Origin: a virus
Virus record (IMG/VR): IMGVR_UViG_3300046373_000136
Span: 1-64,000 of that record
Strand: one strand, 5' to 3'
DNA: 64,000 nucleotides
The notes under the pieces were generated by a model. It ran no database searches and was not told where the DNA came from. It saw nothing but the letters and a program-made list of their open reading frames with translations. Shown here one piece after another: positions 1 to 64,000 of this stretch (within the stretch, counting starts at the first letter, position 1; each line of letters opens with the position of its first letter). The position numbers and the translations under genes are program-made.

Positions 1-926
1 ACTGTGCCCTTTGCCACCTGTTGCGCAAGGGAAGCAAGAACCATCAGAAGTGGAATCGGGCCTGTGACTTCTACATCAATCTGATGCTGACAGACCAAGG
101 CTTTGAGCGTATCCCTACCTGGCTCTGGAACGATGGTTATCGTGGACTCAGTTCGGAACAGATTTATGATGCACTCCCCGAGGAACCCGAGGACAACTTC
201 GATCCTGATCTGATGCCACCGGGTGAAAGCGATGAGCCAAGTCGGCCAGAAGAAGTCCAGTACACCATGGACAAGCTGGTGCTCCAAGCCACCATGCAGG
301 CACAGAAGGCAGGCTGCGCCACCGGTGTGCCATCGGACATCGCGTTCTACCTGCAAGCCTTGCTTAATCCAAAGCTGCCATGGGAGATCATCCTCAAGCG
401 TTGGTTCGGCAAGTACAACCGCAAGGGCTACTCATGGAAGAAACCCAACAAGCGGTTCAACGATGACTACATGCCCAGCCGTGGCAGGCCAGGCTTCGAG
501 CATGCAGCGTTTGCAACGGACATCTCTGGCTCAGTCAGTGATGACGATTACAACCGCATCGTGTCCGAAGTGGCAGGCTGCATGGATCGCATGAAGCCGA
601 CCTGGATTCACTACCTGCAATTCAGTGAAACCATCACATCCATCAGCAAGGTCAAGACCACCCGCGAGCTGAAGAAAATTAAGTTCGTGGGACGTGGGGG
701 TACCGATGTCCGTGAGCTGTTCGAGTGGGCCGACAAGAACAAGCCGAAGGTCTTAGTCATCCTGACCGATGGTGAGTTTTACTGGCCACGTGAAAATCAA
801 AATGACCCGTTCGATGAAGCCTCGCCTTACATACTGCCAAGCTGCGATGTAGTTTGGCTCATCCATGACAACCCTGACTTCGTATCCCATTACGGCAAAG
901 TCATTCACTACGAGATCAACAAATGA
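1..926 (+). CDS. VWA-domain / DUF2201-type putative metallopeptidase (5' end lies before the window)
   Basis: Frame is open from the window edge (CALCHLLR...WNRACDFYIN). C-terminal VWA MIDAS motifs DISGS, GGGT-like GRGGTD and LTDG. Commonly found next to a MoxR AAA gene in N4-like phages. Confidence 0.8.
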   Translation, partial: CALCHLLRKGSKNHQKWNRACDFYINLMLTDQGFERIPTWLWNDGYRGLSSEQIYDALPEEPEDNFDPDLMPPGESDEPSRPEEVQYTMDKLVLQATMQAQKAGCATGVPSDIAFYLQALLNPKLPWEIILKRWFGKYNRKGYSWKKPNKRFNDDYMPSRGRPGFEHAAFATDISGSVSDDDYNRIVSEVAGCMDRMKPTWIHYLQFSETITSISKVKTTRELKKIKFVGRGGTDVRELFEWADKNKPKVLVILTDGEFYWPRENQNDPFDEASPYILPSCDVVWLIHDNPDFVSHYGKVIHYEINK

Positions 927-1288
927 AACCAGAAATCAAAGCTGAGTGGTTGGAAGAACTGACCAAACACAAGCAAGCCAAGGATGTGTTACGTAATGAA
1001 GAAGGCATGTGTTGCCTGGGTGTCCTCTGTGAAGTGGCATCCCGGCATACCATCGGCACATGGGAAAAACACGAAAAAGGATACGATCATCAATTTTCTT
1101 TTTCCTGTGAACTGGAAGATGTTGAATCACTCATTCTGCCTGATGCAGTCAGAACGTGGGCTGACATCGATACCAGTGGCTATATGCCATTTCAAGATAA
1201 ACAAAATCAACAAATGTCACTGGCTGTAGCCAACGACTTTGGCTGCACCTTTGCACAGATATCCGACCTAATCAAACATTTCTTTTAG
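923..1288 (+). CDS. hypothetical phage protein (CCLGVLC motif family)
   Basis: 121 aa, ATGA overlap with the upstream stop. Contains MCCLGVLCEV and C-terminal NDFGCTFAQISDLI. Confidence 0.7.
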   Translation: MKPEIKAEWLEELTKHKQAKDVLRNEEGMCCLGVLCEVASRHTIGTWEKHEKGYDHQFSFSCELEDVESLILPDAVRTWADIDTSGYMPFQDKQNQQMSLAVANDFGCTFAQISDLIKHFF

Positions 1289-1298
1289 AAAGAAACCC

Positions 1299-2561
1299 AT
1301 GAGCACCGCAATCAACATTGAAGATATCGTCCTCTCCGACGATCAACAGAACGCACTCGATGCGATCTGTGACTTCGTGACTGACCCAGAGCAAGCTGTC
1401 TTCGTGTTGAGCGGATACGCAGGCACGGGGAAGTCCACGCTGGTCAAGAAAATCCTGGACCATCTGCCCAAGTTCCTCAAGACCATTCAATTGGTCCAGC
1501 CGGACTACGAGAAGATGGACATCGAACTTACAGCCACCACCAACAGTGCATGTGAAGCACTCTCCCACATGTCCGGTGAAGTCGTCTGCACCATTCATTC
1601 CCTATTGGGCCTCCGGCTCCATACGGACTACAAGACCGGAGAGAATACCCTGGTCGCAGATAAGGCCAAGACGGTGTACAACAAGCTCATCTTCATTGAT
1701 GAAGCCAGCTACATCGACAAAAACCTGCTGCGTCACATCTTCGACTTCACCGATGGTTGCAAGATCATCTTCATGGGTGACCCAGCACAACTGGCACCTG
1801 TGAAGTCAGCCGACACACCGGTCTTCAACATGAAGTACCCCGGAGCCAAGCTGGAAAAGATCATGCGTCAGGCCGATGGCAATCCCATCATTGATCTGGC
1901 CACAGCCTTCCGTCATGCTGTCAACACCGGCGTGTTTCCAGAAGATGTGAACATTGATGGTACGTACATCAAGCACATGGGCCGGGACGAGTTCAACGAA
2001 GCCGTCAAGGCCGAGTTCACCCGTGATGACTGGCGCTTTGCTGACAGCAAGGTACTGGCCTGGACCAACCGCCGTGTCATTGAATACAACCACTACATCC
2101 GTGAGCTGGCCAAGGGTGATCCGAACTTCGAAGTCGAAGACTACGCTGTGGTGAATCAGTATGTCCAAGCTGGCAAGATCAGCTTCAAGACAGACCAGAT
2201 GGTGCGTGTCACCGGCATGCGTCCGTATGAAATCTTCGACACACCCGGCACGATGTTCGAGCTGGATGAGAAGGCCGAGCTGTTCATGCCTGCTTCACTG
2301 GCTATCCGCACGGAAGCGTTCAAGCGTGCTCAGGCACAGGAGAACTACAACATGGTGGTTAACATCAAGAACCAGTGGCTCGATCTCCGGGCAGCGTACT
2401 CCTGCACCATCAACAAGAGCCAGGGCCGGACCTACGACAAGGCATACATCGATCTCGATGACATCGGTGCATGCCGTAACAAGAACACCCTGGCTCGCAT
2501 GTTGTATGTCGGCTTCAGCCGTGCCCGTCACCAGCTGATCCTGACCGGTGATCTGAAGTGA
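1299..2561 (+). CDS. SF1B Dda/RecD-like DNA helicase
   Basis: Walker A GYAGTGKS, Walker B FIDEAS, GDPAQL, TINKSQGRT, YVGFSRAR. Sits upstream of the polymerase, as in N4. Confidence 0.93.
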   Translation: MSTAINIEDIVLSDDQQNALDAICDFVTDPEQAVFVLSGYAGTGKSTLVKKILDHLPKFLKTIQLVQPDYEKMDIELTATTNSACEALSHMSGEVVCTIHSLLGLRLHTDYKTGENTLVADKAKTVYNKLIFIDEASYIDKNLLRHIFDFTDGCKIIFMGDPAQLAPVKSADTPVFNMKYPGAKLEKIMRQADGNPIIDLATAFRHAVNTGVFPEDVNIDGTYIKHMGRDEFNEAVKAEFTRDDWRFADSKVLAWTNRRVIEYNHYIRELAKGDPNFEVEDYAVVNQYVQAGKISFKTDQMVRVTGMRPYEIFDTPGTMFELDEKAELFMPASLAIRTEAFKRAQAQENYNMVVNIKNQWLDLRAAYSCTINKSQGRTYDKAYIDLDDIGACRNKNTLARMLYVGFSRARHQLILTGDLK

Positions 2562-2637
2562 TGGGTTTCCCAGAAAAGAAAGGCGGTGACAGCGCCTAAG
2601 TTTCCACACATAATCCTTCTCCCGAGGAAAGAATAAT

Positions 2638-3186
2638 ATGACTACGCCCAAACCCCGTTACAACCAGGCGCAAGCCTATACGGCCAGTGTGAACGAAGTT
2701 AAAGAGCATCTTAACAACGCGATCATCAGCCACATTTATCACAACGTGATGAACGAGTTGACGGATGCCCTGCTGGGTATTGCAGTGGACAACGCCCTGC
2801 TCACAAAAACACCTTATCGTTCTTTCATCTACCGGGGCAAGTTTTACAACCTGGAAAGCACGGCGTCTGAAAGCCCAGTGGAACTCATGCCCACGCTACA
2901 TGCACGCATGAATGATTACCTGACCGAACACAAACAGGTATTCGGATATGAGATTCCCTGTATCAAGGGCATCCTCAAGTCAATGATGATGGCTAGTGAT
3001 CGCATCAGCGATTACAAACAAATCCTCCCTGACCAGATACACGAAGTCTTCCTGCCCTACAACCTGGGCGAACCAAAGCGCATCATGCAGCCGGCCGAGA
3101 TTGTCCGGTTGCAGAAGCGCATCACGCCTTTCATCAGTGTGATGAAAGCCCGCATGCTGCAAAACTTCATTCAAGGTCAACCATGA
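2638..3186 (+). CDS. hypothetical protein at the N4-like position between helicase and polymerase
   Basis: 182 aa, SD GAGGA upstream, syntenic position. Confidence 0.7.
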   Translation: MTTPKPRYNQAQAYTASVNEVKEHLNNAIISHIYHNVMNELTDALLGIAVDNALLTKTPYRSFIYRGKFYNLESTASESPVELMPTLHARMNDYLTEHKQVFGYEIPCIKGILKSMMMASDRISDYKQILPDQIHEVFLPYNLGEPKRIMQPAEIVRLQKRITPFISVMKARMLQNFIQGQP

Positions 3187-3386
3187 GTATTTATACGACT
3201 TTACTAGTCTCCCGTGCCGCTGCTCTTGAGGTATTGGATAAAGACTATCCCTTCCTCTCCAATGAAGCATTAGGTGATCTGCTGGATGGATGGATTGACC
3301 ATGCTTGTTATAACGTCCTCGTTGTATGTGAAACACATGGCAAAGACGACGCGACGTTAATTACTTTTGCAGAAAAGCCACATTAA
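3183..3386 (+). CDS. hypothetical protein
   Basis: 67 aa, ATGA-coupled to the previous gene. Confidence 0.55.
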   Translation: MSIYTTLLVSRAAALEVLDKDYPFLSNEALGDLLDGWIDHACYNVLVVCETHGKDDATLITFAEKPH

Positions 3387-3397
3387 AAGGAATCCAC

Positions 3398-6046
3398 ATG
3401 CAACATCACGTATTCTCTCCAACCCCTTCCGATGCATACCCGGTAGCTGTTCTCATTAAGCCTACCGCCTTCACCAAGCATGAGCTGGTCAAGGCGTACA
3501 TCAATCCGTTGGTGGAACGTGGTGTGGTACTTGAAGACATCATCGCCTTCACGTTGCAGTATGACGATCCGAAGAAGGTGTCCAACAAGACCGTCAAGGC
3601 ATACCTCGAGCAATTGTTACCCGAGCTGGATGCCCTGGGCACCAAAACCCTGTTCGTCATGGACGGCACCTATTTCAAGGTGCTTACCAACGAGAAGAAA
3701 GCCGAAGTCCACTTGGGCTACGTCCTGCCTTGCAAGATCAAAGGATATGAGCACATGAGCGTGGCACTGGGCATGAACTGGCAGTCCATGATCTACAACC
3801 TGGACTTCAAGGACAAGCTGGCTCTGGCCCTGCATGCGGTGGCATCCCACCAGAAAGACGAGTACGAGACCATTGGCAAGGACATCGTGCATTCGGAATA
3901 CTATCCAGGAAGCGTCCAGGAGATCGCAGAGGCGTTAAACGCCCTGCACCAATACCCTGAACTGTCTGCCGACATCGAAGCCTTCTCGCTGCGTTTTAAC
4001 GAGGCTGGCATCGGTTCCTGTGCATTTGCCTGGGATCAACACAATGGCATCGCCTTTGCCTGTGATTACCAAGACCTTGGGGAAAAGAATTCCGATGGGG
4101 AATATGGTCGATATGTCAAGAATCGAGCCATCAGGCAACTGCTGAAGCAATTCTTCACCGAGTACAAGGGCCGCATCAAGTGGCACCGGGCAGCGTATGA
4201 CTGCAAAGTCATCATCTACACCCTGTGGATGGATAACCTGCTGGACCAGCATGGCTGTCTGGATGGTCTGGACATCATGTATGCCCGATGTGACGACACC
4301 AAGCACATTGCCTACCTGGCCTTGAACAGTACCGCTGGCAACGAGCTGGGATTAAAGGTGCTGGCTCACCCGTTCGCTGGTAACTATGCCCAGGACGAGA
4401 TTAAGGATATCCGACGCATTCCGCTGCCACAGTTGCTTCGTTATAACTTAATCGATTGCCTGGCCACAAACTACGTGTGCGACACCTACTATCCCCGGAT
4501 GGTGCAGGACGAGCAGTTAGAGATTTATGAAACCCTGTTCATGCCGAGCCAAAAGCTGCAAACGCAAATGGAACTGGTGGGCATGCCGATGTCGGAGGCC
4601 AAGCTCCAAGAAGTAAAGATGAAGCTGATGGGAATCAGCGCCGGCCATACTGCGCACATGCGTAGTCAACCCCTCGTCAGGGAGATGGACCTGTGGGTCC
4701 AGAAGAAGCAACAGGCTGCGGCCAATGAAAAGCTGAAGACGTTCTCCAAGCTGCTGGTCTGCTTCCAGGATCACCGATTCAATCCCGGCAGTCCTCAACA
4801 GATGCAGGTGCTTCTGTACGAGAAGATGGGCCTACCCATCATCGACTTGACCGAGACCAAGCAACCTGCTGTGGGTGGTGAAACGCTGAAGAAGCTGATT
4901 CATCACTGCCAGTCCAATGACCATGTGCTGATCTTGGAAGCCCTAATCGGCTGGTCTGAAGCAGACAAGATACTGTCCACCTTCATCCCGGCATTCGAGC
5001 TGGGCATCAAGAAGACTACGGATGGCATCCTCTGGCTCCATGGCAACTTCAATCTGGGTGGCACAGTCTCCGGCCGGCTCAGCTCGTCGGACCCGAACAT
5101 GCAGAACATCCCTGCCAACTCCACCTTCGGGAAGTTGATCAAGAAAATCTTCATGGCTCCACCGGGCTGGATATTCTGTGGTGCTGACTTTAATTCTCTT
5201 GAGGATTACATCAGCGCCTTGACCAGCCGTGATCCGATGAAGCTCAAGGTCTATACCGATGGCTTCGATGGTCACTGTCTGCGAGCAGTCTTCTACTACC
5301 CCGAGGAACTGGGCTATATCGATGCCACTGATCCGGATCAAGTCAATGCGATTGCAGAGAAGACGCATCCGTTCGCCTATCTGCGGCAGGAGTCGAAGAC
5401 ACCGACCTTCGCACTCACCTATCAGGGCACGTATTACACCCTGATGCAGAACTTGGGCTGGCCAGAGGAAAAGGCCAAGCGTGTCGAGAAGGCGTATCAC
5501 GAACTGTACAAGGTGAGTGACGAATACATCCAGGGGCGTATTGAAAATGAAGCCTGCAAACTTGGGTACGTCACTGTGGCCTTCGGCCTCCGTGTCCGTA
5601 CCCCATTGCTGGGGCAGGTGGTGTATGGCAAGCGCATGCCGTACGAAGCCAAGGCTGAAGGCAGGACCGTGGGTAACGCCATGGGCCAGTCCTACTGCCT
5701 GCTCAACAATCGTGCTGCTGTGGACTTCTGGCTCAAGGTGTGGGCATCGGAATATCGTTATGAGATTCTGCCCTGCGCCATGATCCATGACGCAATCTAT
5801 GCCCTGATCGTGGACCATCCTGAAGTAGTTGAGTGGGCTAACCGCGAGCTGATCAAGTCGATGAGCTGGCAAGAACTGCCCGAGCTGCAACATGACACCG
5901 TGAAGATCGGTGCCGCACTGGATATCTTCTGGCCGAACTGGGCCAACGGTATCACCCTACCCATCAACGCCGACCAAGCAACGATCCTCGCCACCTGTGA
6001 AAAGGGACAAGCGAAGTATGAGACCAAGCTGAAGGAGGCAGCTTAA
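3398..6046 (+). CDS. family A DNA polymerase (N4-type) with 3'-5' exonuclease and N-terminal extension
   Basis: Exo I SADIE, GTVSGRLSSSDPNMQN, motif A ADFNSLE, motif B RQESKTPTFALTY, motif C IHDAIY. SD AAGGA. No intein visible. Confidence 0.96.
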   Translation: MQHHVFSPTPSDAYPVAVLIKPTAFTKHELVKAYINPLVERGVVLEDIIAFTLQYDDPKKVSNKTVKAYLEQLLPELDALGTKTLFVMDGTYFKVLTNEKKAEVHLGYVLPCKIKGYEHMSVALGMNWQSMIYNLDFKDKLALALHAVASHQKDEYETIGKDIVHSEYYPGSVQEIAEALNALHQYPELSADIEAFSLRFNEAGIGSCAFAWDQHNGIAFACDYQDLGEKNSDGEYGRYVKNRAIRQLLKQFFTEYKGRIKWHRAAYDCKVIIYTLWMDNLLDQHGCLDGLDIMYARCDDTKHIAYLALNSTAGNELGLKVLAHPFAGNYAQDEIKDIRRIPLPQLLRYNLIDCLATNYVCDTYYPRMVQDEQLEIYETLFMPSQKLQTQMELVGMPMSEAKLQEVKMKLMGISAGHTAHMRSQPLVREMDLWVQKKQQAAANEKLKTFSKLLVCFQDHRFNPGSPQQMQVLLYEKMGLPIIDLTETKQPAVGGETLKKLIHHCQSNDHVLILEALIGWSEADKILSTFIPAFELGIKKTTDGILWLHGNFNLGGTVSGRLSSSDPNMQNIPANSTFGKLIKKIFMAPPGWIFCGADFNSLEDYISALTSRDPMKLKVYTDGFDGHCLRAVFYYPEELGYIDATDPDQVNAIAEKTHPFAYLRQESKTPTFALTYQGTYYTLMQNLGWPEEKAKRVEKAYHELYKVSDEYIQGRIENEACKLGYVTVAFGLRVRTPLLGQVVYGKRMPYEAKAEGRTVGNAMGQSYCLLNNRAAVDFWLKVWASEYRYEILPCAMIHDAIYALIVDHPEVVEWANRELIKSMSWQELPELQHDTVKIGAALDIFWPNWANGITLPINADQATILATCEKGQAKYETKLKEAA

Positions 6047-6059
6047 TTAAGGAAAAAAT

Positions 6060-6728
6060 ATGAGCCTGTTCATCTACAAGTGGGGCGAAGACGACAATGG
6101 GGAAACTGGCTGGATATCGAAGATGCATGACAACTTCGATGTCTCCTATGGTGACCTCATCGTCCATGATGTCATTGAACACTTCCCCCGTGGTCACAAG
6201 CACGGGGGTGCTGTTGATGAGCTGCTGGCACTTGGTGCTCGTGCATGGATACGCATAGAGAGTGGTTGGTTCTGGCGTGGTCCCTACACCAAGATTCAAC
6301 CCAAAGAAACCTGGGGCTACGAGATACGCCGCATTGCAGAGCATAACGACTTGGACAGCATCCCCCGAGCCAAGCCGATTGATGAGATCGAGTCAGATTG
6401 TGATTGTGATCTAGTCGCCTGCCTCCCTTTTGCCGCTAAGGAGATCAATGAATACCACATGGAAATCGAAAACGAGGACCATGTTGACCTAAAAGGTGAT
6501 GAACCTGATCTGGTGAACTGTCTTTATTGGTTCCGGCGTGGTGTTCTAGCTGCTCAGAAACGTTACAAGGGTAGAAGTGCTGACGAAGTAATGTGGTTGG
6601 CTGATCAGATGAAAGAAGAACTGACTAACCCACGATTCGCCAATGCTCAAGATGGTGACGAGCTGCATATCCGTGTGCATGAAAAAGACATGGAATTTAA
6701 AATTACCCACAAATCGCTTTACAATTAA
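6060..6728 (+). CDS. hypothetical acidic protein with HDxxEH putative metal-binding motif
   Basis: 222 aa, SD TAAGGA, LIVHDVIEHF followed by DELLALG. Confidence 0.7.
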   Translation: MSLFIYKWGEDDNGETGWISKMHDNFDVSYGDLIVHDVIEHFPRGHKHGGAVDELLALGARAWIRIESGWFWRGPYTKIQPKETWGYEIRRIAEHNDLDSIPRAKPIDEIESDCDCDLVACLPFAAKEINEYHMEIENEDHVDLKGDEPDLVNCLYWFRRGVLAAQKRYKGRSADEVMWLADQMKEELTNPRFANAQDGDELHIRVHEKDMEFKITHKSLYN

Positions 6729-6738
6729 GGAGCACCAA

Positions 6739-6930
6739 ATGGCAGCAAAGAAAATCAATGAAGCTAAGTTCACCGCTTGGACCAAGAGTGGTATGAAAAT
6801 GGAATGCAGCGGCATAATTGCTGGCTGCTCCCTGGAACTGTTCGGTGTGATCGATTCACCCGAACTACGTGTCAAGATCATGGAATCCATGAAGGCACGT
6901 CACGACAAGCTGGTGGAAGCCGGCGTCTGA
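6739..6930 (+). CDS. hypothetical protein
   Basis: Start reassigned to ATG 6739 (MAAKKIN...) because of strong SD TAAGGAG; 63 aa. Confidence 0.7.
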   Translation: MAAKKINEAKFTAWTKSGMKMECSGIIAGCSLELFGVIDSPELRVKIMESMKARHDKLVEAGV

Positions 6931-6971
6931 ACAAAGTAGCACCCTCTCCGTAATCTAACCAAGGAACCAAA

Positions 6972-7418
6972 ATGAAAAAACTGTACCGCTCCATGATCTT
7001 CGCAGCACTCTCCGCAACCTTCATCGCTGGCTGTGGCCAGAAAGAAGTCGCCTTCGATACGCTCGAAGATGCACGCGCTCAGGCACGGGCCAACGGCCTG
7101 TGGAATGCCAAGATGTATGTGGCAGAAAATCCCCGCTTCGACAATCACCAGATCGTCAGCCACGGTGACTCGTCCCAGACTCCAGCTTGTCCACAAGGTG
7201 ACGGTTGGGCATCGGTCTCGATCATGAAACTACTGGAACCGGCACCTGGTGAAAAGAAAGGTGTTATCGAGAAGTTCACCGCCAAGTGCAGCACCGTGTC
7301 CGGCACCGTAGGCTGCTACCTGGACGCCGACTTCAAGAAGAAGGCGTATGCCAATGAAGATGGCCAATGCCAGCCGACTTCCAAGGTGCCATTTCCACTG
7401 CCGAAGATCGCCAAGTAA
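6972..7418 (+). CDS. Cys-rich lipoprotein
   Basis: Signal peptide MKKLYRSMIFAALSATF with lipobox IAG-C; four more Cys in the mature part; SD AAGGA. Confidence 0.8.
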   Translation: MKKLYRSMIFAALSATFIAGCGQKEVAFDTLEDARAQARANGLWNAKMYVAENPRFDNHQIVSHGDSSQTPACPQGDGWASVSIMKLLEPAPGEKKGVIEKFTAKCSTVSGTVGCYLDADFKKKAYANEDGQCQPTSKVPFPLPKIAK

Positions 7419-7422
7419 CAGC

Positions 7423-7785
7423 ATGGCTACTTACAACGTTCGGTGTCGCAACTCAAGTTGTCGGCATCGGCGGGTAAGTACGGTACACCCTGATGAATAC
7501 AAAGCCACACCGCGCTGCGCCGCCTGCGGCTTGCAGCGTGGGTGGCGGTTGGAACGAAGGCTGACAGACAGATCATTGCTCTGTCATTGCAACGGTCCTG
7601 ACATGGTGGCCGGCAGACACTACCCGCACAGCCCGACACACTACCTCTGTGATAAGCACCCACGGGGCTATTACAACCAGGCACGTCAAATGGGTATTCC
7701 CCACAAAGAGATACCTGTCGAGTTCGGCGGTGGTCTCACACCTGAACAGGAAGAAGAAATATGCCCCCCTATACCCTCACCGTGA
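7423..7785 (+). CDS. Cys/His-rich putative zinc-binding protein
   Basis: From ATG 7423: CRNSSC...CAAC...CHC...HYPH...HYLCDKH. Confidence 0.65.
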   Translation: MATYNVRCRNSSCRHRRVSTVHPDEYKATPRCAACGLQRGWRLERRLTDRSLLCHCNGPDMVAGRHYPHSPTHYLCDKHPRGYYNQARQMGIPHKEIPVEFGGGLTPEQEEEICPPIPSP

Positions 7786-8102
7786 ACGATATTGAATCGA
7801 TCACCCCTGAAGAATTCACCCGTGGCACAGCTCGTCTGTTACCTGTCATGCGGGATATTCCCTTCTCGATCCGGAATGGTCATGGTCCCTACTATGCATT
7901 GGCTCAGGCCATGATGTATGGGGAACCCTTGCCTGATTCCGAAGTAACCAATAATCCAGGCTATCCGGAGTCATCCGAATTCATAGAAGCATTTCAACGC
8001 TGCTTGATTGCCCATTTATGCAACATCGATACGGATCATGATGACCGCATCAAAGGTGTGGCTGTCATGTTGTCCAAAGTCTTTACTCTCACGGAGGAAT
8101 AA
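7761..8102 (+). CDS. hypothetical protein
   Basis: 113 aa, AGGA upstream, TAATG coupling to the next gene. Confidence 0.65.
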   Translation: MPPYTLTVNDIESITPEEFTRGTARLLPVMRDIPFSIRNGHGPYYALAQAMMYGEPLPDSEVTNNPGYPESSEFIEAFQRCLIAHLCNIDTDHDDRIKGVAVMLSKVFTLTEE

Positions 8103-8644
8103 TGTTTGATCTGACTAAGAAATTTCGTACCCGTAGTGGTGAGCCAGTTAGTAATTTAAAGCTCGTTGAAAACGGTAGCCTATGGAAGTACAGAGGCAAC
8201 ATTAATGATGGAAGACATATTTGGACTTTTGAAGGAAGATGGAGTGCTGACCAAAAACAGCATGACAATGACCTTGTTCAAGTTCCAGATGTAAATTTGG
8301 ATTTTACCAAACCAATACAAACCAAGGCTGGCTTGGAAGTCACCATTCTCAGTACCAAAGGCCGTGCACCTTACACCATCATCGGTTATAGGGGCGTAGA
8401 AACACACAGCACATCATGGACCCAAGAAGGTAAATGGGTCGATGGGGATGATAACCACCATGACCTGATGAACACGCCGCCTGTGAAAAAAGTCATGTAC
8501 CTGAATTTATATGACAGTAGAAAGGGCATACTCACCACCCGTGAAGAAGCAGACAGGTTGGCTGCAAGCGTTGAAGATAACACCTTCAAGCATCGTATTG
8601 CCTGTGTTCGTGTTGAATACACTGAAGGACAATTTGACAAATAA
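8102..8644 (+). CDS. hypothetical protein with two ~60-aa internal repeats
   Basis: FDLTKKFRTRSG...WTFEGRW...DNDLVQVP versus LDFTKPIQTKAG...WTQEGKW...HHDLMNTP; SD GGAGG. Confidence 0.75.
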   Translation: MFDLTKKFRTRSGEPVSNLKLVENGSLWKYRGNINDGRHIWTFEGRWSADQKQHDNDLVQVPDVNLDFTKPIQTKAGLEVTILSTKGRAPYTIIGYRGVETHSTSWTQEGKWVDGDDNHHDLMNTPPVKKVMYLNLYDSRKGILTTREEADRLAASVEDNTFKHRIACVRVEYTEGQFDK

Positions 8645-8654
8645 GGAGCTTGCT

Positions 8655-8831
8655 GTGATCAACAAACAAGAAGCAAAACATCTCAAGACACTTATCACTC
8701 AGTTAGTTCAAGCGGAGCTTGATAACTCCTGGAAAGGGAGTGGTGACCCTGTTGCCATTCCTGAGATAGAGAAAAAGCTGATACTCAAGAAGCGTCGGCT
8801 TGATGAATATATCGAGCTTCTGAAAGGATGA
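8655..8831 (+). CDS. hypothetical protein
   Basis: GTG start after SD TAAGGAG; 58 aa. Confidence 0.55.
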   Translation: MINKQEAKHLKTLITQLVQAELDNSWKGSGDPVAIPEIEKKLILKKRRLDEYIELLKG

Positions 8832-8834
8832 GTC

Positions 8835-9095
8835 ATGATCTTCGACACCAAAGTGCACGGCATTCCATGCCAGTGTGAAGTGACCCACTACCGATCATAT
8901 AAGCCGGCCTTCATTGAAGGACCACCGGAGAATGCAGAACCGGCCATACCGTCTGAATTTGAATATAACATTCTGGACAAACGTGGTCGTCGTGCGCTTT
9001 GGCTTGAGAAGTATTTAACTCCAGCAGATAATGACCGGCTATTAAATGAATTCCAACTCGAAGTCCGAGCGGAAGATTACAACAACCACTATTAA
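8835..9095 (+). CDS. hypothetical phage protein
   Basis: 86 aa, GIPCQCEVTHY...FEYNILDKRGRRALWLE; SD AAGGA. Confidence 0.7.
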   Translation: MIFDTKVHGIPCQCEVTHYRSYKPAFIEGPPENAEPAIPSEFEYNILDKRGRRALWLEKYLTPADNDRLLNEFQLEVRAEDYNNHY

Positions 9096-9103
9096 AGGCA
9101 AAC

Positions 9104-9547
9104 ATGAAACATCTCTGGTTCCACAAGTTGTTCAACACCGCAGCCTACAAGAATAAAATAAACGAGGAACAACAAGCCGCCAGTGCCAAACTGGTAGCAA
9201 ATGCACAAGAACGGGAAGCGCGTCGTAGGCGCATTACTGATCAGATCGCCAAAGACAATGCCGGCCGAAGCCGTATGGTGCAGGACTATCCTGTACAGCG
9301 TCGTACGGTTACCGAGCAATCTCCTGATCCCTACATGCCAACGCATCAAGGCTGGCCATACCCTGACTTCCGAACACCTGTTCCACAGGCTGAGCCATTC
9401 GAAGGCAAGGGTGGCACATTCGATGGTGCCGGTGCCAGTAGTGACTGGGACAGAAGCCCAGCGCCCAGTGCCGTCAGTGAAGCGCCATCGTCCAGCTCAT
9501 CGAGTACCGACAGTGGATCATCTTCTTCATCCAGCAATCCTGATTAA
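9104..9547 (+). CDS. hypothetical protein with low-complexity G/S tail
   Basis: 147 aa; FEGKGGTFDGAGASSDW followed by a poly-Ser C-terminus. Confidence 0.65.
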   Translation: MKHLWFHKLFNTAAYKNKINEEQQAASAKLVANAQEREARRRRITDQIAKDNAGRSRMVQDYPVQRRTVTEQSPDPYMPTHQGWPYPDFRTPVPQAEPFEGKGGTFDGAGASSDWDRSPAPSAVSEAPSSSSSSTDSGSSSSSSNPD

Positions 9548-9556
9548 AGGAGCATC

Positions 9557-9799
9557 ATGAAACGAGTCTACAAGCGCAAGCTGACCCTGTGGTATTCATC
9601 AACAGTTCTACCACAGCGTCCTGGTGTCTATCAGGTCAGTGGCTACGATACACGGCATCGTCGTGGGGGAGCCATCCTGTATTGCTACTGGAATGGAGCC
9701 AAGTGGTCTGTAACATGCAGGACACTGGAACAGGCATACGCATGCCGTAACATACAACGCAATGCATCACGTCCTTGGCGTGGGCGTACTGAACCGTAA
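9557..9799 (+). CDS. hypothetical basic protein
   Basis: 80 aa, SD AAGGAG, PQRPGVYQV...YCYWNGAKW. Confidence 0.65.
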   Translation: MKRVYKRKLTLWYSSTVLPQRPGVYQVSGYDTRHRRGGAILYCYWNGAKWSVTCRTLEQAYACRNIQRNASRPWRGRTEP

Positions 9800-9802
9800 A
9801 TA

Positions 9803-10123
9803 ATGAAAATGCCAGAACAAAAACAAACTGATGCCCTGACCAAGCTGGCAGACAAGTACAACATGACGCAGGAAGACCGTACTGCATTATTCATGATGTA
9901 CCTGTCTACCCACAATCCCGAAGGTTACACCCTAGTCCCGAACGACATCCCTGATGAAATGATGCGTGCCCTGATTCAAGGGGATACCCGCAAAATCTCA
10001 TTGGGCTACTGGGAATACTTGAAGGATTCCATTCGCCGCAAGTGGAAAGATGCACTAGCCCTTGCTCCCAAACCCAAGCCCTACGACCCAGACAAATGGG
10101 GCGAAGACGGCTCCGTCTTTTAA
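9803..10123 (+). CDS. hypothetical protein
   Basis: 106 aa, packed in frame with its neighbours. Confidence 0.6.
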   Translation: MKMPEQKQTDALTKLADKYNMTQEDRTALFMMYLSTHNPEGYTLVPNDIPDEMMRALIQGDTRKISLGYWEYLKDSIRRKWKDALALAPKPKPYDPDKWGEDGSVF

Positions 10124-10132
10124 GGAAACACC

Positions 10133-10645
10133 ATGAGCAACCTAGTCTACCGGGCAATGATGTTTGCCCGTCATGCCCATCAAGGCCAAGTACGCAAGTA
10201 CACCGGGAACCCTTACACCGATCATCTGGCTGAAGTGGCCGGTATAGTCTCCACCGTCATTGATGGAAGCCTGTACAACAACACTCTCATGTTGGCTTGT
10301 GCATGGCTCCATGACTGTGTGGAAGATCAAGGTGTCACTGCAACCCAACTCGCTCTTAAGTTTGGTGGCACGATTGCTGAAGGTGTGTTGCTGCTCTCCG
10401 ATATGGAGACTGGTAACCGTGCTGAGCGTAAAGCACTGTCACGGGTACGACTCGCTGCGGCACCTGGATGGGTACAGACCATCAAGTGCGCTGACTTGAT
10501 CAGCAATACATCATCCATCGTCATGCATGATCCGGCATTTGCCAAGGTCTACCTGCAAGAGAAGATTGCGCTGCTTGATGTCATGGCACATGCCAATGCA
10601 GATTTGCGCCGGCTGGCCTACGCTCAGGCTGAGCAAAAAGCATGA
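10133..10645 (+). CDS. HD-domain hydrolase, RelA/SpoT small alarmone hydrolase (Mesh1-like) type
   Basis: AHQGQVRKYTGNPYTDH...AWLHDCVED...IKCADLISN match the SpoT/Mesh1 HD motifs. Confidence 0.85.
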   Translation: MSNLVYRAMMFARHAHQGQVRKYTGNPYTDHLAEVAGIVSTVIDGSLYNNTLMLACAWLHDCVEDQGVTATQLALKFGGTIAEGVLLLSDMETGNRAERKALSRVRLAAAPGWVQTIKCADLISNTSSIVMHDPAFAKVYLQEKIALLDVMAHANADLRRLAYAQAEQKA

Positions 10646-10998
10646 AACTTGATCTCGATGGTGGCTATCACATCGGTCCACTGTTCGAGATCAGGAAGCA
10701 ACGCTCATTGGTTCGGCCGAAAGGCATGGAAGGACGAGTCCATCGTCATCAGACCAAGCGTGCCACACCTTCCTGGGCCGACATGAAGGCCATTAATACC
10801 GTCTATGCAGAAGCCCGTAGGAAGACGCAGGAGACCGGCGAACTTCATGTGGTAGACCATATAGTGCCCAAGATCAGTAAGCTCGTCTGTGGCCTCCATG
10901 TGCCCTGGAATCTTCAAGTACTGCACTGGCGAGAGAATGCCCAGAAGGGTGCTTACTGGTGGCCGGGTATGCCGAATGAACAACTCCCCCTATTTTAA
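10642..10998 (+). CDS. HNH endonuclease
   Basis: HVVDHIVP...CGLHVPWNLQVL...EN..K. Confidence 0.85.
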   Translation: MKLDLDGGYHIGPLFEIRKQRSLVRPKGMEGRVHRHQTKRATPSWADMKAINTVYAEARRKTQETGELHVVDHIVPKISKLVCGLHVPWNLQVLHWRENAQKGAYWWPGMPNEQLPLF

Positions 10999-11007
10999 GG
11001 AAGAACC

Positions 11008-11187
11008 ATGACAGTACGTGTACTCATCATCGAATCTGAACGTGGCTGGGGCCAGAAGATTGATGAAGTAAAAGAATTCCCCACCCGTGAAAAAGCTCTT
11101 GCATTCTGCAAAGAGTACAACAAGTCTAATGACCAAGTACATGTGCCTGACTGGTACATGGTGGCCCGTATTGAAGGAGAGATGTGA
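11008..11187 (+). CDS. hypothetical protein (59 aa, missing from the ORF track)
   Basis: SD TAAGGA, MTVRVLIIESERGWGQKIDEVKEF...VPDWYMVAR, TGATG overlap with the next gene. Confidence 0.7.
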   Translation: MTVRVLIIESERGWGQKIDEVKEFPTREKALAFCKEYNKSNDQVHVPDWYMVARIEGEM

Positions 11188-11831
11188 TGACCAAGCAAGA
11201 ATTCATGACGTATTTCATGGCTCACTATCCGGAAGGCACAGTGATCCACAATTCCGGCTGGCATGCAGCACGGTTATACCGAGCCATGGGTTCATCCCCT
11301 GCAATGGTGTATCCAGCAGATGCCGAACCGATAGCAACAAATGAACAGGCGAACTATGCCCAGGTATTAAAAGAACGTAATGAGTGTGCCCAACGAAATG
11401 TTGACTTGCTGATTACGGTAAATAATCTGGTTAAAGCACTGGGCATAAGCCCGGACCAGGTAGTCGATGTCATTGCTGCTCAGGGAAAGGTTACCGCACC
11501 AGTAGCAGCGCAGGAGCCTGTCCGTAATGCAACGCTAGAGGAAGCGGCGCTGGCGTGCGAGAAATTGACAACCGGGCCGAACGGCGAATATCGGCTAGAT
11601 ATGAGGGCGAAAGAAGACTTTCGCGCTTGTGCCGAAGCTATTCGAGCATTGAAGGCATCGCAGCCAGCGCAGGGCGAGCAGATGATTTCAGTTGAAGAAA
11701 TGAATCGACGGATAGCGCAGGGCGAGCGCCAGCCTACAGGTTTCCCTTATGCCGGTTGCAGCGACAGGCAATCATGCCGTGGTGCAGGATTCTGCATGGA
11801 TGGCCAGAAACTCTGCGACAGCCGCGCATAA
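11187..11831 (+). CDS. mosaic hypothetical protein (lambdoid-type variable domains)
   Basis: SD AAGGAG. Segments are joined by APVAAQEP / QPAQGEQ / IAQGER linkers; contains an RNATLEEAA...CAEAIRALK module. Confidence 0.7.
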   Translation: MTKQEFMTYFMAHYPEGTVIHNSGWHAARLYRAMGSSPAMVYPADAEPIATNEQANYAQVLKERNECAQRNVDLLITVNNLVKALGISPDQVVDVIAAQGKVTAPVAAQEPVRNATLEEAALACEKLTTGPNGEYRLDMRAKEDFRACAEAIRALKASQPAQGEQMISVEEMNRRIAQGERQPTGFPYAGCSDRQSCRGAGFCMDGQKLCDSRA

Positions 11832-12333
11832 CGAAAAAATAGCTGAATTATGTAAAACCGCACACTTTATTTGAGTTTACAGACTACACCAAAAGGACAA
11901 TGAAATGCATAAATCACAAATCGAAGCCGTTATCCTCGCAGTTGCCGAAATCCCCGACCGGGACAGCCCGGAAGATCAGCCAGAAATGATGCTGGTGAGC
12001 GATAAGGAATTAAGGAGCATTTTGGAAGAGCGCGCAGCTTGCACGCTGACCATTAAACCCGATGGCGACGAAGAAGTTCGCTACAAGTTGAATGATGTAG
12101 AAATGATAACTGCCAATCACGATGATGACGGGTGGGCCGGCATGGAGCGCATTGACAAACTTATGCGAAGGATCGCGTATGTGATCGGCGCGGAAGTGGT
12201 TGAAGAATAACAACAAAGACTTTCCATAATCCAAGTGGTGCGGCGCAAAAACGAAATCGGCTAATCAGCAAAGGCTGAAAACGCGAATTCGCCATAATCG
12301 GACATCGCGCACGGAACGAGCGTTATGACAAAT
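11821..12333. mobile_element. putative Xer/dif-arm-flanked single-gene cassette
   Basis: Five TTATG-type 11-mers resembling XerC/XerD arms at 11821, 11848, 12219, 12287 and 12323 bracket ORF 11905-12210. Confidence 0.4.
11905..12210 (+). CDS. hypothetical protein (cassette cargo)
   Basis: 101 aa, SD AAGGA; VAEIPDRDSPEDQPEMMLVS motif. Confidence 0.7.
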   Translation: MHKSQIEAVILAVAEIPDRDSPEDQPEMMLVSDKELRSILEERAACTLTIKPDGDEEVRYKLNDVEMITANHDDDGWAGMERIDKLMRRIAYVIGAEVVEE

Positions 12334-12352
12334 ATTAATTAAGGAGTAATGC

Positions 12353-12901
12353 ATGAACCCGAGAGACTTTAACCTGAAGAAGCTGCTCGCCATGGCGCAC
12401 AGTCCCGTCAAGAATTACATCATCCCCGGTTTGACCAGCAGCTTGATTGGTGGTCAACCGGGTATTGATGGCTGTGTGCGCCTGTTTCAGTGTGAGCGTG
12501 ATCATCAAGAGAACATCACACCGCACAGTCATCGCTTCAGCTTCCAGTGTTGGGTCATCGAAGGCACTGTCACCAACCGGATATGGCAACCCGCTTCTGC
12601 ACATGCTATGGAAGTGGATCAATACGCCATGACCACATTGAAATTCGATGGCATGGGCAACTATGAACGGGACATCACCACCAGACATCGCTTCCATTAC
12701 CAAGACTATGAGTATGTCTCTGGGGAATGCTATAGCATGACGGCAACACAAATCCATTCCATCCGGTTCTCCCGTGGTGCAGTGGTGTTGTTCTTCGAAG
12801 GTCCACAGGAACGGGAAAACTCTGTGATCCTGGAACCCATAGTGGACAACGAAGTGATACCCACCTTTAAAGTGGAACCCTGGATGTTCAAACGCAATTA
12901 A
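12353..12901 (+). CDS. putative cupin-fold metalloprotein
   Basis: TPHSHRFSF...IEG...YSMTATQIHSI gives the HxH...H cupin pattern; SD TAAGGAG. Confidence 0.6.
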   Translation: MNPRDFNLKKLLAMAHSPVKNYIIPGLTSSLIGGQPGIDGCVRLFQCERDHQENITPHSHRFSFQCWVIEGTVTNRIWQPASAHAMEVDQYAMTTLKFDGMGNYERDITTRHRFHYQDYEYVSGECYSMTATQIHSIRFSRGAVVLFFEGPQERENSVILEPIVDNEVIPTFKVEPWMFKRN

Positions 12902-12917
12902 ACCAAGGAGCAGAACC

Positions 12918-13247
12918 ATGAAACACAACAAGAAGATCGTACTCGCTACCATCATGGCTCTGTCCCTGTATGGTGCAGTCCGTGTGGCCCTGGCCACCAC
13001 TTACGAGAAGCCCAACCGTGCAGGTGGGCAGATCGTTCTCAGTGAGCGTCAAGGAAGCTGTGACAAAGGCATGCTGGCCGCTTACACCACCAGTAAAGAT
13101 GGTGATGTGCAGTTCGGTTGCTGGGGCTTTAACGATGGTCGAGTATTTCTGATCGTCAATGATCAGGTCGTCGTGCATGAACCATCGAGCTTCACCAAGA
13201 AGAATGAAACAGCCGCTTCCAAGCCAGCCACAGTGAAGGGGATGTAG
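12918..13247 (+). CDS. exported protein with signal peptide
   Basis: MKHNKKIVLATIMALSLYGAVRVALA signal peptide; two Cys; SD AAGGAG. Confidence 0.7.
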   Translation: MKHNKKIVLATIMALSLYGAVRVALATTYEKPNRAGGQIVLSERQGSCDKGMLAAYTTSKDGDVQFGCWGFNDGRVFLIVNDQVVVHEPSSFTKKNETAASKPATVKGM

Positions 13248-13858
13248 TGAATCCCCTACGTGTTCTATTGAGCCAGATCAAAGAAGGGAACGCCTTCGCC
13301 AAATGGTGCTATACATGCAACTCCGTTGCCAGTCTGACACCAAGAGGTGAGATCATGAAATACCATGCTGGGGATCGAGTACGACTTGTAGGCTTCAACA
13401 AGGAAGGCGTCATCGAGAACACCGAGGGGAGCAAGCTGCATCCCTATTATGTGGTCAGCGATGACGGCACGGTGGAGGATTACTTTACTGAACTGGACAT
13501 GGAGCCTTCCAAGATTCCTGTTTTAAATGATGCAGCCATAGATCGTATCTTGGTTGGCTTGCATCTTCCAATGCACGACCCAGAACAAGTTAAAAAACTA
13601 CGTGAGGTGGTGCGTCAGGCAGTCTCCCTAGCGCCGGCTCTGCCGGAGCGACGGGAGCTGCCAGAGAGAGATACATTAATGAACCAGGATATTGCCAATG
13701 ATGCCAATATGTTCGAGGCTATCCTGGGCTTTAACCCTCTCCGCAGAAACAGCAGCGCCTATCCATGGGGCTGGTGCTATGTCTCTGAGACTGTGCAGCG
13801 TCAGTTCCAGGACTACTGTAGTGGGCCGAAGAATAAAGGGAACATTCCCCGTACTTAG
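13247..13858 (+). CDS. hypothetical mosaic protein (true start may be 13355)
   Basis: SH3-like KYHAGDRVRL...YYVVSDDG follows an internal SD GAGGTG at the alternative start. Confidence 0.6.
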   Translation: MNPLRVLLSQIKEGNAFAKWCYTCNSVASLTPRGEIMKYHAGDRVRLVGFNKEGVIENTEGSKLHPYYVVSDDGTVEDYFTELDMEPSKIPVLNDAAIDRILVGLHLPMHDPEQVKKLREVVRQAVSLAPALPERRELPERDTLMNQDIANDANMFEAILGFNPLRRNSSAYPWGWCYVSETVQRQFQDYCSGPKNKGNIPRT

Positions 13859-14070
13859 TCATTAAGAGGAAGACTCAATGCATCTTCCATATCCCGGAGC
13901 AGGATACGCAAATCCCCGTTGGCCAAATGTTGGTTGTGCACCAAGCGACGAGCAACTTGTTCTATCTTCTCCCACTTGGTTCGTTGTTCCCCACTCACCA
14001 TTTCCAGTGGTCCCTTGTCCTTGGATGAGGACAAGGTGATGTTCAAGATATCGGTATCTTCTTCTGCCAT
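13855..14070 (-). CDS. hypothetical protein, last gene of the minus-strand late block
   Basis: 71 aa, abuts the TraR-like gene; stop overlaps the converging + strand stop. Confidence 0.55.
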   Translation of the reverse strand: MAEEDTDILNITLSSSKDKGPLEMVSGEQRTKWEKIEQVARRLVHNQHLANGDLRILLRDMEDALSLPLND

Positions 14071-14280
14071 TCATCTTCCCGCTCGCTCACGTAAGCGGTC
14101 CTCCCTTTCAAAATCTACTCGACACTCTGTGTTGCAGAACAACTGCCCTACCTTGGGCAGTAGCTCATCACAGTAGTGACAACTCCCTGCCGGCACCAGC
14201 TTGCTGTGCTTGCGCACGCTGCGCTGAGCCGTCAGCATTTGTTCGGCCACATCATTAGCCTGGTCAATGATGTCAGCCAT
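14071..14280 (-). CDS. TraR/DksA-like C4 zinc-finger transcription regulator
   Basis: N-terminal MADIIDQA (DxxDxA) plus CHYC...FCNTEC and a C-terminal helix; 69 aa. Confidence 0.8.
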   Translation of the reverse strand: MADIIDQANDVAEQMLTAQRSVRKHSKLVPAGSCHYCDELLPKVGQLFCNTECRVDFEREDRLRERAGR

Positions 14281-14281
14281 G

Positions 14282-14767
14282 TCAGTCCTTGAAGCAGTTG
14301 GATGATTCGACCCGTGCCCTTAGGGTGCGGTAGTCGGCAATGATGCTGTCGGCGTCGGTTGCAAGCTGTCGAAGATCGCCTGTAAACGACTCTGGAAGGT
14401 ACCCGGTGCGGGGATTGGTTTGCTCAGGACTTCCGGCCTTGGTGGCTTGGGTGGTTCCGGCAATTCCACAGAACTTCGTGGCATCGACTGGCACCCGCTT
14501 ACCAGCATTGTGAGCAGCAGTAGCCCGTACATCAGCCAGTTCTTTTTCATGGTTCGTGCTTTCCAGTTCTGCATTGACCCGGTAGGTATCGGCCAATGCA
14601 CTGTTTTCAGATACGCGAACGGACAGTCTTTGAATGGTCTCCGCTTGTACAGCGACGTTGACCGCATTCTGTCCGTACTTGTTGCCAGCCTCATACACGC
14701 CCCAGTAGCTACCAAGCAGGGCGAGTATGAGAGCCAGTGCAATTGCTGCCTTGGCTCCCATTCCCAT
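14282..14767 (-). CDS. Rz: i-spanin
   Basis: One N-terminal TM helix followed by a periplasmic coiled coil; contains an embedded lipoprotein gene in another frame. Confidence 0.8.
   Translation of the reverse strand: MGMGAKAAIALALILALLGSYWGVYEAGNKYGQNAVNVAVQAETIQRLSVRVSENSALADTYRVNAELESTNHEKELADVRATAAHNAGKRVPVDATKFCGIAGTTQATKAGSPEQTNPRTGYLPESFTGDLRQLATDADSIIADYRTLRARVESSNCFKD
14320..14550 (-). CDS. Rz1: o-spanin lipoprotein fully embedded in Rz
   Basis: MKKNWLMYGLLLLTMLVSG-C lipobox, Pro-rich mature part (PEPPKPPRP), 76 aa. Confidence 0.8.
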   Translation of the reverse strand: MKKNWLMYGLLLLTMLVSGCQSMPRSSVELPEPPKPPRPEVLSKPIPAPGTFQSRLQAIFDSLQPTPTASLPTTAP

Positions 14768-14769
14768 GA

Positions 14770-17700
14770 TTACGCTACCGGCAAGGTAAAGACAGAAGGC
14801 GTGATGCCCACCACCTTGAGTGCACCGGTCTGGATCGAGCTTGTTTGCCCGTTTGCCGTAACCACCACCCGCAGCTTCCAGGAGCCTTTAGGCAGCGTTG
14901 CCTGCTTCGAATACAAGCCACTGGCAACGGTAGCTGCACCGAGTGAGATCGCAGCACCAGAGGGCTGTGGATCAGCGAAAACCGCTACGCTGCCATTGAG
15001 ATCGCCCTGGAAGTCCACAGACCCGCTAATCGTGGCAGTTTTACCTGACAAGATTTGGCCATCTTGCGTTGAACGTGTGACCACCGGTGCGGCCGGAACC
15101 GGATCAGTTCCCCCTGTACCAGAAGCACCACTATCAAAGGTCAGACCACCGACACCTGCAATCTCGAAGGCCGGGGCACCTGTTGCACCGGAGACACCAC
15201 CTGCATTGAAGAAGCTGAACACAGGGATATGGCTACCTGGCTCAATCGTATCCAGCTCGACAGAGAAAGTACCATCACCCAACGTTACCGGGTAAGGCCC
15301 ACTGCGTGTGGTGTCCGGTGAGTTCGGAACCAGGCTCAGGAATGCCGAGGTTGGATTATTGGTAGTGGTACCACTCCACGTCACCGATTGACCATCAGGA
15401 CCGAGAACCGAGGTTACTCGAGCCACCGTCAATGGTGTCGCTGGCGTACGTTGCACAGGACCGATGTCTGGTGTCAGACCTCGGTTGTTACCTCGCAGAT
15501 CGTTTGTGGAACGTGCACGGAGATTGGCAGCACCAATCAATGCACCCGCAGCCGATGGCGTGTAATCACTGTTGGCATCCACCACGAAGTTGTTGGCCAG
15601 CACATAGCCGACTTGCGCCATGTCTTGATTGCCCACAGTCGAACCACCCGTGATTGCTGTATCGAACACGTTGTTGAGGAACCGGTTCCATGCACTGTCG
15701 CTGTTGGTGAGGCGGCTACCACAGTTGATGCCCCAGGAATTTTCCATGGCCACCAAGCTGACATCGTTGAAGATGCGGGTAGTGAACACCCCCTTACGTA
15801 CGATACCGCAGCCTTGCAAGTCCACTTGATCATTGAACAGAACTTGGTCCGGACCTTCCTGGATGATCAGGCAGCTCCGCATCCGAGCACGCACACCATA
15901 ACCACCGAAGCCAAGGCTACGATTGCTGTTGGCAGCACGGATACGGCAATTGGTGAATGTCGGCTGATAAGCACCACCCTGACCGTAGCCATTCGCAGCA
16001 GCACCCAGTGCAGCGTAGTAACTACGCCCAGCGGAAGATGGATCATCCGTCAGGTCCACATTCACACCAACCAGTTCACAGCCCTGGTTCACATTGAAAC
16101 CATTGGCAAAGCCGGAAGATAACGTCAGGCCGGTTACATTGAAATTCACTGGACCCAAGGCTGACATACCCAGTCCCGCCGCAGGACGGACGATGACATG
16201 GCAATCCTCATTCGAGGTTGCCGGCAGCAGGTTCACACCATCTGCACTCATGCTTTGGGTCAGCTCAGCGACCACCGACACACCCATGCCGACCACATCC
16301 AAGCCACGTACGTAATCCGAAAAGCTCCGGAATTCCGTATTGTTGGTGATGGTCCGGACGATGGCGTAATCAGCCCGGTAAGGCTGGTCAGCCGGCATGG
16401 CTACCGCAGAGGTGGAAGCAAAGTGCACCACGGAATCTGTTGGCTGTGTTGCGCTGATCGTGAAGTTACCACTGGCATAACCAGAACGGTTTGGTCCGAG
16501 AGTGATGCTGGATGGCGTGAAGGTAAGACCGGCACCCGACAGCTCAATCGTAACAGCGTCGTTCAGGATACCGTTAGCTGCCAGTCGATAGGAAGGCGAG
16601 TTACCCACTGGGCCACCATTGGTCATCGTAACCACGATGGCCGTTGCTGTAGGCACAGGCAGGAAAGCATCTGCATGCTTGCTGGCACCCGGTGCTGGAT
16701 CGGTGAAGGTCGCGTTGTTCACCGAGAAGGCACCCGACATCACTTTCGTGACATAGGCACCAGTAGCGCCGTAACGCACCAGGGTATTGGTTGGCACAGT
16801 GGCATTGGCGCCTTCACCCCCGAGATACACCCATTCGTACGGTGCAACGTTATTGGTGACTGGCGTCGAACCAAAGGAAGCAAGCTGGTTGCCTGCAATA
16901 TCCGTGATCGGATTGCTTCCTGGCTTGACGTAAGACACATCAGGCACATCCGAGATCGTGATTGCAGGTGTGATCCCCGACAAGGTGACCTTGTTGCTTG
17001 CAATGGCCAGAGCACTGGCCGTATGACCTGTCAGCGGAAAAGCGCTTAGTGCAGTTACCGTTACAGCCAGGGATTCACTGAACGTCAATTCCACACTGGT
17101 ACCGTCTGCCGAAGTAACGGCAGATACTAGGGTTGGTGGAGTGGTATCAGTAATAGCAGGGTTAACAATGTTGTTGACTGCCTGATTTGTAAAAGATGCT
17201 AGCGTGCCGCCATCCGTATCTTGAATGAAGTTCGAGACTGGCTTGGTGTAGCTAAATGCGATGGTTTCGCCTTGTGTGAAGTTCGGCGCAACTGCAATCA
17301 CAAGCTGCGTATCTACAGCGCCACCGGATACTGCCGTTACCGTATGTCCTGGCACACTAAAGGCAGCAACGGGATTGCCGATAGGTAATTTTAGTGAGGT
17401 GGTGAAGTTCAGTCGGATGGAACCACCTGCAATGCTAGTTGCTGCCGAACCAATCGCCATGTTTGCTGGTGCTGAAGCTGTCTTGACCATCTGTGCAGGA
17501 CTTGCAGTCAATGCATTCAGGTCAGCGGCGTTCTTGGCAACACCAGGATACACGGTGTACCACTTGAACTTGGCTGCTGCTCCGCCATTGAAGTCATCAT
17601 GTGCACCAAGTACCTCATCACCAAAAACAAAGCCATTGGTGAAAGTTGCCGAACCCGCTGCTACACCATTGACCGAGAACAGAATTGCACCATTGGCATC

Positions 17701-18660
17701 ACAGGAGATACCTACTGTATTTTCACCTGCATGCAGAATACCTGCCGCAGAAGTAAAAATGGCCGCTATGTTGTCTTTGTTGAGAAAGAAGGAACCATCT
17801 GGGATAGTTCCCATGTAGACCGCACCCCCCGAATACCCACCACCACTTCCGTTGTAGTTGGTATTGAACAAGTCAATTGCTGCACCTGCAAAGTCGAAGG
17901 TGATAACACGGGTAAATACCGGATTATTAAATGCAGCATGGATACCCAAACCAATTCTAGAAGTAGATCCAAATCCACCTGCTGTTGTGATGCCATCTGA
18001 ATTGGCAACAGGGGGAGTAGAACCAGCCAATGCAACAGGATAGGCACCTGCATCAAGCGATTGCAGATTTCCTGTTGCCAATGGGTAAATTACTGCACCA
18101 GCAGCAAAGGCATTAGTCGAGTCAATGCCCAACGGGCTAACTGGGCGATTTACACCAATACCTCCGGTACCTGCCAATTTTGATATGACAGTATTGAGTG
18201 TAGGAAATGCGACAAAATAAACAGCTTCGGCACTACGCCCAGTCAAGTCCCAAATTGTCGTAAAGGTTGCACCCGCATCTATCGAGTAAGCCACATTCAC
18301 TGTGGTACCGGTTCGAGTAAGGCGAATGAGTGCACCATTAACAATTGCAGGTGCCCCCCATCCTGCTTCACTACCATTGAACATGGGGTGATAATTATCA
18401 CCAAGTAACAGGGCAACACCTGTTTCAATATCTGCCAAACCTGTGGGATTTGGATTTGTGGTTAAGCCGTAAAATGATTTTTCCTGAAGATCCACTTTGA
18501 AAGTGAATGAACCATTTCCCCCTGCGGGGAGATGGTAGTCAGAAATACCATGACCACCAATGGTATTACCAGTGCCATTATTTGTTGCGGTATAAATCAG
18601 GGCATCGGGTGCCCCTGATTCAGTGATGGCTACCAGACTTTTTAAGCGAAGTTTTGTCAT
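14770..18660 (-). CDS. large multi-domain tail fibre / adhesin-like protein
   Basis: 1296 aa, G/T/S/A-rich. Two SwmB-like repeats, a DPAPG..K lectin-like segment, a beta-helix ending ...NDLRGNNRGLTPDIGPVQ, and Ig-like C-terminal domains. Confidence 0.7.
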   Translation of the reverse strand: MTKLRLKSLVAITESGAPDALIYTATNNGTGNTIGGHGISDYHLPAGGNGSFTFKVDLQEKSFYGLTTNPNPTGLADIETGVALLLGDNYHPMFNGSEAGWGAPAIVNGALIRLTRTGTTVNVAYSIDAGATFTTIWDLTGRSAEAVYFVAFPTLNTVISKLAGTGGIGVNRPVSPLGIDSTNAFAAGAVIYPLATGNLQSLDAGAYPVALAGSTPPVANSDGITTAGGFGSTSRIGLGIHAAFNNPVFTRVITFDFAGAAIDLFNTNYNGSGGGYSGGAVYMGTIPDGSFFLNKDNIAAIFTSAAGILHAGENTVGISCDANGAILFSVNGVAAGSATFTNGFVFGDEVLGAHDDFNGGAAAKFKWYTVYPGVAKNAADLNALTASPAQMVKTASAPANMAIGSAATSIAGGSIRLNFTTSLKLPIGNPVAAFSVPGHTVTAVSGGAVDTQLVIAVAPNFTQGETIAFSYTKPVSNFIQDTDGGTLASFTNQAVNNIVNPAITDTTPPTLVSAVTSADGTSVELTFSESLAVTVTALSAFPLTGHTASALAIASNKVTLSGITPAITISDVPDVSYVKPGSNPITDIAGNQLASFGSTPVTNNVAPYEWVYLGGEGANATVPTNTLVRYGATGAYVTKVMSGAFSVNNATFTDPAPGASKHADAFLPVPTATAIVVTMTNGGPVGNSPSYRLAANGILNDAVTIELSGAGLTFTPSSITLGPNRSGYASGNFTISATQPTDSVVHFASTSAVAMPADQPYRADYAIVRTITNNTEFRSFSDYVRGLDVVGMGVSVVAELTQSMSADGVNLLPATSNEDCHVIVRPAAGLGMSALGPVNFNVTGLTLSSGFANGFNVNQGCELVGVNVDLTDDPSSAGRSYYAALGAAANGYGQGGAYQPTFTNCRIRAANSNRSLGFGGYGVRARMRSCLIIQEGPDQVLFNDQVDLQGCGIVRKGVFTTRIFNDVSLVAMENSWGINCGSRLTNSDSAWNRFLNNVFDTAITGGSTVGNQDMAQVGYVLANNFVVDANSDYTPSAAGALIGAANLRARSTNDLRGNNRGLTPDIGPVQRTPATPLTVARVTSVLGPDGQSVTWSGTTTNNPTSAFLSLVPNSPDTTRSGPYPVTLGDGTFSVELDTIEPGSHIPVFSFFNAGGVSGATGAPAFEIAGVGGLTFDSGASGTGGTDPVPAAPVVTRSTQDGQILSGKTATISGSVDFQGDLNGSVAVFADPQPSGAAISLGAATVASGLYSKQATLPKGSWKLRVVVTANGQTSSIQTGALKVVGITPSVFTLPVA

Positions 18661-18675
18661 TCTGTATTCCCCTGA

Positions 18676-21276
18676 TTAAGCTGGACCGAGTTCGGTAGGC
18701 GCTTTGATTGGTGCGAGAGCCGGGTAGCAATATGTGAAGTCCCGGCCTGTCTGGTTGAACGGATTGCTATCTGCTGCTACATACGCAGCCTTGTCTGCCA
18801 GGTATTGTTCAGCCTTGGCAACCGCTGCTGCAAGCCGTGGATGAGCCACTTCAGGAAAGTAATCCCGGCGTGCAAACAAATATTGCAAAGGTTGATAGAT
18901 GTTAACACCACGATCACCATTCATGACAGCACCACCAGCGTCCCGAATGAGATCGGAAGCATTACCTGTTGGGTTTTCCGACATGTACTGTGCCCAGCTT
19001 GATGGAATACGGCTGGTATAACCAAACACGTTCGGATCAACACCCTGATTCATCGGTGTATCGAGGATGTAGTTGATGATGAAGTGATCCATGTTGGCCA
19101 TGTGATAGTCCAGCATCTTGACAGCCATACCGCTGCGAGCACGCAGTGCAGACCACAGACCGAACTGCTTCATGAGCACCATCACGTGTGCCATGTAGTA
19201 GCCCAGACCGGTACCTTGCATCGCCCAGCCGTATTGGCTCATCACGATAGGCAGACCCAGGTTGCGCAAGCCTTCTGCAAAGTGACCAGTCTCACCGTCT
19301 TCCACTACAGGCTTGTAGATGAACTGGTACATACCTTCGAAGTACTTCAGGAATTGTTCTTCGATCTCTGCCTTGGTGAAACCCAGCGGGTGATCGGAGG
19401 CGACTTTCCAAGCCATTGTCCAGTGCATCCAGCGCCATGCCATGTCACGGACCATGTATTCACCGCGCATGTAATGACCAGGATCACCAGTCATCATGAC
19501 CGAGGTAATCACGTCGAACTTGCTACCGATAGCATGCATTGGCGAGCTGGACAGCAAAGCAATCCATGCCGCATTGGTGTAGCTGTGCAGCGAATCACGG
19601 CCCCAACCACCCCACCGATACAAATTTTCCTTGTCGAAGTGTTCAGAGTTTTCACCACTGCGCATGTCCGACTTGACATAGATACCATTAGGATCAGCAG
19701 GGTTTTCTACGCCGGCCGAGTAGTAGCCGAACAGTTGTTGAATGCTGCCATCCAGCAGTTTCTTATTTGGCCGCAGGGTCATACCCTTAACATCCGACAC
19801 CCAGTGGTTTGCATGGTTGAAGTAGCCCATGGAATAGCCATTGAACATGTCCTTGATCGGCACGTTGTCTTGGATACGCACATAGTTTGGATTGTCAGCC
19901 CACAGGGTAACCACTGATGGCATGGTCGAACGGTCATGACGTGGACCACCAGGACCGGTGTACCAGTTGTGCAGCGAGTAAGAACCTGGCTCGTAGTCCC
20001 AGCCTTTGGCCCAACCGGAATAACCAACTGATCCACCGTCTTTGTTTAAGTCCTGATAGCTCATGTACGGGTCAGCCGGCGATGGACCATAGCCTGCACG
20101 TGGTTGTGGCCAGCGCGGTGCACAGTAGATGTTGGCCAAGCCATTGACGCTGTTACCTTGGTAACCACCTGTGATGTTCGGTTCCACACCAATCGAGCTG
20201 GTATAGGCTTTGCCGATGGATGGACGGACCATGTTCGGGTTCATGCCGGCGTAAAACTTCGGCAGGTTGATCGAACGTTTTGGTTCCGTGTTCTGCCAAG
20301 GCAGCATCATGCCGCAGTTGGTGAATGGACGCAGTGGCTTTGTGCCAGTGCCATCGTTATAGAAGCTCTGTTGCAGCGCAGGATCATTGATCGCCAAGCC
20401 GTCATGCATTTCAAAGACATGTAGGACGTTACCGGCTGCATTCTTCAATATGCCCTTGAAAGGCTTCGGCCGGGTGACATGGTTGGCACGATCATAGGTA
20501 TCCGCAAACGGATAGGTAGTCCAGGTACCCCGGTGAGCCATGCAGCCAAGCACCTGATACAGCGGTTCCGTGTTGGCTACCGTGTTGCTCTTGTCAGCTA
20601 CCAGCATGGTCATACCGATTTCAAATTCCCCATGCATGATCGACTGGTTCGACTGGTAGACACCGATGTCACCATTGGCCAATGCTACTTCCCGGTCTTC
20701 ATACACGAAGTCCTTGGCACGAGTATTGAAGGCCAACGTACCAGCAAGCACCGGTGCAACAGGCACTTCCCAGTTCCAGATTTCCAACGTTGCCGGTGCA
20801 TTGGCAGTTAGTGCTGGTACAGCCGGACCTACCCCAGTAGGTAGGTTGTCACGGAAGGCAATTGCAAAGTTAGCTGCCAGTGCCAGGCCATTGTTTGAAG
20901 TGAAATTGACGTTAGTCGTGAAGTCAAAATTACCCGAACCAAGCAGGCCAATCGAGCCTTCAATCCAGCGGCCATTGCCTTCGATACGTAGGACCGATTT
21001 GCCTGTGGACAGGTCAGCCGAGCTTTGTACCAGGGTACCCTTGAGCTTACCGAACTTGCGGATACGTCCGGCAACCACGGTCAGTGCACCTGTGGCACCC
21101 ACATTGCGGCACTCCACACCAGTGGCCCATGGATCAGGTGCACTGGCATTTGCATCACGCTTGATCCGGACACGTTTATTCGGCCCGAGGGCCGTATCCA
21201 GAATCGTTGCCGCTTGCGTCATGGATGCCGCAGCATCCAATGCAGCACGGGTAACTTCATCGCATTTGAAAGTCAT
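18676..21276 (-). CDS. 866-aa tail-associated protein of unknown function (possible depolymerase)
   Basis: Lies within the tail module; aromatic-rich (W/Y/H) with a helical C-terminal half; SD AAGGA. Confidence 0.55.
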   Translation of the reverse strand: MTFKCDEVTRAALDAAASMTQAATILDTALGPNKRVRIKRDANASAPDPWATGVECRNVGATGALTVVAGRIRKFGKLKGTLVQSSADLSTGKSVLRIEGNGRWIEGSIGLLGSGNFDFTTNVNFTSNNGLALAANFAIAFRDNLPTGVGPAVPALTANAPATLEIWNWEVPVAPVLAGTLAFNTRAKDFVYEDREVALANGDIGVYQSNQSIMHGEFEIGMTMLVADKSNTVANTEPLYQVLGCMAHRGTWTTYPFADTYDRANHVTRPKPFKGILKNAAGNVLHVFEMHDGLAINDPALQQSFYNDGTGTKPLRPFTNCGMMLPWQNTEPKRSINLPKFYAGMNPNMVRPSIGKAYTSSIGVEPNITGGYQGNSVNGLANIYCAPRWPQPRAGYGPSPADPYMSYQDLNKDGGSVGYSGWAKGWDYEPGSYSLHNWYTGPGGPRHDRSTMPSVVTLWADNPNYVRIQDNVPIKDMFNGYSMGYFNHANHWVSDVKGMTLRPNKKLLDGSIQQLFGYYSAGVENPADPNGIYVKSDMRSGENSEHFDKENLYRWGGWGRDSLHSYTNAAWIALLSSSPMHAIGSKFDVITSVMMTGDPGHYMRGEYMVRDMAWRWMHWTMAWKVASDHPLGFTKAEIEEQFLKYFEGMYQFIYKPVVEDGETGHFAEGLRNLGLPIVMSQYGWAMQGTGLGYYMAHVMVLMKQFGLWSALRARSGMAVKMLDYHMANMDHFIINYILDTPMNQGVDPNVFGYTSRIPSSWAQYMSENPTGNASDLIRDAGGAVMNGDRGVNIYQPLQYLFARRDYFPEVAHPRLAAAVAKAEQYLADKAAYVAADSNPFNQTGRDFTYCYPALAPIKAPTELGPA

Positions 21277-21289
21277 CTTGTTTCCTTGA

Positions 21290-23323
21290 TTAAGCAGCAG
21301 GAGTCATTGGAACATTGGCAGGTTTGCCAACAGGAGCAATTGGGCCAAGCGGTCCACCGGTATAGGTGAAGATTGGCGGTACACCAGGCATGTGATAGAT
21401 ACCGTTGGTCATGACCATACCGTAGTAGTTCGGATCACCTGCTGTCAGCGGCGTGGTGACATTTTTTGCCAGGGTACCGGCACCCACGAAATCGCAGTCA
21501 ACAAAGTGCATCTGCACACTGGTGTCCTTGGAGGCCACGAACGAGGTATCACGTGCTGCATCAACATCGTTGATAAAGCGATCATTGGTGAACAGGTATT
21601 CCCGTGGACGGGTACCATCGATCATCTCGCCATTGGCACTTGGATTGGTCGTGACACCGAACAGGTTACCGATAGCCACCAGGTTGTTCTGCACCGCATT
21701 CGATTTCTTGTGATAGATGTTGCCAGTCGAACGGCAGATGCCACCGTTTGGCAAATCCAGTTCACGTGCATCGATTGCACCTTCCATCAAGGAGTTCTTG
21801 ATGACCACCACGGCACAGCGAGCCTTCACATCATGGCCCGTAACCGAGTTCACGATGGACGATTGCTCGATGGTCAAGGTTTGGTTGTTATGGCCGGCGT
21901 AGATGTTGTGGACATAACCAGTGGAGTTGTTGCCTTGGTTCGCATTGTTGTTCGGCGTACCGACACCGTTACCATCCAGTAGACAGTTACGGATCGTCAG
22001 TGGGGTATTGGTTGCATTGTCCGTCAAGATACCGTTGTTGCAATCCGTGATGTCCACGTTTTGTATCAACAGAGCAGCTTGGCCATTCTGACCAATACCG
22101 CGGCAGTCACCGTCATCATTGCGGCCACCGGTAATACGCAGATCACGTATTTCCATGAACAGACCGGCACCACCATTGAAACCTGCACCACCTTCAGCAC
22201 CCAGGACTTGCTTGCCGAACGATGGACGGTTGGCACCACGTGGTGGGCCTTCCGAATAGTCGGTCTTCATCATCTGAAGCAGAGGACGCAGTTCCGTGGT
22301 GCCATTGGTCAGCACGTCACCAGCAATGGTCACATGCAGTCCGGCTTCACTGAAGATGGTACCGGTGGCTTCGGCTGCTTTACCACTACGAGTAATGCTC
22401 ACCGTGTCATTGTTGACCACGTGGTTGAAGGCACCTGTACCGGCTGCATTGCCCAGCATGCCATAGCGTGTTGCACCGATACGTGCAATCGGGCTGATCT
22501 TACCGAAGCCGGCCAAACTGGTTTTGACTGGAGCTACTTGCGTAATCCAGGTAACCGAACCATCCGTTTCATAGGTAGGCGTCAGTGTGAACAGGTTCAT
22601 GCCTCCGACGACTGAGGACAGGCCAGGAGGCTGTTGATCATCAAAGGCATACGATGGACCCCAGTTACCCATAGGGAAAGGTCCAAGTGGCCCCTGGATG
22701 ACTACCAGCGTAGGCTTGGTATCACCAACGAAGTTGACAGGATCGAGCACCTTGACATTGGCTTGGTTCAGCACCAGACGGAAGGACTTGCCCACCGCAC
22801 CATCAAGGGTAACTTCCCCGTTGACCGGTGTAACCAGCACTTCATTCATGACACCACTACCACCCGAGCCGCCAGCACCCATCAGATCAGGCAACCAGCC
22901 GACTGCAAAGTTACCGGAGCCAATCTTCTTGAGGGCATAGCCGAGTGCCCCACCAGGAGGCAGCAAACGATTCAGGATGGCCTGGATCGTGGCATCAGAG
23001 ATCACATCCACCGGTGTACCGCCTACACCCAGTGCAGCAAACAGATTATGTTCTGTCAGCACCCAGGTTGTGCGATAGGGGTCATAGGTGAAGATCGCAA
23101 ACAGACCAGCCTTACCACCCATGGTGAAAGAGTTGGCCACATTACCATTGACGAAGAACTTGTGCGTCGAAGTCAGCGTGTAGTCTTTAGCATCTTCGGT
23201 ATAGAAGTGCACGTTAAACGCATTGTCTGGTGGCGTGAAGTCGAGGTTAGCCCCCGTCATGTCACCGCGCAACGGGAACTTCCTGTTGCGATCAGCAAGC
23301 GTGATGATCTTGGTATTAGCCAT
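21290..23323 (-). CDS. tailspike with right-handed beta-helix (pectate-lyase-like)
   Basis: Repeating beta-coil motifs IRDLRITG / IQNVDITDCNNGILT / IRNCLLDGNG / HNIY / GHDVKAR; contains LPPGGALGYALKK linker. Confidence 0.75.
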   Translation of the reverse strand: MANTKIITLADRNRKFPLRGDMTGANLDFTPPDNAFNVHFYTEDAKDYTLTSTHKFFVNGNVANSFTMGGKAGLFAIFTYDPYRTTWVLTEHNLFAALGVGGTPVDVISDATIQAILNRLLPPGGALGYALKKIGSGNFAVGWLPDLMGAGGSGGSGVMNEVLVTPVNGEVTLDGAVGKSFRLVLNQANVKVLDPVNFVGDTKPTLVVIQGPLGPFPMGNWGPSYAFDDQQPPGLSSVVGGMNLFTLTPTYETDGSVTWITQVAPVKTSLAGFGKISPIARIGATRYGMLGNAAGTGAFNHVVNNDTVSITRSGKAAEATGTIFSEAGLHVTIAGDVLTNGTTELRPLLQMMKTDYSEGPPRGANRPSFGKQVLGAEGGAGFNGGAGLFMEIRDLRITGGRNDDGDCRGIGQNGQAALLIQNVDITDCNNGILTDNATNTPLTIRNCLLDGNGVGTPNNNANQGNNSTGYVHNIYAGHNNQTLTIEQSSIVNSVTGHDVKARCAVVVIKNSLMEGAIDARELDLPNGGICRSTGNIYHKKSNAVQNNLVAIGNLFGVTTNPSANGEMIDGTRPREYLFTNDRFINDVDAARDTSFVASKDTSVQMHFVDCDFVGAGTLAKNVTTPLTAGDPNYYGMVMTNGIYHMPGVPPIFTYTGGPLGPIAPVGKPANVPMTPAA

Positions 23324-23324
23324 A

Positions 23325-24344
23325 TTAAACACCGTCCAGTGAACGTGGGATGATCAACGTGATCGGACCCGGATTGAAACCGTCACCAATTGCCGTTGCC
23401 ACATTGAAGGCAGCAGGCAAAGTGATCGTGCGAGCAAAGTTGGTACCACCAGAAATTTCCATGGTCCAGACACCCGTGGCAGGATCAGCCACCACAATAG
23501 GTGAGACCGTAGTCATGTTGACGAGCACCACAGTGATGTCGATACCAGAAGTGCTCTGCGTCATGGAGCCGGCATAGTCAGCCGTCAGGATGACCACACC
23601 ATCTTTCTTCAACTTGAGCTTTTGCGCTGTACCGAAGGCCGTGATGATTGCGTTGGCACCAGCAACCCGTTTAGCTCCGACTACCGCAGCAGCCACCGCA
23701 GCCTGATATGCCGTGAAGCTCGTGGTATCAAATACCGTCTGTGGTGTTGGCGTTGGATCAACCGGAGGAATAACCACACCACCGGATTCCCAGGCATAAG
23801 CACCTTGGATCGAGTCCGTGTTGTTGACGATGGTCGTGTTATTGATCGTCGTGCCGCCTCCGGTACCGGTACCAGAACCATTCGGGATAGGTACCCAGCG
23901 ATAGGCACCAGCCCGATAGGCCAGCATCGTTTCATCCGTAGCACCAGGAGGCAGCGTGGATTCCGTTGCAGGACCGGGAGGTCCAGGCGGCAGGAAGAAA
24001 CGCAGTTTGGTATGACCCACAGTCCCTACATCAACCACTGCCGGAGCCTGACCGTAGGGAATGGCCACAGCTTCTACTGCTTCGACCGAACCAATACCAT
24101 CAAGTCCTTTTGGACCTGTTGGAATAAAGAAGTTGAATCTTTGGGCAGTATCCGTGGCATCCGGGTCTTCTTCGACACGGGCATTGCTACCGGCCGGCAG
24201 AGTAGTCGTGGAACCTGCATGCACTGTCAGCTTCGGATACTGGACCAGGCCCAATGCATCTCGAAGCAGTTGCTTTTCTTGTTCGGTAATCTGGCGACCG
24301 TTGATGGTCACCCCCTTATTACCGGGTGGTTCATAGTTATTCAT
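23325..24344 (-). CDS. tail fibre / adaptor with short collagen-like segments
   Basis: FNFFIPTGPKGLDG and LRFFLPPGPPGP; start ATG 24344 after SD GGAG. Confidence 0.65.
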   Translation of the reverse strand: MNNYEPPGNKGVTINGRQITEQEKQLLRDALGLVQYPKLTVHAGSTTTLPAGSNARVEEDPDATDTAQRFNFFIPTGPKGLDGIGSVEAVEAVAIPYGQAPAVVDVGTVGHTKLRFFLPPGPPGPATESTLPPGATDETMLAYRAGAYRWVPIPNGSGTGTGGGTTINNTTIVNNTDSIQGAYAWESGGVVIPPVDPTPTPQTVFDTTSFTAYQAAVAAAVVGAKRVAGANAIITAFGTAQKLKLKKDGVVILTADYAGSMTQSTSGIDITVVLVNMTTVSPIVVADPATGVWTMEISGGTNFARTITLPAAFNVATAIGDGFNPGPITLIIPRSLDGV

Positions 24345-24438
24345 CTTTAACTCCAATGACAGGTGGTGAGGGCTTGTGCTGTAGCGGCATCAAGGCTTGC
24401 CACCATTGAGCCAACATGTAAAACGCGATAGGGTTCAT
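24337..24438 (-). CDS. small hypothetical peptide (33 aa)
   Basis: ATGA overlap with the HNH stop; MNPIAFYMLAQWWQALMP... Confidence 0.4.
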   Translation of the reverse strand: MNPIAFYMLAQWWQALMPLQHKPSPPVIGVKDE

Positions 24439-24758
24439 TTGCGTGGGCCTTTGTAATAACGCCAGCATTGGGCTTCTTGTAAGTCCTTCAGAGCTGCTTC
24501 TGTTTTGGTCATCCACCACAGGTTTTCAGGAACATCCTTGCCACCACAGCGAAGGGCTTCCAGATGGTCCATGATCCATCCAGGACAAGCACCAGTGAAC
24601 TTCTTGGTTGATGGGCAGGCGTTGTACTTCCTGAACTCCTTGGGAGCCGCAGTGCCGCGCAGCGTAGCTGCTCCGGCACAAGCGGCATGCCATGTAATGA
24701 AAATCACCACCCAGAGAGTGATGACTGTTCGAGCAATCCGGTAGACCACAGGGTTCAT
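24435..24758 (-). CDS. HNH-family nuclease with N-terminal signal peptide / TM
   Basis: Hydrophobic N-terminus ending ACAGA, then FRKYNACPSTKKFTGACPGWIMDHLEALRCGGKDVPENLWW. Confidence 0.75.
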   Translation of the reverse strand: MNPVVYRIARTVITLWVVIFITWHAACAGAATLRGTAAPKEFRKYNACPSTKKFTGACPGWIMDHLEALRCGGKDVPENLWWMTKTEAALKDLQEAQCWRYYKGPRK

Positions 24759-25231
24759 GCTTCATGTACTCCTGAGGTGGTACCACCAGCCGTGATTGTG
24801 ATCACCCGATTAGCCGACTTCACCTGACGACGAGTCGATACGTGAACCCATCCAGCAGCACCCTTCTCCGGGTACTCGTTGATGAGCTGGCCAATCTTCA
24901 GCTCGTCCACATAACGGGACAGTTCTTTGGCGATTTCGTATGGTGTGCCGAAGGCAGGAGCACGGAAGTCCACTGCACAGGCAACTGCATGATCCGAATT
25001 GGCAGCACCACCTACAGCCTTGTTCAGACGGGCAGAACGCCAGCCGGACGTGATCGTGATAGGCACATCACGTCCCTTAATGGCTGACAGATGGTCCCGA
25101 ATCCACTGCATCATTTCCAGGGTATTCAGGGCTGTATCTTCCAGTTGATCCGGCAACGAGTTATCGATGCCCATGGATTTGGCGGTAGTAGAAGTGACAA
25201 ATTCAGACAGAGAAAAATTACGCAGCATCAT
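24755..25231 (-). CDS. endolysin, peptidase M15A (D-Ala-D-Ala carboxypeptidase-like)
   Basis: NFSLSEF..S.TA...GIDN, ITSGWRSARLNKAVGG...SDH...AVD...QLINEY...WVHVS; start after SD AAGGGAG. Confidence 0.88.
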   Translation of the reverse strand: MMLRNFSLSEFVTSTTAKSMGIDNSLPDQLEDTALNTLEMMQWIRDHLSAIKGRDVPITITSGWRSARLNKAVGGAANSDHAVACAVDFRAPAFGTPYEIAKELSRYVDELKIGQLINEYPEKGAAGWVHVSTRRQVKSANRVITITAGGTTSGVHEA

Positions 25232-25613
25232 CGCTCCCTTTAATGAAGGCGGCTTCTTCCGCATCTTCAGCAAGCTGTTGCTTCTTGATGCGTGGTTGTT
25301 CATTGATCGTGTGCTTGAATAGCACGTACAGCGTCTTGTAGAACTCCGCACCAAACACCAATGTCAAGCCAAGCTGCGATAGCACTGGGATAGGGATATC
25401 CCCGAACTTGACCATCAAGTAAAACCACCAGCCACCTGTCAGGAAGTAGCCGGTGATCTTGATGCGCCGCATTGCTTCACCGATAAAGGTCTCCGGAATA
25501 TCCGGGGTGCGAAGGATGGCGAAATGAGTGAAACCGCACAACAGGATGATGGCGGTCAGGAACCAATCAGCGACCAGGTTCGTGATCAGCATGAGTGAGT
25601 AAGGAGATGTCAT
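25218..25613 (-). CDS. multi-pass membrane protein of the lysis cassette
   Basis: About 3 hydrophobic helices; located between holin and endolysin. Confidence 0.6.
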   Translation of the reverse strand: MTSPYSLMLITNLVADWFLTAIILLCGFTHFAILRTPDIPETFIGEAMRRIKITGYFLTGGWWFYLMVKFGDIPIPVLSQLGLTLVFGAEFYKTLYVLFKHTINEQPRIKKQQLAEDAEEAAFIKGSDDAA

Positions 25614-25999
25614 TTATTAGGTTCCAAGTCGTCTTTAGCCGGAGGTGGCTGAACTTGTGCTGACTGCCCACGGTATGCGGCCAGCAGACGGGAGAGAAAT
25701 CCCAGAGGGTCTTTACCAATCAAGGCACCCAGGCTCAGTAAGCCGAGCAGGATGTCATCAGCGATGAATGCACAGACACCGACGATGACGCCTTTGGTGG
25801 TCACCGTTAGGCCAGCATCGGTGATGCCCCAGGACACCAGGATGGCAACGAATACGGACGCGACAACACCACGGAAAAAGGCTCCGAAGGAGCCATGTTT
25901 CTGTTGGATGATGCCGCGTGCGATGCCTACGAATAGGCCCAGGATTCCCGAGACATAAACGTAAGCAAGCAGAGTGTTCCAGTCGTCTTTCTCATGCAT
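25610..25999 (-). CDS. holin
   Basis: 3 TM segments with G-rich GILGLFVG / GVVASVFVA / GVIVGVCAF and a charged tail; upstream of endolysin. Confidence 0.7.
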   Translation of the reverse strand: MHEKDDWNTLLAYVYVSGILGLFVGIARGIIQQKHGSFGAFFRGVVASVFVAILVSWGITDAGLTVTTKGVIVGVCAFIADDILLGLLSLGALIGKDPLGFLSRLLAAYRGQSAQVQPPPAKDDLEPNK

Positions 26000-26430
26000 T
26001 AGAGGCTCGCAGTTTTGGCTTCGAGCGCAGCGATCCGAGGTAGCAGAACGGTGGTGAGCTGGTTGTAAGCAGCCAGCACAGCGACCTTGGCATCGATCAG
26101 CGCAGCCAGTGATGCGTCGTTCTTCAGACGCAGATGGGTACCCAGATCAACGAACAGGACTTCCGCTGCCAATGGCAGGGTTGATGCAGGAACGAAGAAT
26201 TTGAATGCCACGGGATAGTCATCACCTTTGTGGCTCTTGGTGATGAAATACGGGTTCACGGTAGCGATCAGGACCACGGAGGCTTCACCATTGCTATCAG
26301 TGACGAACTCCACAGGCTTGGGCTGCTCACCTTGAACGACAGAATCCTGGTAACCGGGTTCGATACGGAACCACGTACCAGTGATGGGCACACCTTCAGG
26401 GGTGCGCAATTTGAATTGCACGGTAGTCAT
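25999..26430 (-). CDS. hypothetical protein (possible tail anchor fragment), first gene of the block
   Basis: 143 aa, beta-rich N-terminus (VTDSNGEASVVL) and C-terminal RIAALEAK coiled coil; TAATG coupling to holin. Confidence 0.6.
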   Translation of the reverse strand: MTTVQFKLRTPEGVPITGTWFRIEPGYQDSVVQGEQPKPVEFVTDSNGEASVVLIATVNPYFITKSHKGDDYPVAFKFFVPASTLPLAAEVLFVDLGTHLRLKNDASLAALIDAKVAVLAAYNQLTTVLLPRIAALEAKTASL

Positions 26431-26561
26431 TTAACGGGCCTCGCCAGTAATTAGTAGTTAATGGCATGCAGTAACCACCAAGGTGGAATGGCTGTATTGG
26501 CCCGTTATTGCGCTATCGTATCATTACTTTTATCAATATTTATCCCTAGAAAGGAATTTGT

Positions 26562-27299
26562 ATGCAAGCAACTTACGTAAACCACTACCTCACTGATCGA
26601 GATATTGCTAATTTTGCAAGACAATCGTTCGCCACTGTTGCTGATCAGTTCACCGAACAGCAGAACAACAACCTGATTCGTTTCCTGGCCCGAGGCATGA
26701 CATCGGGTGATTGGGAAAAGACGATTGGGCAGATGCATACCCTTCCAAGTGAAAAGGCTGCTCACAATCTGGCGGTATACATGCGGTCTATCCCTGAACA
26801 CTGGGTACCGTTCGGTCATCCACAGATCACCTTGCGCATGAAAGCCCCTGTACCAATTCGGACACAGTGCTTCAAGCACAAGATCGGCTTCGTGGAGTCG
26901 GAGGAATCCCGCCGCTACATCAAGTCAACGCCGGAGCTATATATCCCCGATGCCTTCCGCTCCGCTGCGGCATCGGTGAAACAAGGATCAGGGGATGAAC
27001 ACCCACACAGTGAAGGTTGGAAAACCCTATATATCGCTATGTGTGAATCAGCTATTGGCGTCTATGGAGACATGTTGGCTGATGGTGTTTGCCCAGAACA
27101 GGCACGTTTCGTCCTTCCGCAAGGTACCGAAGTCAACTGGGTGTGGACAGGCTCCTTGTACGCATTTGCACAGGCATACAACAAGCGTTCGGATTCCCAT
27201 GCTCAAAAGGAAGTTCAGGGTTTGTTTGCGGAAATAGACGCTATAATTTCTCCCCTGTATCCGGTTGCCTGGGCAGCATTAACCCGAGGCGAATACTAA
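26562..27299 (+). CDS. thyX: flavin-dependent thymidylate synthase
   Basis: HWVPFGH, PIRTQCFKHK, SEESRRY, PEQARFVLPQ, HAQKE. Confidence 0.93.
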   Translation: MQATYVNHYLTDRDIANFARQSFATVADQFTEQQNNNLIRFLARGMTSGDWEKTIGQMHTLPSEKAAHNLAVYMRSIPEHWVPFGHPQITLRMKAPVPIRTQCFKHKIGFVESEESRRYIKSTPELYIPDAFRSAAASVKQGSGDEHPHSEGWKTLYIAMCESAIGVYGDMLADGVCPEQARFVLPQGTEVNWVWTGSLYAFAQAYNKRSDSHAQKEVQGLFAEIDAIISPLYPVAWAALTRGEY

Positions 27300-27308
27300 G
27301 AAGAACGA

Positions 27309-27327
27309 GGCACCCTCCGGGTGCTTT
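27309..27327 (+). terminator. hairpin after thyX (terminator or hairpin promoter)
   Basis: GCACCC-TCC-GGGTGC followed by TTT. Confidence 0.5.
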
Positions 27328-27357
27328 AGCGAAGCAATACCCCTGTTGTATATCGTG

Positions 27358-27409
27358 AGCCAGTTCTTTCGTTGTTCCTGGGAAAGACTGGCTTTTTTGC
27401 CCCCAGGAA
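27358..27409 (+). promoter_or_regulatory. structured nrdJ leader (hairpin + U6 with pseudoknot potential)
   Basis: 12-bp stem AGCCAG(T)TCTTTC/GAAAGACTGGCT followed by a T run; loop TTCCTGG is complementary to CCAGGAA at 27403-27409. Confidence 0.5.
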
Positions 27410-27422
27410 ATGAAAGATAAGA

Positions 27423-29366
27423 ATGACATCACCCTCAGTCGCCCTTCCCACACCCCTCCAAGAGTATGTCCACAAGAGCCGGTACGCACGCTGGATTGAC
27501 AGCAAGCAACGCCGTGAAAACTGGGATGAAACCGTCGCCCGGTATGTTGACTACTTCACAAGCAAGTTCCCCGGCTATCCCCGTCAGCGCATCTATGACA
27601 GCATCGTCAGTCTCAAGACGATGCCGTCTATGCGTGCACTGATGACCGCTGGTCCAGCACTCGAACGTGATCCGATGGCAGGCTTCAACTGCGCCTTTGT
27701 TGCTATCGATGATGTCCGGGCCTTCGATGAAATCCTGTACGTTTTGATGTGCGGCACAGGCATGGGCTTCTCCGTTGAACGTCAGTTCATCGCCAAGTTG
27801 CCCATCATCGGAGCCAAGCCGGTCATGGATGCTGATGGCCTCATGTCCATCGCTACCATTGATGAGCTGACCCCGGTCAGCACCGTCATTCAGGTACGTG
27901 ACTCCAAAGGTGGATGGGCCGATGCCTTCCGCAAACTGATCCAGTCCCTCTATGCGGGGAAGATCCCAACCTGGGATATGTCCAAGATCAGGAAAGCCGG
28001 CGAGAAGCTGAAAGTCTTCGGTGGCCGTGCCAGTGGTCCTCAACCACTGATCGACCTGTTCCAGTTCACCGTGGACACGTTTAAAGGTGCTGTGGGCAGG
28101 AAGCTCAACAGCGTGGAGTGTCACGATCTGGTTTGCAAGATCGCTGACATCGTAGTCGTCGGTGGTGTGCGCCGCTCAGCACTAATAAGTCTGTCGAACC
28201 TGTCAGATGATCGCATGCGTGGAGCCAAGACCGGACAGTGGTGGATCGACAATCCGCAACGTGGCCTGGCCAATAACTCCGCAGCCTACACTGAGCGTCC
28301 ATCAGCCGAACTGTTCATGAAAGAATGGCTCAGCCTGGTGGAATCGAAGTCGGGTGAACGCGGAATCTTCAATCGCCAAGCAGCAATACGCAAGGCACTC
28401 GAAGGTGGACGCCGTGATGCTACCCAGCTCGTCGGCACCAACCCGTGTGCAGAAATTACCCTGCGCTCTGCTGGCCTGTGCAACCTGTCTGAAGTTGTCG
28501 TTCGTGCTGGTGACACACTGGAAGACCTGATGGACAAGATTGAAGTGGCTGTCATCACTGGTACCTACCAGTCGATGCTGACCAACTTCCGTCATGTACG
28601 TGCCATCTGGAAGAACAACCAGGAAGAAGAACGCCTTCTGGGTGTATCCCTGACCGGCATCATGGACCATGAAGTCCTGTCCATCACAGGACTGGAAGCA
28701 GCTTCCTGGCTCCAAAGCCTGAAGCGCCATGCCATTGAAGTCAACAAGGTCTGGGCTGACAAGCTGGGCATCAACCAATCGGTTGCAGTTACCACGGTGA
28801 AGCCATCCGGTACCGTATCCCAACTGGTCGATTCGGCCTCCGGCATCCACCCACGGTATTCGGAGTTCTATATCCGGACTGTGCGTGCAGACAAGAAAGA
28901 CCCGCTGGCTCAGCTCATGCGTAGTCAAGGCTTCCCCGTCGAAGACTGCGTGACCAAACCTGATACCACGGACATCTTCAGCTTCCCAGTGCAAGGTCCA
29001 GCACATGCGGTGTTCCGCAATGACCGGACTGCCATCGAACAGCTCGAACATTACCTGATGGTGCTGGACAATTTTGTCGAGCACAATGTCTCCATCACGG
29101 TGTATGTGAAAGATGAAGAATGGCTGGAAGTCGGTGCGTGGGTGTACAAGCACTTCGACAAGCTGGCCGGTGTTTCTTTCCTGCCGCACAGCGATCACAG
29201 CTATCGCCAAGCACCCTACACCGAATGCGACAAGGCAACCTATGAAGCCCTGCTGGCAAAGATGCCTGTAATGGACTGGGAAGCCCTGGCCAACTTCGAG
29301 AAGGATGATGCGACAGTTAATACGAAAGAGCTGGCTTGCTCTGGCGGCGTCTGCGAGATTCTGTAA
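27423..29366 (+). CDS. nrdJ: class II (adenosylcobalamin-dependent) ribonucleotide reductase
   Basis: SRYARW, PSMRA, FNCAF, GGVRRSA, TNPCAE, TVKPSGTVS, C-terminal ACSGGVCE; no NrdB partner gene. Confidence 0.93.
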   Translation: MTSPSVALPTPLQEYVHKSRYARWIDSKQRRENWDETVARYVDYFTSKFPGYPRQRIYDSIVSLKTMPSMRALMTAGPALERDPMAGFNCAFVAIDDVRAFDEILYVLMCGTGMGFSVERQFIAKLPIIGAKPVMDADGLMSIATIDELTPVSTVIQVRDSKGGWADAFRKLIQSLYAGKIPTWDMSKIRKAGEKLKVFGGRASGPQPLIDLFQFTVDTFKGAVGRKLNSVECHDLVCKIADIVVVGGVRRSALISLSNLSDDRMRGAKTGQWWIDNPQRGLANNSAAYTERPSAELFMKEWLSLVESKSGERGIFNRQAAIRKALEGGRRDATQLVGTNPCAEITLRSAGLCNLSEVVVRAGDTLEDLMDKIEVAVITGTYQSMLTNFRHVRAIWKNNQEEERLLGVSLTGIMDHEVLSITGLEAASWLQSLKRHAIEVNKVWADKLGINQSVAVTTVKPSGTVSQLVDSASGIHPRYSEFYIRTVRADKKDPLAQLMRSQGFPVEDCVTKPDTTDIFSFPVQGPAHAVFRNDRTAIEQLEHYLMVLDNFVEHNVSITVYVKDEEWLEVGAWVYKHFDKLAGVSFLPHSDHSYRQAPYTECDKATYEALLAKMPVMDWEALANFEKDDATVNTKELACSGGVCEIL

Positions 29367-29386
29367 GCAGGTATTTTCACTTCACA

Positions 29387-29409
29387 GGCGCCCTCCGGGG
29401 CGCTTTTTT
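29387..29409 (+). terminator. intrinsic terminator after nrdJ
   Basis: GCGCCC-TCCG-GGGCGC followed by TTTTTT. Confidence 0.8.
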
Positions 29410-29424
29410 ACCCTTGGAGATCAC

Positions 29425-29910
29425 ATGCATCAATGTAATCATCGTGGCTGTATTGATCAGGCGATCAAAGGCAGTCCTTATTGTGCTGGCCATGCATCAG
29501 CACAAGAAAAACGTGAGCTGGAAGCTGTTGTTGGTAAAGGTCCACATCCTGAAAATACTAATAGTGGATGGGTCAGTCCTGAAGCGGTTGCCGCATTTAA
29601 TAAGCAAACACAGAGCACCTGTATCGTCATGACTGAGCCAAAGAAAGAATCCTCCGGTGGTGACAACGACTACTGGGTAGCCAATATCACTGAACCGAAA
29701 CGCCTTGCTCCCTACAAGGCCGAAGCCGAAGACCTGATTGAACTGTTCCAGTTCAGCTTTGCAGAAGGCAATGCATTCAAAGCACTCTGGCGTATGGGCA
29801 TGGATCGTGTCGCTACGGGCAAGCCCGGCGACACTCCCCTGCGCAATGCCGAGAAGGTGGCCTACTACGGTAGCCGCATGGTTAAAGCAGAACAAAAGAA
29901 ACTGAAGTAA
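29425..29910 (+). CDS. hypothetical protein (N-terminal CxxxxC..CxxH finger, DUF3310-like C-terminus)
   Basis: Start after SD GGAG; SSGGDNDYW...EAEDLIE...FAEGNAFKALWR. Confidence 0.65.
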   Translation: MHQCNHRGCIDQAIKGSPYCAGHASAQEKRELEAVVGKGPHPENTNSGWVSPEAVAAFNKQTQSTCIVMTEPKKESSGGDNDYWVANITEPKRLAPYKAEAEDLIELFQFSFAEGNAFKALWRMGMDRVATGKPGDTPLRNAEKVAYYGSRMVKAEQKKLK

Positions 29911-29961
29911 TCCCCAGGGAGCCTCCGGCTCCTTCTCCGAATATCTCATTAAGGAATCCCC

Positions 29962-30948
29962 ATGACTGCTCGCTATTCCAACGTATCCGATGTGCCTCTG
30001 GCCATGGGTGTATTTCTCGCCACTGACACGTACGATCATGATGAACGTCCGTTCGTGATCAGTGCTACCAGCCTGATGAAACCACTGCGTCAGATCATCC
30101 TGCCGACACGCATTCCACCAGGACTGGCCTTGCCGAAACTGGCAGACCAGATCAGGACACAGATCGGCCGATCCGTTCACGATGCCATTGAACGTGCATG
30201 GCTGTACAACTATGCTCAGGCTATGACTGACATGGGTTATCCAGATCACGTCATAGCACGGGTCAGGCTCAACCCGACAGCAAAAGAATTAGACGATTGC
30301 CCAGACTGCATCCCCGTCTACGTGGAACAGCGTGCCGAGAAGAAGGTAGGCAAGTGGATCGTCACAGGCAAGTACGACATCATCGCTGATGGTCGTGTGC
30401 AGGATTATAAGACCGCTTCCATCTGGTCCTACATGAACCAGGTGAACAAAGAGAAGCAGGCCCAACAGGGCAGCATCTACAAGTGGCTCAACCCCGATAT
30501 CGTCTATGACGATCAGATCGACATTCACCATATCTTCCTGGATTGGTCAGCGGCCAAGACCAGTGATGTGAACTACCCACAGCGTGCCTTCATCATGCAA
30601 AGCATCGACCTGATGAGCGTGAACCAGACAGACCAGTTCGTCAAACGCAAGCTCGCCTTGCTGGAACGTTACTGGGATGCAGATGAAGCAAGCATCCCCG
30701 TCTGCACGGATGAAGAACTCTGGCGTTCGGACCCGGTGTTCAAGTACTACGGCAACGACACCAACGTCAAAGCCTCCAAGAATTTCAGTGACAAGTCCGA
30801 GGCGTACACCTACGTCGCAGACAAGGGCAAGGGCCACATCAAGGAAGTCCCTGGCACTGTCACCGCCTGCAAATACTGCAATGCCTTCCAGGCTTGCTCC
30901 CAGAAAGATGCCCTGATTGCAGGTGGCTTTCTCACATTCACCAGATAA
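29962..30948 (+). CDS. PD-(D/E)XK nuclease (Cas4-like, N4 conserved)
   Basis: ISATSL, GRSVHDAIE, EQR...GKYD...DYKT, C-terminal CKYC..C. Confidence 0.85.
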   Translation: MTARYSNVSDVPLAMGVFLATDTYDHDERPFVISATSLMKPLRQIILPTRIPPGLALPKLADQIRTQIGRSVHDAIERAWLYNYAQAMTDMGYPDHVIARVRLNPTAKELDDCPDCIPVYVEQRAEKKVGKWIVTGKYDIIADGRVQDYKTASIWSYMNQVNKEKQAQQGSIYKWLNPDIVYDDQIDIHHIFLDWSAAKTSDVNYPQRAFIMQSIDLMSVNQTDQFVKRKLALLERYWDADEASIPVCTDEELWRSDPVFKYYGNDTNVKASKNFSDKSEAYTYVADKGKGHIKEVPGTVTACKYCNAFQACSQKDALIAGGFLTFTR

Positions 30949-30956
30949 GGAACCCC

Positions 30957-33131
30957 ATGAAACCCTACGAGGAAATGGAATACAACGAGTCATCCGAAGA
31001 ATTGGTGCAGATTCTCTGCGCCAAGACTCAGAACAGCAACCCGCTGTTCTTCCGCATCCTGGTCGGCTACTACTTCAGCATGATGGCCTCCATGATGCGT
31101 TGTAAGATCGCTACCCATGACACCGGAGATATCCCGGTCAACATGTATGCCCTGAACCTGTCACCTTCCGGTACCGGTAAAGGCAAGTCCACCAACATCA
31201 TTGAAGGCACCGTCCTGAAAGCTTTCAGGACACGCTTTCTGGAAGAAACCTTCCCACTGCTGGCCAAGCAAAATCTGCCAGTGCTGGCGACTCGTCGTGC
31301 AGCCAAGAAGAATATCGATCCCGATGCCGAGCTGGAACGAGTCGAGAAGGAATTCGAAGGCTTGGGCGAGCTGTTGTTTAGCTTCAGCGAAGCCACCAGC
31401 CCAGCAATCAAGCAGGCCCGTGACAAGCTGCTCATGGCCGATGCAGGTTCCCTGAACTTGCAGATCGATGAGATTGGTTCCAATCTCTCAGGTGCTATTG
31501 AAGCCCTGAACACCTACCTTGAACTGTATGACGTGGGTCTGGTGAAGCGCAAGCTGACCAAGAACACGGCCGACAGCAAGCGTGGTGAAGAAATCATCGG
31601 CATGACACCAGCGAACCTGCTGATGTTCGGTACCCCAAGCAAGCTGCTGGACGGTGGCAAGAACGAGGAAGAATTTTATTCCCTGCTCGATACCGGTTAT
31701 GCACGACGCTGCATCATCGGCTATACCCGTGAATCGAACAAGCTCCTGGACCTCACTCCCGAGGAAATCTATGAGCTGACCGCGAGCACCGACACCGACC
31801 TGCTGCTGGAAGACATGGGCAAGCGGTTCGAAAACCTGGCTGACATCCAAGGCGTCAACAAGAAGCTGATCATCCAACGGGATACGGTCATCACCATGAT
31901 CGCGTACCGTCAGGCGTGCGAACGGCAAGCGTCAGCGTTGCCGGAGCACGATGAGATCAAGAAGACTGAAATGGCACACCGCTATTTCAAAGCACTCAAG
32001 CTGGCGGGTGCCTATGCCTTCATTGACGACTCACCCGAGTTGACCGAGGACCATCTGTACCAGGCCATTAAAGTGGTCGAAGACAGTGGCGAAGCATTCG
32101 GCCGACTGCTATCCCGTGATCGTCCTTACGTCAAGCTGGCCAAGTATCTGGCTGAGATTGGCAAGGAAGTCACACAAGCTGACCTGACGCAAGACCTCCC
32201 GTTCTACCGTGGTGCTGTCGCCATGAAACAGGAAATGATCAGCTTGGCGATTGCCTGGGCTTACAAGCACAACATCATCATCAAGAAAGCCTTCAGCGAT
32301 GGGATCGAGTTCTTGCGTGGGGAAGCATTGCAACCCACACAGACGGATGAGTTGATCATCAGCTACAGCGAAGACATGACCGAAGGCTACGAGAACGGCA
32401 CCGCTGCGTTCGAGGAACTGGGTCCGAACCTGATGGTGCTGCCCGATATGCATTGGGTCTCACATCATCTGGCCGGCGGTTATCGCAATGAGGATAACTG
32501 TCTCCCTGGCTTCAACATGATCGTGCTGGACGTAGATGGTGGCACCAAAATAGACGTGGTGCGTCAAGTGCTTAAGCCGTACAAGTACCTGCTGTACACC
32601 ACCAAGCGGCACACGGATGCAGAGCATCGCTTCCGGGTCATCATGCCGATGAGTTACACGCTGAAAATGGATTCCAAGGAATACAAGGAATTCATGAGCA
32701 ACGTGTGTGAATGGCTTCCCTTTGATTCTGATGAAGAAGCCTATCAACGTGGCCGCAAGTGGCTCACCAATGATGTCGCCGGGCAACCTGATGGTGTGGC
32801 TGAGTACAACGACAACCCGGATGCCGTGTTGTTCGATGTGCTGCCATTCATCCCGAAGACCAGCAAGAACGAAGACCGCAAGGACTTAATTAAGTCCCAA
32901 CAGTCGATGGACAAGCTGGAACGCTGGGTAATGAACAACATCGGTGACGGCAATCGTAATAACATGCTGCTCCGTTACGGCATGATGCTGGTCGATTCCG
33001 GTCTTGACCTGAGTTCAGTCCAGCAAAAGATCGTGGCATTAAACGAGAAGATCAGGGACAAGCTCAGTGAAATTGAGCTGGCCTCCACCATCTTTATCAG
33101 TGTCGCCAAAGCAATAGCCAAGCGGCCATAA
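30957..33131 (+). CDS. N4-type DNA primase (P-loop domain + prim-pol + PriCT)
   Basis: SGTGKGKS, IDEIG, VLDVDGG, YTTKRH...RFRV, GDGNRNNMLLRY; start reassigned to 30957 (SD TAAGGA). Confidence 0.88.
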   Translation: MKPYEEMEYNESSEELVQILCAKTQNSNPLFFRILVGYYFSMMASMMRCKIATHDTGDIPVNMYALNLSPSGTGKGKSTNIIEGTVLKAFRTRFLEETFPLLAKQNLPVLATRRAAKKNIDPDAELERVEKEFEGLGELLFSFSEATSPAIKQARDKLLMADAGSLNLQIDEIGSNLSGAIEALNTYLELYDVGLVKRKLTKNTADSKRGEEIIGMTPANLLMFGTPSKLLDGGKNEEEFYSLLDTGYARRCIIGYTRESNKLLDLTPEEIYELTASTDTDLLLEDMGKRFENLADIQGVNKKLIIQRDTVITMIAYRQACERQASALPEHDEIKKTEMAHRYFKALKLAGAYAFIDDSPELTEDHLYQAIKVVEDSGEAFGRLLSRDRPYVKLAKYLAEIGKEVTQADLTQDLPFYRGAVAMKQEMISLAIAWAYKHNIIIKKAFSDGIEFLRGEALQPTQTDELIISYSEDMTEGYENGTAAFEELGPNLMVLPDMHWVSHHLAGGYRNEDNCLPGFNMIVLDVDGGTKIDVVRQVLKPYKYLLYTTKRHTDAEHRFRVIMPMSYTLKMDSKEYKEFMSNVCEWLPFDSDEEAYQRGRKWLTNDVAGQPDGVAEYNDNPDAVLFDVLPFIPKTSKNEDRKDLIKSQQSMDKLERWVMNNIGDGNRNNMLLRYGMMLVDSGLDLSSVQQKIVALNEKIRDKLSEIELASTIFISVAKAIAKRP

Positions 33132-33135
33132 CCAC

Positions 33136-33153
33136 AGGGGGCTACGGCCCCCT
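33136..33153 (+). terminator. hairpin after primase
   Basis: AGGGGGC-TACG-GCCCCCT followed by a pyrimidine run. Confidence 0.55.
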
Positions 33154-33173
33154 CTCCTTTCTCCGAGGAAATA

Positions 33174-34016
33174 ATGGAAGACTTCTCCCAAGAATTTACG
33201 CAAGGCAAGATCAAGGATGCAATGAAACTAGCGAATGCTGGTTCCAGTGATCTGTGGATGGTTCCACCCCATCAAATTTGCATCAAGGATGGATTCAACA
33301 TCCGGACACGCAACCAAGCCTACGAGGACAAGGTTCTCTGGCTCATGGAGCAGATCAGCGTCAACGGCTTCGACCGTACCAAGCCGATCCCTGGTTTCGT
33401 GGCACTCGAAGACGGCAACAATGTCATCTACGCCATTGGCGGTCACAGACGCATGGAAGCGGTCCAGAGGCTCATCGAAGATGGGATGGAGATCGATGCT
33501 ATACCCATGGTCATGAAACCCCGTGGCACCTCCATGGAAGACCTCACAGTCGATCTGTACACGGACAACGAAAGTGATCCGGTGGACATGCTAGGCCAGG
33601 CTACTGCCGCCAAGCGCATGATCGGCTTCGGCACACCTGAGAAACGGATTGCCGAGCGCATGGGATGGTCACTTGAAAAGGTGAATGATTTACTCTCGCT
33701 GGCCTCCGCACCTTCGGCGCTACGCCAGCTCGTAGCCGAGGAAAAGGTAGCCGCAACTGTAGCTATCGACACCATCAAGAAGCATGGTGACAAGGCACTG
33801 GACAAGCTGCATGCAGCGTTGGCCAAGTCCAATGGCAAGGTGACTGCCAAGCACCTGGATACACCTGAAATTCTGTTCAAGAAGTATGTCAAGAAGCAGG
33901 CCCCTGTTCTGTTCAACACCTTGATTAAGGTACAGGCTGATCCTGGCTTCCAACATCTGTCAGAAGAAATGCAGATATTGGTTCTGGACTTGGTACACAA
34001 CGTCAAGCAGAAGTAG
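33174..34016 (+). CDS. ParB/Srx-family protein with HTH
   Basis: GFNIR...GFD..KPI...GGHRRMEA motif; HTH PEKRIAERMGWSLEKVNDLL. Confidence 0.85.
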   Translation: MEDFSQEFTQGKIKDAMKLANAGSSDLWMVPPHQICIKDGFNIRTRNQAYEDKVLWLMEQISVNGFDRTKPIPGFVALEDGNNVIYAIGGHRRMEAVQRLIEDGMEIDAIPMVMKPRGTSMEDLTVDLYTDNESDPVDMLGQATAAKRMIGFGTPEKRIAERMGWSLEKVNDLLSLASAPSALRQLVAEEKVAATVAIDTIKKHGDKALDKLHAALAKSNGKVTAKHLDTPEILFKKYVKKQAPVLFNTLIKVQADPGFQHLSEEMQILVLDLVHNVKQK

Positions 34017-34020
34017 ATGA

Positions 34021-34043
34021 ACAGGGACGCTCCGCGTCCTTGT
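34021..34043 (+). promoter_or_regulatory. candidate N4-type vRNAP hairpin promoter
   Basis: ACAGGGACGC-TCC-GCGTCCTTGT; template strand reads GC-GGA-GC; no U tract. Confidence 0.4.
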
Positions 34044-34097
34044 GCGAAAAATATAGGGACCATTCGGTCCAAACCCGAGAAGAAGGAAACTGAACCA

Positions 34098-34394
34098 ATG
34101 AGACAGTACCCCCGGCAATGTTTCGTCCTCACTCCTACGTTCCAGCTCAAGGAAATCACCATCACCAATGGTTATTCCTCACATGCCTATCCTGACTACG
34201 ATCAGGTACAGGATGGAAAGATTTTCCACGTCGATGAGCTGTACGCATCCAAGCAGGAAGCACTGGATGCTGGCGAACGCAAGGTCAATGAGCGCCAAAC
34301 CAAGCTGACCAAAATGCAAACCCGCCTCAATAAATGCGCTGACAACATCGCGTTGGCTCAAGCCAAACTCAACCAGGAGAAACCCAGTGTTTGA
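34098..34394 (+). CDS. hypothetical protein
   Basis: Start MRQYPR after SD AAGGA; C-terminal coiled coil. Confidence 0.65.
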   Translation: MRQYPRQCFVLTPTFQLKEITITNGYSSHAYPDYDQVQDGKIFHVDELYASKQEALDAGERKVNERQTKLTKMQTRLNKCADNIALAQAKLNQEKPSV

Positions 34395-34557
34395 TGATGA
34401 TGTGCCCAACACACAGCAACTTGTAAAAGACTGTTTTGAAATCATGGTCAACCGTGCCGCAGAAGACGGCTTCGTTGTAACCGTCGAGTAGCAACCCCTT
34501 CAACCTCTCGCCATGGGCAACTACGCAACCGTAGTCTCCGTGCGCCCTAAACGCTAA
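34387..34557 (+). pseudogene. small gene interrupted by in-frame TAG (nonsense or readthrough)
   Basis: SD AGGAG, GTG start; ...AAEDGFVVTVE*QPLQPLAMGNYATVVSVRPKR with TAG at 34489-34491. Confidence 0.55.
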
Positions 34558-34567
34558 AGGAAACATC

Positions 34568-35296
34568 GTGTCCGAAGGAAATAAGAACGTCGTGCTGGTC
34601 ATCGGACCACCGAACACTGGCAAGTCCACCTCACTGATGAAGCTGTCGAACCAAGACGAATTCGTCTACATGAATACGGACCTGAAGGAACTCCCATTCA
34701 AGCACAGCTTCATGGCCAGCGTCGAAGTCTCCGATCCCATTGATGTGCTCACGTACATTGACGAGATCGAGACCAACGATGCAGCCAAAGGCGGCGTGCT
34801 TGATACCATCACCTTCCTGATGGGCATGTACGAGCGCATGTACGTGAAGACCAGCGCCGATACCCAGAAAGCCTGGGGCGGCTATGGTGACTTTTACCGT
34901 GACTTCATCCACCGTATCAAGTCCGGCACCAAGGACTACGCCATCATGGGTCACACCGACACCGTGTATGACGAAGTGGCCTTGCAGAACGTCACCAAGG
35001 TGCCTATCAAGGGTGCAGTCGGCAAGATCGGTGTGGAAGCAGACTTCACCACCATCCTGTCCACCAAGCAGGTGCCCATCAAGTTGCTGGAAAAGCTGAA
35101 GATCGAAAACGATCTGCTGCACATCACGGACAACGAACGTGAAGACGGTTTCAAGTATGTCTTCTGCACCCGCGTCACCAAGGAATCGCTGGGCGAGAAG
35201 ATGCGCTCTGCCATGGGCCTCTGGAACCGCAACGAGCTGTACATCGACAACGATCTGGATCAGGTCTTTGCTCGTTTGAAAAAGTATTACGCCTGA
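34568..35296 (+). CDS. Sak4-like AAA ATPase / ssDNA-annealing protein (N4 gp44-like)
   Basis: GPPNTGKST, VLDTIT, GVEADFTTI; adjacent to SSB. Confidence 0.85.
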   Translation: MSEGNKNVVLVIGPPNTGKSTSLMKLSNQDEFVYMNTDLKELPFKHSFMASVEVSDPIDVLTYIDEIETNDAAKGGVLDTITFLMGMYERMYVKTSADTQKAWGGYGDFYRDFIHRIKSGTKDYAIMGHTDTVYDEVALQNVTKVPIKGAVGKIGVEADFTTILSTKQVPIKLLEKLKIENDLLHITDNEREDGFKYVFCTRVTKESLGEKMRSAMGLWNRNELYIDNDLDQVFARLKKYYA

Positions 35297-35340
35297 TCCA
35301 ACTGCATTACTATCTCACTCCCAACACAAGGAAATAAATC

Positions 35341-36081
35341 ATGTCCCTCCTCAAAAAACTCGCTACCTCCGACAAAGTTACCGTTGAAAAAGACCGCATT
35401 GGCGGTGGTGGATTCGTCCTCGATATGGACCTGTATCTGCTGAAGATCGTCCACGCTTACATCAGCACATCGGAATCCGAAGCCATGGCCCTGAACGTCA
35501 AGTTCGAGACCGAAGACGGCAAGACCCTGCGGTCCCAGTTCTGGATGACCAGCGGCAAAGAAAAGGGTGGCAAGAACACCTACATTGACAAGAAAGGCAC
35601 CGAGCACTATCTGCCAGGTTTCAACCAGGCCAACAGCCTGTGCATGCTGACCGTCGAGCAGGAAATCGGCACGATGGATACCGAAGACAAGCTGCTGGAA
35701 ATCTACAACGCCGAAGCCAAAGGCGAAGCACCAACCAACGTGCCATGCCTGGTGGACCTGTTCGGCACTCAAGTCTGGGCCGGCGTCCAGAAGCAAATCG
35801 TGGACAAGACCAGCAAGGAAAGCGGCTACCAGCCAACCGGCGAAACCCGCGAGCAGAACGAAATCGACAAGTTCTTCCATGCTGAAACCAAGCAAACCCT
35901 GTCGGAAGCACTGGCCGGCAGCGAAGCCGTCTTCTTTGAAACCTGGAAGAAGGAATTCGCTGGCAAGCCAGCCATCAACAAGGCCAAGGGTGCAGGTGTA
36001 GCCGGTGCCCCAGCCAAAGGTGGTGCTCCAGGTGCAGCCGCATCGGGCAAGACCACCAAGCCGCTGTTCGGCAAGAAGTAA
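35341..36081 (+). CDS. N4-type single-stranded DNA-binding protein
   Basis: SGKEKGGKNTY...YLPGF...GETREQNEIDKFF and C-terminal PLFGKK; syntenic with N4 gp45. Confidence 0.85.
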   Translation: MSLLKKLATSDKVTVEKDRIGGGGFVLDMDLYLLKIVHAYISTSESEAMALNVKFETEDGKTLRSQFWMTSGKEKGGKNTYIDKKGTEHYLPGFNQANSLCMLTVEQEIGTMDTEDKLLEIYNAEAKGEAPTNVPCLVDLFGTQVWAGVQKQIVDKTSKESGYQPTGETREQNEIDKFFHAETKQTLSEALAGSEAVFFETWKKEFAGKPAINKAKGAGVAGAPAKGGAPGAAASGKTTKPLFGKK

Positions 36082-36083
36082 CA

Positions 36084-36184
36084 GGGGAAAAGTCTCAGCA
36101 TTGCTGAGCAGAGGGATCACGAAAAAGCTAAGTGCGTGCAGTTCGTCATAGCCCAAGTTTGATCCTGCATCGGGAGGATACCCC
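36084..36184 (+). ncRNA. candidate structured leader RNA upstream of the sponge cluster
   Basis: Nested stems GGGG/CCCC, CTCAGC/GCTGAG, GGATCA/TGATCC, GCTA/TAGC; alternative stem ATCCT/AGGAT. Confidence 0.35.
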
Positions 36185-36210
36185 GTCATGTCAACCCACC
36201 AAGGAACTAC

Positions 36211-36531
36211 ATGAACAATGATCAAGCCATCGAAAAGATGGTAGTGGAGCAGAAGGCTACCGCTCCCCGTGTCGCTGCGGCGCACATCGAAGACATGATG
36301 AGCAAGGTGTCGTACATCACCATCGTACCGCCTGGTTCGACTTCGACCTTCGTCCACAGCTACTTCGAGAAGCGTTTTCACTTGGCCACCGGCCACAGTG
36401 GATGCGTGTCACCGGAAAACTTCCGTGCCGAGATCGGCCGTAAGGTTGCCATGGACAAGTGCATTGAACTGACCCGTGACAAGCTGTGGGAACTCGAAGG
36501 CTGGGCACTATTCCGGAGCATGAATCCATGA
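36211..36531 (+). CDS. N4 Gp49/Sf6 gp66 family protein (Acb4-like cyclic-nucleotide sponge)
   Basis: TAPRV...HIE...GHSGCVSPENFRAEIGRKVA...DKLWELEGWAL. Confidence 0.8.
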   Translation: MNNDQAIEKMVVEQKATAPRVAAAHIEDMMSKVSYITIVPPGSTSTFVHSYFEKRFHLATGHSGCVSPENFRAEIGRKVAMDKCIELTRDKLWELEGWALFRSMNP

Positions 36532-36998
36532 TCACCGCTGACATGCAGCAATATATCGGAACCAAGTTACTCAAGGCATTCCCTTTGAGCCGTGGTTCGT
36601 ACAATCTGTATCGTGGCTGGATTATACCCAAAGGGGAAAACCCAGATGATGAGGGCTATCTCGTTCAGTACCAAGATGGTTATGAATCATGGTCACCAAA
36701 AGACCAATTTGAAATGGCTTATCGAACGACTGAGGCTATGACCTTTGGTCTTGCAGTCGAAGCCATGAAGATGGGTATGCCCGTCAGCCGTCAAGGATGG
36801 AATGGCAATGGCCAGTTCGTTTATCTGGTTCCTGCTGCATCCTATCCAGCTCAGACTGGTGTGGCCAAGCATTACTTCGGTGAAGGCTCCATGGTGCCCT
36901 ACAACGCTTACTTTGCACTGAAGACCGTGCAAGGCAACGTAAGCACCTGGGTTCCTTCGATCAATGACTGCCTTGCAGAAGATTGGATGATCGTATGA
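36528..36998 (+). CDS. DUF2829 / Tad2-like sponge fused to an N-terminal YIGTK...SWSPK domain
   Basis: MTFGLAVEAMKMG..VSRQGWNG...WVPSINDCLAEDW; ATGA-coupled start at 36528. Confidence 0.82.
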   Translation: MITADMQQYIGTKLLKAFPLSRGSYNLYRGWIIPKGENPDDEGYLVQYQDGYESWSPKDQFEMAYRTTEAMTFGLAVEAMKMGMPVSRQGWNGNGQFVYLVPAASYPAQTGVAKHYFGEGSMVPYNAYFALKTVQGNVSTWVPSINDCLAEDWMIV

Positions 36999-37228
36999 CC
37001 GACAAGCAACTGGATACCTTGCTGCCCCACCAACAACGTGTGGTGCAGGAGAAGAAGGAGCTGGACGAGAAAGTTGTAGCCCTGGCCAAGTTTTTTACCA
37101 CGGATACCTTCCACAACCTGTCGGCTAATGAACAGACCATGTTGCATCGACAGATCATCGTCATGGGTAAGTATTCACAAATCCTGGGTGATCGCATTGC
37201 CCTGTTCCTGAAAGAAGTCAATGGATAA
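36995..37228 (+). CDS. small helical-hairpin protein (crAss001_48-related type), putative sponge
   Basis: PHQQRVVQEKKELDEK...L..F...F..L...EQ..L..Q...M..Y..IL..RI..F; ATGA-coupled. Confidence 0.7.
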   Translation: MTDKQLDTLLPHQQRVVQEKKELDEKVVALAKFFTTDTFHNLSANEQTMLHRQIIVMGKYSQILGDRIALFLKEVNG

Positions 37229-37511
37229 TCAACCAGAACCAGTGCAGCCGAAACCCGAGCTGATCCCCATGGATGACATGGGTGTCTTCATCGGTCTGGT
37301 GGAAGCCTGGCATGCTGCCAATATCGGCATGCTCAAACAGATGCAACACATCCCGAATGACGGCAGTATCTCTGTCGAATACGAAGGTGTGCGTGTACCC
37401 GTTCAAGGCGACATCTACAAGGGCATGATGATGGGCCTGATTGCTGCCATCGGCATGTTCGGCCAGCTTCCATTTGCCGAGATCGAAGATGAGCCAGCCA
37501 AGGCTGATTAA
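37221..37511 (+). CDS. hypothetical protein
   Basis: 96 aa, overlaps both neighbours; ends GQLPF. Confidence 0.65.
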   Translation: MDNQPEPVQPKPELIPMDDMGVFIGLVEAWHAANIGMLKQMQHIPNDGSISVEYEGVRVPVQGDIYKGMMMGLIAAIGMFGQLPFAEIEDEPAKAD

Positions 37512-38079
37512 CGTCTGTGGTATGGACCCCAGCATGCGTAGCTGGGGAATCGCCTGTGGCACATACAATCTGGACACGCACGAAGTGGTGATTACCCATG
37601 TTGAAGTGGTCAATACCGAGTCAACGAAAAGTAAGCAGGTACGGACCAACAGCCTGGACATTGCCCGTGCTGTCTTGTTGTATGAAGGTGCGGAAGACTT
37701 CTTCCGCGTAGCACAGTTCACCTTTGTCGAAGTGCCTGTGGGATCACAGAGCGCCAACGGGATGAAGGCTTACGGTATGTGCGTTGGCATTCTTGGATCA
37801 GTTCGTGCCAGTGGTTCGCAGTTCATTGAAGTGACACCAACCGAAGTAAAGGTTGCTGCCACAGGCAATAAGAATGCGACCAAGGACGATATGATCGAAT
37901 GGGCCACTACCAAGCACCCCGAAGCGCCATGGTCTAAACATCATGGCAAGCTCAACACCTCCAAGGTCGAACATCAAGCTGATGCAGTCGGTGCCATCCA
38001 TGCCGGCATCAAATCCAACGCATTCAAACAATTATTGCCATATCTGGCAGCCAATAAAGGAGTAGCACATGCAAGTTAA
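37489..38079 (+). CDS. RuvC-like Holliday junction resolvase
   Basis: VCGMDPSMRSWG, FVEVP, TPTEVK...ATKDDMI, HQADAVG. Confidence 0.85.
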   Translation: MSQPRLINVCGMDPSMRSWGIACGTYNLDTHEVVITHVEVVNTESTKSKQVRTNSLDIARAVLLYEGAEDFFRVAQFTFVEVPVGSQSANGMKAYGMCVGILGSVRASGSQFIEVTPTEVKVAATGNKNATKDDMIEWATTKHPEAPWSKHHGKLNTSKVEHQADAVGAIHAGIKSNAFKQLLPYLAANKGVAHAS

Positions 38080-38821
38080 TCTGAAAGAAAGCGAAATCGC
38101 CAAGGCGGTTGAACTGTACCTGAACGGTCATGGCATCAAGACCCTCGGACGTGATGTCACCATCCAGTTCTCGATGGGCAAAGGCGTCAATGGCCTGAAG
38201 GCTGAAGTCGAGATCGAAGGCATCGATCAACCGGAAATCCCCGGCTTCCGCACCACTGATCCTGTGGTCCTGGAAACCAAGGCTGAAGAACCTGAAGTCA
38301 AGCCGACCAAGGTCGCCGCACTGATCCAGCATCACACGGAAGAAGTGCAGCAGAAGATCGCTGCGGCTACGGCAGAAGTCCAGGCAGAGCATGTTGCTGC
38401 CATGGCTCAGGTTTCCCCGGTTGCTGAACACACCGAAGTCCTGGCCGTGCTCAGCAAGGCAGACATCGAAGCGGAAGCTGCCTTGGCAGAAGCCGAAGCG
38501 GCCGAAGCAGCTCAGGCTGACAAAGGCCCACCGTTCGAAGCAGATCAACCTGCCGCTGTAGCCGAGCCAGTAGCCGAAGCTGCACCGAAGGCCAAGCGCA
38601 CGCCGATCTTCGGCAAGAAAGCAGCAGCCATGGTCGAGCCTGAACCGGCCGCAGCACCAACGACTGAGCCGGACCTGGACGAAGCCGGCGACGACAATGG
38701 ATCGTTCGATCTGCCAACGGAAGGTGATGCACCAGCCGAAGCACCGGAGCCAGTGGCAGAAGTTAAGCCAACGCCGATCCGTCGCAACACGTCGAGCCTG
38801 TTCAAGAAGCCAGCGCCTTAA
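38069..38821 (+). CDS. hypothetical acidic Ala/Glu/Pro-rich protein
   Basis: SD AAGGAG; short folded N-terminus, low-complexity body, ends SSLF. Confidence 0.75.
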   Translation: MQVNLKESEIAKAVELYLNGHGIKTLGRDVTIQFSMGKGVNGLKAEVEIEGIDQPEIPGFRTTDPVVLETKAEEPEVKPTKVAALIQHHTEEVQQKIAAATAEVQAEHVAAMAQVSPVAEHTEVLAVLSKADIEAEAALAEAEAAEAAQADKGPPFEADQPAAVAEPVAEAAPKAKRTPIFGKKAAAMVEPEPAAAPTTEPDLDEAGDDNGSFDLPTEGDAPAEAPEPVAEVKPTPIRRNTSSLFKKPAP

Positions 38822-39010
38822 ATGCGTATCTTGAAAGCGATAGGAGCTATCCTGTTGTGGATCATCGTCATATTCATTGTGGCGTTGATCGGCTTGATAG
38901 GCTGGTTCCTATCCACTATCGCTGGTTTTGTTGTAACCGGTGTACTGGTGATCTTGGGCATCATGATCCTCTGTTCGGGGAACAAGCCCAAGAAACCTAA
39001 CCCACCATAG
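38822..39010 (+). CDS. small two-TM membrane protein
   Basis: 62 aa, highly hydrophobic. Confidence 0.65.
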   Translation: MRILKAIGAILLWIIVIFIVALIGLIGWFLSTIAGFVVTGVLVILGIMILCSGNKPKKPNPP

Positions 39011-39013
39011 GCA

Positions 39014-39045
39014 ATAGAAAGGCTCCTTCAGGGGAGCCTTTCTAT
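39014..39045 (+). terminator. intrinsic terminator
   Basis: ATAGAAAGGCTCC / GGAGCCTTTCTAT, a 13-bp perfect inverted repeat. Confidence 0.75.
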
Positions 39046-39071
39046 GACTTATCCCACATGGAGACTTACCG

Positions 39072-39299
39072 ATGAAAAATATGAAGCGCGTGAAATTACA
39101 TGAAGCCAGTATCGGCAAACATGTTGTGGTCAGCGATGCACTCGATGCCACGATCTACACCGTCAAGGAAGTGACCAACTACACCTTGCGCCTGGCCTAT
39201 TATGAGAATGGCCGGGAGTACGGCGGTGGACAGATGGATGTAGGTGGTTGCTACCACCCTACCGAAGAACAACTCAACCATGAGCTGACCCGCAAATGA
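39072..39299 (+). CDS. hypothetical protein
   Basis: 75 aa, SD GGAG. Confidence 0.6.
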   Translation: MKNMKRVKLHEASIGKHVVVSDALDATIYTVKEVTNYTLRLAYYENGREYGGGQMDVGGCYHPTEEQLNHELTRK

Positions 39300-39538
39300 G
39301 CAACAAACATTATGTGCTGGTTCCTGGTTACGTCATCAGCGAGACCGATGATGATGAGCACTACATCACATGGCAAATGCTGCAACGCCTGTACCAACTG
39401 GAACGGGGAGAATTTTCCATTAGCCGCGGTCATAAACGTGGTTGCACAAGAGAAATCTTCGAACCTCCTGTTCCACCAGATCGGGAAATCGTATGGCTCC
39501 GACCCAGCAGCAAAGGCAAGTACGGACGGCCAGAATGA
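39296..39538 (+). CDS. hypothetical protein
   Basis: ATGA-coupled; YVLVPGYVISETDDDEHYI...LRPSSKGKY. Confidence 0.65.
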   Translation: MSNKHYVLVPGYVISETDDDEHYITWQMLQRLYQLERGEFSISRGHKRGCTREIFEPPVPPDREIVWLRPSSKGKYGRPE

Positions 39539-39693
39539 TCTGGCCAATTCTGGCAGCTTTAGCTGCTTTACTTTCTTTCTTTGGTTTGCTGTATCAAAAA
39601 CACAAAGATATAAATGATATCTGGACCATGAATATATGGGCAAATGCAATATGGTTTATTCCATATCTTCTATTGGCTATAGGAAAGAAGTAA
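39535..39693 (+). CDS. small AT-rich two-TM membrane peptide
   Basis: ATGA-coupled; MIWPILAALAALLSFFGLLY...WANAIWFIPYLLLAIGKK. Confidence 0.55.
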   Translation: MIWPILAALAALLSFFGLLYQKHKDINDIWTMNIWANAIWFIPYLLLAIGKK

Positions 39694-39694
39694 C

Positions 39695-39727
39695 AAAAAG
39701 ATGGCCGGTGATTTTACTCACCGGCCA
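39695..39727. terminator. terminator between converging + genes and vRNAP
   Basis: TGGCCGGTGA/TCACCGGCCA stem preceded by an A5 run (U tract on the - strand). Confidence 0.75.
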
Positions 39728-39753
39728 CTAGCCCTTCTCCGTTACCTCACAGC

Positions 39754-42700
39754 CTACTTGAAGACGGACATCGCACCATTCACCGTTGCCAGTTGATCCA
39801 ACGTACTGAAATACCGGAACGCTCCTGTTGTGAGTGGGTTGTTGCCTACCTTCCTTAATGCAGAGCTGTCCAATACAGTTTCACCCAGTTCCCAGATATT
39901 GTCCAGAATGATCGTACCCAACACCCGTGCCGGATTCTCCCGCACCAATCGGATCAGCACCTTCTGGATGCGCAGGAAGTACTTCATGAACGGGATGATG
40001 CCCATGTCATCCACGTATTGTAAAAGTGGATGCATCGGAATGTCATAGTTCACGAAGGCTTCACTGGCTTGCTGGATCGCTTCCTTCTTGCTCAGCGGAT
40101 TCTTTTTCCGCGTCGTCAGGTGTTGATACAGCGCATACCGAGCCACGAAGTCAGACAGTTGCGTTACCCGTGAGAGACCTTGATACAGCTTCGTATCGTG
40201 GGTCATGTAGACGTTCTTCAGCCCACGCTGAATGACCGGATGCAGGTATTGATCCATCTTCTCATCCACGTCCCGAGCAAACTTGCTCCGGTACGAATAA
40301 ATGTCATCGGCTGCGGCCACATCCTCCACAATCGTTGGCATCAGGCCAGCGTCTATCAGCTCCTTGACCGGGTTCCGGGCAATGCTGTCTTCCAGACGGG
40401 TGATTTCATCATCCAGTTCTTTCACACTCCCCTTGATGTAATCAGCACTCCGTGCCAGTTGTAGCCGTGCCAGCTTCTCGCTGTCTTTGCGGTACGCTGT
40501 CGCTCCCCGCAAAGCCACCAGATGACTGTTCAAGTTTTGCCGGAATGGCACACCGGACAAGGCCAGCAACCACATATTCGACTTGATGTTGCCGATCATC
40601 ACCGTACCAGTCTTGACCACCACGATGTCCTTGATCTCCGACACCACAGCGAGCCAGCGACGTTCAAACTGACGCACACGGTGTTCAGCCTTGGCACCGA
40701 AGATTTGCGTGGTCAACTGGATCATCGCCTTGTCCATGAAGCCTTTGTCTTCCTTGTTGAAGGCATCAGCCATGGACAGCTTGCGATAGCCGAACAGGAT
40801 GTTCAGGCTGTCCTTGCGTACCATCATGGCATCCTGCCCCCACACTTTACGGATATCCGCTTGGGTCTGGGCCGGCAGAAGATTCCAGATTTCACGCAAC
40901 GAGGCATCGGCCGAACCAGCACCGATCTTGATGAAGTCGTCTGGATTGTCTGCGAAGGATTTGTTGTATTCCTCCCGCAGCACTTCCACGGCTTTCTTGT
41001 TCTGCACCGGTGTGGCTTGCTTGTCATAGACCGAACCGGCCATCTTGCCCATCAGGTGCTCGAAGCGGTTATCCCGTTCGAGGATCGAGTCCTTCGTGGA
41101 CTCAGCCATCAGGTAACGCCAGTCGGTGATCCGGCCAGCTTCATTGAAGATCGGCGCAGCATGGTTATCCGAACGGTTCGACATCAGCTTCCAGGAGCTA
41201 CCCTTGGTCTGCCGATCCCAGGCCGACATCGCCATGGTGGAGAACTCATTCGGGTTCTCAATCTCCAAACGGCTACCCTTGGCTCCGGTATCGGACAGCG
41301 AGAACGCACCCGTTACACGGCGGCTCAGGCCACCATCCTTCTGCACGTAGATGTGCTTGACGCCACCGTTCGGGTCCAGATTGTCTGGGTTCACACGTGG
41401 TCCTTTGCTATAGCCTTGAGCCACCAGTAGATCACCCAGCTCATTGTTGACCACTTGAATATCAGTGTTCGGGTTGTACACCTCCGGTGTGTAGCCGTGC
41501 ATCATCAATGTTGGATTACCCTTGAACAGCTTTTCCAGGGACTCCGCTTCCATGTGCTTGTGCAGCTTGAGCATGAACTCCACACCGTTCTCCGTGCCCC
41601 GGCCGTTCTCTGCCGACAGCACCGAGTTGGCCGCAGCCTTGTCTGCATCCGAGCTGTAGCCGATGCTGTACAGCGTCACCAGGGCATTGATCGTGGCTTC
41701 GCTTCGGTATGCCTGAATGTGATCGACATTGCCTTCGTACTTGGTGCCCAGCAACCGGCTGATGTTATGGCCATTGGCATGCAGCAGACCACGAACATAT
41801 CCCGTTGCCTTGTAGTAACCCAGTACTTGTGCCTGCTCGATCACGGCATCCTTCAGGCCACGATAGTTGCCCAGCTTGGCTTCCATCTCTCCAATGTGCT
41901 TGTCCAGTACAGCCGGATCAGCCAGCATCGCTTCGATCTGCTTCAGGTCGAAGTGATCCAGCAGGTGATGGGCACCCGAGCGCATGAAGATGCGGGTCAC
42001 ACCGGTCTTCTGTGCTTCGGTCAGCTTTTCACTATCCTTGAACCCGGCCAGGACTGCCGCTGCACCCTGTGTGATGATGTCCTTGCGTTCACCTTCCCGA
42101 ATCTTGGCTTCACGCAAGATTTCCTGGAAGACAACCAAGTGTCCACGCACCTCAGTCACCAGCGAGGCCATCACGCCTTCGCTGCTCTTGAACTCCTTGT
42201 TCCGGATGGTCTTCATACCGTCCAGGAAGTCTTCCACGCGATCATCGGCATAGATTTTGGCAACCACACCGGCTGTCCGGATGAATTGATTCTTGCTACC
42301 GGTGAACAGCTTGGAACCAGCCGCCTTGCTCACAGCAGCACGGCCTTTCTCAGCCAAAGACTTAGCCATGTCTTCGACTGGTTCCAGCATCGCCGTGGTC
42401 ACCGCATTACGTGCCAGCACTTGCTTGCTCTTAGCTTCAATGCTCACCAGTTGCTTGACCAGTTGTTCGAGCTTGGCATCAGCCCGTTGACCAGCGTAGG
42501 TACCGGTGATCTTGTCGGTCAGCAGTTCCAACATCTTCTCGAAGAAACGTTGCAGCTTATCGGCAAAGGAACCACCCGAGGCCATGGTACCGGTGTCGGT
42601 CGAGACCTTCATCAGCTCATTCACCTCAGGGTGGACCAGCGCCATGGCTGCAAAGCGTGCCAGATAATCCGACTGGTTCCCGTTGTCCTTGGTAGGCGTG

Positions 42701-45700
42701 AACAGGAAGTCATGCTGATCCTGTGGCAGCTTGCCTTGCAACAGCGTCTTGGCTTCGGTGTACAGCTTGCCCAGTTGCGCATATGCGCTCTTGGCCGCTG
42801 CATCGTGGCTGTCGAGTGCGGTCTTGATCGTCACTTCCACCTGTTCCAGTGCGAACGCCAACTGGCTCGATACCCGGAACGGCGAAGCAATCGTAGCCGA
42901 GGCAAACGGTACGGCACCCTCTGCTTCAGCGGTGATGAACGCATCCAGTGGTGTCCCGGCCTGACTGTTCATGATCGCTTGACGCAGCGAGCCGAACTTG
43001 CCATGCAACTTCTCCACGATCCCGGTTAGCAGACCGGTGATCCGGCTCTTGTCGGCATCCGACAGGCGACCATCTTCCAGCGCATTGAAGACATCCTGCG
43101 TGCTGTATTCGGTGATGCGCTGTACTGCCATCGACAACACCGTGGCAACCTGGGACTGTGGTCCCTGTTTCTGCTCCGCTGCATGCTTGAACAAGCCGGA
43201 AGCATTGGCAATGAGCATGCCCAGACCGTTGGTCTGCATGTCCGTTGGCGACTTGAACAGATATTTGCTGATCGTGTTGATGAACTTCTGCATGCCAGCC
43301 ACCAGACGATTCTTCGTCGTGCGGCTCTCGTCCAGTTGTATCTTGCTCAGCACTTCCGTTTGGAAGTCCCGGTTGGTCAAGCCCCATGCCAGCAGCTCGT
43401 TGACTTCGGTGACGGCACCGTCGAACTTTGTCAATCCCTTGTCTTCAACATAACCCCGTGCCACGGACAGGATTTCTTCCAGTTCCGAGACCAGTGCCTT
43501 GGCATCCCCGGTTGGATTGATCACAGCCCGTGCCAGCACACTGTGGATCAGCTCATGGATGACCAGTTCAGGCGTCAGGCCCGAGTCCACGAAGTCGGGT
43601 GACAGTAGGTTGACTTCCTGCTTGCTGCCCTTGGCCACATACCAGCCACGGCTGGCTTCAGTAGGCATGGCCAGCACATCCCCTGCCTTGGTCTCCGGCG
43701 TGATGTAACGCACCGTCAGATCGGCCGGGGCCAGTTTGTACAGCACTCGCAGCATGTCGGCTTGCAGCTTGCTGCTCCACCCGCCATCCTTGCGCAACAT
43801 CCCGACCAGTTGCTTGATCAAGTCCTTGACCTGGGGATTCGGATTCGCTTGCAGATAGGAAACTAATTCTGCATTCGATTCGACCACCGGGGAACCAAGC
43901 TGACCAAAGGGGGTGAATACCCCTTGGTTCAAGCTGTCAGCAGCCTGCACAAGCGATTCCACTACCGCATCCTTGTCAGCACCTTCAGGCATGGCGTTAA
44001 TCGCTTCTGCGACGTTCTGGCCAGCCTCAACGGCCTTCTGCAAGTCCCGTGCTTCCTTGGTGTCGAGTTCCGCAGCGACCTGGCCCACTGCCCATGCAGC
44101 GGTTGCCGGTGTGGTCTGCGTCTGTTCGGCGGTGATGACCGGTGCTACTTGCTTCGCGGTGGCGGGTTGTACCCCCTTGACGAACAGTTTGCCCAGCGCA
44201 TCAGCACTTGCTTCCATCGCTTCGGTGAGTGGTGCACCTTCGGCTTCGAGTTCAGCCAGCAGCTTCCGGGCTTCGGCCCGGTCTGCTTCGGTGACATCGT
44301 ACTGCCCGTCTTCCCAGGTGTACTGGTCAATGGCGGTCATCTCTGCCATGGCTTCGAGCCGCACCTTGTTGGCCTTGAATTGCTGACCACGCAGACGCGA
44401 CAGGATATGTACCGGCAGATCAGCCGGCGCTACTTCTTCATCCTGGTACAACAGGGCTTCGAACGATGCCTGAATCTGCTTGAGCACAGCCGGGGAGACA
44501 TCCCCATCCTCTGCCATTTGCAGCACATTCGTCACCGAGCGTTCGAGCATCTGGAACGCTTCCGTTGCTGGGGAGAAAGTCAGCAGGGTTTTCCAGGTGG
44601 CACCATTAATCGCCTTGGCAGTTTCCCGCACCTTGTCGGCACCATTGCCAATCTCGTCATGCACGTTCATCGCTTCGATGAATTGAGCCAATGCCCGATG
44701 CATGATGGCCGAGTCAGACGAGTGCATGAAGTACGGCAGTCCAGCCGCACCGGGACCGACTTCACGTCGTTCCATGGAGCTGGCCTTCATCGCTGTGACT
44801 GGCTTGCCTTCGGCATTAAGCACTGGTGTAGCGAACTGGGTCTTGGCATATCCATACGGCTGTGTGCTACGACCATTGCTGGTCTTGGCCATATACAGAC
44901 CGGCATTCAGATCCCCTTCGGCTTGGCTGTAGGCGGTATGTGCTTGTGGCAACACGTGCGCTACCTTGGCATCCAGCGCCGCTTTCTGTGTGGCGTTCAT
45001 GCCATGCACCGGGACACGATCAGTCGTACCGTCCTTGCGCTTAACATCACGGTAATCGATTTCACCGGCTTCCATCAGCCGGGTCATTTCCTTGGCTTCC
45101 AGATCACGATACAGCGCATCGTAGATTTCAAAGGAAGTCTGGATTGCCTTGTTCACTGCCGAACGCCGGGACGAGAACACTTTGAAGTAGTTGTTCATGG
45201 TCTCCGTGACCGCTGCACCCATGGTGTTATCAAAGGCATCGTTCATGCTGTCCAGACGTGCCTTGTTCTCCTTGGCATCCAGGTCCAGCACCATCAGTTG
45301 TTCGATGGTCGTGTCTGCACTGAAGGCGTTCTTCCTGCCTACCAGTTGGTTGAGACTGTCGATCAACTGACCACGGCTTGTACTCTTGTCCGAACCATCA
45401 GCAACCGCTTCAATCTTGTCGTAGACCGACTGGATGAAGGCTTCCCGCATGGACAGGACAGATTTCTCCACGGCTGAGCCAAAGGTAAAAGCAGTCAGCG
45501 GTGTCTTGACAATCTTTCGGCCTGCACTGGTGACCTTGTTACCACTCATCAGTTCCTTGGTGAAGGTCTGGATTGCCGTCATGGTGGCCGAGTTCGGCAA
45601 GCCTTTGAGCACATGACTGGCCAGGTCTTCGTACAGGTCCAGGCTGGCATCGTTTTCGTACCAGAGGTTGTAATTCTTCACACCGTCTTCGGCACGATAC

Positions 45701-48700
45701 ATCCCACCCCGATTCAAGCGTGAGAACAGGGCTTTGATCGAGCCGGCCGCACCGAGTGCCAACTGGGACAGGATCGGGCCATTGGTCTTACCGTCCACAC
45801 CGACGAGCATATGTGACTCGAACGTGGCATCGCCCTTGTCCTTGGCATGCAAGTAGGTGCCGTAAGCAACGAGTGCTTGCAAGGTCTGCATCCCTTCGTT
45901 ACCTGCGGCCAAGTCGGCTATCGCCTCCTTGTCCTGGGTACTCAGGGATGCCGTTTCGGGAGAAAGGGTGGCGTCATATAGCTTGGTTGCCAGCGCATCG
46001 ATTCCCTTGGCCTGGACCTTCTTGTTGAAGATGTCCATGCTCTTGCTGTTGCGTTGCTGGTCCACCTTCACGCCCATGGCTTGAGCCACACCGATCAGGA
46101 ATTGTTCCGCATCAGCGGTCTTGATGGTGGCCTTCCACTCCGGACGATAGATCATGAACCGGTGAATCTTCGAGGTCTGTGGGTTCAGATCACGGGTGCT
46201 GATACCAACACGGAAGTTACGCCACACTTCGTAGTTCAGGAAGAATGGTTGTTCCAGCTTCTCTGTACTGTTGGTCAGCGCATTCGTGATCAGTCCCTTC
46301 AGGCTGAGCAACTGGTTTTCCAGGTTCAGGTTTTGGGCTTCGACGCTATCCCGATTCTTCGCATGAATCTTGTCGTCATTGGCTTCCTTCCAGCCGGCCG
46401 CTTTCAGGATCACGTCATCCCCGAGCACGCTCAAGGCATGCCACATGGATGGAATGATCCGGTGCGGTACCTTCTGGGCTTTCTTCAGGGTGGCAGTCTG
46501 TTCCTTGCTCACCTGTTGACCGGTGCGCTTGGCGAACTCCTGCTTGAACGGGATCGGTGTCCAGCTCGCTTCGGTGGGTGTCTTCTCGCTGTCGAACAGC
46601 TTGTCCACCACGCCTTGCGTGTCGGCGTTGGCATCACGGATGGCACGGCTGTCATTCGGCAGTTCCTTGCCGTCACGGACCAAGCTCACATAGGTGATCG
46701 ACTTGTTGGCTTCCATGCTGAATTCCGGCATAAAGTTGGTCAGCACATTGCCCTTGAAGGTCTCGGTCTTGACCAGTTCATTCTTGCGCAACACCTGCAA
46801 GGCATGGATACCAAACGCTGTTGCCAGTCCTGGCAGGTAGTCAAGCGGGGCATCCGGCGTAGCCGAGAGGCCCAGCGCCTTGACGATACGGTCACCCAAA
46901 TCATTAATGACTGCGGTCTCCATTGCCGCCACATTGCGCAAGATGGCTACACCTGCCTTGGTCATCGTATTGGCTTCACCATCCAGACCATGCATCTCCA
47001 ACAGGTCAGCAGCATCTTTGCTCATCGGTGCATGGATGGTGTCGTTGATCCAGCTATACGCCCCATAGGCGATAGCCGTCACCACGTTCTCATCCATGGT
47101 GCCATCAGCATTGAAGAAGTCCTGAAGCGGGTCTTCATAGACGAACTCAGGGTTGACCTGATTGCCTTGGCTGTTCTTGATGCTGCCCTTGATCAAGAGC
47201 GCCTTGATGTCAGCCGACCACTTGGTTGCGAACTTCTGGAAGGTCGTGATCGCCGTGCGCTGCTCATCGGTCAGCCCACCGGGAAACAGGCTGTCTGGTT
47301 CCACGGTTCCGTCATTCATCAGGGTGAGCAGGTTGTTGACTGCGACCAGGGGTTTATCCCGGCCGATGTCTTCATCCTTTTCCACCTTGGCACCCTTCTG
47401 TTTGAGAAATGTTGCTGCCCTATTAATTTTTCGGTACACGGCTCCACGCTCGCCTGGCGGCAGCGTGTTCGCCTTGTCCTGGCCTTGTTGTAATACCGTC
47501 AACCCTGGCTTGGACTGAGAGTCACTTTCAGTGGAATTCTTAGTCGATAAGGGTGCCTCCGGCACCATTGGCGAGATGGATGCGGTAGACTCCGTTCCCT
47601 CAGTAGAATGCAGTGGATTTTTAGTCTTCTCAGTTTCCTGAGTTGACTTTAGTGGATTCTCAGTAGAGCTGCCGGAGGCAGCCTGAGTTAACTGAGTAGT
47701 CACAGCCGGCTGTGCAGCGGTGGACACTGCACTTGGTGAAACACCTACCGGACTTGGCGAGACTGCAACCGGTTGTGCAGGTACCGTAGGTGCTGCTTGA
47801 CCAGACGTTGCAGATGCCGGAGCCGGTTGAACCGCTCCAACAGATGAGTTTCCGCTAGATACTGCTTGTGCCGATGGTAGGTTCTGGACATTCTTGGCTC
47901 CATTGAAACGCAAGTCGATAGCCGCAGCCAACTCTGCCTTGGTTGCAGCAATGGCATCAGCTTCTTTCTGGATCGAGCTGACCAGTTTTTGTGACGCGGC
48001 ATTGACCGTTACCGCACCATTGATCTTTGCTTCCTTGCCTTCGAGGAAATTCGAGTAGCGAATTTCCCATTGCTTAGTGGCATCATTCTTCACCACCTGC
48101 ACCGGTTTGCCCGTGTCTTGATAATCCTGGAAGGCTTCAGCCGTTAGGGTTGCCTTCTGGCTATGTGAAGTTTCGAAGTTGGTCAGCAGATCGAGACTGG
48201 CATTGGCCTTCTTGATTGAGCCAGCACCAATCGCACTAGCTACCTGTTCCCGATACTGGGTCAGGCCCAGGTTGGTCTTGGAACCGTCCACGATTTCCTT
48301 GGACACATCACCCAGACCGCGCAGCTCGTTTTCTGCTACTCGCGTTGCTGCGAACTTGCGCAGGTAATCCTTCTGCGTTTCCGTGGTGGCAGGACTGTTG
48401 ATCAGGGTATTGGCATCGTCTTCCGTGACACGCTTTGGCGACACCATGGAGAGATTGATGATGTTCTCCGCTGCTTGGGCCGCTTCCGGTGCGACGGAGG
48501 CTTCGCCACCGTCTTCCGGCGCTGCCTTAGCTTCGAGTTTGGCGAGCTGGTCTTGCACATCCATGGCGGTGAAGTAGTCGGTCTGGAACCGGTCCATCAC
48601 ACGTTGGGCCTTCTCCACGGACTTCTTGGTACCGGACAGTTCCTTTGCCATGGCCTTTGCTTCCGGCGTGGTTTTGTCTTCCAGTGCGTCATACGCATCG

Positions 48701-50202
48701 GACTTGGCCACATAGTCACCGTTGAACTTGGCCATGATGTCGAACGCTTCCCGGATGTTCTTTTCCTGCACATCCGGTGTGCCATTCTCACGGGAATGCG
48801 TCATGAGTGCCTGGACGGCCTTATCCGGGGCGTAGGCAGGCGATTGCGGGTCAGTCAAGGCCGATACATCACCTGTCTCTTTCGCCGCCGTGTAGGTCTC
48901 CTGAACAGCTTGTGGCACGGGAGCCGGAGCGTCAGCGGCAGGCGACGTGCCAGGTACATGGCTAGGACTGGCCAGATGTACACCGGCTGAGAGTCCACCA
49001 CCGGCTACCGCACCCAGCGTACCGCCGACATAGTTTTCTTCACCGGAGTAGGGCTTGCCCTCGATGTTGCGCTCCATGCCGGTCTGGTAGAACTCGGTAC
49101 CGAATTCACCGACTGCACCTTCACCCACGGCAGCACCAGCACGACCAATCGCGGTCTTCTCAACAGCACCGGCTACCTTACCCGAGCCAGGAATCACCTT
49201 GGCACCGAGCATGAACTTGTCACCCAGTGTTTCAGCCACAGCCAGGGAACCTGCTTTTGCTGCCATGGTAGCCAGCTCATCCCCGGAAGGAATCTGACCG
49301 TTATGGGTCTTCTGGTATTCCTGTACGCCCTTGCTATAGGCTTCCATGGCATATGCCACGTTGGTTGTCGTCATCGCACCACCGGACAGTGCAGCAGCAG
49401 CCAGTTGTGGGGTATTGGATACCACCAACTCCATTGCCGCAGTCGGGTTCTTCCAGGCAGCTTCGCCCACCGTACCGATGAGACCAGCGATCCCTGAAGC
49501 TACATCCATGGCACCGGTTGCACCACCTTTATCCCAGCCAGAGGTGATCTTGGCCATGCCATCTTTATAGCCGGCCTTGGCCGTATTCGTGATGTCGGTC
49601 TGGTTACCCTTGTGAACGATGGACGAGATGTCCGTCTGTGAACGCAGGTCTTCCCCGAACTTCAAAGCTTCATCAACCTTGGCCATGCGTTCCATGTTGG
49701 TCTGCAAGCGGCCGGTCTTGCGTGCTTCAGCCCGAGCCACTGCCTGATATTTGGACAGGGGCCGGTTTTCCGAGATGTCACCATCTGGCAGACTGAGCAG
49801 CTTCATGTCCTCATCAGTCTGCGAGCCGTTCTTGTAACGAGCATGGGCCAGTTTCACTTCTTCTGGCACACCCTGCATTTCGGCTGCTGCCTTCAATGTC
49901 GGTACCATGTTGATGATCTGTGTACCCACCTTGGCTGTTCCATCGGCCAGTGTTGCTGCCATGTTCACCGCTTCACCGGGAATCCCATCGGGATTCAGGC
50001 CCAGCTTGCTAGTCCAGGAATCCTTATTGGCCAGGTCTTCTGCCTGCTGTGCTACCTGATTGCCTGACGTACCATCCACCACGGATTGTAGATCAGCAAC
50101 TTTCTTGTTGGCAGCACGGCCCAGATCACCGAGCTTGTCGCCTTCAGTAATGCTGCTGCCGTATTTATTGGTCAGGTAAGCGTCAAGGTTGAATTCAGAC
50201 AT
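39754..50202 (-). CDS. virion-encapsidated RNA polymerase (N4 vRNAP, gp50-like)
   Basis: 3482 aa with no Cys seen; motif A VDGKTNG, motif B RKIVKTPLTAFTFG, motif C VHDEIG; C-terminal HELIH zincin-like motif. Confidence 0.96.
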   Translation of the reverse strand: MSEFNLDAYLTNKYGSSITEGDKLGDLGRAANKKVADLQSVVDGTSGNQVAQQAEDLANKDSWTSKLGLNPDGIPGEAVNMAATLADGTAKVGTQIINMVPTLKAAAEMQGVPEEVKLAHARYKNGSQTDEDMKLLSLPDGDISENRPLSKYQAVARAEARKTGRLQTNMERMAKVDEALKFGEDLRSQTDISSIVHKGNQTDITNTAKAGYKDGMAKITSGWDKGGATGAMDVASGIAGLIGTVGEAAWKNPTAAMELVVSNTPQLAAAALSGGAMTTTNVAYAMEAYSKGVQEYQKTHNGQIPSGDELATMAAKAGSLAVAETLGDKFMLGAKVIPGSGKVAGAVEKTAIGRAGAAVGEGAVGEFGTEFYQTGMERNIEGKPYSGEENYVGGTLGAVAGGGLSAGVHLASPSHVPGTSPAADAPAPVPQAVQETYTAAKETGDVSALTDPQSPAYAPDKAVQALMTHSRENGTPDVQEKNIREAFDIMAKFNGDYVAKSDAYDALEDKTTPEAKAMAKELSGTKKSVEKAQRVMDRFQTDYFTAMDVQDQLAKLEAKAAPEDGGEASVAPEAAQAAENIINLSMVSPKRVTEDDANTLINSPATTETQKDYLRKFAATRVAENELRGLGDVSKEIVDGSKTNLGLTQYREQVASAIGAGSIKKANASLDLLTNFETSHSQKATLTAEAFQDYQDTGKPVQVVKNDATKQWEIRYSNFLEGKEAKINGAVTVNAASQKLVSSIQKEADAIAATKAELAAAIDLRFNGAKNVQNLPSAQAVSSGNSSVGAVQPAPASATSGQAAPTVPAQPVAVSPSPVGVSPSAVSTAAQPAVTTQLTQAASGSSTENPLKSTQETEKTKNPLHSTEGTESTASISPMVPEAPLSTKNSTESDSQSKPGLTVLQQGQDKANTLPPGERGAVYRKINRAATFLKQKGAKVEKDEDIGRDKPLVAVNNLLTLMNDGTVEPDSLFPGGLTDEQRTAITTFQKFATKWSADIKALLIKGSIKNSQGNQVNPEFVYEDPLQDFFNADGTMDENVVTAIAYGAYSWINDTIHAPMSKDAADLLEMHGLDGEANTMTKAGVAILRNVAAMETAVINDLGDRIVKALGLSATPDAPLDYLPGLATAFGIHALQVLRKNELVKTETFKGNVLTNFMPEFSMEANKSITYVSLVRDGKELPNDSRAIRDANADTQGVVDKLFDSEKTPTEASWTPIPFKQEFAKRTGQQVSKEQTATLKKAQKVPHRIIPSMWHALSVLGDDVILKAAGWKEANDDKIHAKNRDSVEAQNLNLENQLLSLKGLITNALTNSTEKLEQPFFLNYEVWRNFRVGISTRDLNPQTSKIHRFMIYRPEWKATIKTADAEQFLIGVAQAMGVKVDQQRNSKSMDIFNKKVQAKGIDALATKLYDATLSPETASLSTQDKEAIADLAAGNEGMQTLQALVAYGTYLHAKDKGDATFESHMLVGVDGKTNGPILSQLALGAAGSIKALFSRLNRGGMYRAEDGVKNYNLWYENDASLDLYEDLASHVLKGLPNSATMTAIQTFTKELMSGNKVTSAGRKIVKTPLTAFTFGSAVEKSVLSMREAFIQSVYDKIEAVADGSDKSTSRGQLIDSLNQLVGRKNAFSADTTIEQLMVLDLDAKENKARLDSMNDAFDNTMGAAVTETMNNYFKVFSSRRSAVNKAIQTSFEIYDALYRDLEAKEMTRLMEAGEIDYRDVKRKDGTTDRVPVHGMNATQKAALDAKVAHVLPQAHTAYSQAEGDLNAGLYMAKTSNGRSTQPYGYAKTQFATPVLNAEGKPVTAMKASSMERREVGPGAAGLPYFMHSSDSAIMHRALAQFIEAMNVHDEIGNGADKVRETAKAINGATWKTLLTFSPATEAFQMLERSVTNVLQMAEDGDVSPAVLKQIQASFEALLYQDEEVAPADLPVHILSRLRGQQFKANKVRLEAMAEMTAIDQYTWEDGQYDVTEADRAEARKLLAELEAEGAPLTEAMEASADALGKLFVKGVQPATAKQVAPVITAEQTQTTPATAAWAVGQVAAELDTKEARDLQKAVEAGQNVAEAINAMPEGADKDAVVESLVQAADSLNQGVFTPFGQLGSPVVESNAELVSYLQANPNPQVKDLIKQLVGMLRKDGGWSSKLQADMLRVLYKLAPADLTVRYITPETKAGDVLAMPTEASRGWYVAKGSKQEVNLLSPDFVDSGLTPELVIHELIHSVLARAVINPTGDAKALVSELEEILSVARGYVEDKGLTKFDGAVTEVNELLAWGLTNRDFQTEVLSKIQLDESRTTKNRLVAGMQKFINTISKYLFKSPTDMQTNGLGMLIANASGLFKHAAEQKQGPQSQVATVLSMAVQRITEYSTQDVFNALEDGRLSDADKSRITGLLTGIVEKLHGKFGSLRQAIMNSQAGTPLDAFITAEAEGAVPFASATIASPFRVSSQLAFALEQVEVTIKTALDSHDAAAKSAYAQLGKLYTEAKTLLQGKLPQDQHDFLFTPTKDNGNQSDYLARFAAMALVHPEVNELMKVSTDTGTMASGGSFADKLQRFFEKMLELLTDKITGTYAGQRADAKLEQLVKQLVSIEAKSKQVLARNAVTTAMLEPVEDMAKSLAEKGRAAVSKAAGSKLFTGSKNQFIRTAGVVAKIYADDRVEDFLDGMKTIRNKEFKSSEGVMASLVTEVRGHLVVFQEILREAKIREGERKDIITQGAAAVLAGFKDSEKLTEAQKTGVTRIFMRSGAHHLLDHFDLKQIEAMLADPAVLDKHIGEMEAKLGNYRGLKDAVIEQAQVLGYYKATGYVRGLLHANGHNISRLLGTKYEGNVDHIQAYRSEATINALVTLYSIGYSSDADKAAANSVLSAENGRGTENGVEFMLKLHKHMEAESLEKLFKGNPTLMMHGYTPEVYNPNTDIQVVNNELGDLLVAQGYSKGPRVNPDNLDPNGGVKHIYVQKDGGLSRRVTGAFSLSDTGAKGSRLEIENPNEFSTMAMSAWDRQTKGSSWKLMSNRSDNHAAPIFNEAGRITDWRYLMAESTKDSILERDNRFEHLMGKMAGSVYDKQATPVQNKKAVEVLREEYNKSFADNPDDFIKIGAGSADASLREIWNLLPAQTQADIRKVWGQDAMMVRKDSLNILFGYRKLSMADAFNKEDKGFMDKAMIQLTTQIFGAKAEHRVRQFERRWLAVVSEIKDIVVVKTGTVMIGNIKSNMWLLALSGVPFRQNLNSHLVALRGATAYRKDSEKLARLQLARSADYIKGSVKELDDEITRLEDSIARNPVKELIDAGLMPTIVEDVAAADDIYSYRSKFARDVDEKMDQYLHPVIQRGLKNVYMTHDTKLYQGLSRVTQLSDFVARYALYQHLTTRKKNPLSKKEAIQQASEAFVNYDIPMHPLLQYVDDMGIIPFMKYFLRIQKVLIRLVRENPARVLGTIILDNIWELGETVLDSSALRKVGNNPLTTGAFRYFSTLDQLATVNGAMSVFK

Positions 50203-50257
50203 GTTATTTCCTGTGAGAAGTGTTGCAGCATTCTAATGGATTGATAGCAACAGAAGT

Positions 50258-50288
50258 GCAACAGGCCAGTATTTAGCTGGCCTGTTGT
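50258..50288 (-). terminator. hairpin between internal virion gene and vRNAP
   Basis: CAACAGGCCAG / CTGGCCTGTTG inverted repeat. Confidence 0.6.
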
Positions 50289-50294
50289 GGTGAT

Positions 50295-52718
50295 TTACCG
50301 GCTAGTGCCGGGATTCTGTCGCCGGAAGTCTTCCGGGTACTGGGCATTCGGGTCTTCCCAGATGCCTACCTTTTTCGCCTTGGCACCGGCTTCTGCTTCA
50401 GCCAGTTTGGGATCATTCGAGTACCGTCGATACAACCAGGCTGCACCCTTTTCCAGCATCTTCTGATCCACGCCGACACCTTCGACTTCGATCTGGCAAT
50501 AGGACCGGGAGTCCTTGCCTTCACTCGATGATGGTGCCCGTGTGACACGCACGGTGACTTCCTTATTCTCGATCATGTCCTTGAGTATCTTCTTGGACTG
50601 TTCACCGAAGTTCTGGCTGGGCTTGCCGTATTGCATGTGCGCCACTTCCGGTGCATCGATACTGTCGATCCGGCAGTTCAACTTGTTGCCATCCTTGGTG
50701 GTCAGATTGGCGCCATCACCGTCACCGACATAGGTCACCATCGCCCGTTGTCCACCCGGCTTGGCTGCTTGAACAGCCGTAACCGGAGGAGACCAATTCA
50801 CATCCTTGGGAATCTCCACTGGGGAATTCGACTTTGAAGGGGCACTGGAACCAGAGATACTGACAAAGCTCGTTTCCTTTACCGTGGCAGCGTCATCACC
50901 TGGACGAGACAAGGCCGGAGCCACCTGATCCAGTGTGGGATTAACAGTGCCTCGGCCCCCTTCGACACTGGGGTTGGCCGGCAAGCTGTTACGCCGAGCC
51001 ATGGACACCATGTTGGCTGCACGGGTACCCGATTGCACATAGTTTGGGTCTTCGGCATAGCCACCTGCCTTCAGGCCGGAGAAATAAGCCTGGGCATCCT
51101 GGGTATTGAGGGCACCGGCATAGCGTCGATTGCCGAGTAGGGTACTGAAGTCATTGGCGAAACCATCGGCATCATTGTATTTCCGGTACTTGTCTACCGA
51201 GCCGTTCATGTTGTCCTTGGCTGCGACACCATTCCCGTTCTTGGAGAAGTCCTTGATATTGCCGAAGTTATTGGTGCCAGGGATGACGGACTTACCCCAG
51301 CCAGTTTCCAGGCCCCATTGACCGATGACGGCATCCACAGGCACGCCGAGCTGCTGCGCAACTCGCTCAGCCTGTGGTCCCACCTGTTTCATGAAGGCCG
51401 ATACCCGTTCTTGCTGGGTACCGGAAATGGGTGCAGTAGGTGTGCCTGAAGGCACATTACTTATTTCACTACTTTTTTTTTGAGCCTCCGTTAGCGCCGG
51501 TCCTGCGAAACTCGAACTTAATGGAGATAGTCGATCCGTGGTTGCCCGCAGCACTGCTTTGACTTCCTCAATTCGCTGCTTGTCCTGGTTCGATGTATTG
51601 TCTTGGCCGGTAACGGCTGACTTGTGGCCAAAGCGATTTTGCAGGATGTTGGCGAAGTCATCACCACGCCGGCTGAAACCGATAGCCAGTGGGTTATCCG
51701 TGGATTGTTCCACAGCCTTCAGTGCATCCGTGACGGAGATCGGCATCTTGATGGGCTTACCATCCTTATCCGTACCCACTTCGATACCACCATCACGGAA
51801 GTACTTGTTCAGGTTGTACAGGATGTCGCTCTGCTGCTTCTCATCGATACCCCGAGCTTTTAGCCCTTTCATCAGGGCTTCTTTACCTGCTTCGGTATCA
51901 AGTGTACCCGAAGCCATACCCGAGTTTTCAAGTAGTTGCTTGTAGGCTTCTTTCTTGCCCAGTTCCAGCTTGTCGTTCTGGGCCTTACGCAGAGCGGCAG
52001 CTTTCTCATCAGACTGTGCTTGATAGTGCAGTTTTTCTGCATCAGCACGGGTTTGTGCCACACCCAGTTGACCACGACTGATATCCACGTTGGCCGCAGA
52101 GTTTGCAATCTCGCCTTTGAGTTTATCCACCATCAATGGACGATCTGCTGTTTTCCAGTCGAACTCAGTATTAATCCGTTGATCCGAAGTGTTCTGACGG
52201 GTCAGATCACGCTTGAATGCAGCGATCTCATTGGCCTGTGGCATGGAGGGGAAGTTAGCCAGGATTTGATCTCCGGCCGCTGTATCACCCCGTAGATAGG
52301 CGGCTTTGGCTTGATCAGCCAGTGGTTGATGGGCCACCACATCCTGTTGGACACCAAACTGCTGTTCTTTGGTCAAGTTGTCACGCAGGATGCCAGGACG
52401 GGCATCTTCCGCAGCGTTGACTGCATTGCGGTCAAACTGGGCACCGAAGCCTGCCTTCATCTCAGCCAGTGCACCGGACTGTTGCAGAGCTGCCATTTCC
52501 TCTGGCGACTTCGCTCCCCGCAGTGCATCCATCAATGCCTGAGTATTGTTGACCTTCTGGTTCTGCCAGTTGGCATCCTGATTGTCAGTGACCATGCCCA
52601 GCGTCTTCTGTAGAGCAGCGAAGCCGGCATTAAGATCGGCACTAGCAAAGCGCATGGGTTGGGCAGCTTCAGCCGGCGTAGGGCCGGTGACATTGCGCCA
52701 GGTAATTGGCTCAGCCAT
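50295..52718 (-). CDS. internal virion protein (gp51 position) fused to a GH73/FlgJ-like muramidase and a staphylococcal nuclease (SNase) domain
   Basis: N-terminus MAEPITWRNV; QWGLETGWG...NNFGNIK...GGYAEDPNY (GH73); VGDGDG...RIDSIDAPE...Q.FG..S...G.AW.Y...AEAGAKAKKVGIW...P.DFR (SNase). Confidence 0.85.
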   Translation of the reverse strand: MAEPITWRNVTGPTPAEAAQPMRFASADLNAGFAALQKTLGMVTDNQDANWQNQKVNNTQALMDALRGAKSPEEMAALQQSGALAEMKAGFGAQFDRNAVNAAEDARPGILRDNLTKEQQFGVQQDVVAHQPLADQAKAAYLRGDTAAGDQILANFPSMPQANEIAAFKRDLTRQNTSDQRINTEFDWKTADRPLMVDKLKGEIANSAANVDISRGQLGVAQTRADAEKLHYQAQSDEKAAALRKAQNDKLELGKKEAYKQLLENSGMASGTLDTEAGKEALMKGLKARGIDEKQQSDILYNLNKYFRDGGIEVGTDKDGKPIKMPISVTDALKAVEQSTDNPLAIGFSRRGDDFANILQNRFGHKSAVTGQDNTSNQDKQRIEEVKAVLRATTDRLSPLSSSFAGPALTEAQKKSSEISNVPSGTPTAPISGTQQERVSAFMKQVGPQAERVAQQLGVPVDAVIGQWGLETGWGKSVIPGTNNFGNIKDFSKNGNGVAAKDNMNGSVDKYRKYNDADGFANDFSTLLGNRRYAGALNTQDAQAYFSGLKAGGYAEDPNYVQSGTRAANMVSMARRNSLPANPSVEGGRGTVNPTLDQVAPALSRPGDDAATVKETSFVSISGSSAPSKSNSPVEIPKDVNWSPPVTAVQAAKPGGQRAMVTYVGDGDGANLTTKDGNKLNCRIDSIDAPEVAHMQYGKPSQNFGEQSKKILKDMIENKEVTVRVTRAPSSSEGKDSRSYCQIEVEGVGVDQKMLEKGAAWLYRRYSNDPKLAEAEAGAKAKKVGIWEDPNAQYPEDFRRQNPGTSR

Positions 52719-53293
52719 TATTTGACTCCGTTCTTATCCATGTACGAACCCACCGATTCGTAGGCATTTGGATTGGCAGCAACCCGAGCACGCTGACGGT
52801 CTTCCAGTCGGGTGTTCGTGGTCTGCTTCTGGGCACCGTAGTTCAGGTCGAACTGGCGTTGGCCTTCAGCGAGCTGCTTCTTGGCCAAGCCGTACTGCTG
52901 CATGCCCATGAACAAGGAAGCAGCACCCTGGAGAGCACCCAGTCCAAGCCCACCAGCACCCAGTGTCTTGGAACCATCCGCATTGGTGCCACCCAGGATC
53001 ATTTTCATCCAGTCGGTACCACCACCTGCACCACCTGCCGGTGCAGCGAATTGGCTGGCAATGTCCGTACCCACAGGCGACATCCCATAGTTCATCTGAC
53101 CCAGGTTGGAGCCAGAGAGATCGAATCCTTTGCCGTTGTCACCCATGTAATTGACAGATGGCAATAGCGAATTGGGGTCTGTCGGAATCGACATGTTCGG
53201 GTCCACTGGAGCGGCACCGTAATTCATTAGGCCGGACAGGTAACCGTTATTGCCAAAGCTGCCCGAAGGCATTGGCGAAGATGGGTAACTCAT
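52718..53293 (-). CDS. virion structural protein (N4 gp52-like)
   Basis: Gly-rich; C-terminal QKQTTNTRLEDRQRARVAANPNAYESVGSYM; synteny. Confidence 0.75.
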   Translation of the reverse strand: MSYPSSPMPSGSFGNNGYLSGLMNYGAAPVDPNMSIPTDPNSLLPSVNYMGDNGKGFDLSGSNLGQMNYGMSPVGTDIASQFAAPAGGAGGGTDWMKMILGGTNADGSKTLGAGGLGLGALQGAASLFMGMQQYGLAKKQLAEGQRQFDLNYGAQKQTTNTRLEDRQRARVAANPNAYESVGSYMDKNGVK

Positions 53294-55554
53294 TTTTGTT
53301 CTCCGATGGTGTCAGATAAAGTAGGGAGGGATAACGACCTTTCGACATAATTGCCCACCGCGTCAATTCCTATCATACCAATGTTTCCGGCATGAATAGT
53401 TCTGTTGAAGTAATCTTCTGGTGGCTCACCGAAGATGATGAACGGGGCGAACTTGTTATCGTCGTCAAGTAGCTTGTTAGCAACAGCAAGTTGGGCATCG
53501 AGTGCCTTGGCTTGACCAGACAGGTCTGACATTTCCTCTTGAATCTTGGTCATGTCGCTTTTCAGGGTTTCCGTAATGGCCTTGCTCAGTCCTTGTCCGA
53601 CTTGCAAAAGGTCTTTGGCAAACGGCATTTGCTGTGACAGGTTGGCTCCCAACTCATCCCCGAACTTGGCGCTAATACCGTAGGCTATGGCAATGATGGC
53701 CACCAGGAAGGCAACCTTGACACCTGCAACCTTGATGAACAGCTTGAATGCCACAGCCGTGACAAGGTATTCAAGACCGGTCATGACCACAGCAAGCAGA
53801 ATTTGTTCGGCTGTCAGGGTAGCGGTAGCCGCTACAAACGCTTCCAGCGTGGCACCACCGTCATACACTGCAATTGCCAGAGCCACCACCAGGATAAAGA
53901 ACTGGAAGAAGCTGGACTGGTACCAGGACAGATGGACGGTCACCCGTGCATTGAAGATGAAATGCAGGCTGCGGCTATACAGTTCTTCCCGCTTGCGCAG
54001 GGAGAAGTGCTTGGTCACATTCAGATCGAGCGGGATCAACAGCACATCACTGCGATCTTCCGGGGTATCCCCGTCAGCCGTGACACCGTAATCCCCATAG
54101 ATGAAGTAGCGCACCGACAGGCCGAAGACGAAGATTTCTTCGTAGTAGCCGGGTTGCACTTGCTTGCGGTAGTAGTGCGATGGCACCGGGTAGAACTGGT
54201 CAAACGTGTAAGCACCGCCTTCGGTTTCCTGTGTCACGCTGTACTTGAAGCTCAGGGCCATTTCACCCGAGCTGTAGGTACCGACAGGTCCAATCGTACC
54301 CACATAAGCACGTTTGTAGATGCCCATGTTCGACAAAGAGAGTTTGAAACGAGCATCCTGAATTATCAGAGCCGAGTTCGTGATAAGTGGACCTACCGTA
54401 TCCGGATTTAGGTCTTCATGGTTCACGTCCCACACCTGACCACCACTGTCGATGAAGGTGCTGTCGAAATACTCGTACAGGTACCGCTGTTCCAGCGGGT
54501 TAGTGCTGTCGGCTTCCACTGACCACATCAGCATCGCCTGTTCGACGTTTTCAATGTCCGGGCTTTGATGGATGCTGTCGCAAATGGCGTCATAGTCCAT
54601 GTGGATTTTCTTCAGCATCTTCTTCGCAGTCTTGTAGCCGGGATCATTCTTGTCCTCGTTGCCCTTGACCTTGTTGTAACGGAAGTACACCCACGGGAAG
54701 TAGGAACCGGCCTGATTGAAGGCAGGATTGAACACGTTGTCCAGCGTGGGCCAGGTACCAGAGCCGACCTTGTAACGCCACCAGCCGTAGTTGGTGTTTC
54801 CCTGGTTGCGGTAGAGCGTCTGGAAGTACTGGTCAGCCGAATTCAAGCCAGGAAACCCGATGTCCTGATCCATGATGACCATTTCGCTGCTGTAGTCGAT
54901 CACAGTGACCGGGTTACCGTTGTCACCACCACCTTCGAGATGCGAACCACTGGGCCAGGAATAGTACAGCCAGATTTTGATGCTGTTGTTTGCTGCCCCG
55001 TTGTCGATCTGGACCGTGAAACGTTCCGGGTTGACCAGCACCGAATGGTTCACCAGCGAGTCCTGTGGCAGCGAATCGTAGGTGGTCTGATTCATTATCA
55101 GGTACACCACGGCCAACGATACATCTACACCTTTTTCCAATGATGGATTGATGAGCTTTAGCGTAATCGGATTGAGGTTGTAGCGCAGATCAATTAGGTT
55201 GAAGGCTTCGAACCAGAAGTTGTACTGGGCCACGGAGTTGCGGATAACCGTCATCTCCTGTCCATAGATATCGAGCAGCACTGCCTTGACCAGATTGCCG
55301 CCACCGGTCTGAGATACACCGGAACCATGTGGCAGACCATAGGTGTACTTGTCCCGGCCATACTTGAAGAAGGGACGGGCCGTGAAGCCGATCCCATTCA
55401 CCATGTCTTCGAGGATGTAATCCGAGGTCTCACCGTGCGCAAAGATCGACTTGATCGTGCCGGACTTGACTGAGGAAATGAACTTGTTGTCGGCCACCAC
55501 CCGGTTTGCTGTGGTGCTGACGTATGTCTCATCGCTTCCGCTGAATAAACCCAT
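53290..55554 (-). CDS. virion protein with membrane segments (N4 gp53-like)
   Basis: MGLFSG start, WYQS followed by hydrophobic helices, EPPEDYFNRTIHAGNIG; synteny. Confidence 0.75.
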   Translation of the reverse strand: MGLFSGSDETYVSTTANRVVADNKFISSVKSGTIKSIFAHGETSDYILEDMVNGIGFTARPFFKYGRDKYTYGLPHGSGVSQTGGGNLVKAVLLDIYGQEMTVIRNSVAQYNFWFEAFNLIDLRYNLNPITLKLINPSLEKGVDVSLAVVYLIMNQTTYDSLPQDSLVNHSVLVNPERFTVQIDNGAANNSIKIWLYYSWPSGSHLEGGGDNGNPVTVIDYSSEMVIMDQDIGFPGLNSADQYFQTLYRNQGNTNYGWWRYKVGSGTWPTLDNVFNPAFNQAGSYFPWVYFRYNKVKGNEDKNDPGYKTAKKMLKKIHMDYDAICDSIHQSPDIENVEQAMLMWSVEADSTNPLEQRYLYEYFDSTFIDSGGQVWDVNHEDLNPDTVGPLITNSALIIQDARFKLSLSNMGIYKRAYVGTIGPVGTYSSGEMALSFKYSVTQETEGGAYTFDQFYPVPSHYYRKQVQPGYYEEIFVFGLSVRYFIYGDYGVTADGDTPEDRSDVLLIPLDLNVTKHFSLRKREELYSRSLHFIFNARVTVHLSWYQSSFFQFFILVVALAIAVYDGGATLEAFVAATATLTAEQILLAVVMTGLEYLVTAVAFKLFIKVAGVKVAFLVAIIAIAYGISAKFGDELGANLSQQMPFAKDLLQVGQGLSKAITETLKSDMTKIQEEMSDLSGQAKALDAQLAVANKLLDDDNKFAPFIIFGEPPEDYFNRTIHAGNIGMIGIDAVGNYVERSLSLPTLSDTIGEQK

Positions 55555-55568
55555 GGCCTACCTTTAAT

Positions 55569-55592
55569 AAAAAGGGGAGCACGCAGCTCCCC
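55569..55592 (-). terminator. intrinsic terminator
   Basis: On the - strand, GGGGAGC-loop-GCTCCCC followed by TTTTT. Confidence 0.7.
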
Positions 55593-55615
55593 TATTCCTG
55601 CTCAATAACGGCTAC

Positions 55616-56731
55616 TTAGACGCCTGTTACACCAGCTTGACGGAGCATTTGCAGCACAACTGAACCAATGACCGGATCGGACAGGCCATTCGTACTGTCA
55701 GCCACCGTGGCTTCGTCTGTAGTACGGCGTACCTTCCAGGTATCAGTCATGATCTGTGCTGCCTTCTGCAAGGCATCACTTTCAAATCCTTTGGCCTGGG
55801 CTGCATAGAGCGTCATTTGTCGGCCGAGGACTGAAAGGCTACCTGCCACGTTATCAATGGTCTGTGCCCGTTCCGTTTCACGTTTCTGGGCAATCAGCAA
55901 GACTTCTGCTTCAATCCGGGTACGTGTCACGATCTCAGTCTGAATCTCAGCTTGCATCTTCAGGATTTGCTGATCAATCAACTGGCCCTGTTTCACTGCT
56001 TGTTGCACCTGTGCCGTAATCAAAGGCAACTGCGCTGACAGATTCAGGACTTCCTGGATGATCTTCTTACGTTGCTCGATGCTGGTCAGCAGTTCATCCC
56101 GTGCGTTCAGGATTTGCTGATCAATGAGTTCACCACGCTTCTGCATTTCCACAACTTGTGCTTGGATCAGCGGCAGTTGGGCTTGCAGGTTCAGGATTTC
56201 CTGGGTCAGCTTTTCTCGTTGCTTGGCCGAGGTCAGCAGTTCGTCAATCAGGTTGGTGCGTTGCTGATTGATGAGCAGGGTTTGCGCTTCGATCTGCAAT
56301 TTCTGTGCAGCGAGGTTCGCAATTTCTTGGTCCAGCTTCAGGCGTTGCTTGGCACTGGTTAGGAGATCATCTACGAGGTTTGCCTTTTGTTGGATGACCA
56401 GGGCAGTCTGGGCTTCGGTCTGTAGGATCGAGGCTTCGGCTTGCCGTTGCTGGATGATAGCCAGCTTGATCTGTTCTTCCTTCAGCTCGTTTTCGAGCGT
56501 GACGCTACGTTGTTGCAGGGTGAACTGTAACGAGGTATTGAGCACAGCTTGCAGGCCACCTAGATAGACCTGGGCGTATTCCGGTCCCTTGATGCGGTTC
56601 TTGTCATACTCCCCATCAATGTGAACCTTGAAGGCACGCATGAGGGTATCGAACGTGCCATCCCCGTCCAGCGTAGCTTGGGTCAAGCTCGCTGTTCGAA
56701 CGGATGGATCAATGGGTTGCATGTCAATCAT
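55616..56731 (-). CDS. virion structural protein (N4 gp54-like) with coiled-coil repeats
   Basis: GDGTFDTLM...RIKGPEYAQVY; three DELLTS..QR.K..QE..NL.AQ repeats. Confidence 0.8.
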   Translation of the reverse strand: MIDMQPIDPSVRTASLTQATLDGDGTFDTLMRAFKVHIDGEYDKNRIKGPEYAQVYLGGLQAVLNTSLQFTLQQRSVTLENELKEEQIKLAIIQQRQAEASILQTEAQTALVIQQKANLVDDLLTSAKQRLKLDQEIANLAAQKLQIEAQTLLINQQRTNLIDELLTSAKQREKLTQEILNLQAQLPLIQAQVVEMQKRGELIDQQILNARDELLTSIEQRKKIIQEVLNLSAQLPLITAQVQQAVKQGQLIDQQILKMQAEIQTEIVTRTRIEAEVLLIAQKRETERAQTIDNVAGSLSVLGRQMTLYAAQAKGFESDALQKAAQIMTDTWKVRRTTDEATVADSTNGLSDPVIGSVVLQMLRQAGVTGV

Positions 56732-56747
56732 GGTGGTCCTGGTCTAA

Positions 56748-57338
56748 TTAATCGTCAGTTGCACGGGACAGTGCTTGGCGCTGGGCCAGTTCAGCAATTT
56801 CAGCCTTGGTCAGTGGGGGCAGGACTTCGATACCGAATTCCTTGATGAGCTTGGCCTTGCGTACCTTGTTGCCGCGTTCGTCCTTCTTCGTGATGAAGAC
56901 TTGGCATTCACGGGCACGGAGCTGGTTGAGCAGGATTTGTGGTACGTGGTAGCCATCGTCGCCGGTATTGAACGGGACATACTTGGTCACGGAACCAATG
57001 AGGGAATTACCTACGGTGAAGATTTCGCCTTCCCATTCCTTCTTGGCCGGGTTGAGGCAGGAGACACGGATACGCACCAGGGCCAGGGCTTCATCTTTGA
57101 TGCGCCGGCGCTTCTGAGCGATGGTTTCTTCAACTGCTTCCTTGGGCTGAGCATTGTCATCGTCTGCTTCCGTGGTGTCATGCTTGACACCAGCCAGCCG
57201 ATCATTCACCTTGGTCTTCAGCGATTCCAGCTTGATGTTGGGGTGGTACTTGATGCCAAGTACGTCAGCACGCTGTTTCAGGTTTTCGAGTTCGTCTTCG
57301 ACTAATTCAACGGTGTCATCGTTTTCGATTATGGACAT
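56748..57338 (-). CDS. conserved N4 gp55-like protein
   Basis: LKQRADVLGIKYHPNI...RIRVSCLNPAKKEWEGEI...EVLPPLT; directly downstream of the capsid gene. Confidence 0.8.
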   Translation of the reverse strand: MSIIENDDTVELVEDELENLKQRADVLGIKYHPNIKLESLKTKVNDRLAGVKHDTTEADDDNAQPKEAVEETIAQKRRRIKDEALALVRIRVSCLNPAKKEWEGEIFTVGNSLIGSVTKYVPFNTGDDGYHVPQILLNQLRARECQVFITKKDERGNKVRKAKLIKEFGIEVLPPLTKAEIAELAQRQALSRATDD

Positions 57339-57368
57339 TGCGTATTCTCTTTGGGTTGGATAAGGAAC

Positions 57369-57398
57369 GGGGAGTTGGTCCGTAGGACCACACTCCCC
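57369..57398 (-). terminator. hairpin after major capsid gene
   Basis: GGGGAGT..TGGTCC-GTA-GGACCA..ACTCCCC. Confidence 0.65.
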
Positions 57399-57406
57399 TG
57401 GCCTAA

Positions 57407-58573
57407 TTACAGGCGTGCGACGGTCTTGATCAGGGCGATACGCTCAGGGCGCAGAGCCATGAAGCCGTAGTACCACTTGATCGACATGAAGCCGGTTTCA
57501 CCGTATGGGTCCAGACGGTCAGCCGTTTCACGACCAGGCTTCTTGTGGGTGATGGTGAACTTCACCGTCTTGCCATCGGTTTGGAAGCCGATGGTGGTGA
57601 ACGATTCGTCACCGACAACCAGCATCGGGAAGATGTCGAACTTGTTGGCGGTCTCGTAGTTCGCGCTGTCGGCCGAAGCGTCAGCACCGGCACCAGCCCA
57701 CTTCATCATTTCCGGCACAACGACCAGACGGAACTTGCCGACCGTGCCTTCTTCGCCACGCAGCGGCTCACCACCGGCTACATAGTGTTGAACGGGGATG
57801 AAGGCTGCATTGTCATGCAGGTCTTTCATGCGTTCGAAGGTTGGGAGCAGTTCGCTGCCGATGTACATCACGCGGCAAGCCGGGATGGTCTTGGTGTCCA
57901 CCATGCGCGAACCGGTGATGACCTTGGTGTGTTTCGGCGTACGGTTCTGATCCAGATCGATCGACAGATGCATCAGATCGCTGTAGGTGACCAGATCGTC
58001 GGCACCCATGGTGACGTTCGAGGTTGCGTTACCCGCAAACTTGATGATGCCAGCACTGTTGATCAGATCGATTTGCAGGCAGTCTTCGGTGATCTCGTTC
58101 GCGCCACGCAGCATTTCGCGGTTGACGTGCATTTCCAGCTCGGCATCCGAATCGAAGTCCAGGGATTCCTGGGTGTATTCATCGAAGAAACCGAACTTCT
58201 CGAAGGTGCCTTCGAGTTCGACGCGCTTGAAGCCGACACGGTTCACACGACCACCGGTCTCGGACAGCACTGGCAGCTTGCCGGAAATGGTGCCGATGTC
58301 TTTGCTCGAACCGTACAGGTTGCCGTTGGCGATAGTCACGCCGGCTGCATTGATACCCTGGTCATTGATGTTGCGATCGTCCAGCAGGGGCAGGTAGTGG
58401 TAACGCTTGATCTTCTTGCCCATGTTCTTTGGCATGGAAGTCACGTCAGCCAGTTGGCCGAAGTACTGTTCCTTCGCCAGCTCGATGAGAGCTTTCTTGA
58501 TGAAAAAGTGCGGGTTGAGCTGGGTTGCACCGATGGTCGATGGGACCGTTTCGGGAGCGTTATATTGGCGCAT
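57407..58573 (-). CDS. major capsid protein (N4 gp56-like)
   Basis: KKALIE...YFGQLA...[27 protein letters not shown]...[16 protein letters not shown]. Confidence 0.95.
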
Positions 58574-58607
58574 GATGTGCTTTCAAAAGTAGGGGCAGGA
58601 TATGTGT

Positions 58608-59843
58608 TCAAATGCCCAGCTTGGCGAAGTCAGCATCGGACATGTTCAGGGGATCGAAATCCTTGCCTGGTCCGGTCTTGCTGTTGTTCGTCACGACTGG
58701 ACGGTTGGAGCTTGCAGCTCGCCTTTTTGCATTCAACGTGTCGTCATTGGCCTTCGGAGATTTTGGTGGCTCGACTACCTTCGGCGCAGCAGGGATTTCC
58801 TTCTTCTCCTGGGTGCTACCCTGGAACAGATGGTTGAATCCACCGCGCTCTTGTATCGCGTCACCAATTTGCTTGTAGGCTTTCAACATCGGCACATTCT
58901 TCAAGCGACCCAGAGTGACCTCGTTCTGGAGTTCGGCCATGATCACGCCATAGACACCACTGTTCATGTGGCTGTCCAGGACGCGCAGGATGCCTGGCTC
59001 CTTCTGGATTTCACTCTTGCTTGCATGGTCCAACTCTTTAGTGACGAGAGTGATCAGCTCTCCTACTTTCGGGGAATCTTTGAGGTCTTCCATGACCTCA
59101 TCCAAATCCATTTCGGCGTCACTAACGTCGTAGGTTGCCTGCTTGTATTCGCCTGCTTTTTCAGCATCCAGATCCATGGGATCGATGCCGCTTTCTTTGA
59201 TCAGCTTGTTGACTGCACCGGGGGCATTGCCCATTAGGTCAATCATGTAGCTAATCTTTTCCTGGCTGAGCAGACCGGCTGATTCCAGGGTCTTCAACAG
59301 CTTCAGATTCGGTTTCAGTGCTTGCATCTTCTTGCTGTAGTTCGCACCCATTTGCATCAGGGCTTTGGCGTCATCTACAGACTTGACCGTGAAGTCACGG
59401 CCATTGGCTTTGAAGGGTGCCAGCAGTTTTTCGTATTCAACTTTGTAATCGATGACGGGTTCAGTTCCAGCAGGCTTGGCTTCTTCCTTGCCAGCCTTGT
59501 CATCGGTTACAGCGGGAGAGGTTGTTTTCTCTGTTCCCGTTTTCTGTTCTTTGCCTTCGGGCGACTTCCCAGTCGCTGTGCCAGCGCCCGGTTCGTCGGC
59601 CTCGGCCAGTGGATTCGTGGTATCGGTGGAAGCTGGGTCACCTTTGGCAGCAGCGGGATCGGCTGCTTCATCAGGGTCAGTACCCGTTGCAGCATCATTG
59701 TCACCGTCATTTTGATCATCGGTAGCATCGTGTTGGCTTTCATCTTCCACTTCGGCAACTTGGGCTACGGCCGGTGCATCGGTAGGCATCGGGGCATTCA
59801 GGAAGTCCTCATCGGACATTTCCAGGGCGTCGAGATCAGCCAT
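58608..59843 (-). CDS. N4 gp57-like protein (scaffold-like; often annotated tape measure)
   Basis: Acidic N-terminus, PFKANG...LMQMGANY, ends PLNMSDADF. Confidence 0.85.
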   Translation of the reverse strand: MADLDALEMSDEDFLNAPMPTDAPAVAQVAEVEDESQHDATDDQNDGDNDAATGTDPDEAADPAAAKGDPASTDTTNPLAEADEPGAGTATGKSPEGKEQKTGTEKTTSPAVTDDKAGKEEAKPAGTEPVIDYKVEYEKLLAPFKANGRDFTVKSVDDAKALMQMGANYSKKMQALKPNLKLLKTLESAGLLSQEKISYMIDLMGNAPGAVNKLIKESGIDPMDLDAEKAGEYKQATYDVSDAEMDLDEVMEDLKDSPKVGELITLVTKELDHASKSEIQKEPGILRVLDSHMNSGVYGVIMAELQNEVTLGRLKNVPMLKAYKQIGDAIQERGGFNHLFQGSTQEKKEIPAAPKVVEPPKSPKANDDTLNAKRRAASSNRPVVTNNSKTGPGKDFDPLNMSDADFAKLGI

Positions 59844-60211
59844 TATTCAGCTCCCTTGTCTTCGAGTGCTTCAGCATTGATGGCATCCAGAGTTTCTTCA
59901 TCGTCAGAGATGGAATCGGAAGCAATCTCAGCGTTACTTTCGATGAGTCGGAAATATCGTTGCAGGGAACCGATTGCGTCGATGTCACGGATGATGGAGG
60001 CTTGACGCTCAGGCGTCTGCATATCCGGGTCTCCCTTGACACTGACCAGACGGACAGCTTCGGTTTGAAAGAAGCCTTCCATCACAACCTTCTTGAAGTC
60101 CTTGTTGTTCTTCAGGCGTTCAAGAGCGTTGTTCAGTGCTACTTGGGCTTTCTTGCCCTCAATCTGGCGTTCGAGTTGTGCTATTTGCAGGTTAGACATG
60201 GGTTCTATCAT
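59843..60211 (-). CDS. conserved N4 gp58-like protein
   Basis: ALERLKNNKDFKKVVMEGFF..EAVRLV; TAATG coupling. Confidence 0.8.
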   Translation of the reverse strand: MIEPMSNLQIAQLERQIEGKKAQVALNNALERLKNNKDFKKVVMEGFFQTEAVRLVSVKGDPDMQTPERQASIIRDIDAIGSLQRYFRLIESNAEIASDSISDDEETLDAINAEALEDKGAE

Positions 60212-60265
60212 TGCTTCTACGAGTTAATAGGGGTGTTGACGGAGGCCAACACCCGGACTATACAA

Positions 60266-62602
60266 CTACTTCTTGCTAGGTTTCAACTTATATTGGTGAA
60301 TTAGCTTGAATTTGTCCTGTTCGACCTTGTTGATGTGGTCCACAGTCTTCTCTTGCATCTTCATCTGATGATCAGCTACACGCATCTGCGTGTTGCTCCT
60401 AGCCTGCTCTCCGATCTTCTGGATATCGCGTTCCTGCTTGGTGCCCGACTCCTGTTCCACGAAGTCCAGGTTCTTGATATCGGTATCCGATGCCAGGTTG
60501 GCAGCCTTGGCCTGCTCTGTACCGATCTTGGCTTGGTTCAGTTGGGCAGTAGCTTGGAAGCCCACAGTTCGACCCTGAATCTCCGCGATTTCTGCTTGGA
60601 GTTTCTGCATTTGCAACTGCGCAATTTGTTGCTGCATGGGATCAGGTGGTGGTGGTTGATACGTCTTGAGCTTGTGTTCTAGCTCGGGCATCTTTGACAG
60701 CCGTGCAATCTCCATCAGGATGATCTTGGTAAAGTCTGGTGCTGCACTCGGTCCCAGGGTTTGCAGCATGAAGGCCAGCCGCTCAGACTTCTTCTCGTCT
60801 TCCTCGGCCGTAGTGATGCCCAGCTTCAGATCGAAGCTACCAGGCAGATCGTCACGTTTGACGGTAACGAACTCGTCATTGGTAACCCGGATGACTTCTT
60901 CATCCGATAGCATCTCGGCGTTCATGGCAATGAAGCGCCGGCCGACTGCCACGATGCCTTCCTTCATTCGACGCAGGATGGACAGCTCACGCTTGGAAGC
61001 TGCATCCAGTGCACCACGGATACCAGCAGCGACATCACCCAGACTGGACCCAGACACACCTTGGCTGAAGGACTTCACACCGGTCAGCGACTCGGCTTCG
61101 AAGTTCTGCAATTGCAACATGTACTGGGCCGACTGTGGAATCTCGGGATAGGTGTGGTGAAACACACCTTGCCGTGGATCAACACCACCGTTGAAGAAGT
61201 AGTCTTCGCCACGTTGGAAGCGCCGCTTGTTAGTTTCGTCCAGCATGTCCTTGCGCATACCGGTCTGACCGGCAGCAGAGCGACCCATCGAGTCGATGAG
61301 ACCACGCATGACTGCACCCGATACCAACTGGTTGTCTTCGAGCAGAGCAGCATCCGGTTCACCGGTGTTCTCATCGTCACCGGGCATGTACTGCACGATC
61401 TCGAAGGGCAGGGAGCCATCAGCGAAGGGAAGTTCTTCCATCCGGATGCAGGTGAGTCCTACCCATGCCACGATGATCGGCTTGACGATACCGGTGCCGT
61501 CGATGTCCCACATGCCGTAGTACTCATGCACGACGATGATCTTGCGGGGATCATCCAGGAATTGAAACCCGGAGTAGCCACCAGCCGGATCATGGTCAGC
61601 CTGAGACAGTGGAGCATTCTCGTTGAGCTGTATCTTGTTCAGGTTCTTGTAGCTGCCATGGCTTTTCAATTTGGACAGGTTCGAGTCGTAGGACGTGACA
61701 ACGAACTGGGCCTTCTTGATGTCGCCCATGGCAGTCGGATCAACTACCGTGTTGCGGAATTTGCACACTTCTACAGTTGGATGGTTCCGGACCACCTTGG
61801 TGACTTCGACTTCTTCCATCTCACCGGTAGACTCGGGTCGAATGGGTACACCCCCATCAATCGTCATTTGGTGAGCGATCTTGAGTTCTTCTTCGACCGC
61901 TTGCCAGTCAGAAGGGGATTCCTCCTTCATCTGCGCCAGTTGCTCATGCATTGGCGCATATTCTGGGTCTTCCAGATATCGAATCTTCGGGCGCTTTTCC
62001 TTGACCTTCTTTTCCTCATAGCACCAGCCGGTCTTAAGGATTGCCGTGCCCTGGTTCACCAGTGTTCGGACGAACTTGTCGATGAACCGTACCCGGTCGA
62101 TCTTGGTGTTGAACTGGTTGTTCAGCAGCAACTCATTCTGGACTGCGGCCGGACCATCTTCCCAGGTTACCGGGGAGACCTTAAACAGATCAGGCATCGA
62201 CAGGAATGGTTCAGACAGAGCGGGATAACGCCACTCTGCCTGCTTGCGAATCAACTTCGGCTGGATCGATGAGCGACCTTCCACCTTTTTCGGTTTGGCC
62301 TTCCCGGTCACCTTCAGGTTTTCCAGGTAGACCTCAACCTTCTGAACTTCCGTGTTGTGGGAAGGTAGTGCGTCCTGATAGTTCTGTTGCAGGTCGCGTA
62401 GTTCCGGTGGATTTTTCCAGTCCACCATCTTAGATTCATCGTTGTCCGGATCATCAACGTCATCGTCGTCATCAACGCCGTTGACCTCATCATTATCGGT
62501 ATCGTTGTGCCGATCTTTGGTGATGGTTTCGTCTTGATCTTCGTCGTAAGTAGATTTTTTCATTGCTGGCGCTGCTCCGTTTGTATTATCCGCTAGAATC
62601 AT
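60266..62602 (-). CDS. portal protein (N4 gp59-like)
   Basis: W.NPP.L.DL, IRKQAEWRYPALSEPFL, EAESLTGVKSFSQG, ALDAASKRE..ILRR, LDFVEQESG. Confidence 0.95.
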   Translation of the reverse strand: MILADNTNGAAPAMKKSTYDEDQDETITKDRHNDTDNDEVNGVDDDDDVDDPDNDESKMVDWKNPPELRDLQQNYQDALPSHNTEVQKVEVYLENLKVTGKAKPKKVEGRSSIQPKLIRKQAEWRYPALSEPFLSMPDLFKVSPVTWEDGPAAVQNELLLNNQFNTKIDRVRFIDKFVRTLVNQGTAILKTGWCYEEKKVKEKRPKIRYLEDPEYAPMHEQLAQMKEESPSDWQAVEEELKIAHQMTIDGGVPIRPESTGEMEEVEVTKVVRNHPTVEVCKFRNTVVDPTAMGDIKKAQFVVTSYDSNLSKLKSHGSYKNLNKIQLNENAPLSQADHDPAGGYSGFQFLDDPRKIIVVHEYYGMWDIDGTGIVKPIIVAWVGLTCIRMEELPFADGSLPFEIVQYMPGDDENTGEPDAALLEDNQLVSGAVMRGLIDSMGRSAAGQTGMRKDMLDETNKRRFQRGEDYFFNGGVDPRQGVFHHTYPEIPQSAQYMLQLQNFEAESLTGVKSFSQGVSGSSLGDVAAGIRGALDAASKRELSILRRMKEGIVAVGRRFIAMNAEMLSDEEVIRVTNDEFVTVKRDDLPGSFDLKLGITTAEEDEKKSERLAFMLQTLGPSAAPDFTKIILMEIARLSKMPELEHKLKTYQPPPPDPMQQQIAQLQMQKLQAEIAEIQGRTVGFQATAQLNQAKIGTEQAKAANLASDTDIKNLDFVEQESGTKQERDIQKIGEQARSNTQMRVADHQMKMQEKTVDHINKVEQDKFKLIHQYKLKPSKK

Positions 62603-62635
62603 TTCCCTTAATCATTATCCACGAAAGAAACAAAA

Positions 62636-63058
62636 ATGCACATCGTTAAGATTAATCCGTCCGTCATCACCCCAGTTCGAGGTACTGAGTTCTCTGCTGG
62701 CTACGACATCTTCATGCCCGAAGACGGCATTGCTTACGCGAACCAAGAGACCAAGGTGAGCCTCGGGTTCAAGCTCGCCATACCAACTGGATCGGTGGCA
62801 CTTATCCTTCCGCGCTCGGGTATGGGTGTGAAGTACGGCCTTGAACTGAATAACACCTGTGGTGTGATCGATTCGGATTACCGGGGTGAGTGGATGTGCA
62901 GCCTGAAGCTCAAGCGCATTGAAGAACTGCGCTGGTCTAAGGGTGATCGGCTACTGCAATTCGTCGTGGTGCCTTGCCTACGTACCGAAATCACCGAAGT
63001 AGATGAGCTGCCTTTGACGGCACGCGGTGAAGGTGGCTGGGGTTCGACAGGGAAATAA
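62636..63058 (+). CDS. dut: trimeric dUTPase
   Basis: SAGYDI, PRSG, GVIDSDYRGE, GDRLLQ, RGEGGWGSTG. Confidence 0.95.
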   Translation: MHIVKINPSVITPVRGTEFSAGYDIFMPEDGIAYANQETKVSLGFKLAIPTGSVALILPRSGMGVKYGLELNNTCGVIDSDYRGEWMCSLKLKRIEELRWSKGDRLLQFVVVPCLRTEITEVDELPLTARGEGGWGSTGK

Positions 63059-63103
63059 GGTACAGTGTTATTTCTTTAACCAAACTTTACTCGAAAGAAA
63101 ATC

Positions 63104-63433
63104 ATGGACAAAGTTACTGCACCTGAAGCCGAAAGCAAGGAAGTCAAAGTTCTGAAAGCTGACACCAAGGAAGTCGCAGTCCTCACCGATGGCAAGCGCG
63201 AAAACACCCTGAATGAACTGCGCGAAGCCGGCCACATTTCCCCGAATGACCGCCGTATTGCCCTGGCTGCAAAGGGTGGACCGGATGGCAAGGATATCGT
63301 GAACCTGCCAGTGGTGCCCATTACCAAGGACACCGAGAAAGAAGCGGAAGTTGTGGACGCAGTGAAGAAGGAAGACGCTGAAGCCGAGTCCGAGAAGGAA
63401 CCGGTCGTCAAGAAGCGTGTTGCTACGAAGTAA
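63104..63433 (+). CDS. hypothetical charged protein
   Basis: 109 aa, K/E-rich. Confidence 0.6.
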   Translation: MDKVTAPEAESKEVKVLKADTKEVAVLTDGKRENTLNELREAGHISPNDRRIALAAKGGPDGKDIVNLPVVPITKDTEKEAEVVDAVKKEDAEAESEKEPVVKKRVATK

Positions 63434-63447
63434 TCTCTGCACACCAC

Positions 63448-63476
63448 GAAAAATGGGGGCGAAGCCCCCATTTTTC
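63448..63476. terminator. bidirectional intrinsic terminator
   Basis: GAAAAATGGGGGC-GAA-GCCCCCATTTTTC between converging genes. Confidence 0.85.
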
Positions 63477-63495
63477 TTAGGTGCAATGTTGTAAA

Positions 63496-64000
63496 TTAAA
63501 CAAAACCCCTCGCATTAAATTTGGTCTGGTCATCGGTCTGATCGATGTACATACCCTGCTCTGTCAAGTCCTGGCATTCTTTCAAGAATTTCCCGTAGTA
63601 AATGTTGCCAGCGTTGAATTCCTGGCCCATGCCGATGGGATTCATGACACGGGATGCAATGAAATACAGGAGTGCCTGACGATGGGTCTCCGGCAAGTCA
63701 ATCTCCACCCGATTCGCGTCAAACTGCCCTGCTCCCGGCTGTATCCGGGGATGCCCCTGCCGGTAGTGGACGAATACCCGGTCTGTGGCCATGAAATGTG
63801 GCACATCCGTATGGCCATCCACGATTCGACGCGGGACTTCCAGCACATTCGCCTTGGGCGTCATGAAGGACCAGGGATTACCGATCTTGTTGAGCGGCAA
63901 TTCGTAGTCTTTCGTTGTCTCTACCCGCGTGATGAGCAGGATATCGTCCTGGAACTCAGCATACGGCTGGTCCCGGATGTATTCCGGGTCAGCATTCTCC
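63496..64000 (-). CDS. head-tail adaptor-like protein (N4 gp67-like), 5' end beyond the window
   Basis: IDLPETHRQALLYFIASRV...Y..KF..EC..L...G...KFNARGFV; frame runs to the window edge. Confidence 0.75.
   Translation of the reverse strand, partial: ENADPEYIRDQPYAEFQDDILLITRVETTKDYELPLNKIGNPWSFMTPKANVLEVPRRIVDGHTDVPHFMATDRVFVHYRQGHPRIQPGAGQFDANRVEIDLPETHRQALLYFIASRVMNPIGMGQEFNAGNIYYGKFLKECQDLTEQGMYIDQTDDQTKFNARGFV

Follow-up and report, generated by a model that had tools for sequence, protein, structure and literature searches.

Between the genes for an SSB and a RuvC-like protein, an uncultivated N4-like phage carries four small overlapping genes, and this locus raises the question of how many of the four encode sponges for bacterial immune signals. 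The genome in which they lie is complete, 78 kb in length and N4-like (Schitoviridae-type), and the window, i.e., the whole stretch of 64,000 nucleotides that we analysed, is part of it. We consider it highly probable that the first three genes (g1, g2 and g3) represent three sponge families within a hotspot known from N4-like phages, that the N-terminal domain of g2 (the N-domain) is a handle, and that the fourth gene (g4) encodes something other than a sponge.

Table 1. Positions of the cassette genes and of the neighbouring genes that frame them, numbered from the first letter of the window.
Feature	Positions	Strand	Assignment
primase-like gene	30894-33131		followed by Sak4, then SSB, then the cassette
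N4-type SSB	35341-36081	+	phrog_743, E 7.3e-71; upstream boundary of the cassette
g1	36211-36531	+	106 aa; PF13876, Acb4 family
g2	36528-36998	+	156 aa; N-domain and PF11195, Tad2-like
g2, N-domain	about 36543-36731	+	
g2, Tad2 C-domain	about 36732-36995	+	
g3	36995-37228	+	77 aa; PF21825, crAss001_48 / Sequestin
g4	37221-37511	+	96 aa; phrog_15896 family, no Pfam match
RuvC-like gene, Bes1 orthologue	37489-38079 (start about)	+	phrog_159, E 1e-45
Bes2-like gene	38069-38821	+	matches LIT1 gp66 over its first 50 residues
virion RNA polymerase (vRNAP)	39754-50202	-	3482 aa, from the list of open reading frames; downstream boundary of the hotspot

Gene structure of the cassette

The first-pass annotation of this DNA described four overlapping small genes between SSB and RuvC, and the list of open reading frames bears out both their coordinates and their ATGA overlaps. 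The TGA of g1 and the ATG of g2 share the letters ATGA, a second ATGA overlap joins g2 to g3, g3 and g4 overlap by 8 nt (ATGGATAA), and the end of g4 overlaps the RuvC-like gene by 23 nt. All four have homologues elsewhere and are thus real genes rather than chance open reading frames. The ATGA-coupled start of g2 at 36528 is plausible, though open to doubt, since its homologues begin at the residue equivalent to M6 (ATG at 36543). No intrinsic terminator was found on the + strand from 34300 to 39552, consistent with a single long transcription unit, and a structured regulatory leader ahead of g1 (36082-36210) was rejected, this interval having an unremarkable folding energy (z-score -0.58) and no promoter-like or terminator-like site. 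Because their stop and start codons overlap, with no terminator between them, g1, g2 and g3 would probably be co-expressed after infection.

Neither a megablast search of 35341-38079 against 50,697 phage records nor a tblastn search with g4 as query returned any match, and the phage is therefore without a close sequenced relative. Its SSB is at most 50% identical to the SSBs of isolated N4-like phages, that of Pollock being the closest.

The cassette lies in the anti-signalling hotspot of N4-like phages

The vRNAP is a hallmark of N4-like phages, and N4, CB1, LIT1 and Pollock all show the same layout as the present genome, with the vRNAP gene at the equivalent position; the sponge content of this region differs among the phages compared (N4, LIT1 and Pollock). 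Fedorova et al. (bioRxiv 10.64898/2026.06.04.730250), from whom the function of Bes1 is taken, described an "anti-signalling hotspot" that spans primase/SSB to vRNAP across N4-like phages and comprises Tad2, Tad3, Acb4, Sequestin, Bes1 (RuvC-like) and Bes2. Our cassette occupies this slot, and orthologues of Bes1 and Bes2 both lie directly 3' of it. The RuvC-like protein is 47% identical to LIT1 gp65, the Bes1 orthologue that corresponds to Ab09 gp60 (E 1e-58). The match of the next gene to LIT1 gp66, the Bes2 orthologue, is weaker (34% identity over the first 50 residues, E 3e-7); in its product, a short folded N-terminal part precedes a long acidic tail rich in Ala, Glu and Pro (pI 4.57). 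The orthology of the region is thereby established, and the anti-signalling island recognised in the first-pass annotation matches a hotspot that is already published (Fedorova et al., 2026) and hence is not new.

Three genes belong to known sponge families

Family membership was settled by profile searches, which upheld the earlier assignments of the Gp49/gp66-family gene to Acb4 and of DUF2829 to Tad2, as well as the tentative one of the third gene to the Sequestin type. The product of g1 matches PF13876 (Phage_gp49_66), which is the Acb4 family per the primary paper, with 51.6 bits (cut-off 27; E 1.4e-13; profile positions 3-78 of 82). It shares 29% identity with gp48, the Acb4 tested from phage N4 (E 4e-13), and 30% with the Acb4 portion of LIT1 gp64 (E 6e-11). 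LIT1 gp64 is the annotated counterpart of Ab09 gp59. N4 gp48 is both necessary and sufficient for Panoptes activation, and all eight of the Acb4 homologues assayed bound cGAMP; we presume that g1, too, binds a cyclic dinucleotide of the CBASS type.

The similarity of g1 to the structurally characterised Acb4 of SPO1 (9E4W) is marginal (HMMER E 0.3), and all residue correspondences between the two come from this weak alignment. Our comparison covered the pocket set K36, F48, E49, V56, Y57, F62, N63, I66, T70 and K81, the last of which lies beyond the aligned region. An ENF..EIGR motif is common to both proteins, and F48, F62 and I66 of SPO1 Acb4 correspond to F56, F71 and I75 of g1. With the low confidence that the alignment allows, K36 corresponds to P41, E49 to H57 and Y57 to V66. 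In SPO1 Acb4, K36 and E49 are residues of the guanine pocket. Given P41 and H57 as their counterparts, the ligand or base preference of g1 may differ from that of SPO1 Acb4.

The C-terminal domain of g2 (residues 71-156) matches the whole of PF11195 (DUF2829; profile 1-73 of 73) with 83.1 bits (cut-off 25; E 2e-23), as was confirmed in the genome search, and PF11195 is Tad2 per the primary paper. Among solved structures, residues 69-156 align with ModTad2 (9EIB/8V3E; E 2e-26) with a single two-residue gap and 47 of 88 positions identical (~53%); the matches to SPO1 Tad2 (E 2e-13) and to HgmTad2/AcrIIA7 (about 4e-13) are more distant. ModTad2, the Tad2 of a Myroides odoratus prophage, forms tetramers and acts as a sponge for His-ADPR; it is a stand-alone protein of 89 aa, whereas g2 carries an additional N-domain of 65 aa. 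Full-length g2 is 40% identical over both of its domains to N4 gp49, which likewise consists of an N-domain and Tad2 (E 1e-39). Because Tad2 ligands vary widely (gcADPR, His-ADPR, cyclic dinucleotides and, in one branch, N7-cADPR), it is solely the proximity to the ModTad2 clade that points to His-ADPR as the ligand of g2.

The product of g3 matches PF21825 (crAss001_48) over profile positions 2-60 of 61, with 64.4 bits (cut-off 24.8; E 8.9e-18), and PF21825 is the Sequestin family (Tal et al., bioRxiv 10.1101/2025.07.12.664507). Pairwise similarity of g3 to characterised Sequestins is low, and BLASTP could not align it with the Sequestin portion of LIT1 gp64. The pocket residues are nevertheless kept: R15, E19, Q53 and R67 of g3 do not vary across an alignment that includes six further PF21825 domains, and their spacing (4, 34 and 14) equals that of R7/E11/Q45/R59 in SequestinB, residues which, together with R8/E12/Q47/R61 of SequestinA, were identified as pocket residues, those of SequestinB by mutational tests (Tal et al., bioRxiv 10.1101/2025.07.12.664507). 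SequestinA, SequestinB and the Sequestin domain of Ab09 share with g3 the Pfam family, the length class, the helical hairpin and the R/E/Q/R residues; the Ab09 domain is part of a fusion, whereas g3 stands alone. Type I Thoeris was blocked by 10 of the 13 Sequestins assayed, the other three being inactive (Tal et al., bioRxiv 10.1101/2025.07.12.664507), and g3 is presumed to bind the signal of that system, 3'cADPR.

The N-domain of g2 as a probable handle for sponge domains

The additional domain of g2 is modelled as a small Tudor/SH3-like barrel (pLDDT 95.6). Neither a Foldseek search of PDB with the model nor a PDB profile search returned anything significant, and VIA-align found generic matches only (Z 5.6 to the RNA-polymerase-interacting domain, RID, of Mfd, 5.0 to CarD and 4.8 to DUF1653). 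A more telling relative is the N-domain of RyR Tad (gp68 of Pectobacterium phage CB1), with 30% identity over 80 residues (BLASTP E 1e-6), and phrog_18865 takes in proteins of both architectures. In RyR Tad, as in g2, the N-domain is followed by a sponge domain; there, however, the cargo is a RyR-repeat domain rather than Tad2, and gp68 lacks the YN.YRGW motif found in the g2 clade.

We found the N-domain in 526 IMG/VR loci and in 165 phage records, N4 gp49 included, and it precedes a known sponge domain in all 53 distinct proteins (Tad2 in 35, Sequestin in 15 and Acb4 in three). It is also far more conserved than the cargo that follows it: mean column identity is 81%, the invariant residues include Y20, N21, Y23, W26, E32, D45, G46, Y47, E48, S49, W50 and P52, and R24 is nearly so (alignment numbering). 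Invariant aromatic and charged residues, a restriction to the company of sponge domains and the existence of stand-alone copies such as protein P0010 could together suggest that the N-domain itself binds a ligand and constitutes an additional sponge for a different signal, the more so as Sequestin was itself discovered by the same fusion logic. Nevertheless, we judge such a second sponge unlikely. The homologous domain of RyR Tad forms a domain-swapped dimer in the crystal while the ligand is held by the C-domain, and on its own it has no activity against type I Thoeris (Fedorova et al., 2026); the fold is a generic one, and the domain is mildly acidic (median pI 5.1). Because its counterpart in RyR Tad is inactive alone and acts in dimerisation, the N-domain of g2 more probably serves as a handle than as another sponge, and the most likely scenario would be that phages recombine this dimerising handle onto any sponge cargo.

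The fourth gene probably encodes no nucleotide sponge

Relatives of g4 surfaced with an exhaustive HMMER search, which yielded 143 clusters, a word-based homologue search having retrieved g4 alone. The members are viral and mostly 90-130 aa long, and phrog_15896 is matched by 69 of 70 of them. The protein has no Pfam family and is modelled as a helix-hairpin-helix (pLDDT 91.6). This model had no significant Foldseek match in PDB, a profile of the family retrieved nothing from PDB, VIA-align matches were to assorted helical hairpins with Z at most 6.0, and BFVD matches were confined to uncharacterised phage proteins, including a homologue in CB4. A search of related loci for patterns from the family alignment produced 15 pattern matches, of which none was confirmed.

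The first-pass annotation had listed g4 as a weaker candidate for a further sponge, and a new family of nucleotide sponge would complete a four-sponge operon. The protein is small and phage-encoded, as sponges are under the criterion of Tal et al. (under about 100-200 aa, phage), its gene follows directly 3' of three sponge genes with overlapping codons, and its fold resembles prefoldin subunits, which oligomerise. In addition, the g4 domain occurs in fusions. In protein P0059 it follows a RyR domain, which is the fold that serves RyR Tad as its gcADPR sponge, and in protein P0153 it follows the N-domain, a slot otherwise held by Tad2, Sequestin or Acb4. Known sponges, however, have strongly positive pockets, whereas the g4 family is very acidic (median pI 4.27, net charge -13), contains no invariant Arg or Lys and is basic in at least 50% of its members at two positions only, which argues against a nucleotide sponge. 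Nor does g4 match any solved sponge in sequence or fold, Tad3-Tad8 having been compared through the PDB searches only. The fused forms are rare, amounting to two or three among the 143 cluster representatives; a search for longer homologues that was limited to 385-2000 aa returned none and says little on fusions. Beside the relatives of g4 in ZY21 and in the early region of JBD67, there is no sponge family. The earlier suggestion of a further sponge was thus not sustained: g4 probably does not act as a nucleotide sponge, and we regard a fourth sponge as very improbable.

Given the fusions in P0059 and P0153, g4 may yet have an anti-signalling role. The phrog_15896-type domain could be a new module that lacks a basic pocket and instead binds TIR proteins, CD-NTases or effectors, or serves as a cofactor of Bes1, sharing its cargo slot with Tad2, Sequestin, Acb4 and RyR behind an N-domain that would then be a universal active handle; the combination as a whole seems to us unlikely.

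A further possibility, tentative though less remote, ties g4 to the RuvC-like gene or to DNA-end metabolism. It could cooperate with Bes1 or regulate it, or it could be an acidic inhibitor of nucleases or a DNA mimic, and it would adjoin the sponges only because these were inserted upstream of it. The present genome is not alone in having a g4-family gene that runs into the gene for the RuvC-like resolvase, since an overlap of the two also occurs in at least 10 N4-like phages of the Cbunavirus type, and the pairing persists across phages whose hotspots differ in their sponges. The protein is, moreover, strongly acidic and has an acidic tail. Like g4, CB1 gp73 has SSB on one side and, on the other, the RuvC-like gene, with which it overlaps. 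By hhalign, g4 is related to CB1 gp73 with a probability of 96% and to JBD67 gp05 with 98%, and pairwise BLAST detects no similarity to either. The resemblance between g4 and the Cbunavirus-type versions is at profile level only. Depositors and PHROGs have given relatives such names as "host nuclease inhibitor" and "Mu Gam-like", and CB1 gp73 and JBD67 gp05 carry the label "Mu Gam-like end protection" (phrog_15896). These Gam names, however, have no homology behind them: the hhalign probability against Mu Gam is 0.2%, and neither PF07352 nor any other Pfam family matched the 70 family members, CB1 gp73, JBD67 gp05 or the ZY21 homologue. Moreover, N4 and LIT1/Ab09 possess the RuvC-like gene and lack a g4-family gene, and Mu-like and Nickievirus phages have the g4 family with no RuvC gene adjacent.

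Two genes of LIT1 were also considered as relatives of g4 and proved unrelated to it, namely gp63, which follows the SSB gene and has its counterpart in Ab09 gp58, and gp66 (Bes2).

Our preferred reading of g4 is that of an acidic protein, probably an oligomer, whose gene accompanies that of the RuvC-like Bes1; it would most likely act by protein binding, with a host factor or Bes1 as its target.

A predicted defence against three classes of immune signal

For g1, g2 and g3, the proposed mechanism is that of their families. Each small sponge would assemble into a homo-oligomer, in which pockets between the subunits take up a single class of alarm nucleotide, and with the alarm nucleotide soaked up, downstream effectors would never be switched on. 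The family pattern would be a homotetramer for g1 and an antiparallel homodimer for g3. By homology, g1 would take the cyclic dinucleotides of CBASS (e.g., 3'3'-cGAMP and c-di-AMP isomers), whereas the signals of Thoeris would fall to the Tad2 domain of g2 (His-ADPR, type II) and to g3 (3'cADPR, type I). A single uncultivated N4-like phage would thus direct three separate small genes against three classes of immune signal, which supports the published view that the region from SSB to vRNAP in N4-like phages is a reliable source of counter-defence genes. The practical value of the locus lies in its candidates: a ModTad2-type Tad2 with an N-domain, a divergent Acb4 with a putatively altered guanine pocket and, foremost, the N-domain and the acidic g4 family, each of which recurs across hundreds of phages.

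Comparison with the hotspots of Ab09, LIT1 and N4

The closest parallels to the cassette are found in phages whose hotspots hold the same kinds of gene in other arrangements. In phage N4, the adjacent overlapping pair gp48-gp49 has the same order as g1 and g2; this pair, however, is placed after the RuvC-like gp46 and gp47, beside the vRNAP gene, and N4 has neither a Sequestin nor a g4-family gene. The hotspot of Ab09 (gp57-61) resembles that of the present phage in its slot, from primase, Sak4 and SSB to vRNAP, in drawing on the cargo kinds Acb4, Sequestin and Tad2, and in its RuvC-like Bes1 followed by a Bes2-like gene. In Ab09 and LIT1, however, Acb4 and Sequestin are fused in one protein, Tad2 is absent and the sponges are arranged around the RuvC gene, whereas here the three families are three separate overlapping genes, all of them upstream of the RuvC gene, with a g4-family gene between the sponges and Bes1.

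Layout of the cassette and lineage of the phage

As the first-pass annotation described, four overlapping genes (termed here g1 to g4) lie between an SSB gene and a RuvC-like gene, the first three coupled by ATGA overlaps, and the ORF list and raw sequence give exactly those positions. The surrounding genes, among them N4-like markers (a primase-like gene, a ParB-like gene, Sak4 and, on the opposite strand, a 3482-aa virion RNA polymerase), identify the phage as N4-like. The IMG/VR record is a complete virus genome of 78,154 bp with direct terminal repeats; because no isolated phage has an SSB sharing more than 50% identity with its own and megablast returned no match, the phage evidently belongs to a distant, uncultivated lineage.

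Features of the cassette and the genes beside it (positions in the window)
Feature	Position	Strand	Size or placement	Basis
SSB, N4-type	35341-36081		upstream of g1	phrog_743, E 7e-71
g1	36211-36531	+	106 aa	ORF list, raw sequence
g2	36528-36998	+	156 aa	ATG overlapping g1 stop as ATGA
g3	36995-37228	+	77 aa	second ATGA overlap
g4	37221-37511	+	96 aa	8-nt overlap (ATGGATAA)
RuvC-like gene	about 37489-38079		overlaps g4 end by 23 nt	phrog_159, E 1e-45
Bes2-like gene	38069-38821		next after RuvC-like gene	LIT1 gp66 likeness, E 3e-7

With this layout, g1-g4 would be co-transcribed and translationally coupled. No terminator-like site was found on the + strand between 34300 and 39552. A switching leader in the 129 nt that separate SSB from g1 (36082-36210) was ruled out: this stretch forms no stronger fold than shuffled sequence does (z -0.58), and neither a sigma-70-like promoter nor a terminator-like site was found in it. 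Homologues of g2 start at a methionine matching M6 (ATG 36543); the start at 36528, in the ATGA overlap, adds five residues (MITAD) that are missing from most relatives, and N4 gp49 has a comparable short N-terminal extension.

Three sponge families

The product of g1 falls in PF13876 (Pfam; E 1.4e-13, above the curated cut-off), the Acb4 family, in which all eight homologues tested bind cGAMP and whose SPO1 member is a tetrameric 3'3'-cGAMP sponge. It shares 29% identity with N4 gp48 (E 4e-13), the Acb4 of N4, which is necessary and sufficient to trigger Panoptes, and 30% with LIT1 gp64 in its Acb4 half (E 6e-11); by homology, g1 would bind CBASS cyclic dinucleotides. The match to the SPO1 Acb4 structure is marginal (E 0.3), with the ENF..EIGR core and counterparts of F48, F62 and I66 kept. 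Since this marginal alignment sets P41 and H57 of g1 opposite the guanine-reading K36 and E49, its base preference may differ from that of SPO1 Acb4.

Behind a small N-terminal domain (the N-domain), residues 71-156 of g2 fall in PF11195 (Pfam, Tad2-like; E 2e-23, above the curated cut-off), which is Tad2. Ligand specificity varies among Tad2 members; because the match to ModTad2 (PDB 9EIB, 8V3E; E 2e-26, 47 of 88 residues identical, one 2-residue gap) is far better than that to SPO1 Tad2 (only 2e-13), our best guess for the ligand is His-ADPR, and homology suggests that g2 would bind this or another TIR product. Naming can mislead here: in the N4 GenBank record (L081, EF056009; 3106-3959) the PF13876 protein, whose Pfam name is 'N4 Gp49', is gp48, and gp49 is the protein with N-domain plus Tad2.

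For g3, the match is to PF21825 (Pfam; E 8.9e-18, above the curated cut-off). This is Sequestin, discovered through fusions to Tad2 and Acb4, which sequesters 3'cADPR, 10 of 13 tested members blocking type I Thoeris. In g3, R15, E19, Q53 and R67 are spaced like R7, E11, Q45 and R59 of SequestinB, which have been tested by mutation, and none of the four varies when g3 is aligned with six further PF21825 domains; g3 is predicted from its homology to bind 3'cADPR. The first-pass assignments of the Gp49/gp66 gene to the Acb4 family and of the DUF2829 fusion gene to Tad2 are thus borne out by Pfam and the primary literature, and its proposal of a further, Sequestin-type sponge in the third gene holds up on the PF21825 membership and the retained R/E/Q/R pocket residues.

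A published hotspot

Work by Fedorova et al. (bioRxiv 10.64898/2026.06.04.730250, June 2026) shows that N4-like phages carry, between primase/SSB and virion RNA polymerase, an "anti-signalling hotspot" whose cargo comprises Tad2, Tad3, Acb4, Sequestin, RuvC-like Bes1 and poorly folded Bes2; Bes1 and Bes2 each rescue phage Ab09 from both Thoeris and CBASS. With LIT1 gp65, which is the Bes1 orthologue, the window's RuvC-like protein shares 47% identity (E 1e-58). The product of the next gene matches LIT1 gp66, the Bes2 orthologue, along its 50 N-terminal residues and has a long tail that is acidic and of low complexity. Because the hotspot is published and Bes1 and Bes2 orthologues flank the cassette, the earlier inference of an anti-signalling island is right but not new.

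The SSB C-terminus (36058-36078) reads ...KPLFGKK, the Bes2-like protein has ...TPIFGKK internally and ...SSLFKKPAP at its end, and the LIT1 Bes2 orthologue ends in ...GGSLF: this short tail motif could reflect a common docking partner. Directly after the Bes2-like gene lies a very hydrophobic 62-aa ORF (38822-39010), two-helix and membrane-like; CB1 gp76, a small 'membrane protein' gene, has the same position ahead of vRNAP. The small ORFs at 39072-39299 and 39296-39538 had no informative matches, the latter matching only phrog_7644.

An N-terminal domain with varying cargo

The N-domain (g2 residues 6-66) is modelled as a small β-β-α-β-β-α barrel (pLDDT 95.6) whose structural neighbours are all generic, Tudor/SH3-like ones (Mfd RID, Z 5.6; CarD, 5.0; DUF1653, 4.8), and Foldseek and a PDB profile search gave no match. 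It occurs at 526 IMG/VR loci and in 165 phage records, N4 gp49 and crAss-like phages among them, and a known sponge domain follows it in 53 of 53 distinct proteins (35 Tad2, 15 Sequestin, 3 Acb4). Near-identical N-domains can precede unrelated cargo at different IMG/VR loci, as where L059 and L072 differ in having Tad2 or Sequestin; this suggests that cargo has recently been exchanged while the handle stayed conserved. Parsimony on the N-domain tree gives seven cargo changes, only two of them forced by well-supported branches, as 62 columns give little resolution.

The N-domain is a homologue of the RyR Tad N-terminal domain (CB1 gp68; 30% identity, E 1e-6), a domain-swapped dimer without anti-Thoeris activity alone; the RyR C-domain binds gcADPR. 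Because this homologue dimerises and is inactive alone, and because the cargo varies, the N-domain is best read as a dimerising, recombination-friendly handle. Its conservation (mean column identity 81%) exceeds what a mere handle would need, and ligand binding by the N-domain itself is a possible alternative.

The acidic g4 family

A word-based search with g4 found only g4 itself; an exhaustive HMMER search recovered relatives of about 100 aa in 143 clusters. W30, P45 and L83-P84 are invariant, F85, H31, G63 and G72 nearly so, and D64 is often conserved, with an acidic tail thereafter. In the model (pLDDT 91.6), a β-hairpin lies between two helices, as in the prefoldin β subunit; it gave no significant PDB match and no annotated viral match. 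Profile comparison places CB1 gp73 (96%) and JBD67 gp05 (98%) in the family.

The first-pass annotation had listed the fourth gene as a weaker candidate for a further sponge. Fusions of the g4 domain behind a RyR domain (P0059) and an N-domain (P0153) favour a nucleotide sponge; however, its family is remarkably acidic (median pI 4.27, net charge -13, no invariant basic residue), whereas known sponges have strongly positive pockets, and we consider this role improbable. Because of these rare fusions and one behind another small β domain (P0118), g4 may nevertheless have some anti-signalling role.

The g4-family gene and the RuvC-like gene overlap both in the window and in CB1 with at least ten of its N4-like relatives, as would suit a partner of Bes1 or a DNA-end- or nuclease-related role. 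However, g4-family genes of Mu-like and Nickievirus phages have neither RuvC nor sponge neighbours, and Mu Gam homology was not found: 69 of 70 g4-family members match phrog_15896, yet hhalign of the family profile against Mu Gam gave a probability of 0.2%, and no member searched matched the Gam Pfam family (PF07352). This role is therefore doubtful, if less so than a sponge; the remaining probability goes to another protein-binding counter-defence role or an unknown one. Two names that this family (phrog_15896 / phrog_6755) carries in PHROG and GenBank, 'Mu Gam-like end protection' and 'host nuclease inhibitor', were set aside, being without detectable Mu Gam homology. The CB1-related phages (Cbunavirus relatives) infect Pectobacterium, Enterobacter, Kosakonia and Escherichia; their g4/RuvC pair (in CB1, L082 17097-17988) is conserved, its likeness to the window visible only at the profile level.

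Comparison with N4 and LIT1

The cassette adds to a recently published kind of locus, in which the g4 family and the N-domain are what remains of interest. Hotspot contents vary from phage to phage. N4 has its own overlapping pair like g1-g2, in which gp48 is Acb4 and gp49, with N-domain plus Tad2, shares 40% identity with g2 (E 1e-39); both N4 and LIT1 lack a g4-family gene. Particular to the phage of the window is the presence of three sponge families as three separate coupled genes.

What the first reader, a model, noticed from the sequence alone, without database searches (positions are those of the whole stretch)
51441..51490. Probable programmed slippage site that makes the enzyme domains of a virion protein optional
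Seen: on the - strand the gene reads ACG GAG GCT CAA AAA AAA AGT AGT GAA ATA AGT AAT GTG CCT TCA GGC ACA. This contains an internal SD (GGAGG) 3 nt before an A9 run, the longest homopolymer I noticed in a CDS here. The -1 frame stops at once (AAG TAG TGA..TAA) and the +1 frame within 3 codons (GTA GTG AAA TAA). A TGTGCC-TTCA-GGCACA hairpin lies about 17 nt downstream. The site is at codon ~413-415, in the linker between the structural N-terminal half and the muramidase + SNase domains, in a locally AT-rich patch. Known: E. coli dnaX makes short and long forms by ribosomal frameshifting, Thermus dnaX by transcriptional slippage on A9, and internal SD elements stimulate shifts in dnaX and prfB. 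Inference: the phage makes a ~415-aa structural form and an 807-aa enzyme-armed form at a set ratio. I am not aware of this being described in N4-like phages.
Basis: partly seen in the sequence, partly recalled or inferred. Interest (0 to 1): 0.82.

Follow-up and report, generated by a model that had tools for sequence, protein, structure and literature searches.

The report
Conserved slippery A-run in ejection protein
A run of nine A's sits at the joint between the tunnel-forming half and the enzyme half of an N4-like phage's ejection protein. Distant relatives keep a slippery signal at the same joint, so the phage very likely makes both a bare form and an enzyme-armed form from one gene, as bacteria do with dnaX.

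Summary
A9 (51473-51481, - strand) is the only homopolymer longer than 6 in the 78-kb phage genome. It lies at codons 413-415 of an 807-aa gene at the N4 gp51 position. GGAGG lies 3 nt upstream, and both shifted frames stop within 1-3 codons.

The N-half is homologous to the DEV gp72 / N4 gp51 periplasmic-tunnel protein, which is usually a stand-alone 380-520 aa protein. Where a staphylococcal-nuclease (SNase) extension is attached, the joint always carries a slippery signal:
- Three divergent in-frame fusions (window, L010, L004) each have exactly A9, built from different codons.
- Two split versions have A10 (L071) or A12 (X2), with the extension in the -1 frame.
- Five other split versions have an in-frame X_XXY_YYZ heptamer followed 3-6 nt later by a strong stem-loop.
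- Genes without the extension almost never have such heptamers (1 of 35).

The most likely mechanism in the window is polymerase slippage on A9, as in Thermus dnaX. It would give an 807-aa form and forms of about 415-419 aa. No product, ratio or RNA heterogeneity was measured. I found no description in the literature I could search. The scan holds no earlier report on other DNA.

The parts
50295..52718 (-). 807-aa gene at the N4 gp51 position. It encodes a periplasmic-tunnel N-domain, then a GH73 domain, then an SNase domain.
   Evidence: ORF list and translation. Pfam GH73 at 448-563 and SNase at 683-789. A profile of the N-half hits DEV gp72 (8VXQ, E 1.7e-16) and the 10-chain 359-aa '66 kDa protein' entry 11mn (E 3.9e-6). 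Synteny with Litunavirus and Littlefix.
51474..52718 (-). N-domain, residues 1-415. This is the part that is a stand-alone protein in most relatives and would be the short isoform.
   Evidence: 749 family hits, mostly 380-520 aa. Stand-alone homologues end at or just after the KK motif.
51473..51481 (-). A9 slippery run (CAA AAA AAA AGT).
   Evidence: A9 at the homologous place in L010 and L004, A10 in L071, A12 in run X2. Apart from two non-coding runs (an A10 terminator tract and an intergenic A23), there is no other run of 9 or more in about 600 kb of related loci or in the five whole records searched.
51485..51489 (-). GGAGG, a Shine-Dalgarno-like element 3 nt upstream of the run.
   Evidence: GAGG lies 3-5 nt upstream of the run in all four A-run lineages, against a background of 0.0027 per nt. 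Its role is unknown.
51466..51471 (-). -1 frame stops TAG TGA. They end the product of A10 transcripts or of a -1 ribosomal shift after ..QKKK.
51461..51463 (-). +1 frame stop TAA. It ends the product of A8 transcripts after ..QKKVVK.
   Evidence: L010 has a +1 frame stop (TAG) at the same place.
51441..51456 (-). 6-bp hairpin TGTGCC-TTCA-GGCACA. It is probably not part of the signal.
   Evidence: z = -0.70 and 46 of 200 shuffles fold as well. No counterpart in L010 or L071.
51030..51377 (-). GH73 glucosaminidase domain, present only in the long isoform.
   Evidence: Pfam PF01832, E 4.4e-19.
50352..50672 (-). Staphylococcal-nuclease domain, present only in the long isoform.
   Evidence: Pfam PF00565, E 2.6e-16. 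D-G-D, R, A-P-E and R columns are invariant in alignment A3.
39754..50202 (-). Virion RNA polymerase, the next gene downstream. It fixes the gp51 position.
   Evidence: phrog_2206, 1793 bits.
52718..53293 (-). gp52-position gene (191 aa), upstream neighbour in the ejection cassette.
   Evidence: phrog_2646. Same order as in L001 and L002.

Best explanation
The A9 run is a selected recoding signal in the gene for the periplasmic-tunnel ejection protein of an N4-like phage. Standard decoding gives the 807-aa protein, with the tunnel domain joined to a GH73 muramidase and a staphylococcal nuclease.

A share of expression events change frame on the run and stop within 0-3 codons. This gives a 415-419 aa tunnel-only protein (about 45 kDa against 87 kDa). 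That size matches the stand-alone protein of most relatives.

The most likely step is slippage of the host RNA polymerase on A9, which would give A8/A10 transcripts as in Thermus thermophilus dnaX. Ribosome slipping on A_AAA_AAA may contribute.

Relatives reach the same two products differently. In some the extension lies in the -1 frame and is joined by slippage on A10/A12. In others it is joined by a classical -1 ribosomal frameshift at a heptamer followed by a stem-loop.

Shown: the anatomy, the conservation and the statistics. Inferred: that two products are made, which polymerase or ribosome step is responsible, and the ratio. Also inferred is the purpose, namely that only some subunits of a 9-10-mer tunnel carry the enzymes.
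For: 1. Anatomy equals the Thermus dnaX arrangement: A9 with nearby stops in both non-zero frames. That arrangement gives about 50% short product (PMC1088944, PMC5009743).

2. A9 is conserved while the codons differ. The window has CAA AAA AAA AGT. L010 has GAA AAA AAA AGC (648 aa). L004 has TTA AAA AAA AAG (977 aa). All three are in-frame fusions on separate, long branches of the family tree.

3. L071 has A10, and its nuclease ORF is open in the -1 frame across the run. A near relative in run X2 has A12, its ORF1 ends ..EAQKKKTLK*, and the GH73 part lies in the -1 frame.

4. In about 600 kb of related loci, runs of 9 or more occur only at this joint. In the five whole records searched, the only other long A runs are non-coding: an A10 terminator tract and an intergenic A23.

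5. Given each peptide and local codon usage, P(run at least as long) is 0.010 for the window, 0.12 for L010, 0.11 for L004 and 0.057 for L071. Seven unrelated genes that encode the same peptide pattern use mixed codons.

6. Six of 7 split loci have an in-frame X_XXY_YYZ heptamer inside the short overlap with the -1 ORF. Only 1 of 35 genes without an extension has one in the last 15 codons (Fisher p = 9e-6).

7. The five short-heptamer loci have a stem-loop 3-6 nt downstream (-25 to -42 kcal/mol, z -2.4 to -4.1). The A-run loci do not: z is +0.4, -0.2 and -0.7, and L004 has z -2.5 but its stem starts about 27 nt away.

8. Predicted trans-frame products are 643-671 aa and read ..KK|SPVT....PK|GEVT... 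These match the natural fusions in length and in the KKSP motif.

9. The N-domain is homologous to DEV gp72 and N4 gp51, which form 9- and 10-mer tunnels (PMC13434306).
Against: No protein, RNA or reporter data exist for any of these phages. All relatives are metagenomic contigs, and X2 is a 242-nt contig at depth 2.

The KK motif is also conserved as a peptide (EA[QE]KKSP), so part of the A-richness has a protein-level cause.

In the split loci the nuclease ORF can start at a GTG that overlaps the upstream stop (GTGA). Termination-reinitiation could therefore express it separately without any frameshift.

One split locus (L011) has the extension in the +1 frame and no slippery site.

Long homopolymers also mutate at the DNA level, so the conserved feature could serve genotype switching rather than expression.

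Which RNA polymerase transcribes this gene is assumed from phage N4. My own knowledge is that N4 late genes are read by the host RNA polymerase.
Confidence: 0.7

Rival explanations
1. The same two products arise mainly at the ribosome. This would be -1 slippage on A_AAA_AAA, or +1 slippage pushed by the close GGAGG as in prfB, or ribosome sliding on the lysine run. It is the dnaX/prfB-type reading that the first reader favoured.
For: A_AAA_AAA is an in-frame X_XXY_YYZ heptamer. GAGG 3-5 nt upstream recurs in all four A-run lineages although the amino acids differ. Relatives with short heptamers clearly look like ribosomal frameshift sites.
Against: What is conserved in the fused genes is the run length (9), not a heptamer. 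There is no stimulatory structure within 5-9 nt. From my own knowledge of the E. coli dnaX work, the SD-like element stimulates -1 shifts at about 10-14 nt and not at 3-5 nt. In L071 the direction needed is -1, whereas a close SD favours +1.
Confidence: 0.2
2. The run is a DNA-level contingency tract. Replication slippage flips the phage genotype between fused (A9) and split or truncated (A8/A10) states, so the population is mixed, not the products of one genome.
For: Related phages carry A9, A10 and A12 with different frame relations, and a close relative (X2) is split where the window is fused. Baranov et al. note that such runs are hypermutable during replication as well (PMC1088944).
Against: Relatives with short heptamers plus stem-loops cannot work by DNA slippage, yet they sit at the same joint. 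After a DNA frameshift in the window, the enzyme half would have no evident start codon or ribosome-binding site. The contig consensus at depth 16 is a clean A9, but contigs hide minor variants. This rival is not exclusive of the main explanation.
Confidence: 0.12
3. The joint is conserved only as a peptide. EA[QE]KKSP would be the old basic C-terminal tail of the tunnel protein, or a cleavage or docking site kept after gene fusion. The A run would be incidental and any slippage would be noise.
For: The motif is conserved in 13 fused proteins and closes many stand-alone homologues.
Against: The codon choices are improbable given the peptides. L004 reaches A9 with a different peptide, LKKKS, using the rare TTA codon. 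Seven unrelated genes with the same peptide pattern have no long run. Out-of-frame stops lie within 5 codons or fewer in all three fusions. This rival does not explain the heptamers and stem-loops of the split loci.
Confidence: 0.07
4. Assembly or sequencing artefact. The true run length would differ, so the gene is really two ORFs or the run is shorter.
For: Homopolymers are error-prone, and only contigs were available, with no raw reads.
Against: The reading frame is continuous with homology on both sides. Two independent metagenome assemblies of distant relatives also give an in-frame A9. The source contig has depth 16.
Confidence: 0.03

Closest known systems
Thermus thermophilus dnaX (tau/gamma by transcriptional slippage on A9)
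   Same: Both have an in-frame A9 inside one long ORF, stop codons close by in both shifted frames, and no need for a stimulatory RNA structure. In both, the short product lacks the C-terminal domains of the long one (PMC1088944, PMC5009743).
   Different: This is a phage virion ejection protein, not a replicase subunit. RNA length heterogeneity has not been shown here. A conserved GAGG lies 3-5 nt upstream, and its role is unknown.
E. coli dnaX -1 programmed ribosomal frameshift (A_AAA_AAG, upstream SD, downstream stem-loop)
   Same: The split relatives L003, L007, L008, L018 and L023 have an in-frame X_XXY_YYZ heptamer, including A_AAA_AAG and A_AAA_AAA. A strong stem-loop follows 3-6 nt downstream. 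As in dnaX, homologous genes use either ribosomal or polymerase slippage.
   Different: In those relatives the shift makes the long product and standard decoding the short one. In the window there is no nearby structure, and the SD-like element is too close for the dnaX arrangement.
Phage tail assembly chaperone G/GT (lambda and many tailed phages) and T7 capsid 10A/10B
   Same: A -1 frameshift near the end of a virion-related gene adds a C-terminal extension to a fraction of the molecules. This fixes a ratio of two isoforms within an assembly (my own knowledge of these systems).
   Different: The gene family is different: the ejectosome tunnel protein of Schitoviridae. The extension is enzymatic (nuclease, with or without muramidase). 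Some members, including the window, have the opposite polarity, with the long form as default.
Shigella mxiE and IS-element transposases (transcriptional slippage joins two ORFs)
   Same: L071 (A10) and X2 (A12) have two overlapping ORFs that one extra A in the transcript would join (PMC1088944).
   Different: In the window the ORFs are already joined, so slippage would truncate rather than fuse.
N4 gp51 / DEV gp72 periplasmic-tunnel ejection proteins
   Same: The N-half is homologous. It sits at the same place in the cassette: gp53-like, gp52-like, this gene, then vRNAP.
   Different: Neither of the two annotated Schitoviridae relatives inspected (Litunavirus phPLST, Littlefix) has a KK motif, a slippery run or a nuclease extension. 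No N4-like record in the phage collection matched the SNase part. No recoding is mentioned in the N4 ejection-protein sections that I read (PMC13434306).

Membership tests
Transcriptional-slippage recoding site (Thermus dnaX type) | Homopolymeric A or T run of about 9 or more in the coding strand | tested here: met
   A9 at 51473-51481. The length threshold is taken from PMC1088944.
Transcriptional-slippage recoding site (Thermus dnaX type) | The run itself, not just the amino acids, is conserved among diverged homologues | tested here: met
   A9 in L010 and L004 with different codons, A10 in L071, A12 in X2. Codon-usage probabilities range from 0.01 to 0.12.
Transcriptional-slippage recoding site (Thermus dnaX type) | Stops close by in both non-zero frames, so every shifted transcript gives a similar short product | tested here: met
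   -1 frame: AAG TAG. +1 frame: GTA GTG AAA TAA. Only 1.0% of codon positions in the genome are this tight.
Transcriptional-slippage recoding site (Thermus dnaX type) | mRNA population heterogeneous in run length, more so than the DNA | not testable with these tools
   No RNA run is listed, and only contigs of DNA runs were available.
-1 programmed ribosomal frameshift site (E. coli dnaX type) | In-frame X_XXY_YYZ slippery heptamer | tested here: met
   A_AAA_AAA spans codons 414-415, preceded by the A of CAA.
-1 programmed ribosomal frameshift site (E. coli dnaX type) | Stimulatory stem-loop or pseudoknot about 5-9 nt downstream | tested here: not met
   The only hairpin starts 16 nt downstream, with z = -0.70. 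The feature is met in relatives L003, L007, L008, L018 and L023.
-1 programmed ribosomal frameshift site (E. coli dnaX type) | Upstream SD-like element at about 10-14 nt | tested here: not met
   GGAGG ends 3 nt before the run. The spacing rule comes from my own knowledge of the dnaX literature.
Schitoviridae gp51/gp72-type periplasmic-tunnel ejection protein | Sequence homology to the solved tunnel proteins | tested here: met
   A profile of the N-half hits 8VXQ gp72 at E 1.7e-16 and the 10-chain 359-aa entry 11mn at E 3.9e-6.
Schitoviridae gp51/gp72-type periplasmic-tunnel ejection protein | Position directly upstream of the virion RNA polymerase gene in the ejection cassette | tested here: met
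   The 3482-aa vRNAP ORF follows after 92 nt, and gp52- and gp53-like genes precede it. L001 and L002 have the same order.
Schitoviridae gp51/gp72-type periplasmic-tunnel ejection protein | Presence in virions and 9-10-mer tunnel assembly | not tested
   No structure prediction or complex prediction was run. The stoichiometry is taken from PMC13434306.

The most novel reading that the evidence does not exclude
A whole branch of N4-like phages carries a recoding module in the ejectosome tunnel gene. The module sets the share of subunits that carry a nuclease, with or without a muramidase, into the host. The branch has moved repeatedly between three solutions: in-frame A9 slippage, out-of-frame A10/A12 slippage, and a heptamer-plus-stem-loop ribosomal frameshift. 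This would make it a viral counterpart of the dnaX story, and the first recoding event described for podovirus ejection proteins.
Probability: 0.6. Interest if true: 0.85.

Novelty: new member of a known kind. Interest (0 to 1): 0.8.

Why it matters
1. It would add a new gene family, and the first podovirus ejection protein, to the short list of conserved recoding events. Polymerase slippage and ribosomal frameshifting would be used interchangeably by homologues, which has been known mainly from dnaX.

2. It suggests how a 9-10-subunit periplasmic tunnel can carry bulky enzymes on only some subunits.

3. It changes annotation. Adjacent 'ejection protein' and 'nuclease' ORFs in N4-like genomes may be one trans-frame product, and fused genes may also give a short product.

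4. It raises the question of what a staphylococcal-type nuclease does when it is injected ahead of the phage genome.

5. The natural variants (A9, A10, A12, heptamers) give a ready test set for the rules of slippage.

Tried and rejected
Searches that found nothing or were unavailable:
The DNA of the closest homologues (P0002, P0121-P0123), which are held only in Logan or JGI, could not be read.
- Scans for close relatives found nothing: viral contigs with P0001, A1 and P0123, and metagenome contigs with A1 and P0123.
- blastn against cultured phages found nothing. tblastn found only distant N-terminal matches (residues 1-156) in known Schitoviridae.
- Genome contigs gave one unrelated nuclease.
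- A close-relative scan with the L010 protein returned only L010 itself.
- Alignments A3 and A2 were too divergent for some scans.

Sequencing runs:
- No RNA holder was listed.
- Both runs laid are contigs, so they cannot show run-length heterogeneity.

Ideas considered and rejected:
- The downstream hairpin as a stimulator.
- An internal start for the enzyme half. The in-frame GTG at codon 422 is about 31 nt from GGAGG, and the +1-frame GTG opens a 2-codon ORF.
- Other long A runs in related records as further recoding sites. One is a terminator T-tract on the other strand and the other is an intergenic A23.

Literature: searches for N4-like or Schitoviridae together with slippage, frameshift or staphylococcal nuclease gave nothing relevant. 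The 2016 recoding review does not mention phage N4, internal virion proteins or ejection proteins in the part that is held.
Full report
**1. What is there**

The window is the first 64 kb of a single-contig 78,154-bp phage genome. It probably comes from a soil metagenome.

ORF 50295..52718 on the - strand encodes 807 aa. Pfam finds a GH73 glucosaminidase at residues 448-563 and a staphylococcal nuclease (SNase) at 683-789. The first ~415 residues match only phrog_6467.

The next gene downstream is a 3482-aa virion RNA polymerase (phrog_2206). Upstream lie a 191-aa and a 754-aa gene. The Litunavirus phPLST and phage Littlefix have the same order: gp54-like, gp53-like, gp52-like, 'ejection protein', vRNAP.

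A profile of the N-half hits the solved DEV gp72 (8VXQ, E 1.7e-16). It also hits a 359-aa, 10-chain '66 kDa protein' entry (11mn, E 3.9e-6), which is probably the N4 delta-C gp51 decamer. So the gene is the gp51-position periplasmic-tunnel ejection protein with two enzyme domains added. N4 gp51 forms a decamer and DEV gp72 a nonamer (PMC13434306).

**2. The observation**

Section 4 covers the hairpin.
- A9 occupies 51481..51473, codons Q413 K414 K415.
- GGAGG ends 3 nt upstream.
- The -1 frame reads AAG TAG TGA and the +1 frame reads GTA GTG AAA TAA.
- Transcripts with A7, A8, A10 or A11 would give 415, 418, 416 or 419 aa. That is 45 kDa against 86.9 kDa for the full protein.

The run is the only homopolymer longer than 6 in the whole genome. 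This phage uses AAA for only 26% of its Lys codons, so the chance that the peptide EAQKKSS is written with a run of 9 or more is 0.010. Only 1.0% of codon positions have stops this close in both shifted frames.

**3. The family**

A search of 1.84 billion representatives with residues 1-430 found 749 relatives. Most are stand-alone proteins of 380-520 aa. Thirteen of the best 150 are longer and end in an SNase domain.

In those fusions the joint carries a conserved peptide, EA[QE]KKSP. Many stand-alone proteins end with the same motif plus 0-6 residues, for example ..EAQKKTFP*..AQKKTQ* and ..KKVTK*. The A run therefore lies exactly where the ancestral protein ended.

**4. DNA of relatives**

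IMG/VR yielded 67 loci of the family, and one more locus (L071) through the nuclease part. Nine lineages besides the window carry the nuclease.

*In-frame fusions*
- L010 (648 aa) reads GAG GCT GAA AAA AAA AGC CCT GAA ATA. This is A9, with the -1 stop after 2 codons and the +1 stop after 3.
- L004 (977 aa; L005 is the same) reads TTA AAA AAA AAG TCT. This is also A9, from a different peptide (LKKKS), with stops after 5 and 3 codons.

*Split versions with long runs*
- L071 ends GAC GAA AAA AAA AAG AAG TGA (A10). Its nuclease ORF is open in the -1 frame from 40 codons upstream.
- A 242-nt contig of a near relative in run X2 has A12. Its ORF1 ends ..EAQKKKTLK*. The GH73 part is identical in amino acids to the window's and continues in the -1 frame. 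This contig has depth 2, so it is weak evidence.

*Split versions with short sites* (all in frame, and all inside the 5-36-codon overlap with the -1 nuclease ORF)
- L003: A_AAA_AAA
- L007: A_AAA_AAG
- L008: C_CCA_AAA
- L018: C_CCA_AAG
- L023: G_GGA_AAA

*Exception*

L011 has the nuclease in the +1 frame and no slippery site.

*Controls*
- Among 35 non-redundant family genes without a nuclease ORF, only 1 has an in-frame heptamer in its last 15 codons and 2 in the last 40. The split loci score 6 of 7 (Fisher p = 9e-6 and 4e-5).
- In about 600 kb of fetched loci, every run of 9 or more is at this joint.
- In five whole records, the only other long A runs are the T-tract of a terminator on the other strand and an intergenic A23.
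- Seven unrelated IMG/VR genes that encode E-A-[QE]-K-K-x-P-E use mixed AAA/AAG codons.
- The probabilities of the observed runs, given peptide and local codon usage, are 0.010, 0.12, 0.11 and 0.057.

*RNA structure (65 nt after the site, dinucleotide-preserving shuffles)*

| Locus | Site type | Energy (kcal/mol) | z |
|---|---|---|---|
| L003 | heptamer | -42.5 | -4.0 |
| L007 | heptamer | -30.5 | -3.3 |
| L008 | heptamer | -24.9 | -2.4 |
| L018 | heptamer | -32.5 | -4.1 |
| L023 | heptamer | -26.1 | -3.7 |
| L071 | A run | -11.5 | +0.4 |
| L010 | A run | -11.6 | -0.2 |
| window | A run | -12.8 | -0.7 |
| L004 | A run | -26.3 | -2.5 |

In the heptamer loci the stems begin 3-6 nt after the heptamer. 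In L004 the stem starts about 27 nt away.

*Trans-frame products*

A -1 shift at the listed sites gives proteins of 643-671 aa, or 792 aa for L023. Their joints read ..AAKK|SPVT....PKK|AEVT....FPK|GEVT.. and ..EKKK|EVTT... These are collinear with the natural fusions of 645-689 aa and with their KKSP motif.

On a tree of the N-domains, the A9 fusions sit on separate long branches among split and extension-free lineages. That tree came from a quick search, and several joins are flagged as unsure.

**5. Mechanism**

The pattern splits in two. One class has a long run, no structure and a conserved length. The other has a short heptamer with a stem-loop. This is the same split known from dnaX. E. 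coli uses A_AAA_AAG with a stem-loop. Thermus uses A9 with stops in both other frames and makes about half short product (PMC1088944, PMC5009743).

For the window I therefore favour polymerase slippage on A9. I assume the polymerase is the host enzyme, as for N4 late genes; that assumption is my own knowledge and was not tested. Ribosome slipping on A_AAA_AAA is a possible contributor.

GAGG lies 3-5 nt upstream of the run in all four A-run lineages, although the encoded residues differ (EA, EA, ED, GGD). The background is 0.0027 per nt. This is more than chance, but the spacing fits neither the dnaX rule nor a single shift direction, so I leave its role open.

The likely purpose is inferred from the 9-10-mer tunnel architecture: a set mixture of bare and enzyme-carrying subunits.

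**6. Rivals**

- DNA-level switching at a hypermutable tract is compatible with A9/A10/A12 in relatives, but it cannot explain the heptamer plus stem-loop loci. It may act alongside expression-level slippage.
- A purely peptide-level motif fails on codon statistics and on L004.
- Separate expression of the nuclease ORF by GTGA-coupled reinitiation in split loci remains possible. It would weaken the frameshift reading for those loci, but not the A-run conservation.
- An assembly error is unlikely, given in-frame homology on both sides and two independent assemblies with an in-frame A9.

**7. Novelty**

I found no paper that links N4-like phages or ejection proteins with slippage or frameshifting. 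The 2016 recoding review does not mention them in the held text. The mechanism is a known kind. The gene family, the enzymatic cargo and the co-existence of three solutions in one phage lineage are new as far as I could check.

**8. Limits**

Everything is comparative.

Noticed in passing
G000:C1:68116-68520 (beyond the window's end): The phage encodes four tRNAs: Ser(GCU), His(GUG), Gln(UUG) and Asn(GUU). Gln(UUG) and Ser(GCU) read the CAA and AGT codons that flank the A9 run (CAA AAA AAA AGT AGT). This may be coincidence, or it may tune decoding at the site.
   Followed up: no
window 51485-51489; L010 about 5309-5312; L004 about 6107-6110; L071 about 3451-3457: GAGG/GGAGG lies 3-5 nt upstream of the A run in all four A-run lineages, although the encoded amino acids differ. 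The background is 0.0027 per nt. Its role is unknown.
   Followed up: partly
window 51322-51566 (run X2, 242-nt contig, depth 2): A near relative has A12 instead of A9, plus 10 nt of deletions just downstream. Its ORF1 ends ..EAQKKKTLK* and the GH73 part lies in the -1 frame. The fused or split state therefore differs between close relatives.
   Followed up: partly
L011:5250-5669: A split locus whose nuclease ORF is in the +1 frame, with no slippery site and no start codon near the joint. It could be an exception, a decayed gene or an assembly indel.
   Followed up: no
L004:6150-6185: The fused gene L004 keeps a GGTGAC...GTCACC stem about 27 nt after its A9 (z = -2.5). It resembles the frameshift stems of split loci L003, L018 and L023 and may be a relic of an earlier frameshift site.
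   Followed up: no
window 50352-50672 and family members P0150-P0268, L003-L023: An SNase domain with conserved D-G-D, R, A-P-E and R columns is a recurrent C-terminal cargo of this ejection-protein family. It appears in 13 of the best 150 representatives. The window lineage has also inserted a GH73 domain that its closest fused homologue P0002 lacks.
   Followed up: partly
G001:C1:62939-62961 and G002:C1:14471-14480: These are the other long A runs in related whole records. One is an intergenic A23. The other is an A10 that forms the T-tract of a hairpin terminator on the opposite strand. Neither is coding.
   Followed up: yes
L003 (IMGVR_UViG_2838247499_000001, 74,119 bp): IMG/VR classes this complete N4-like record as a provirus. 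That is unexpected for a family regarded as strictly lytic.
   Followed up: no
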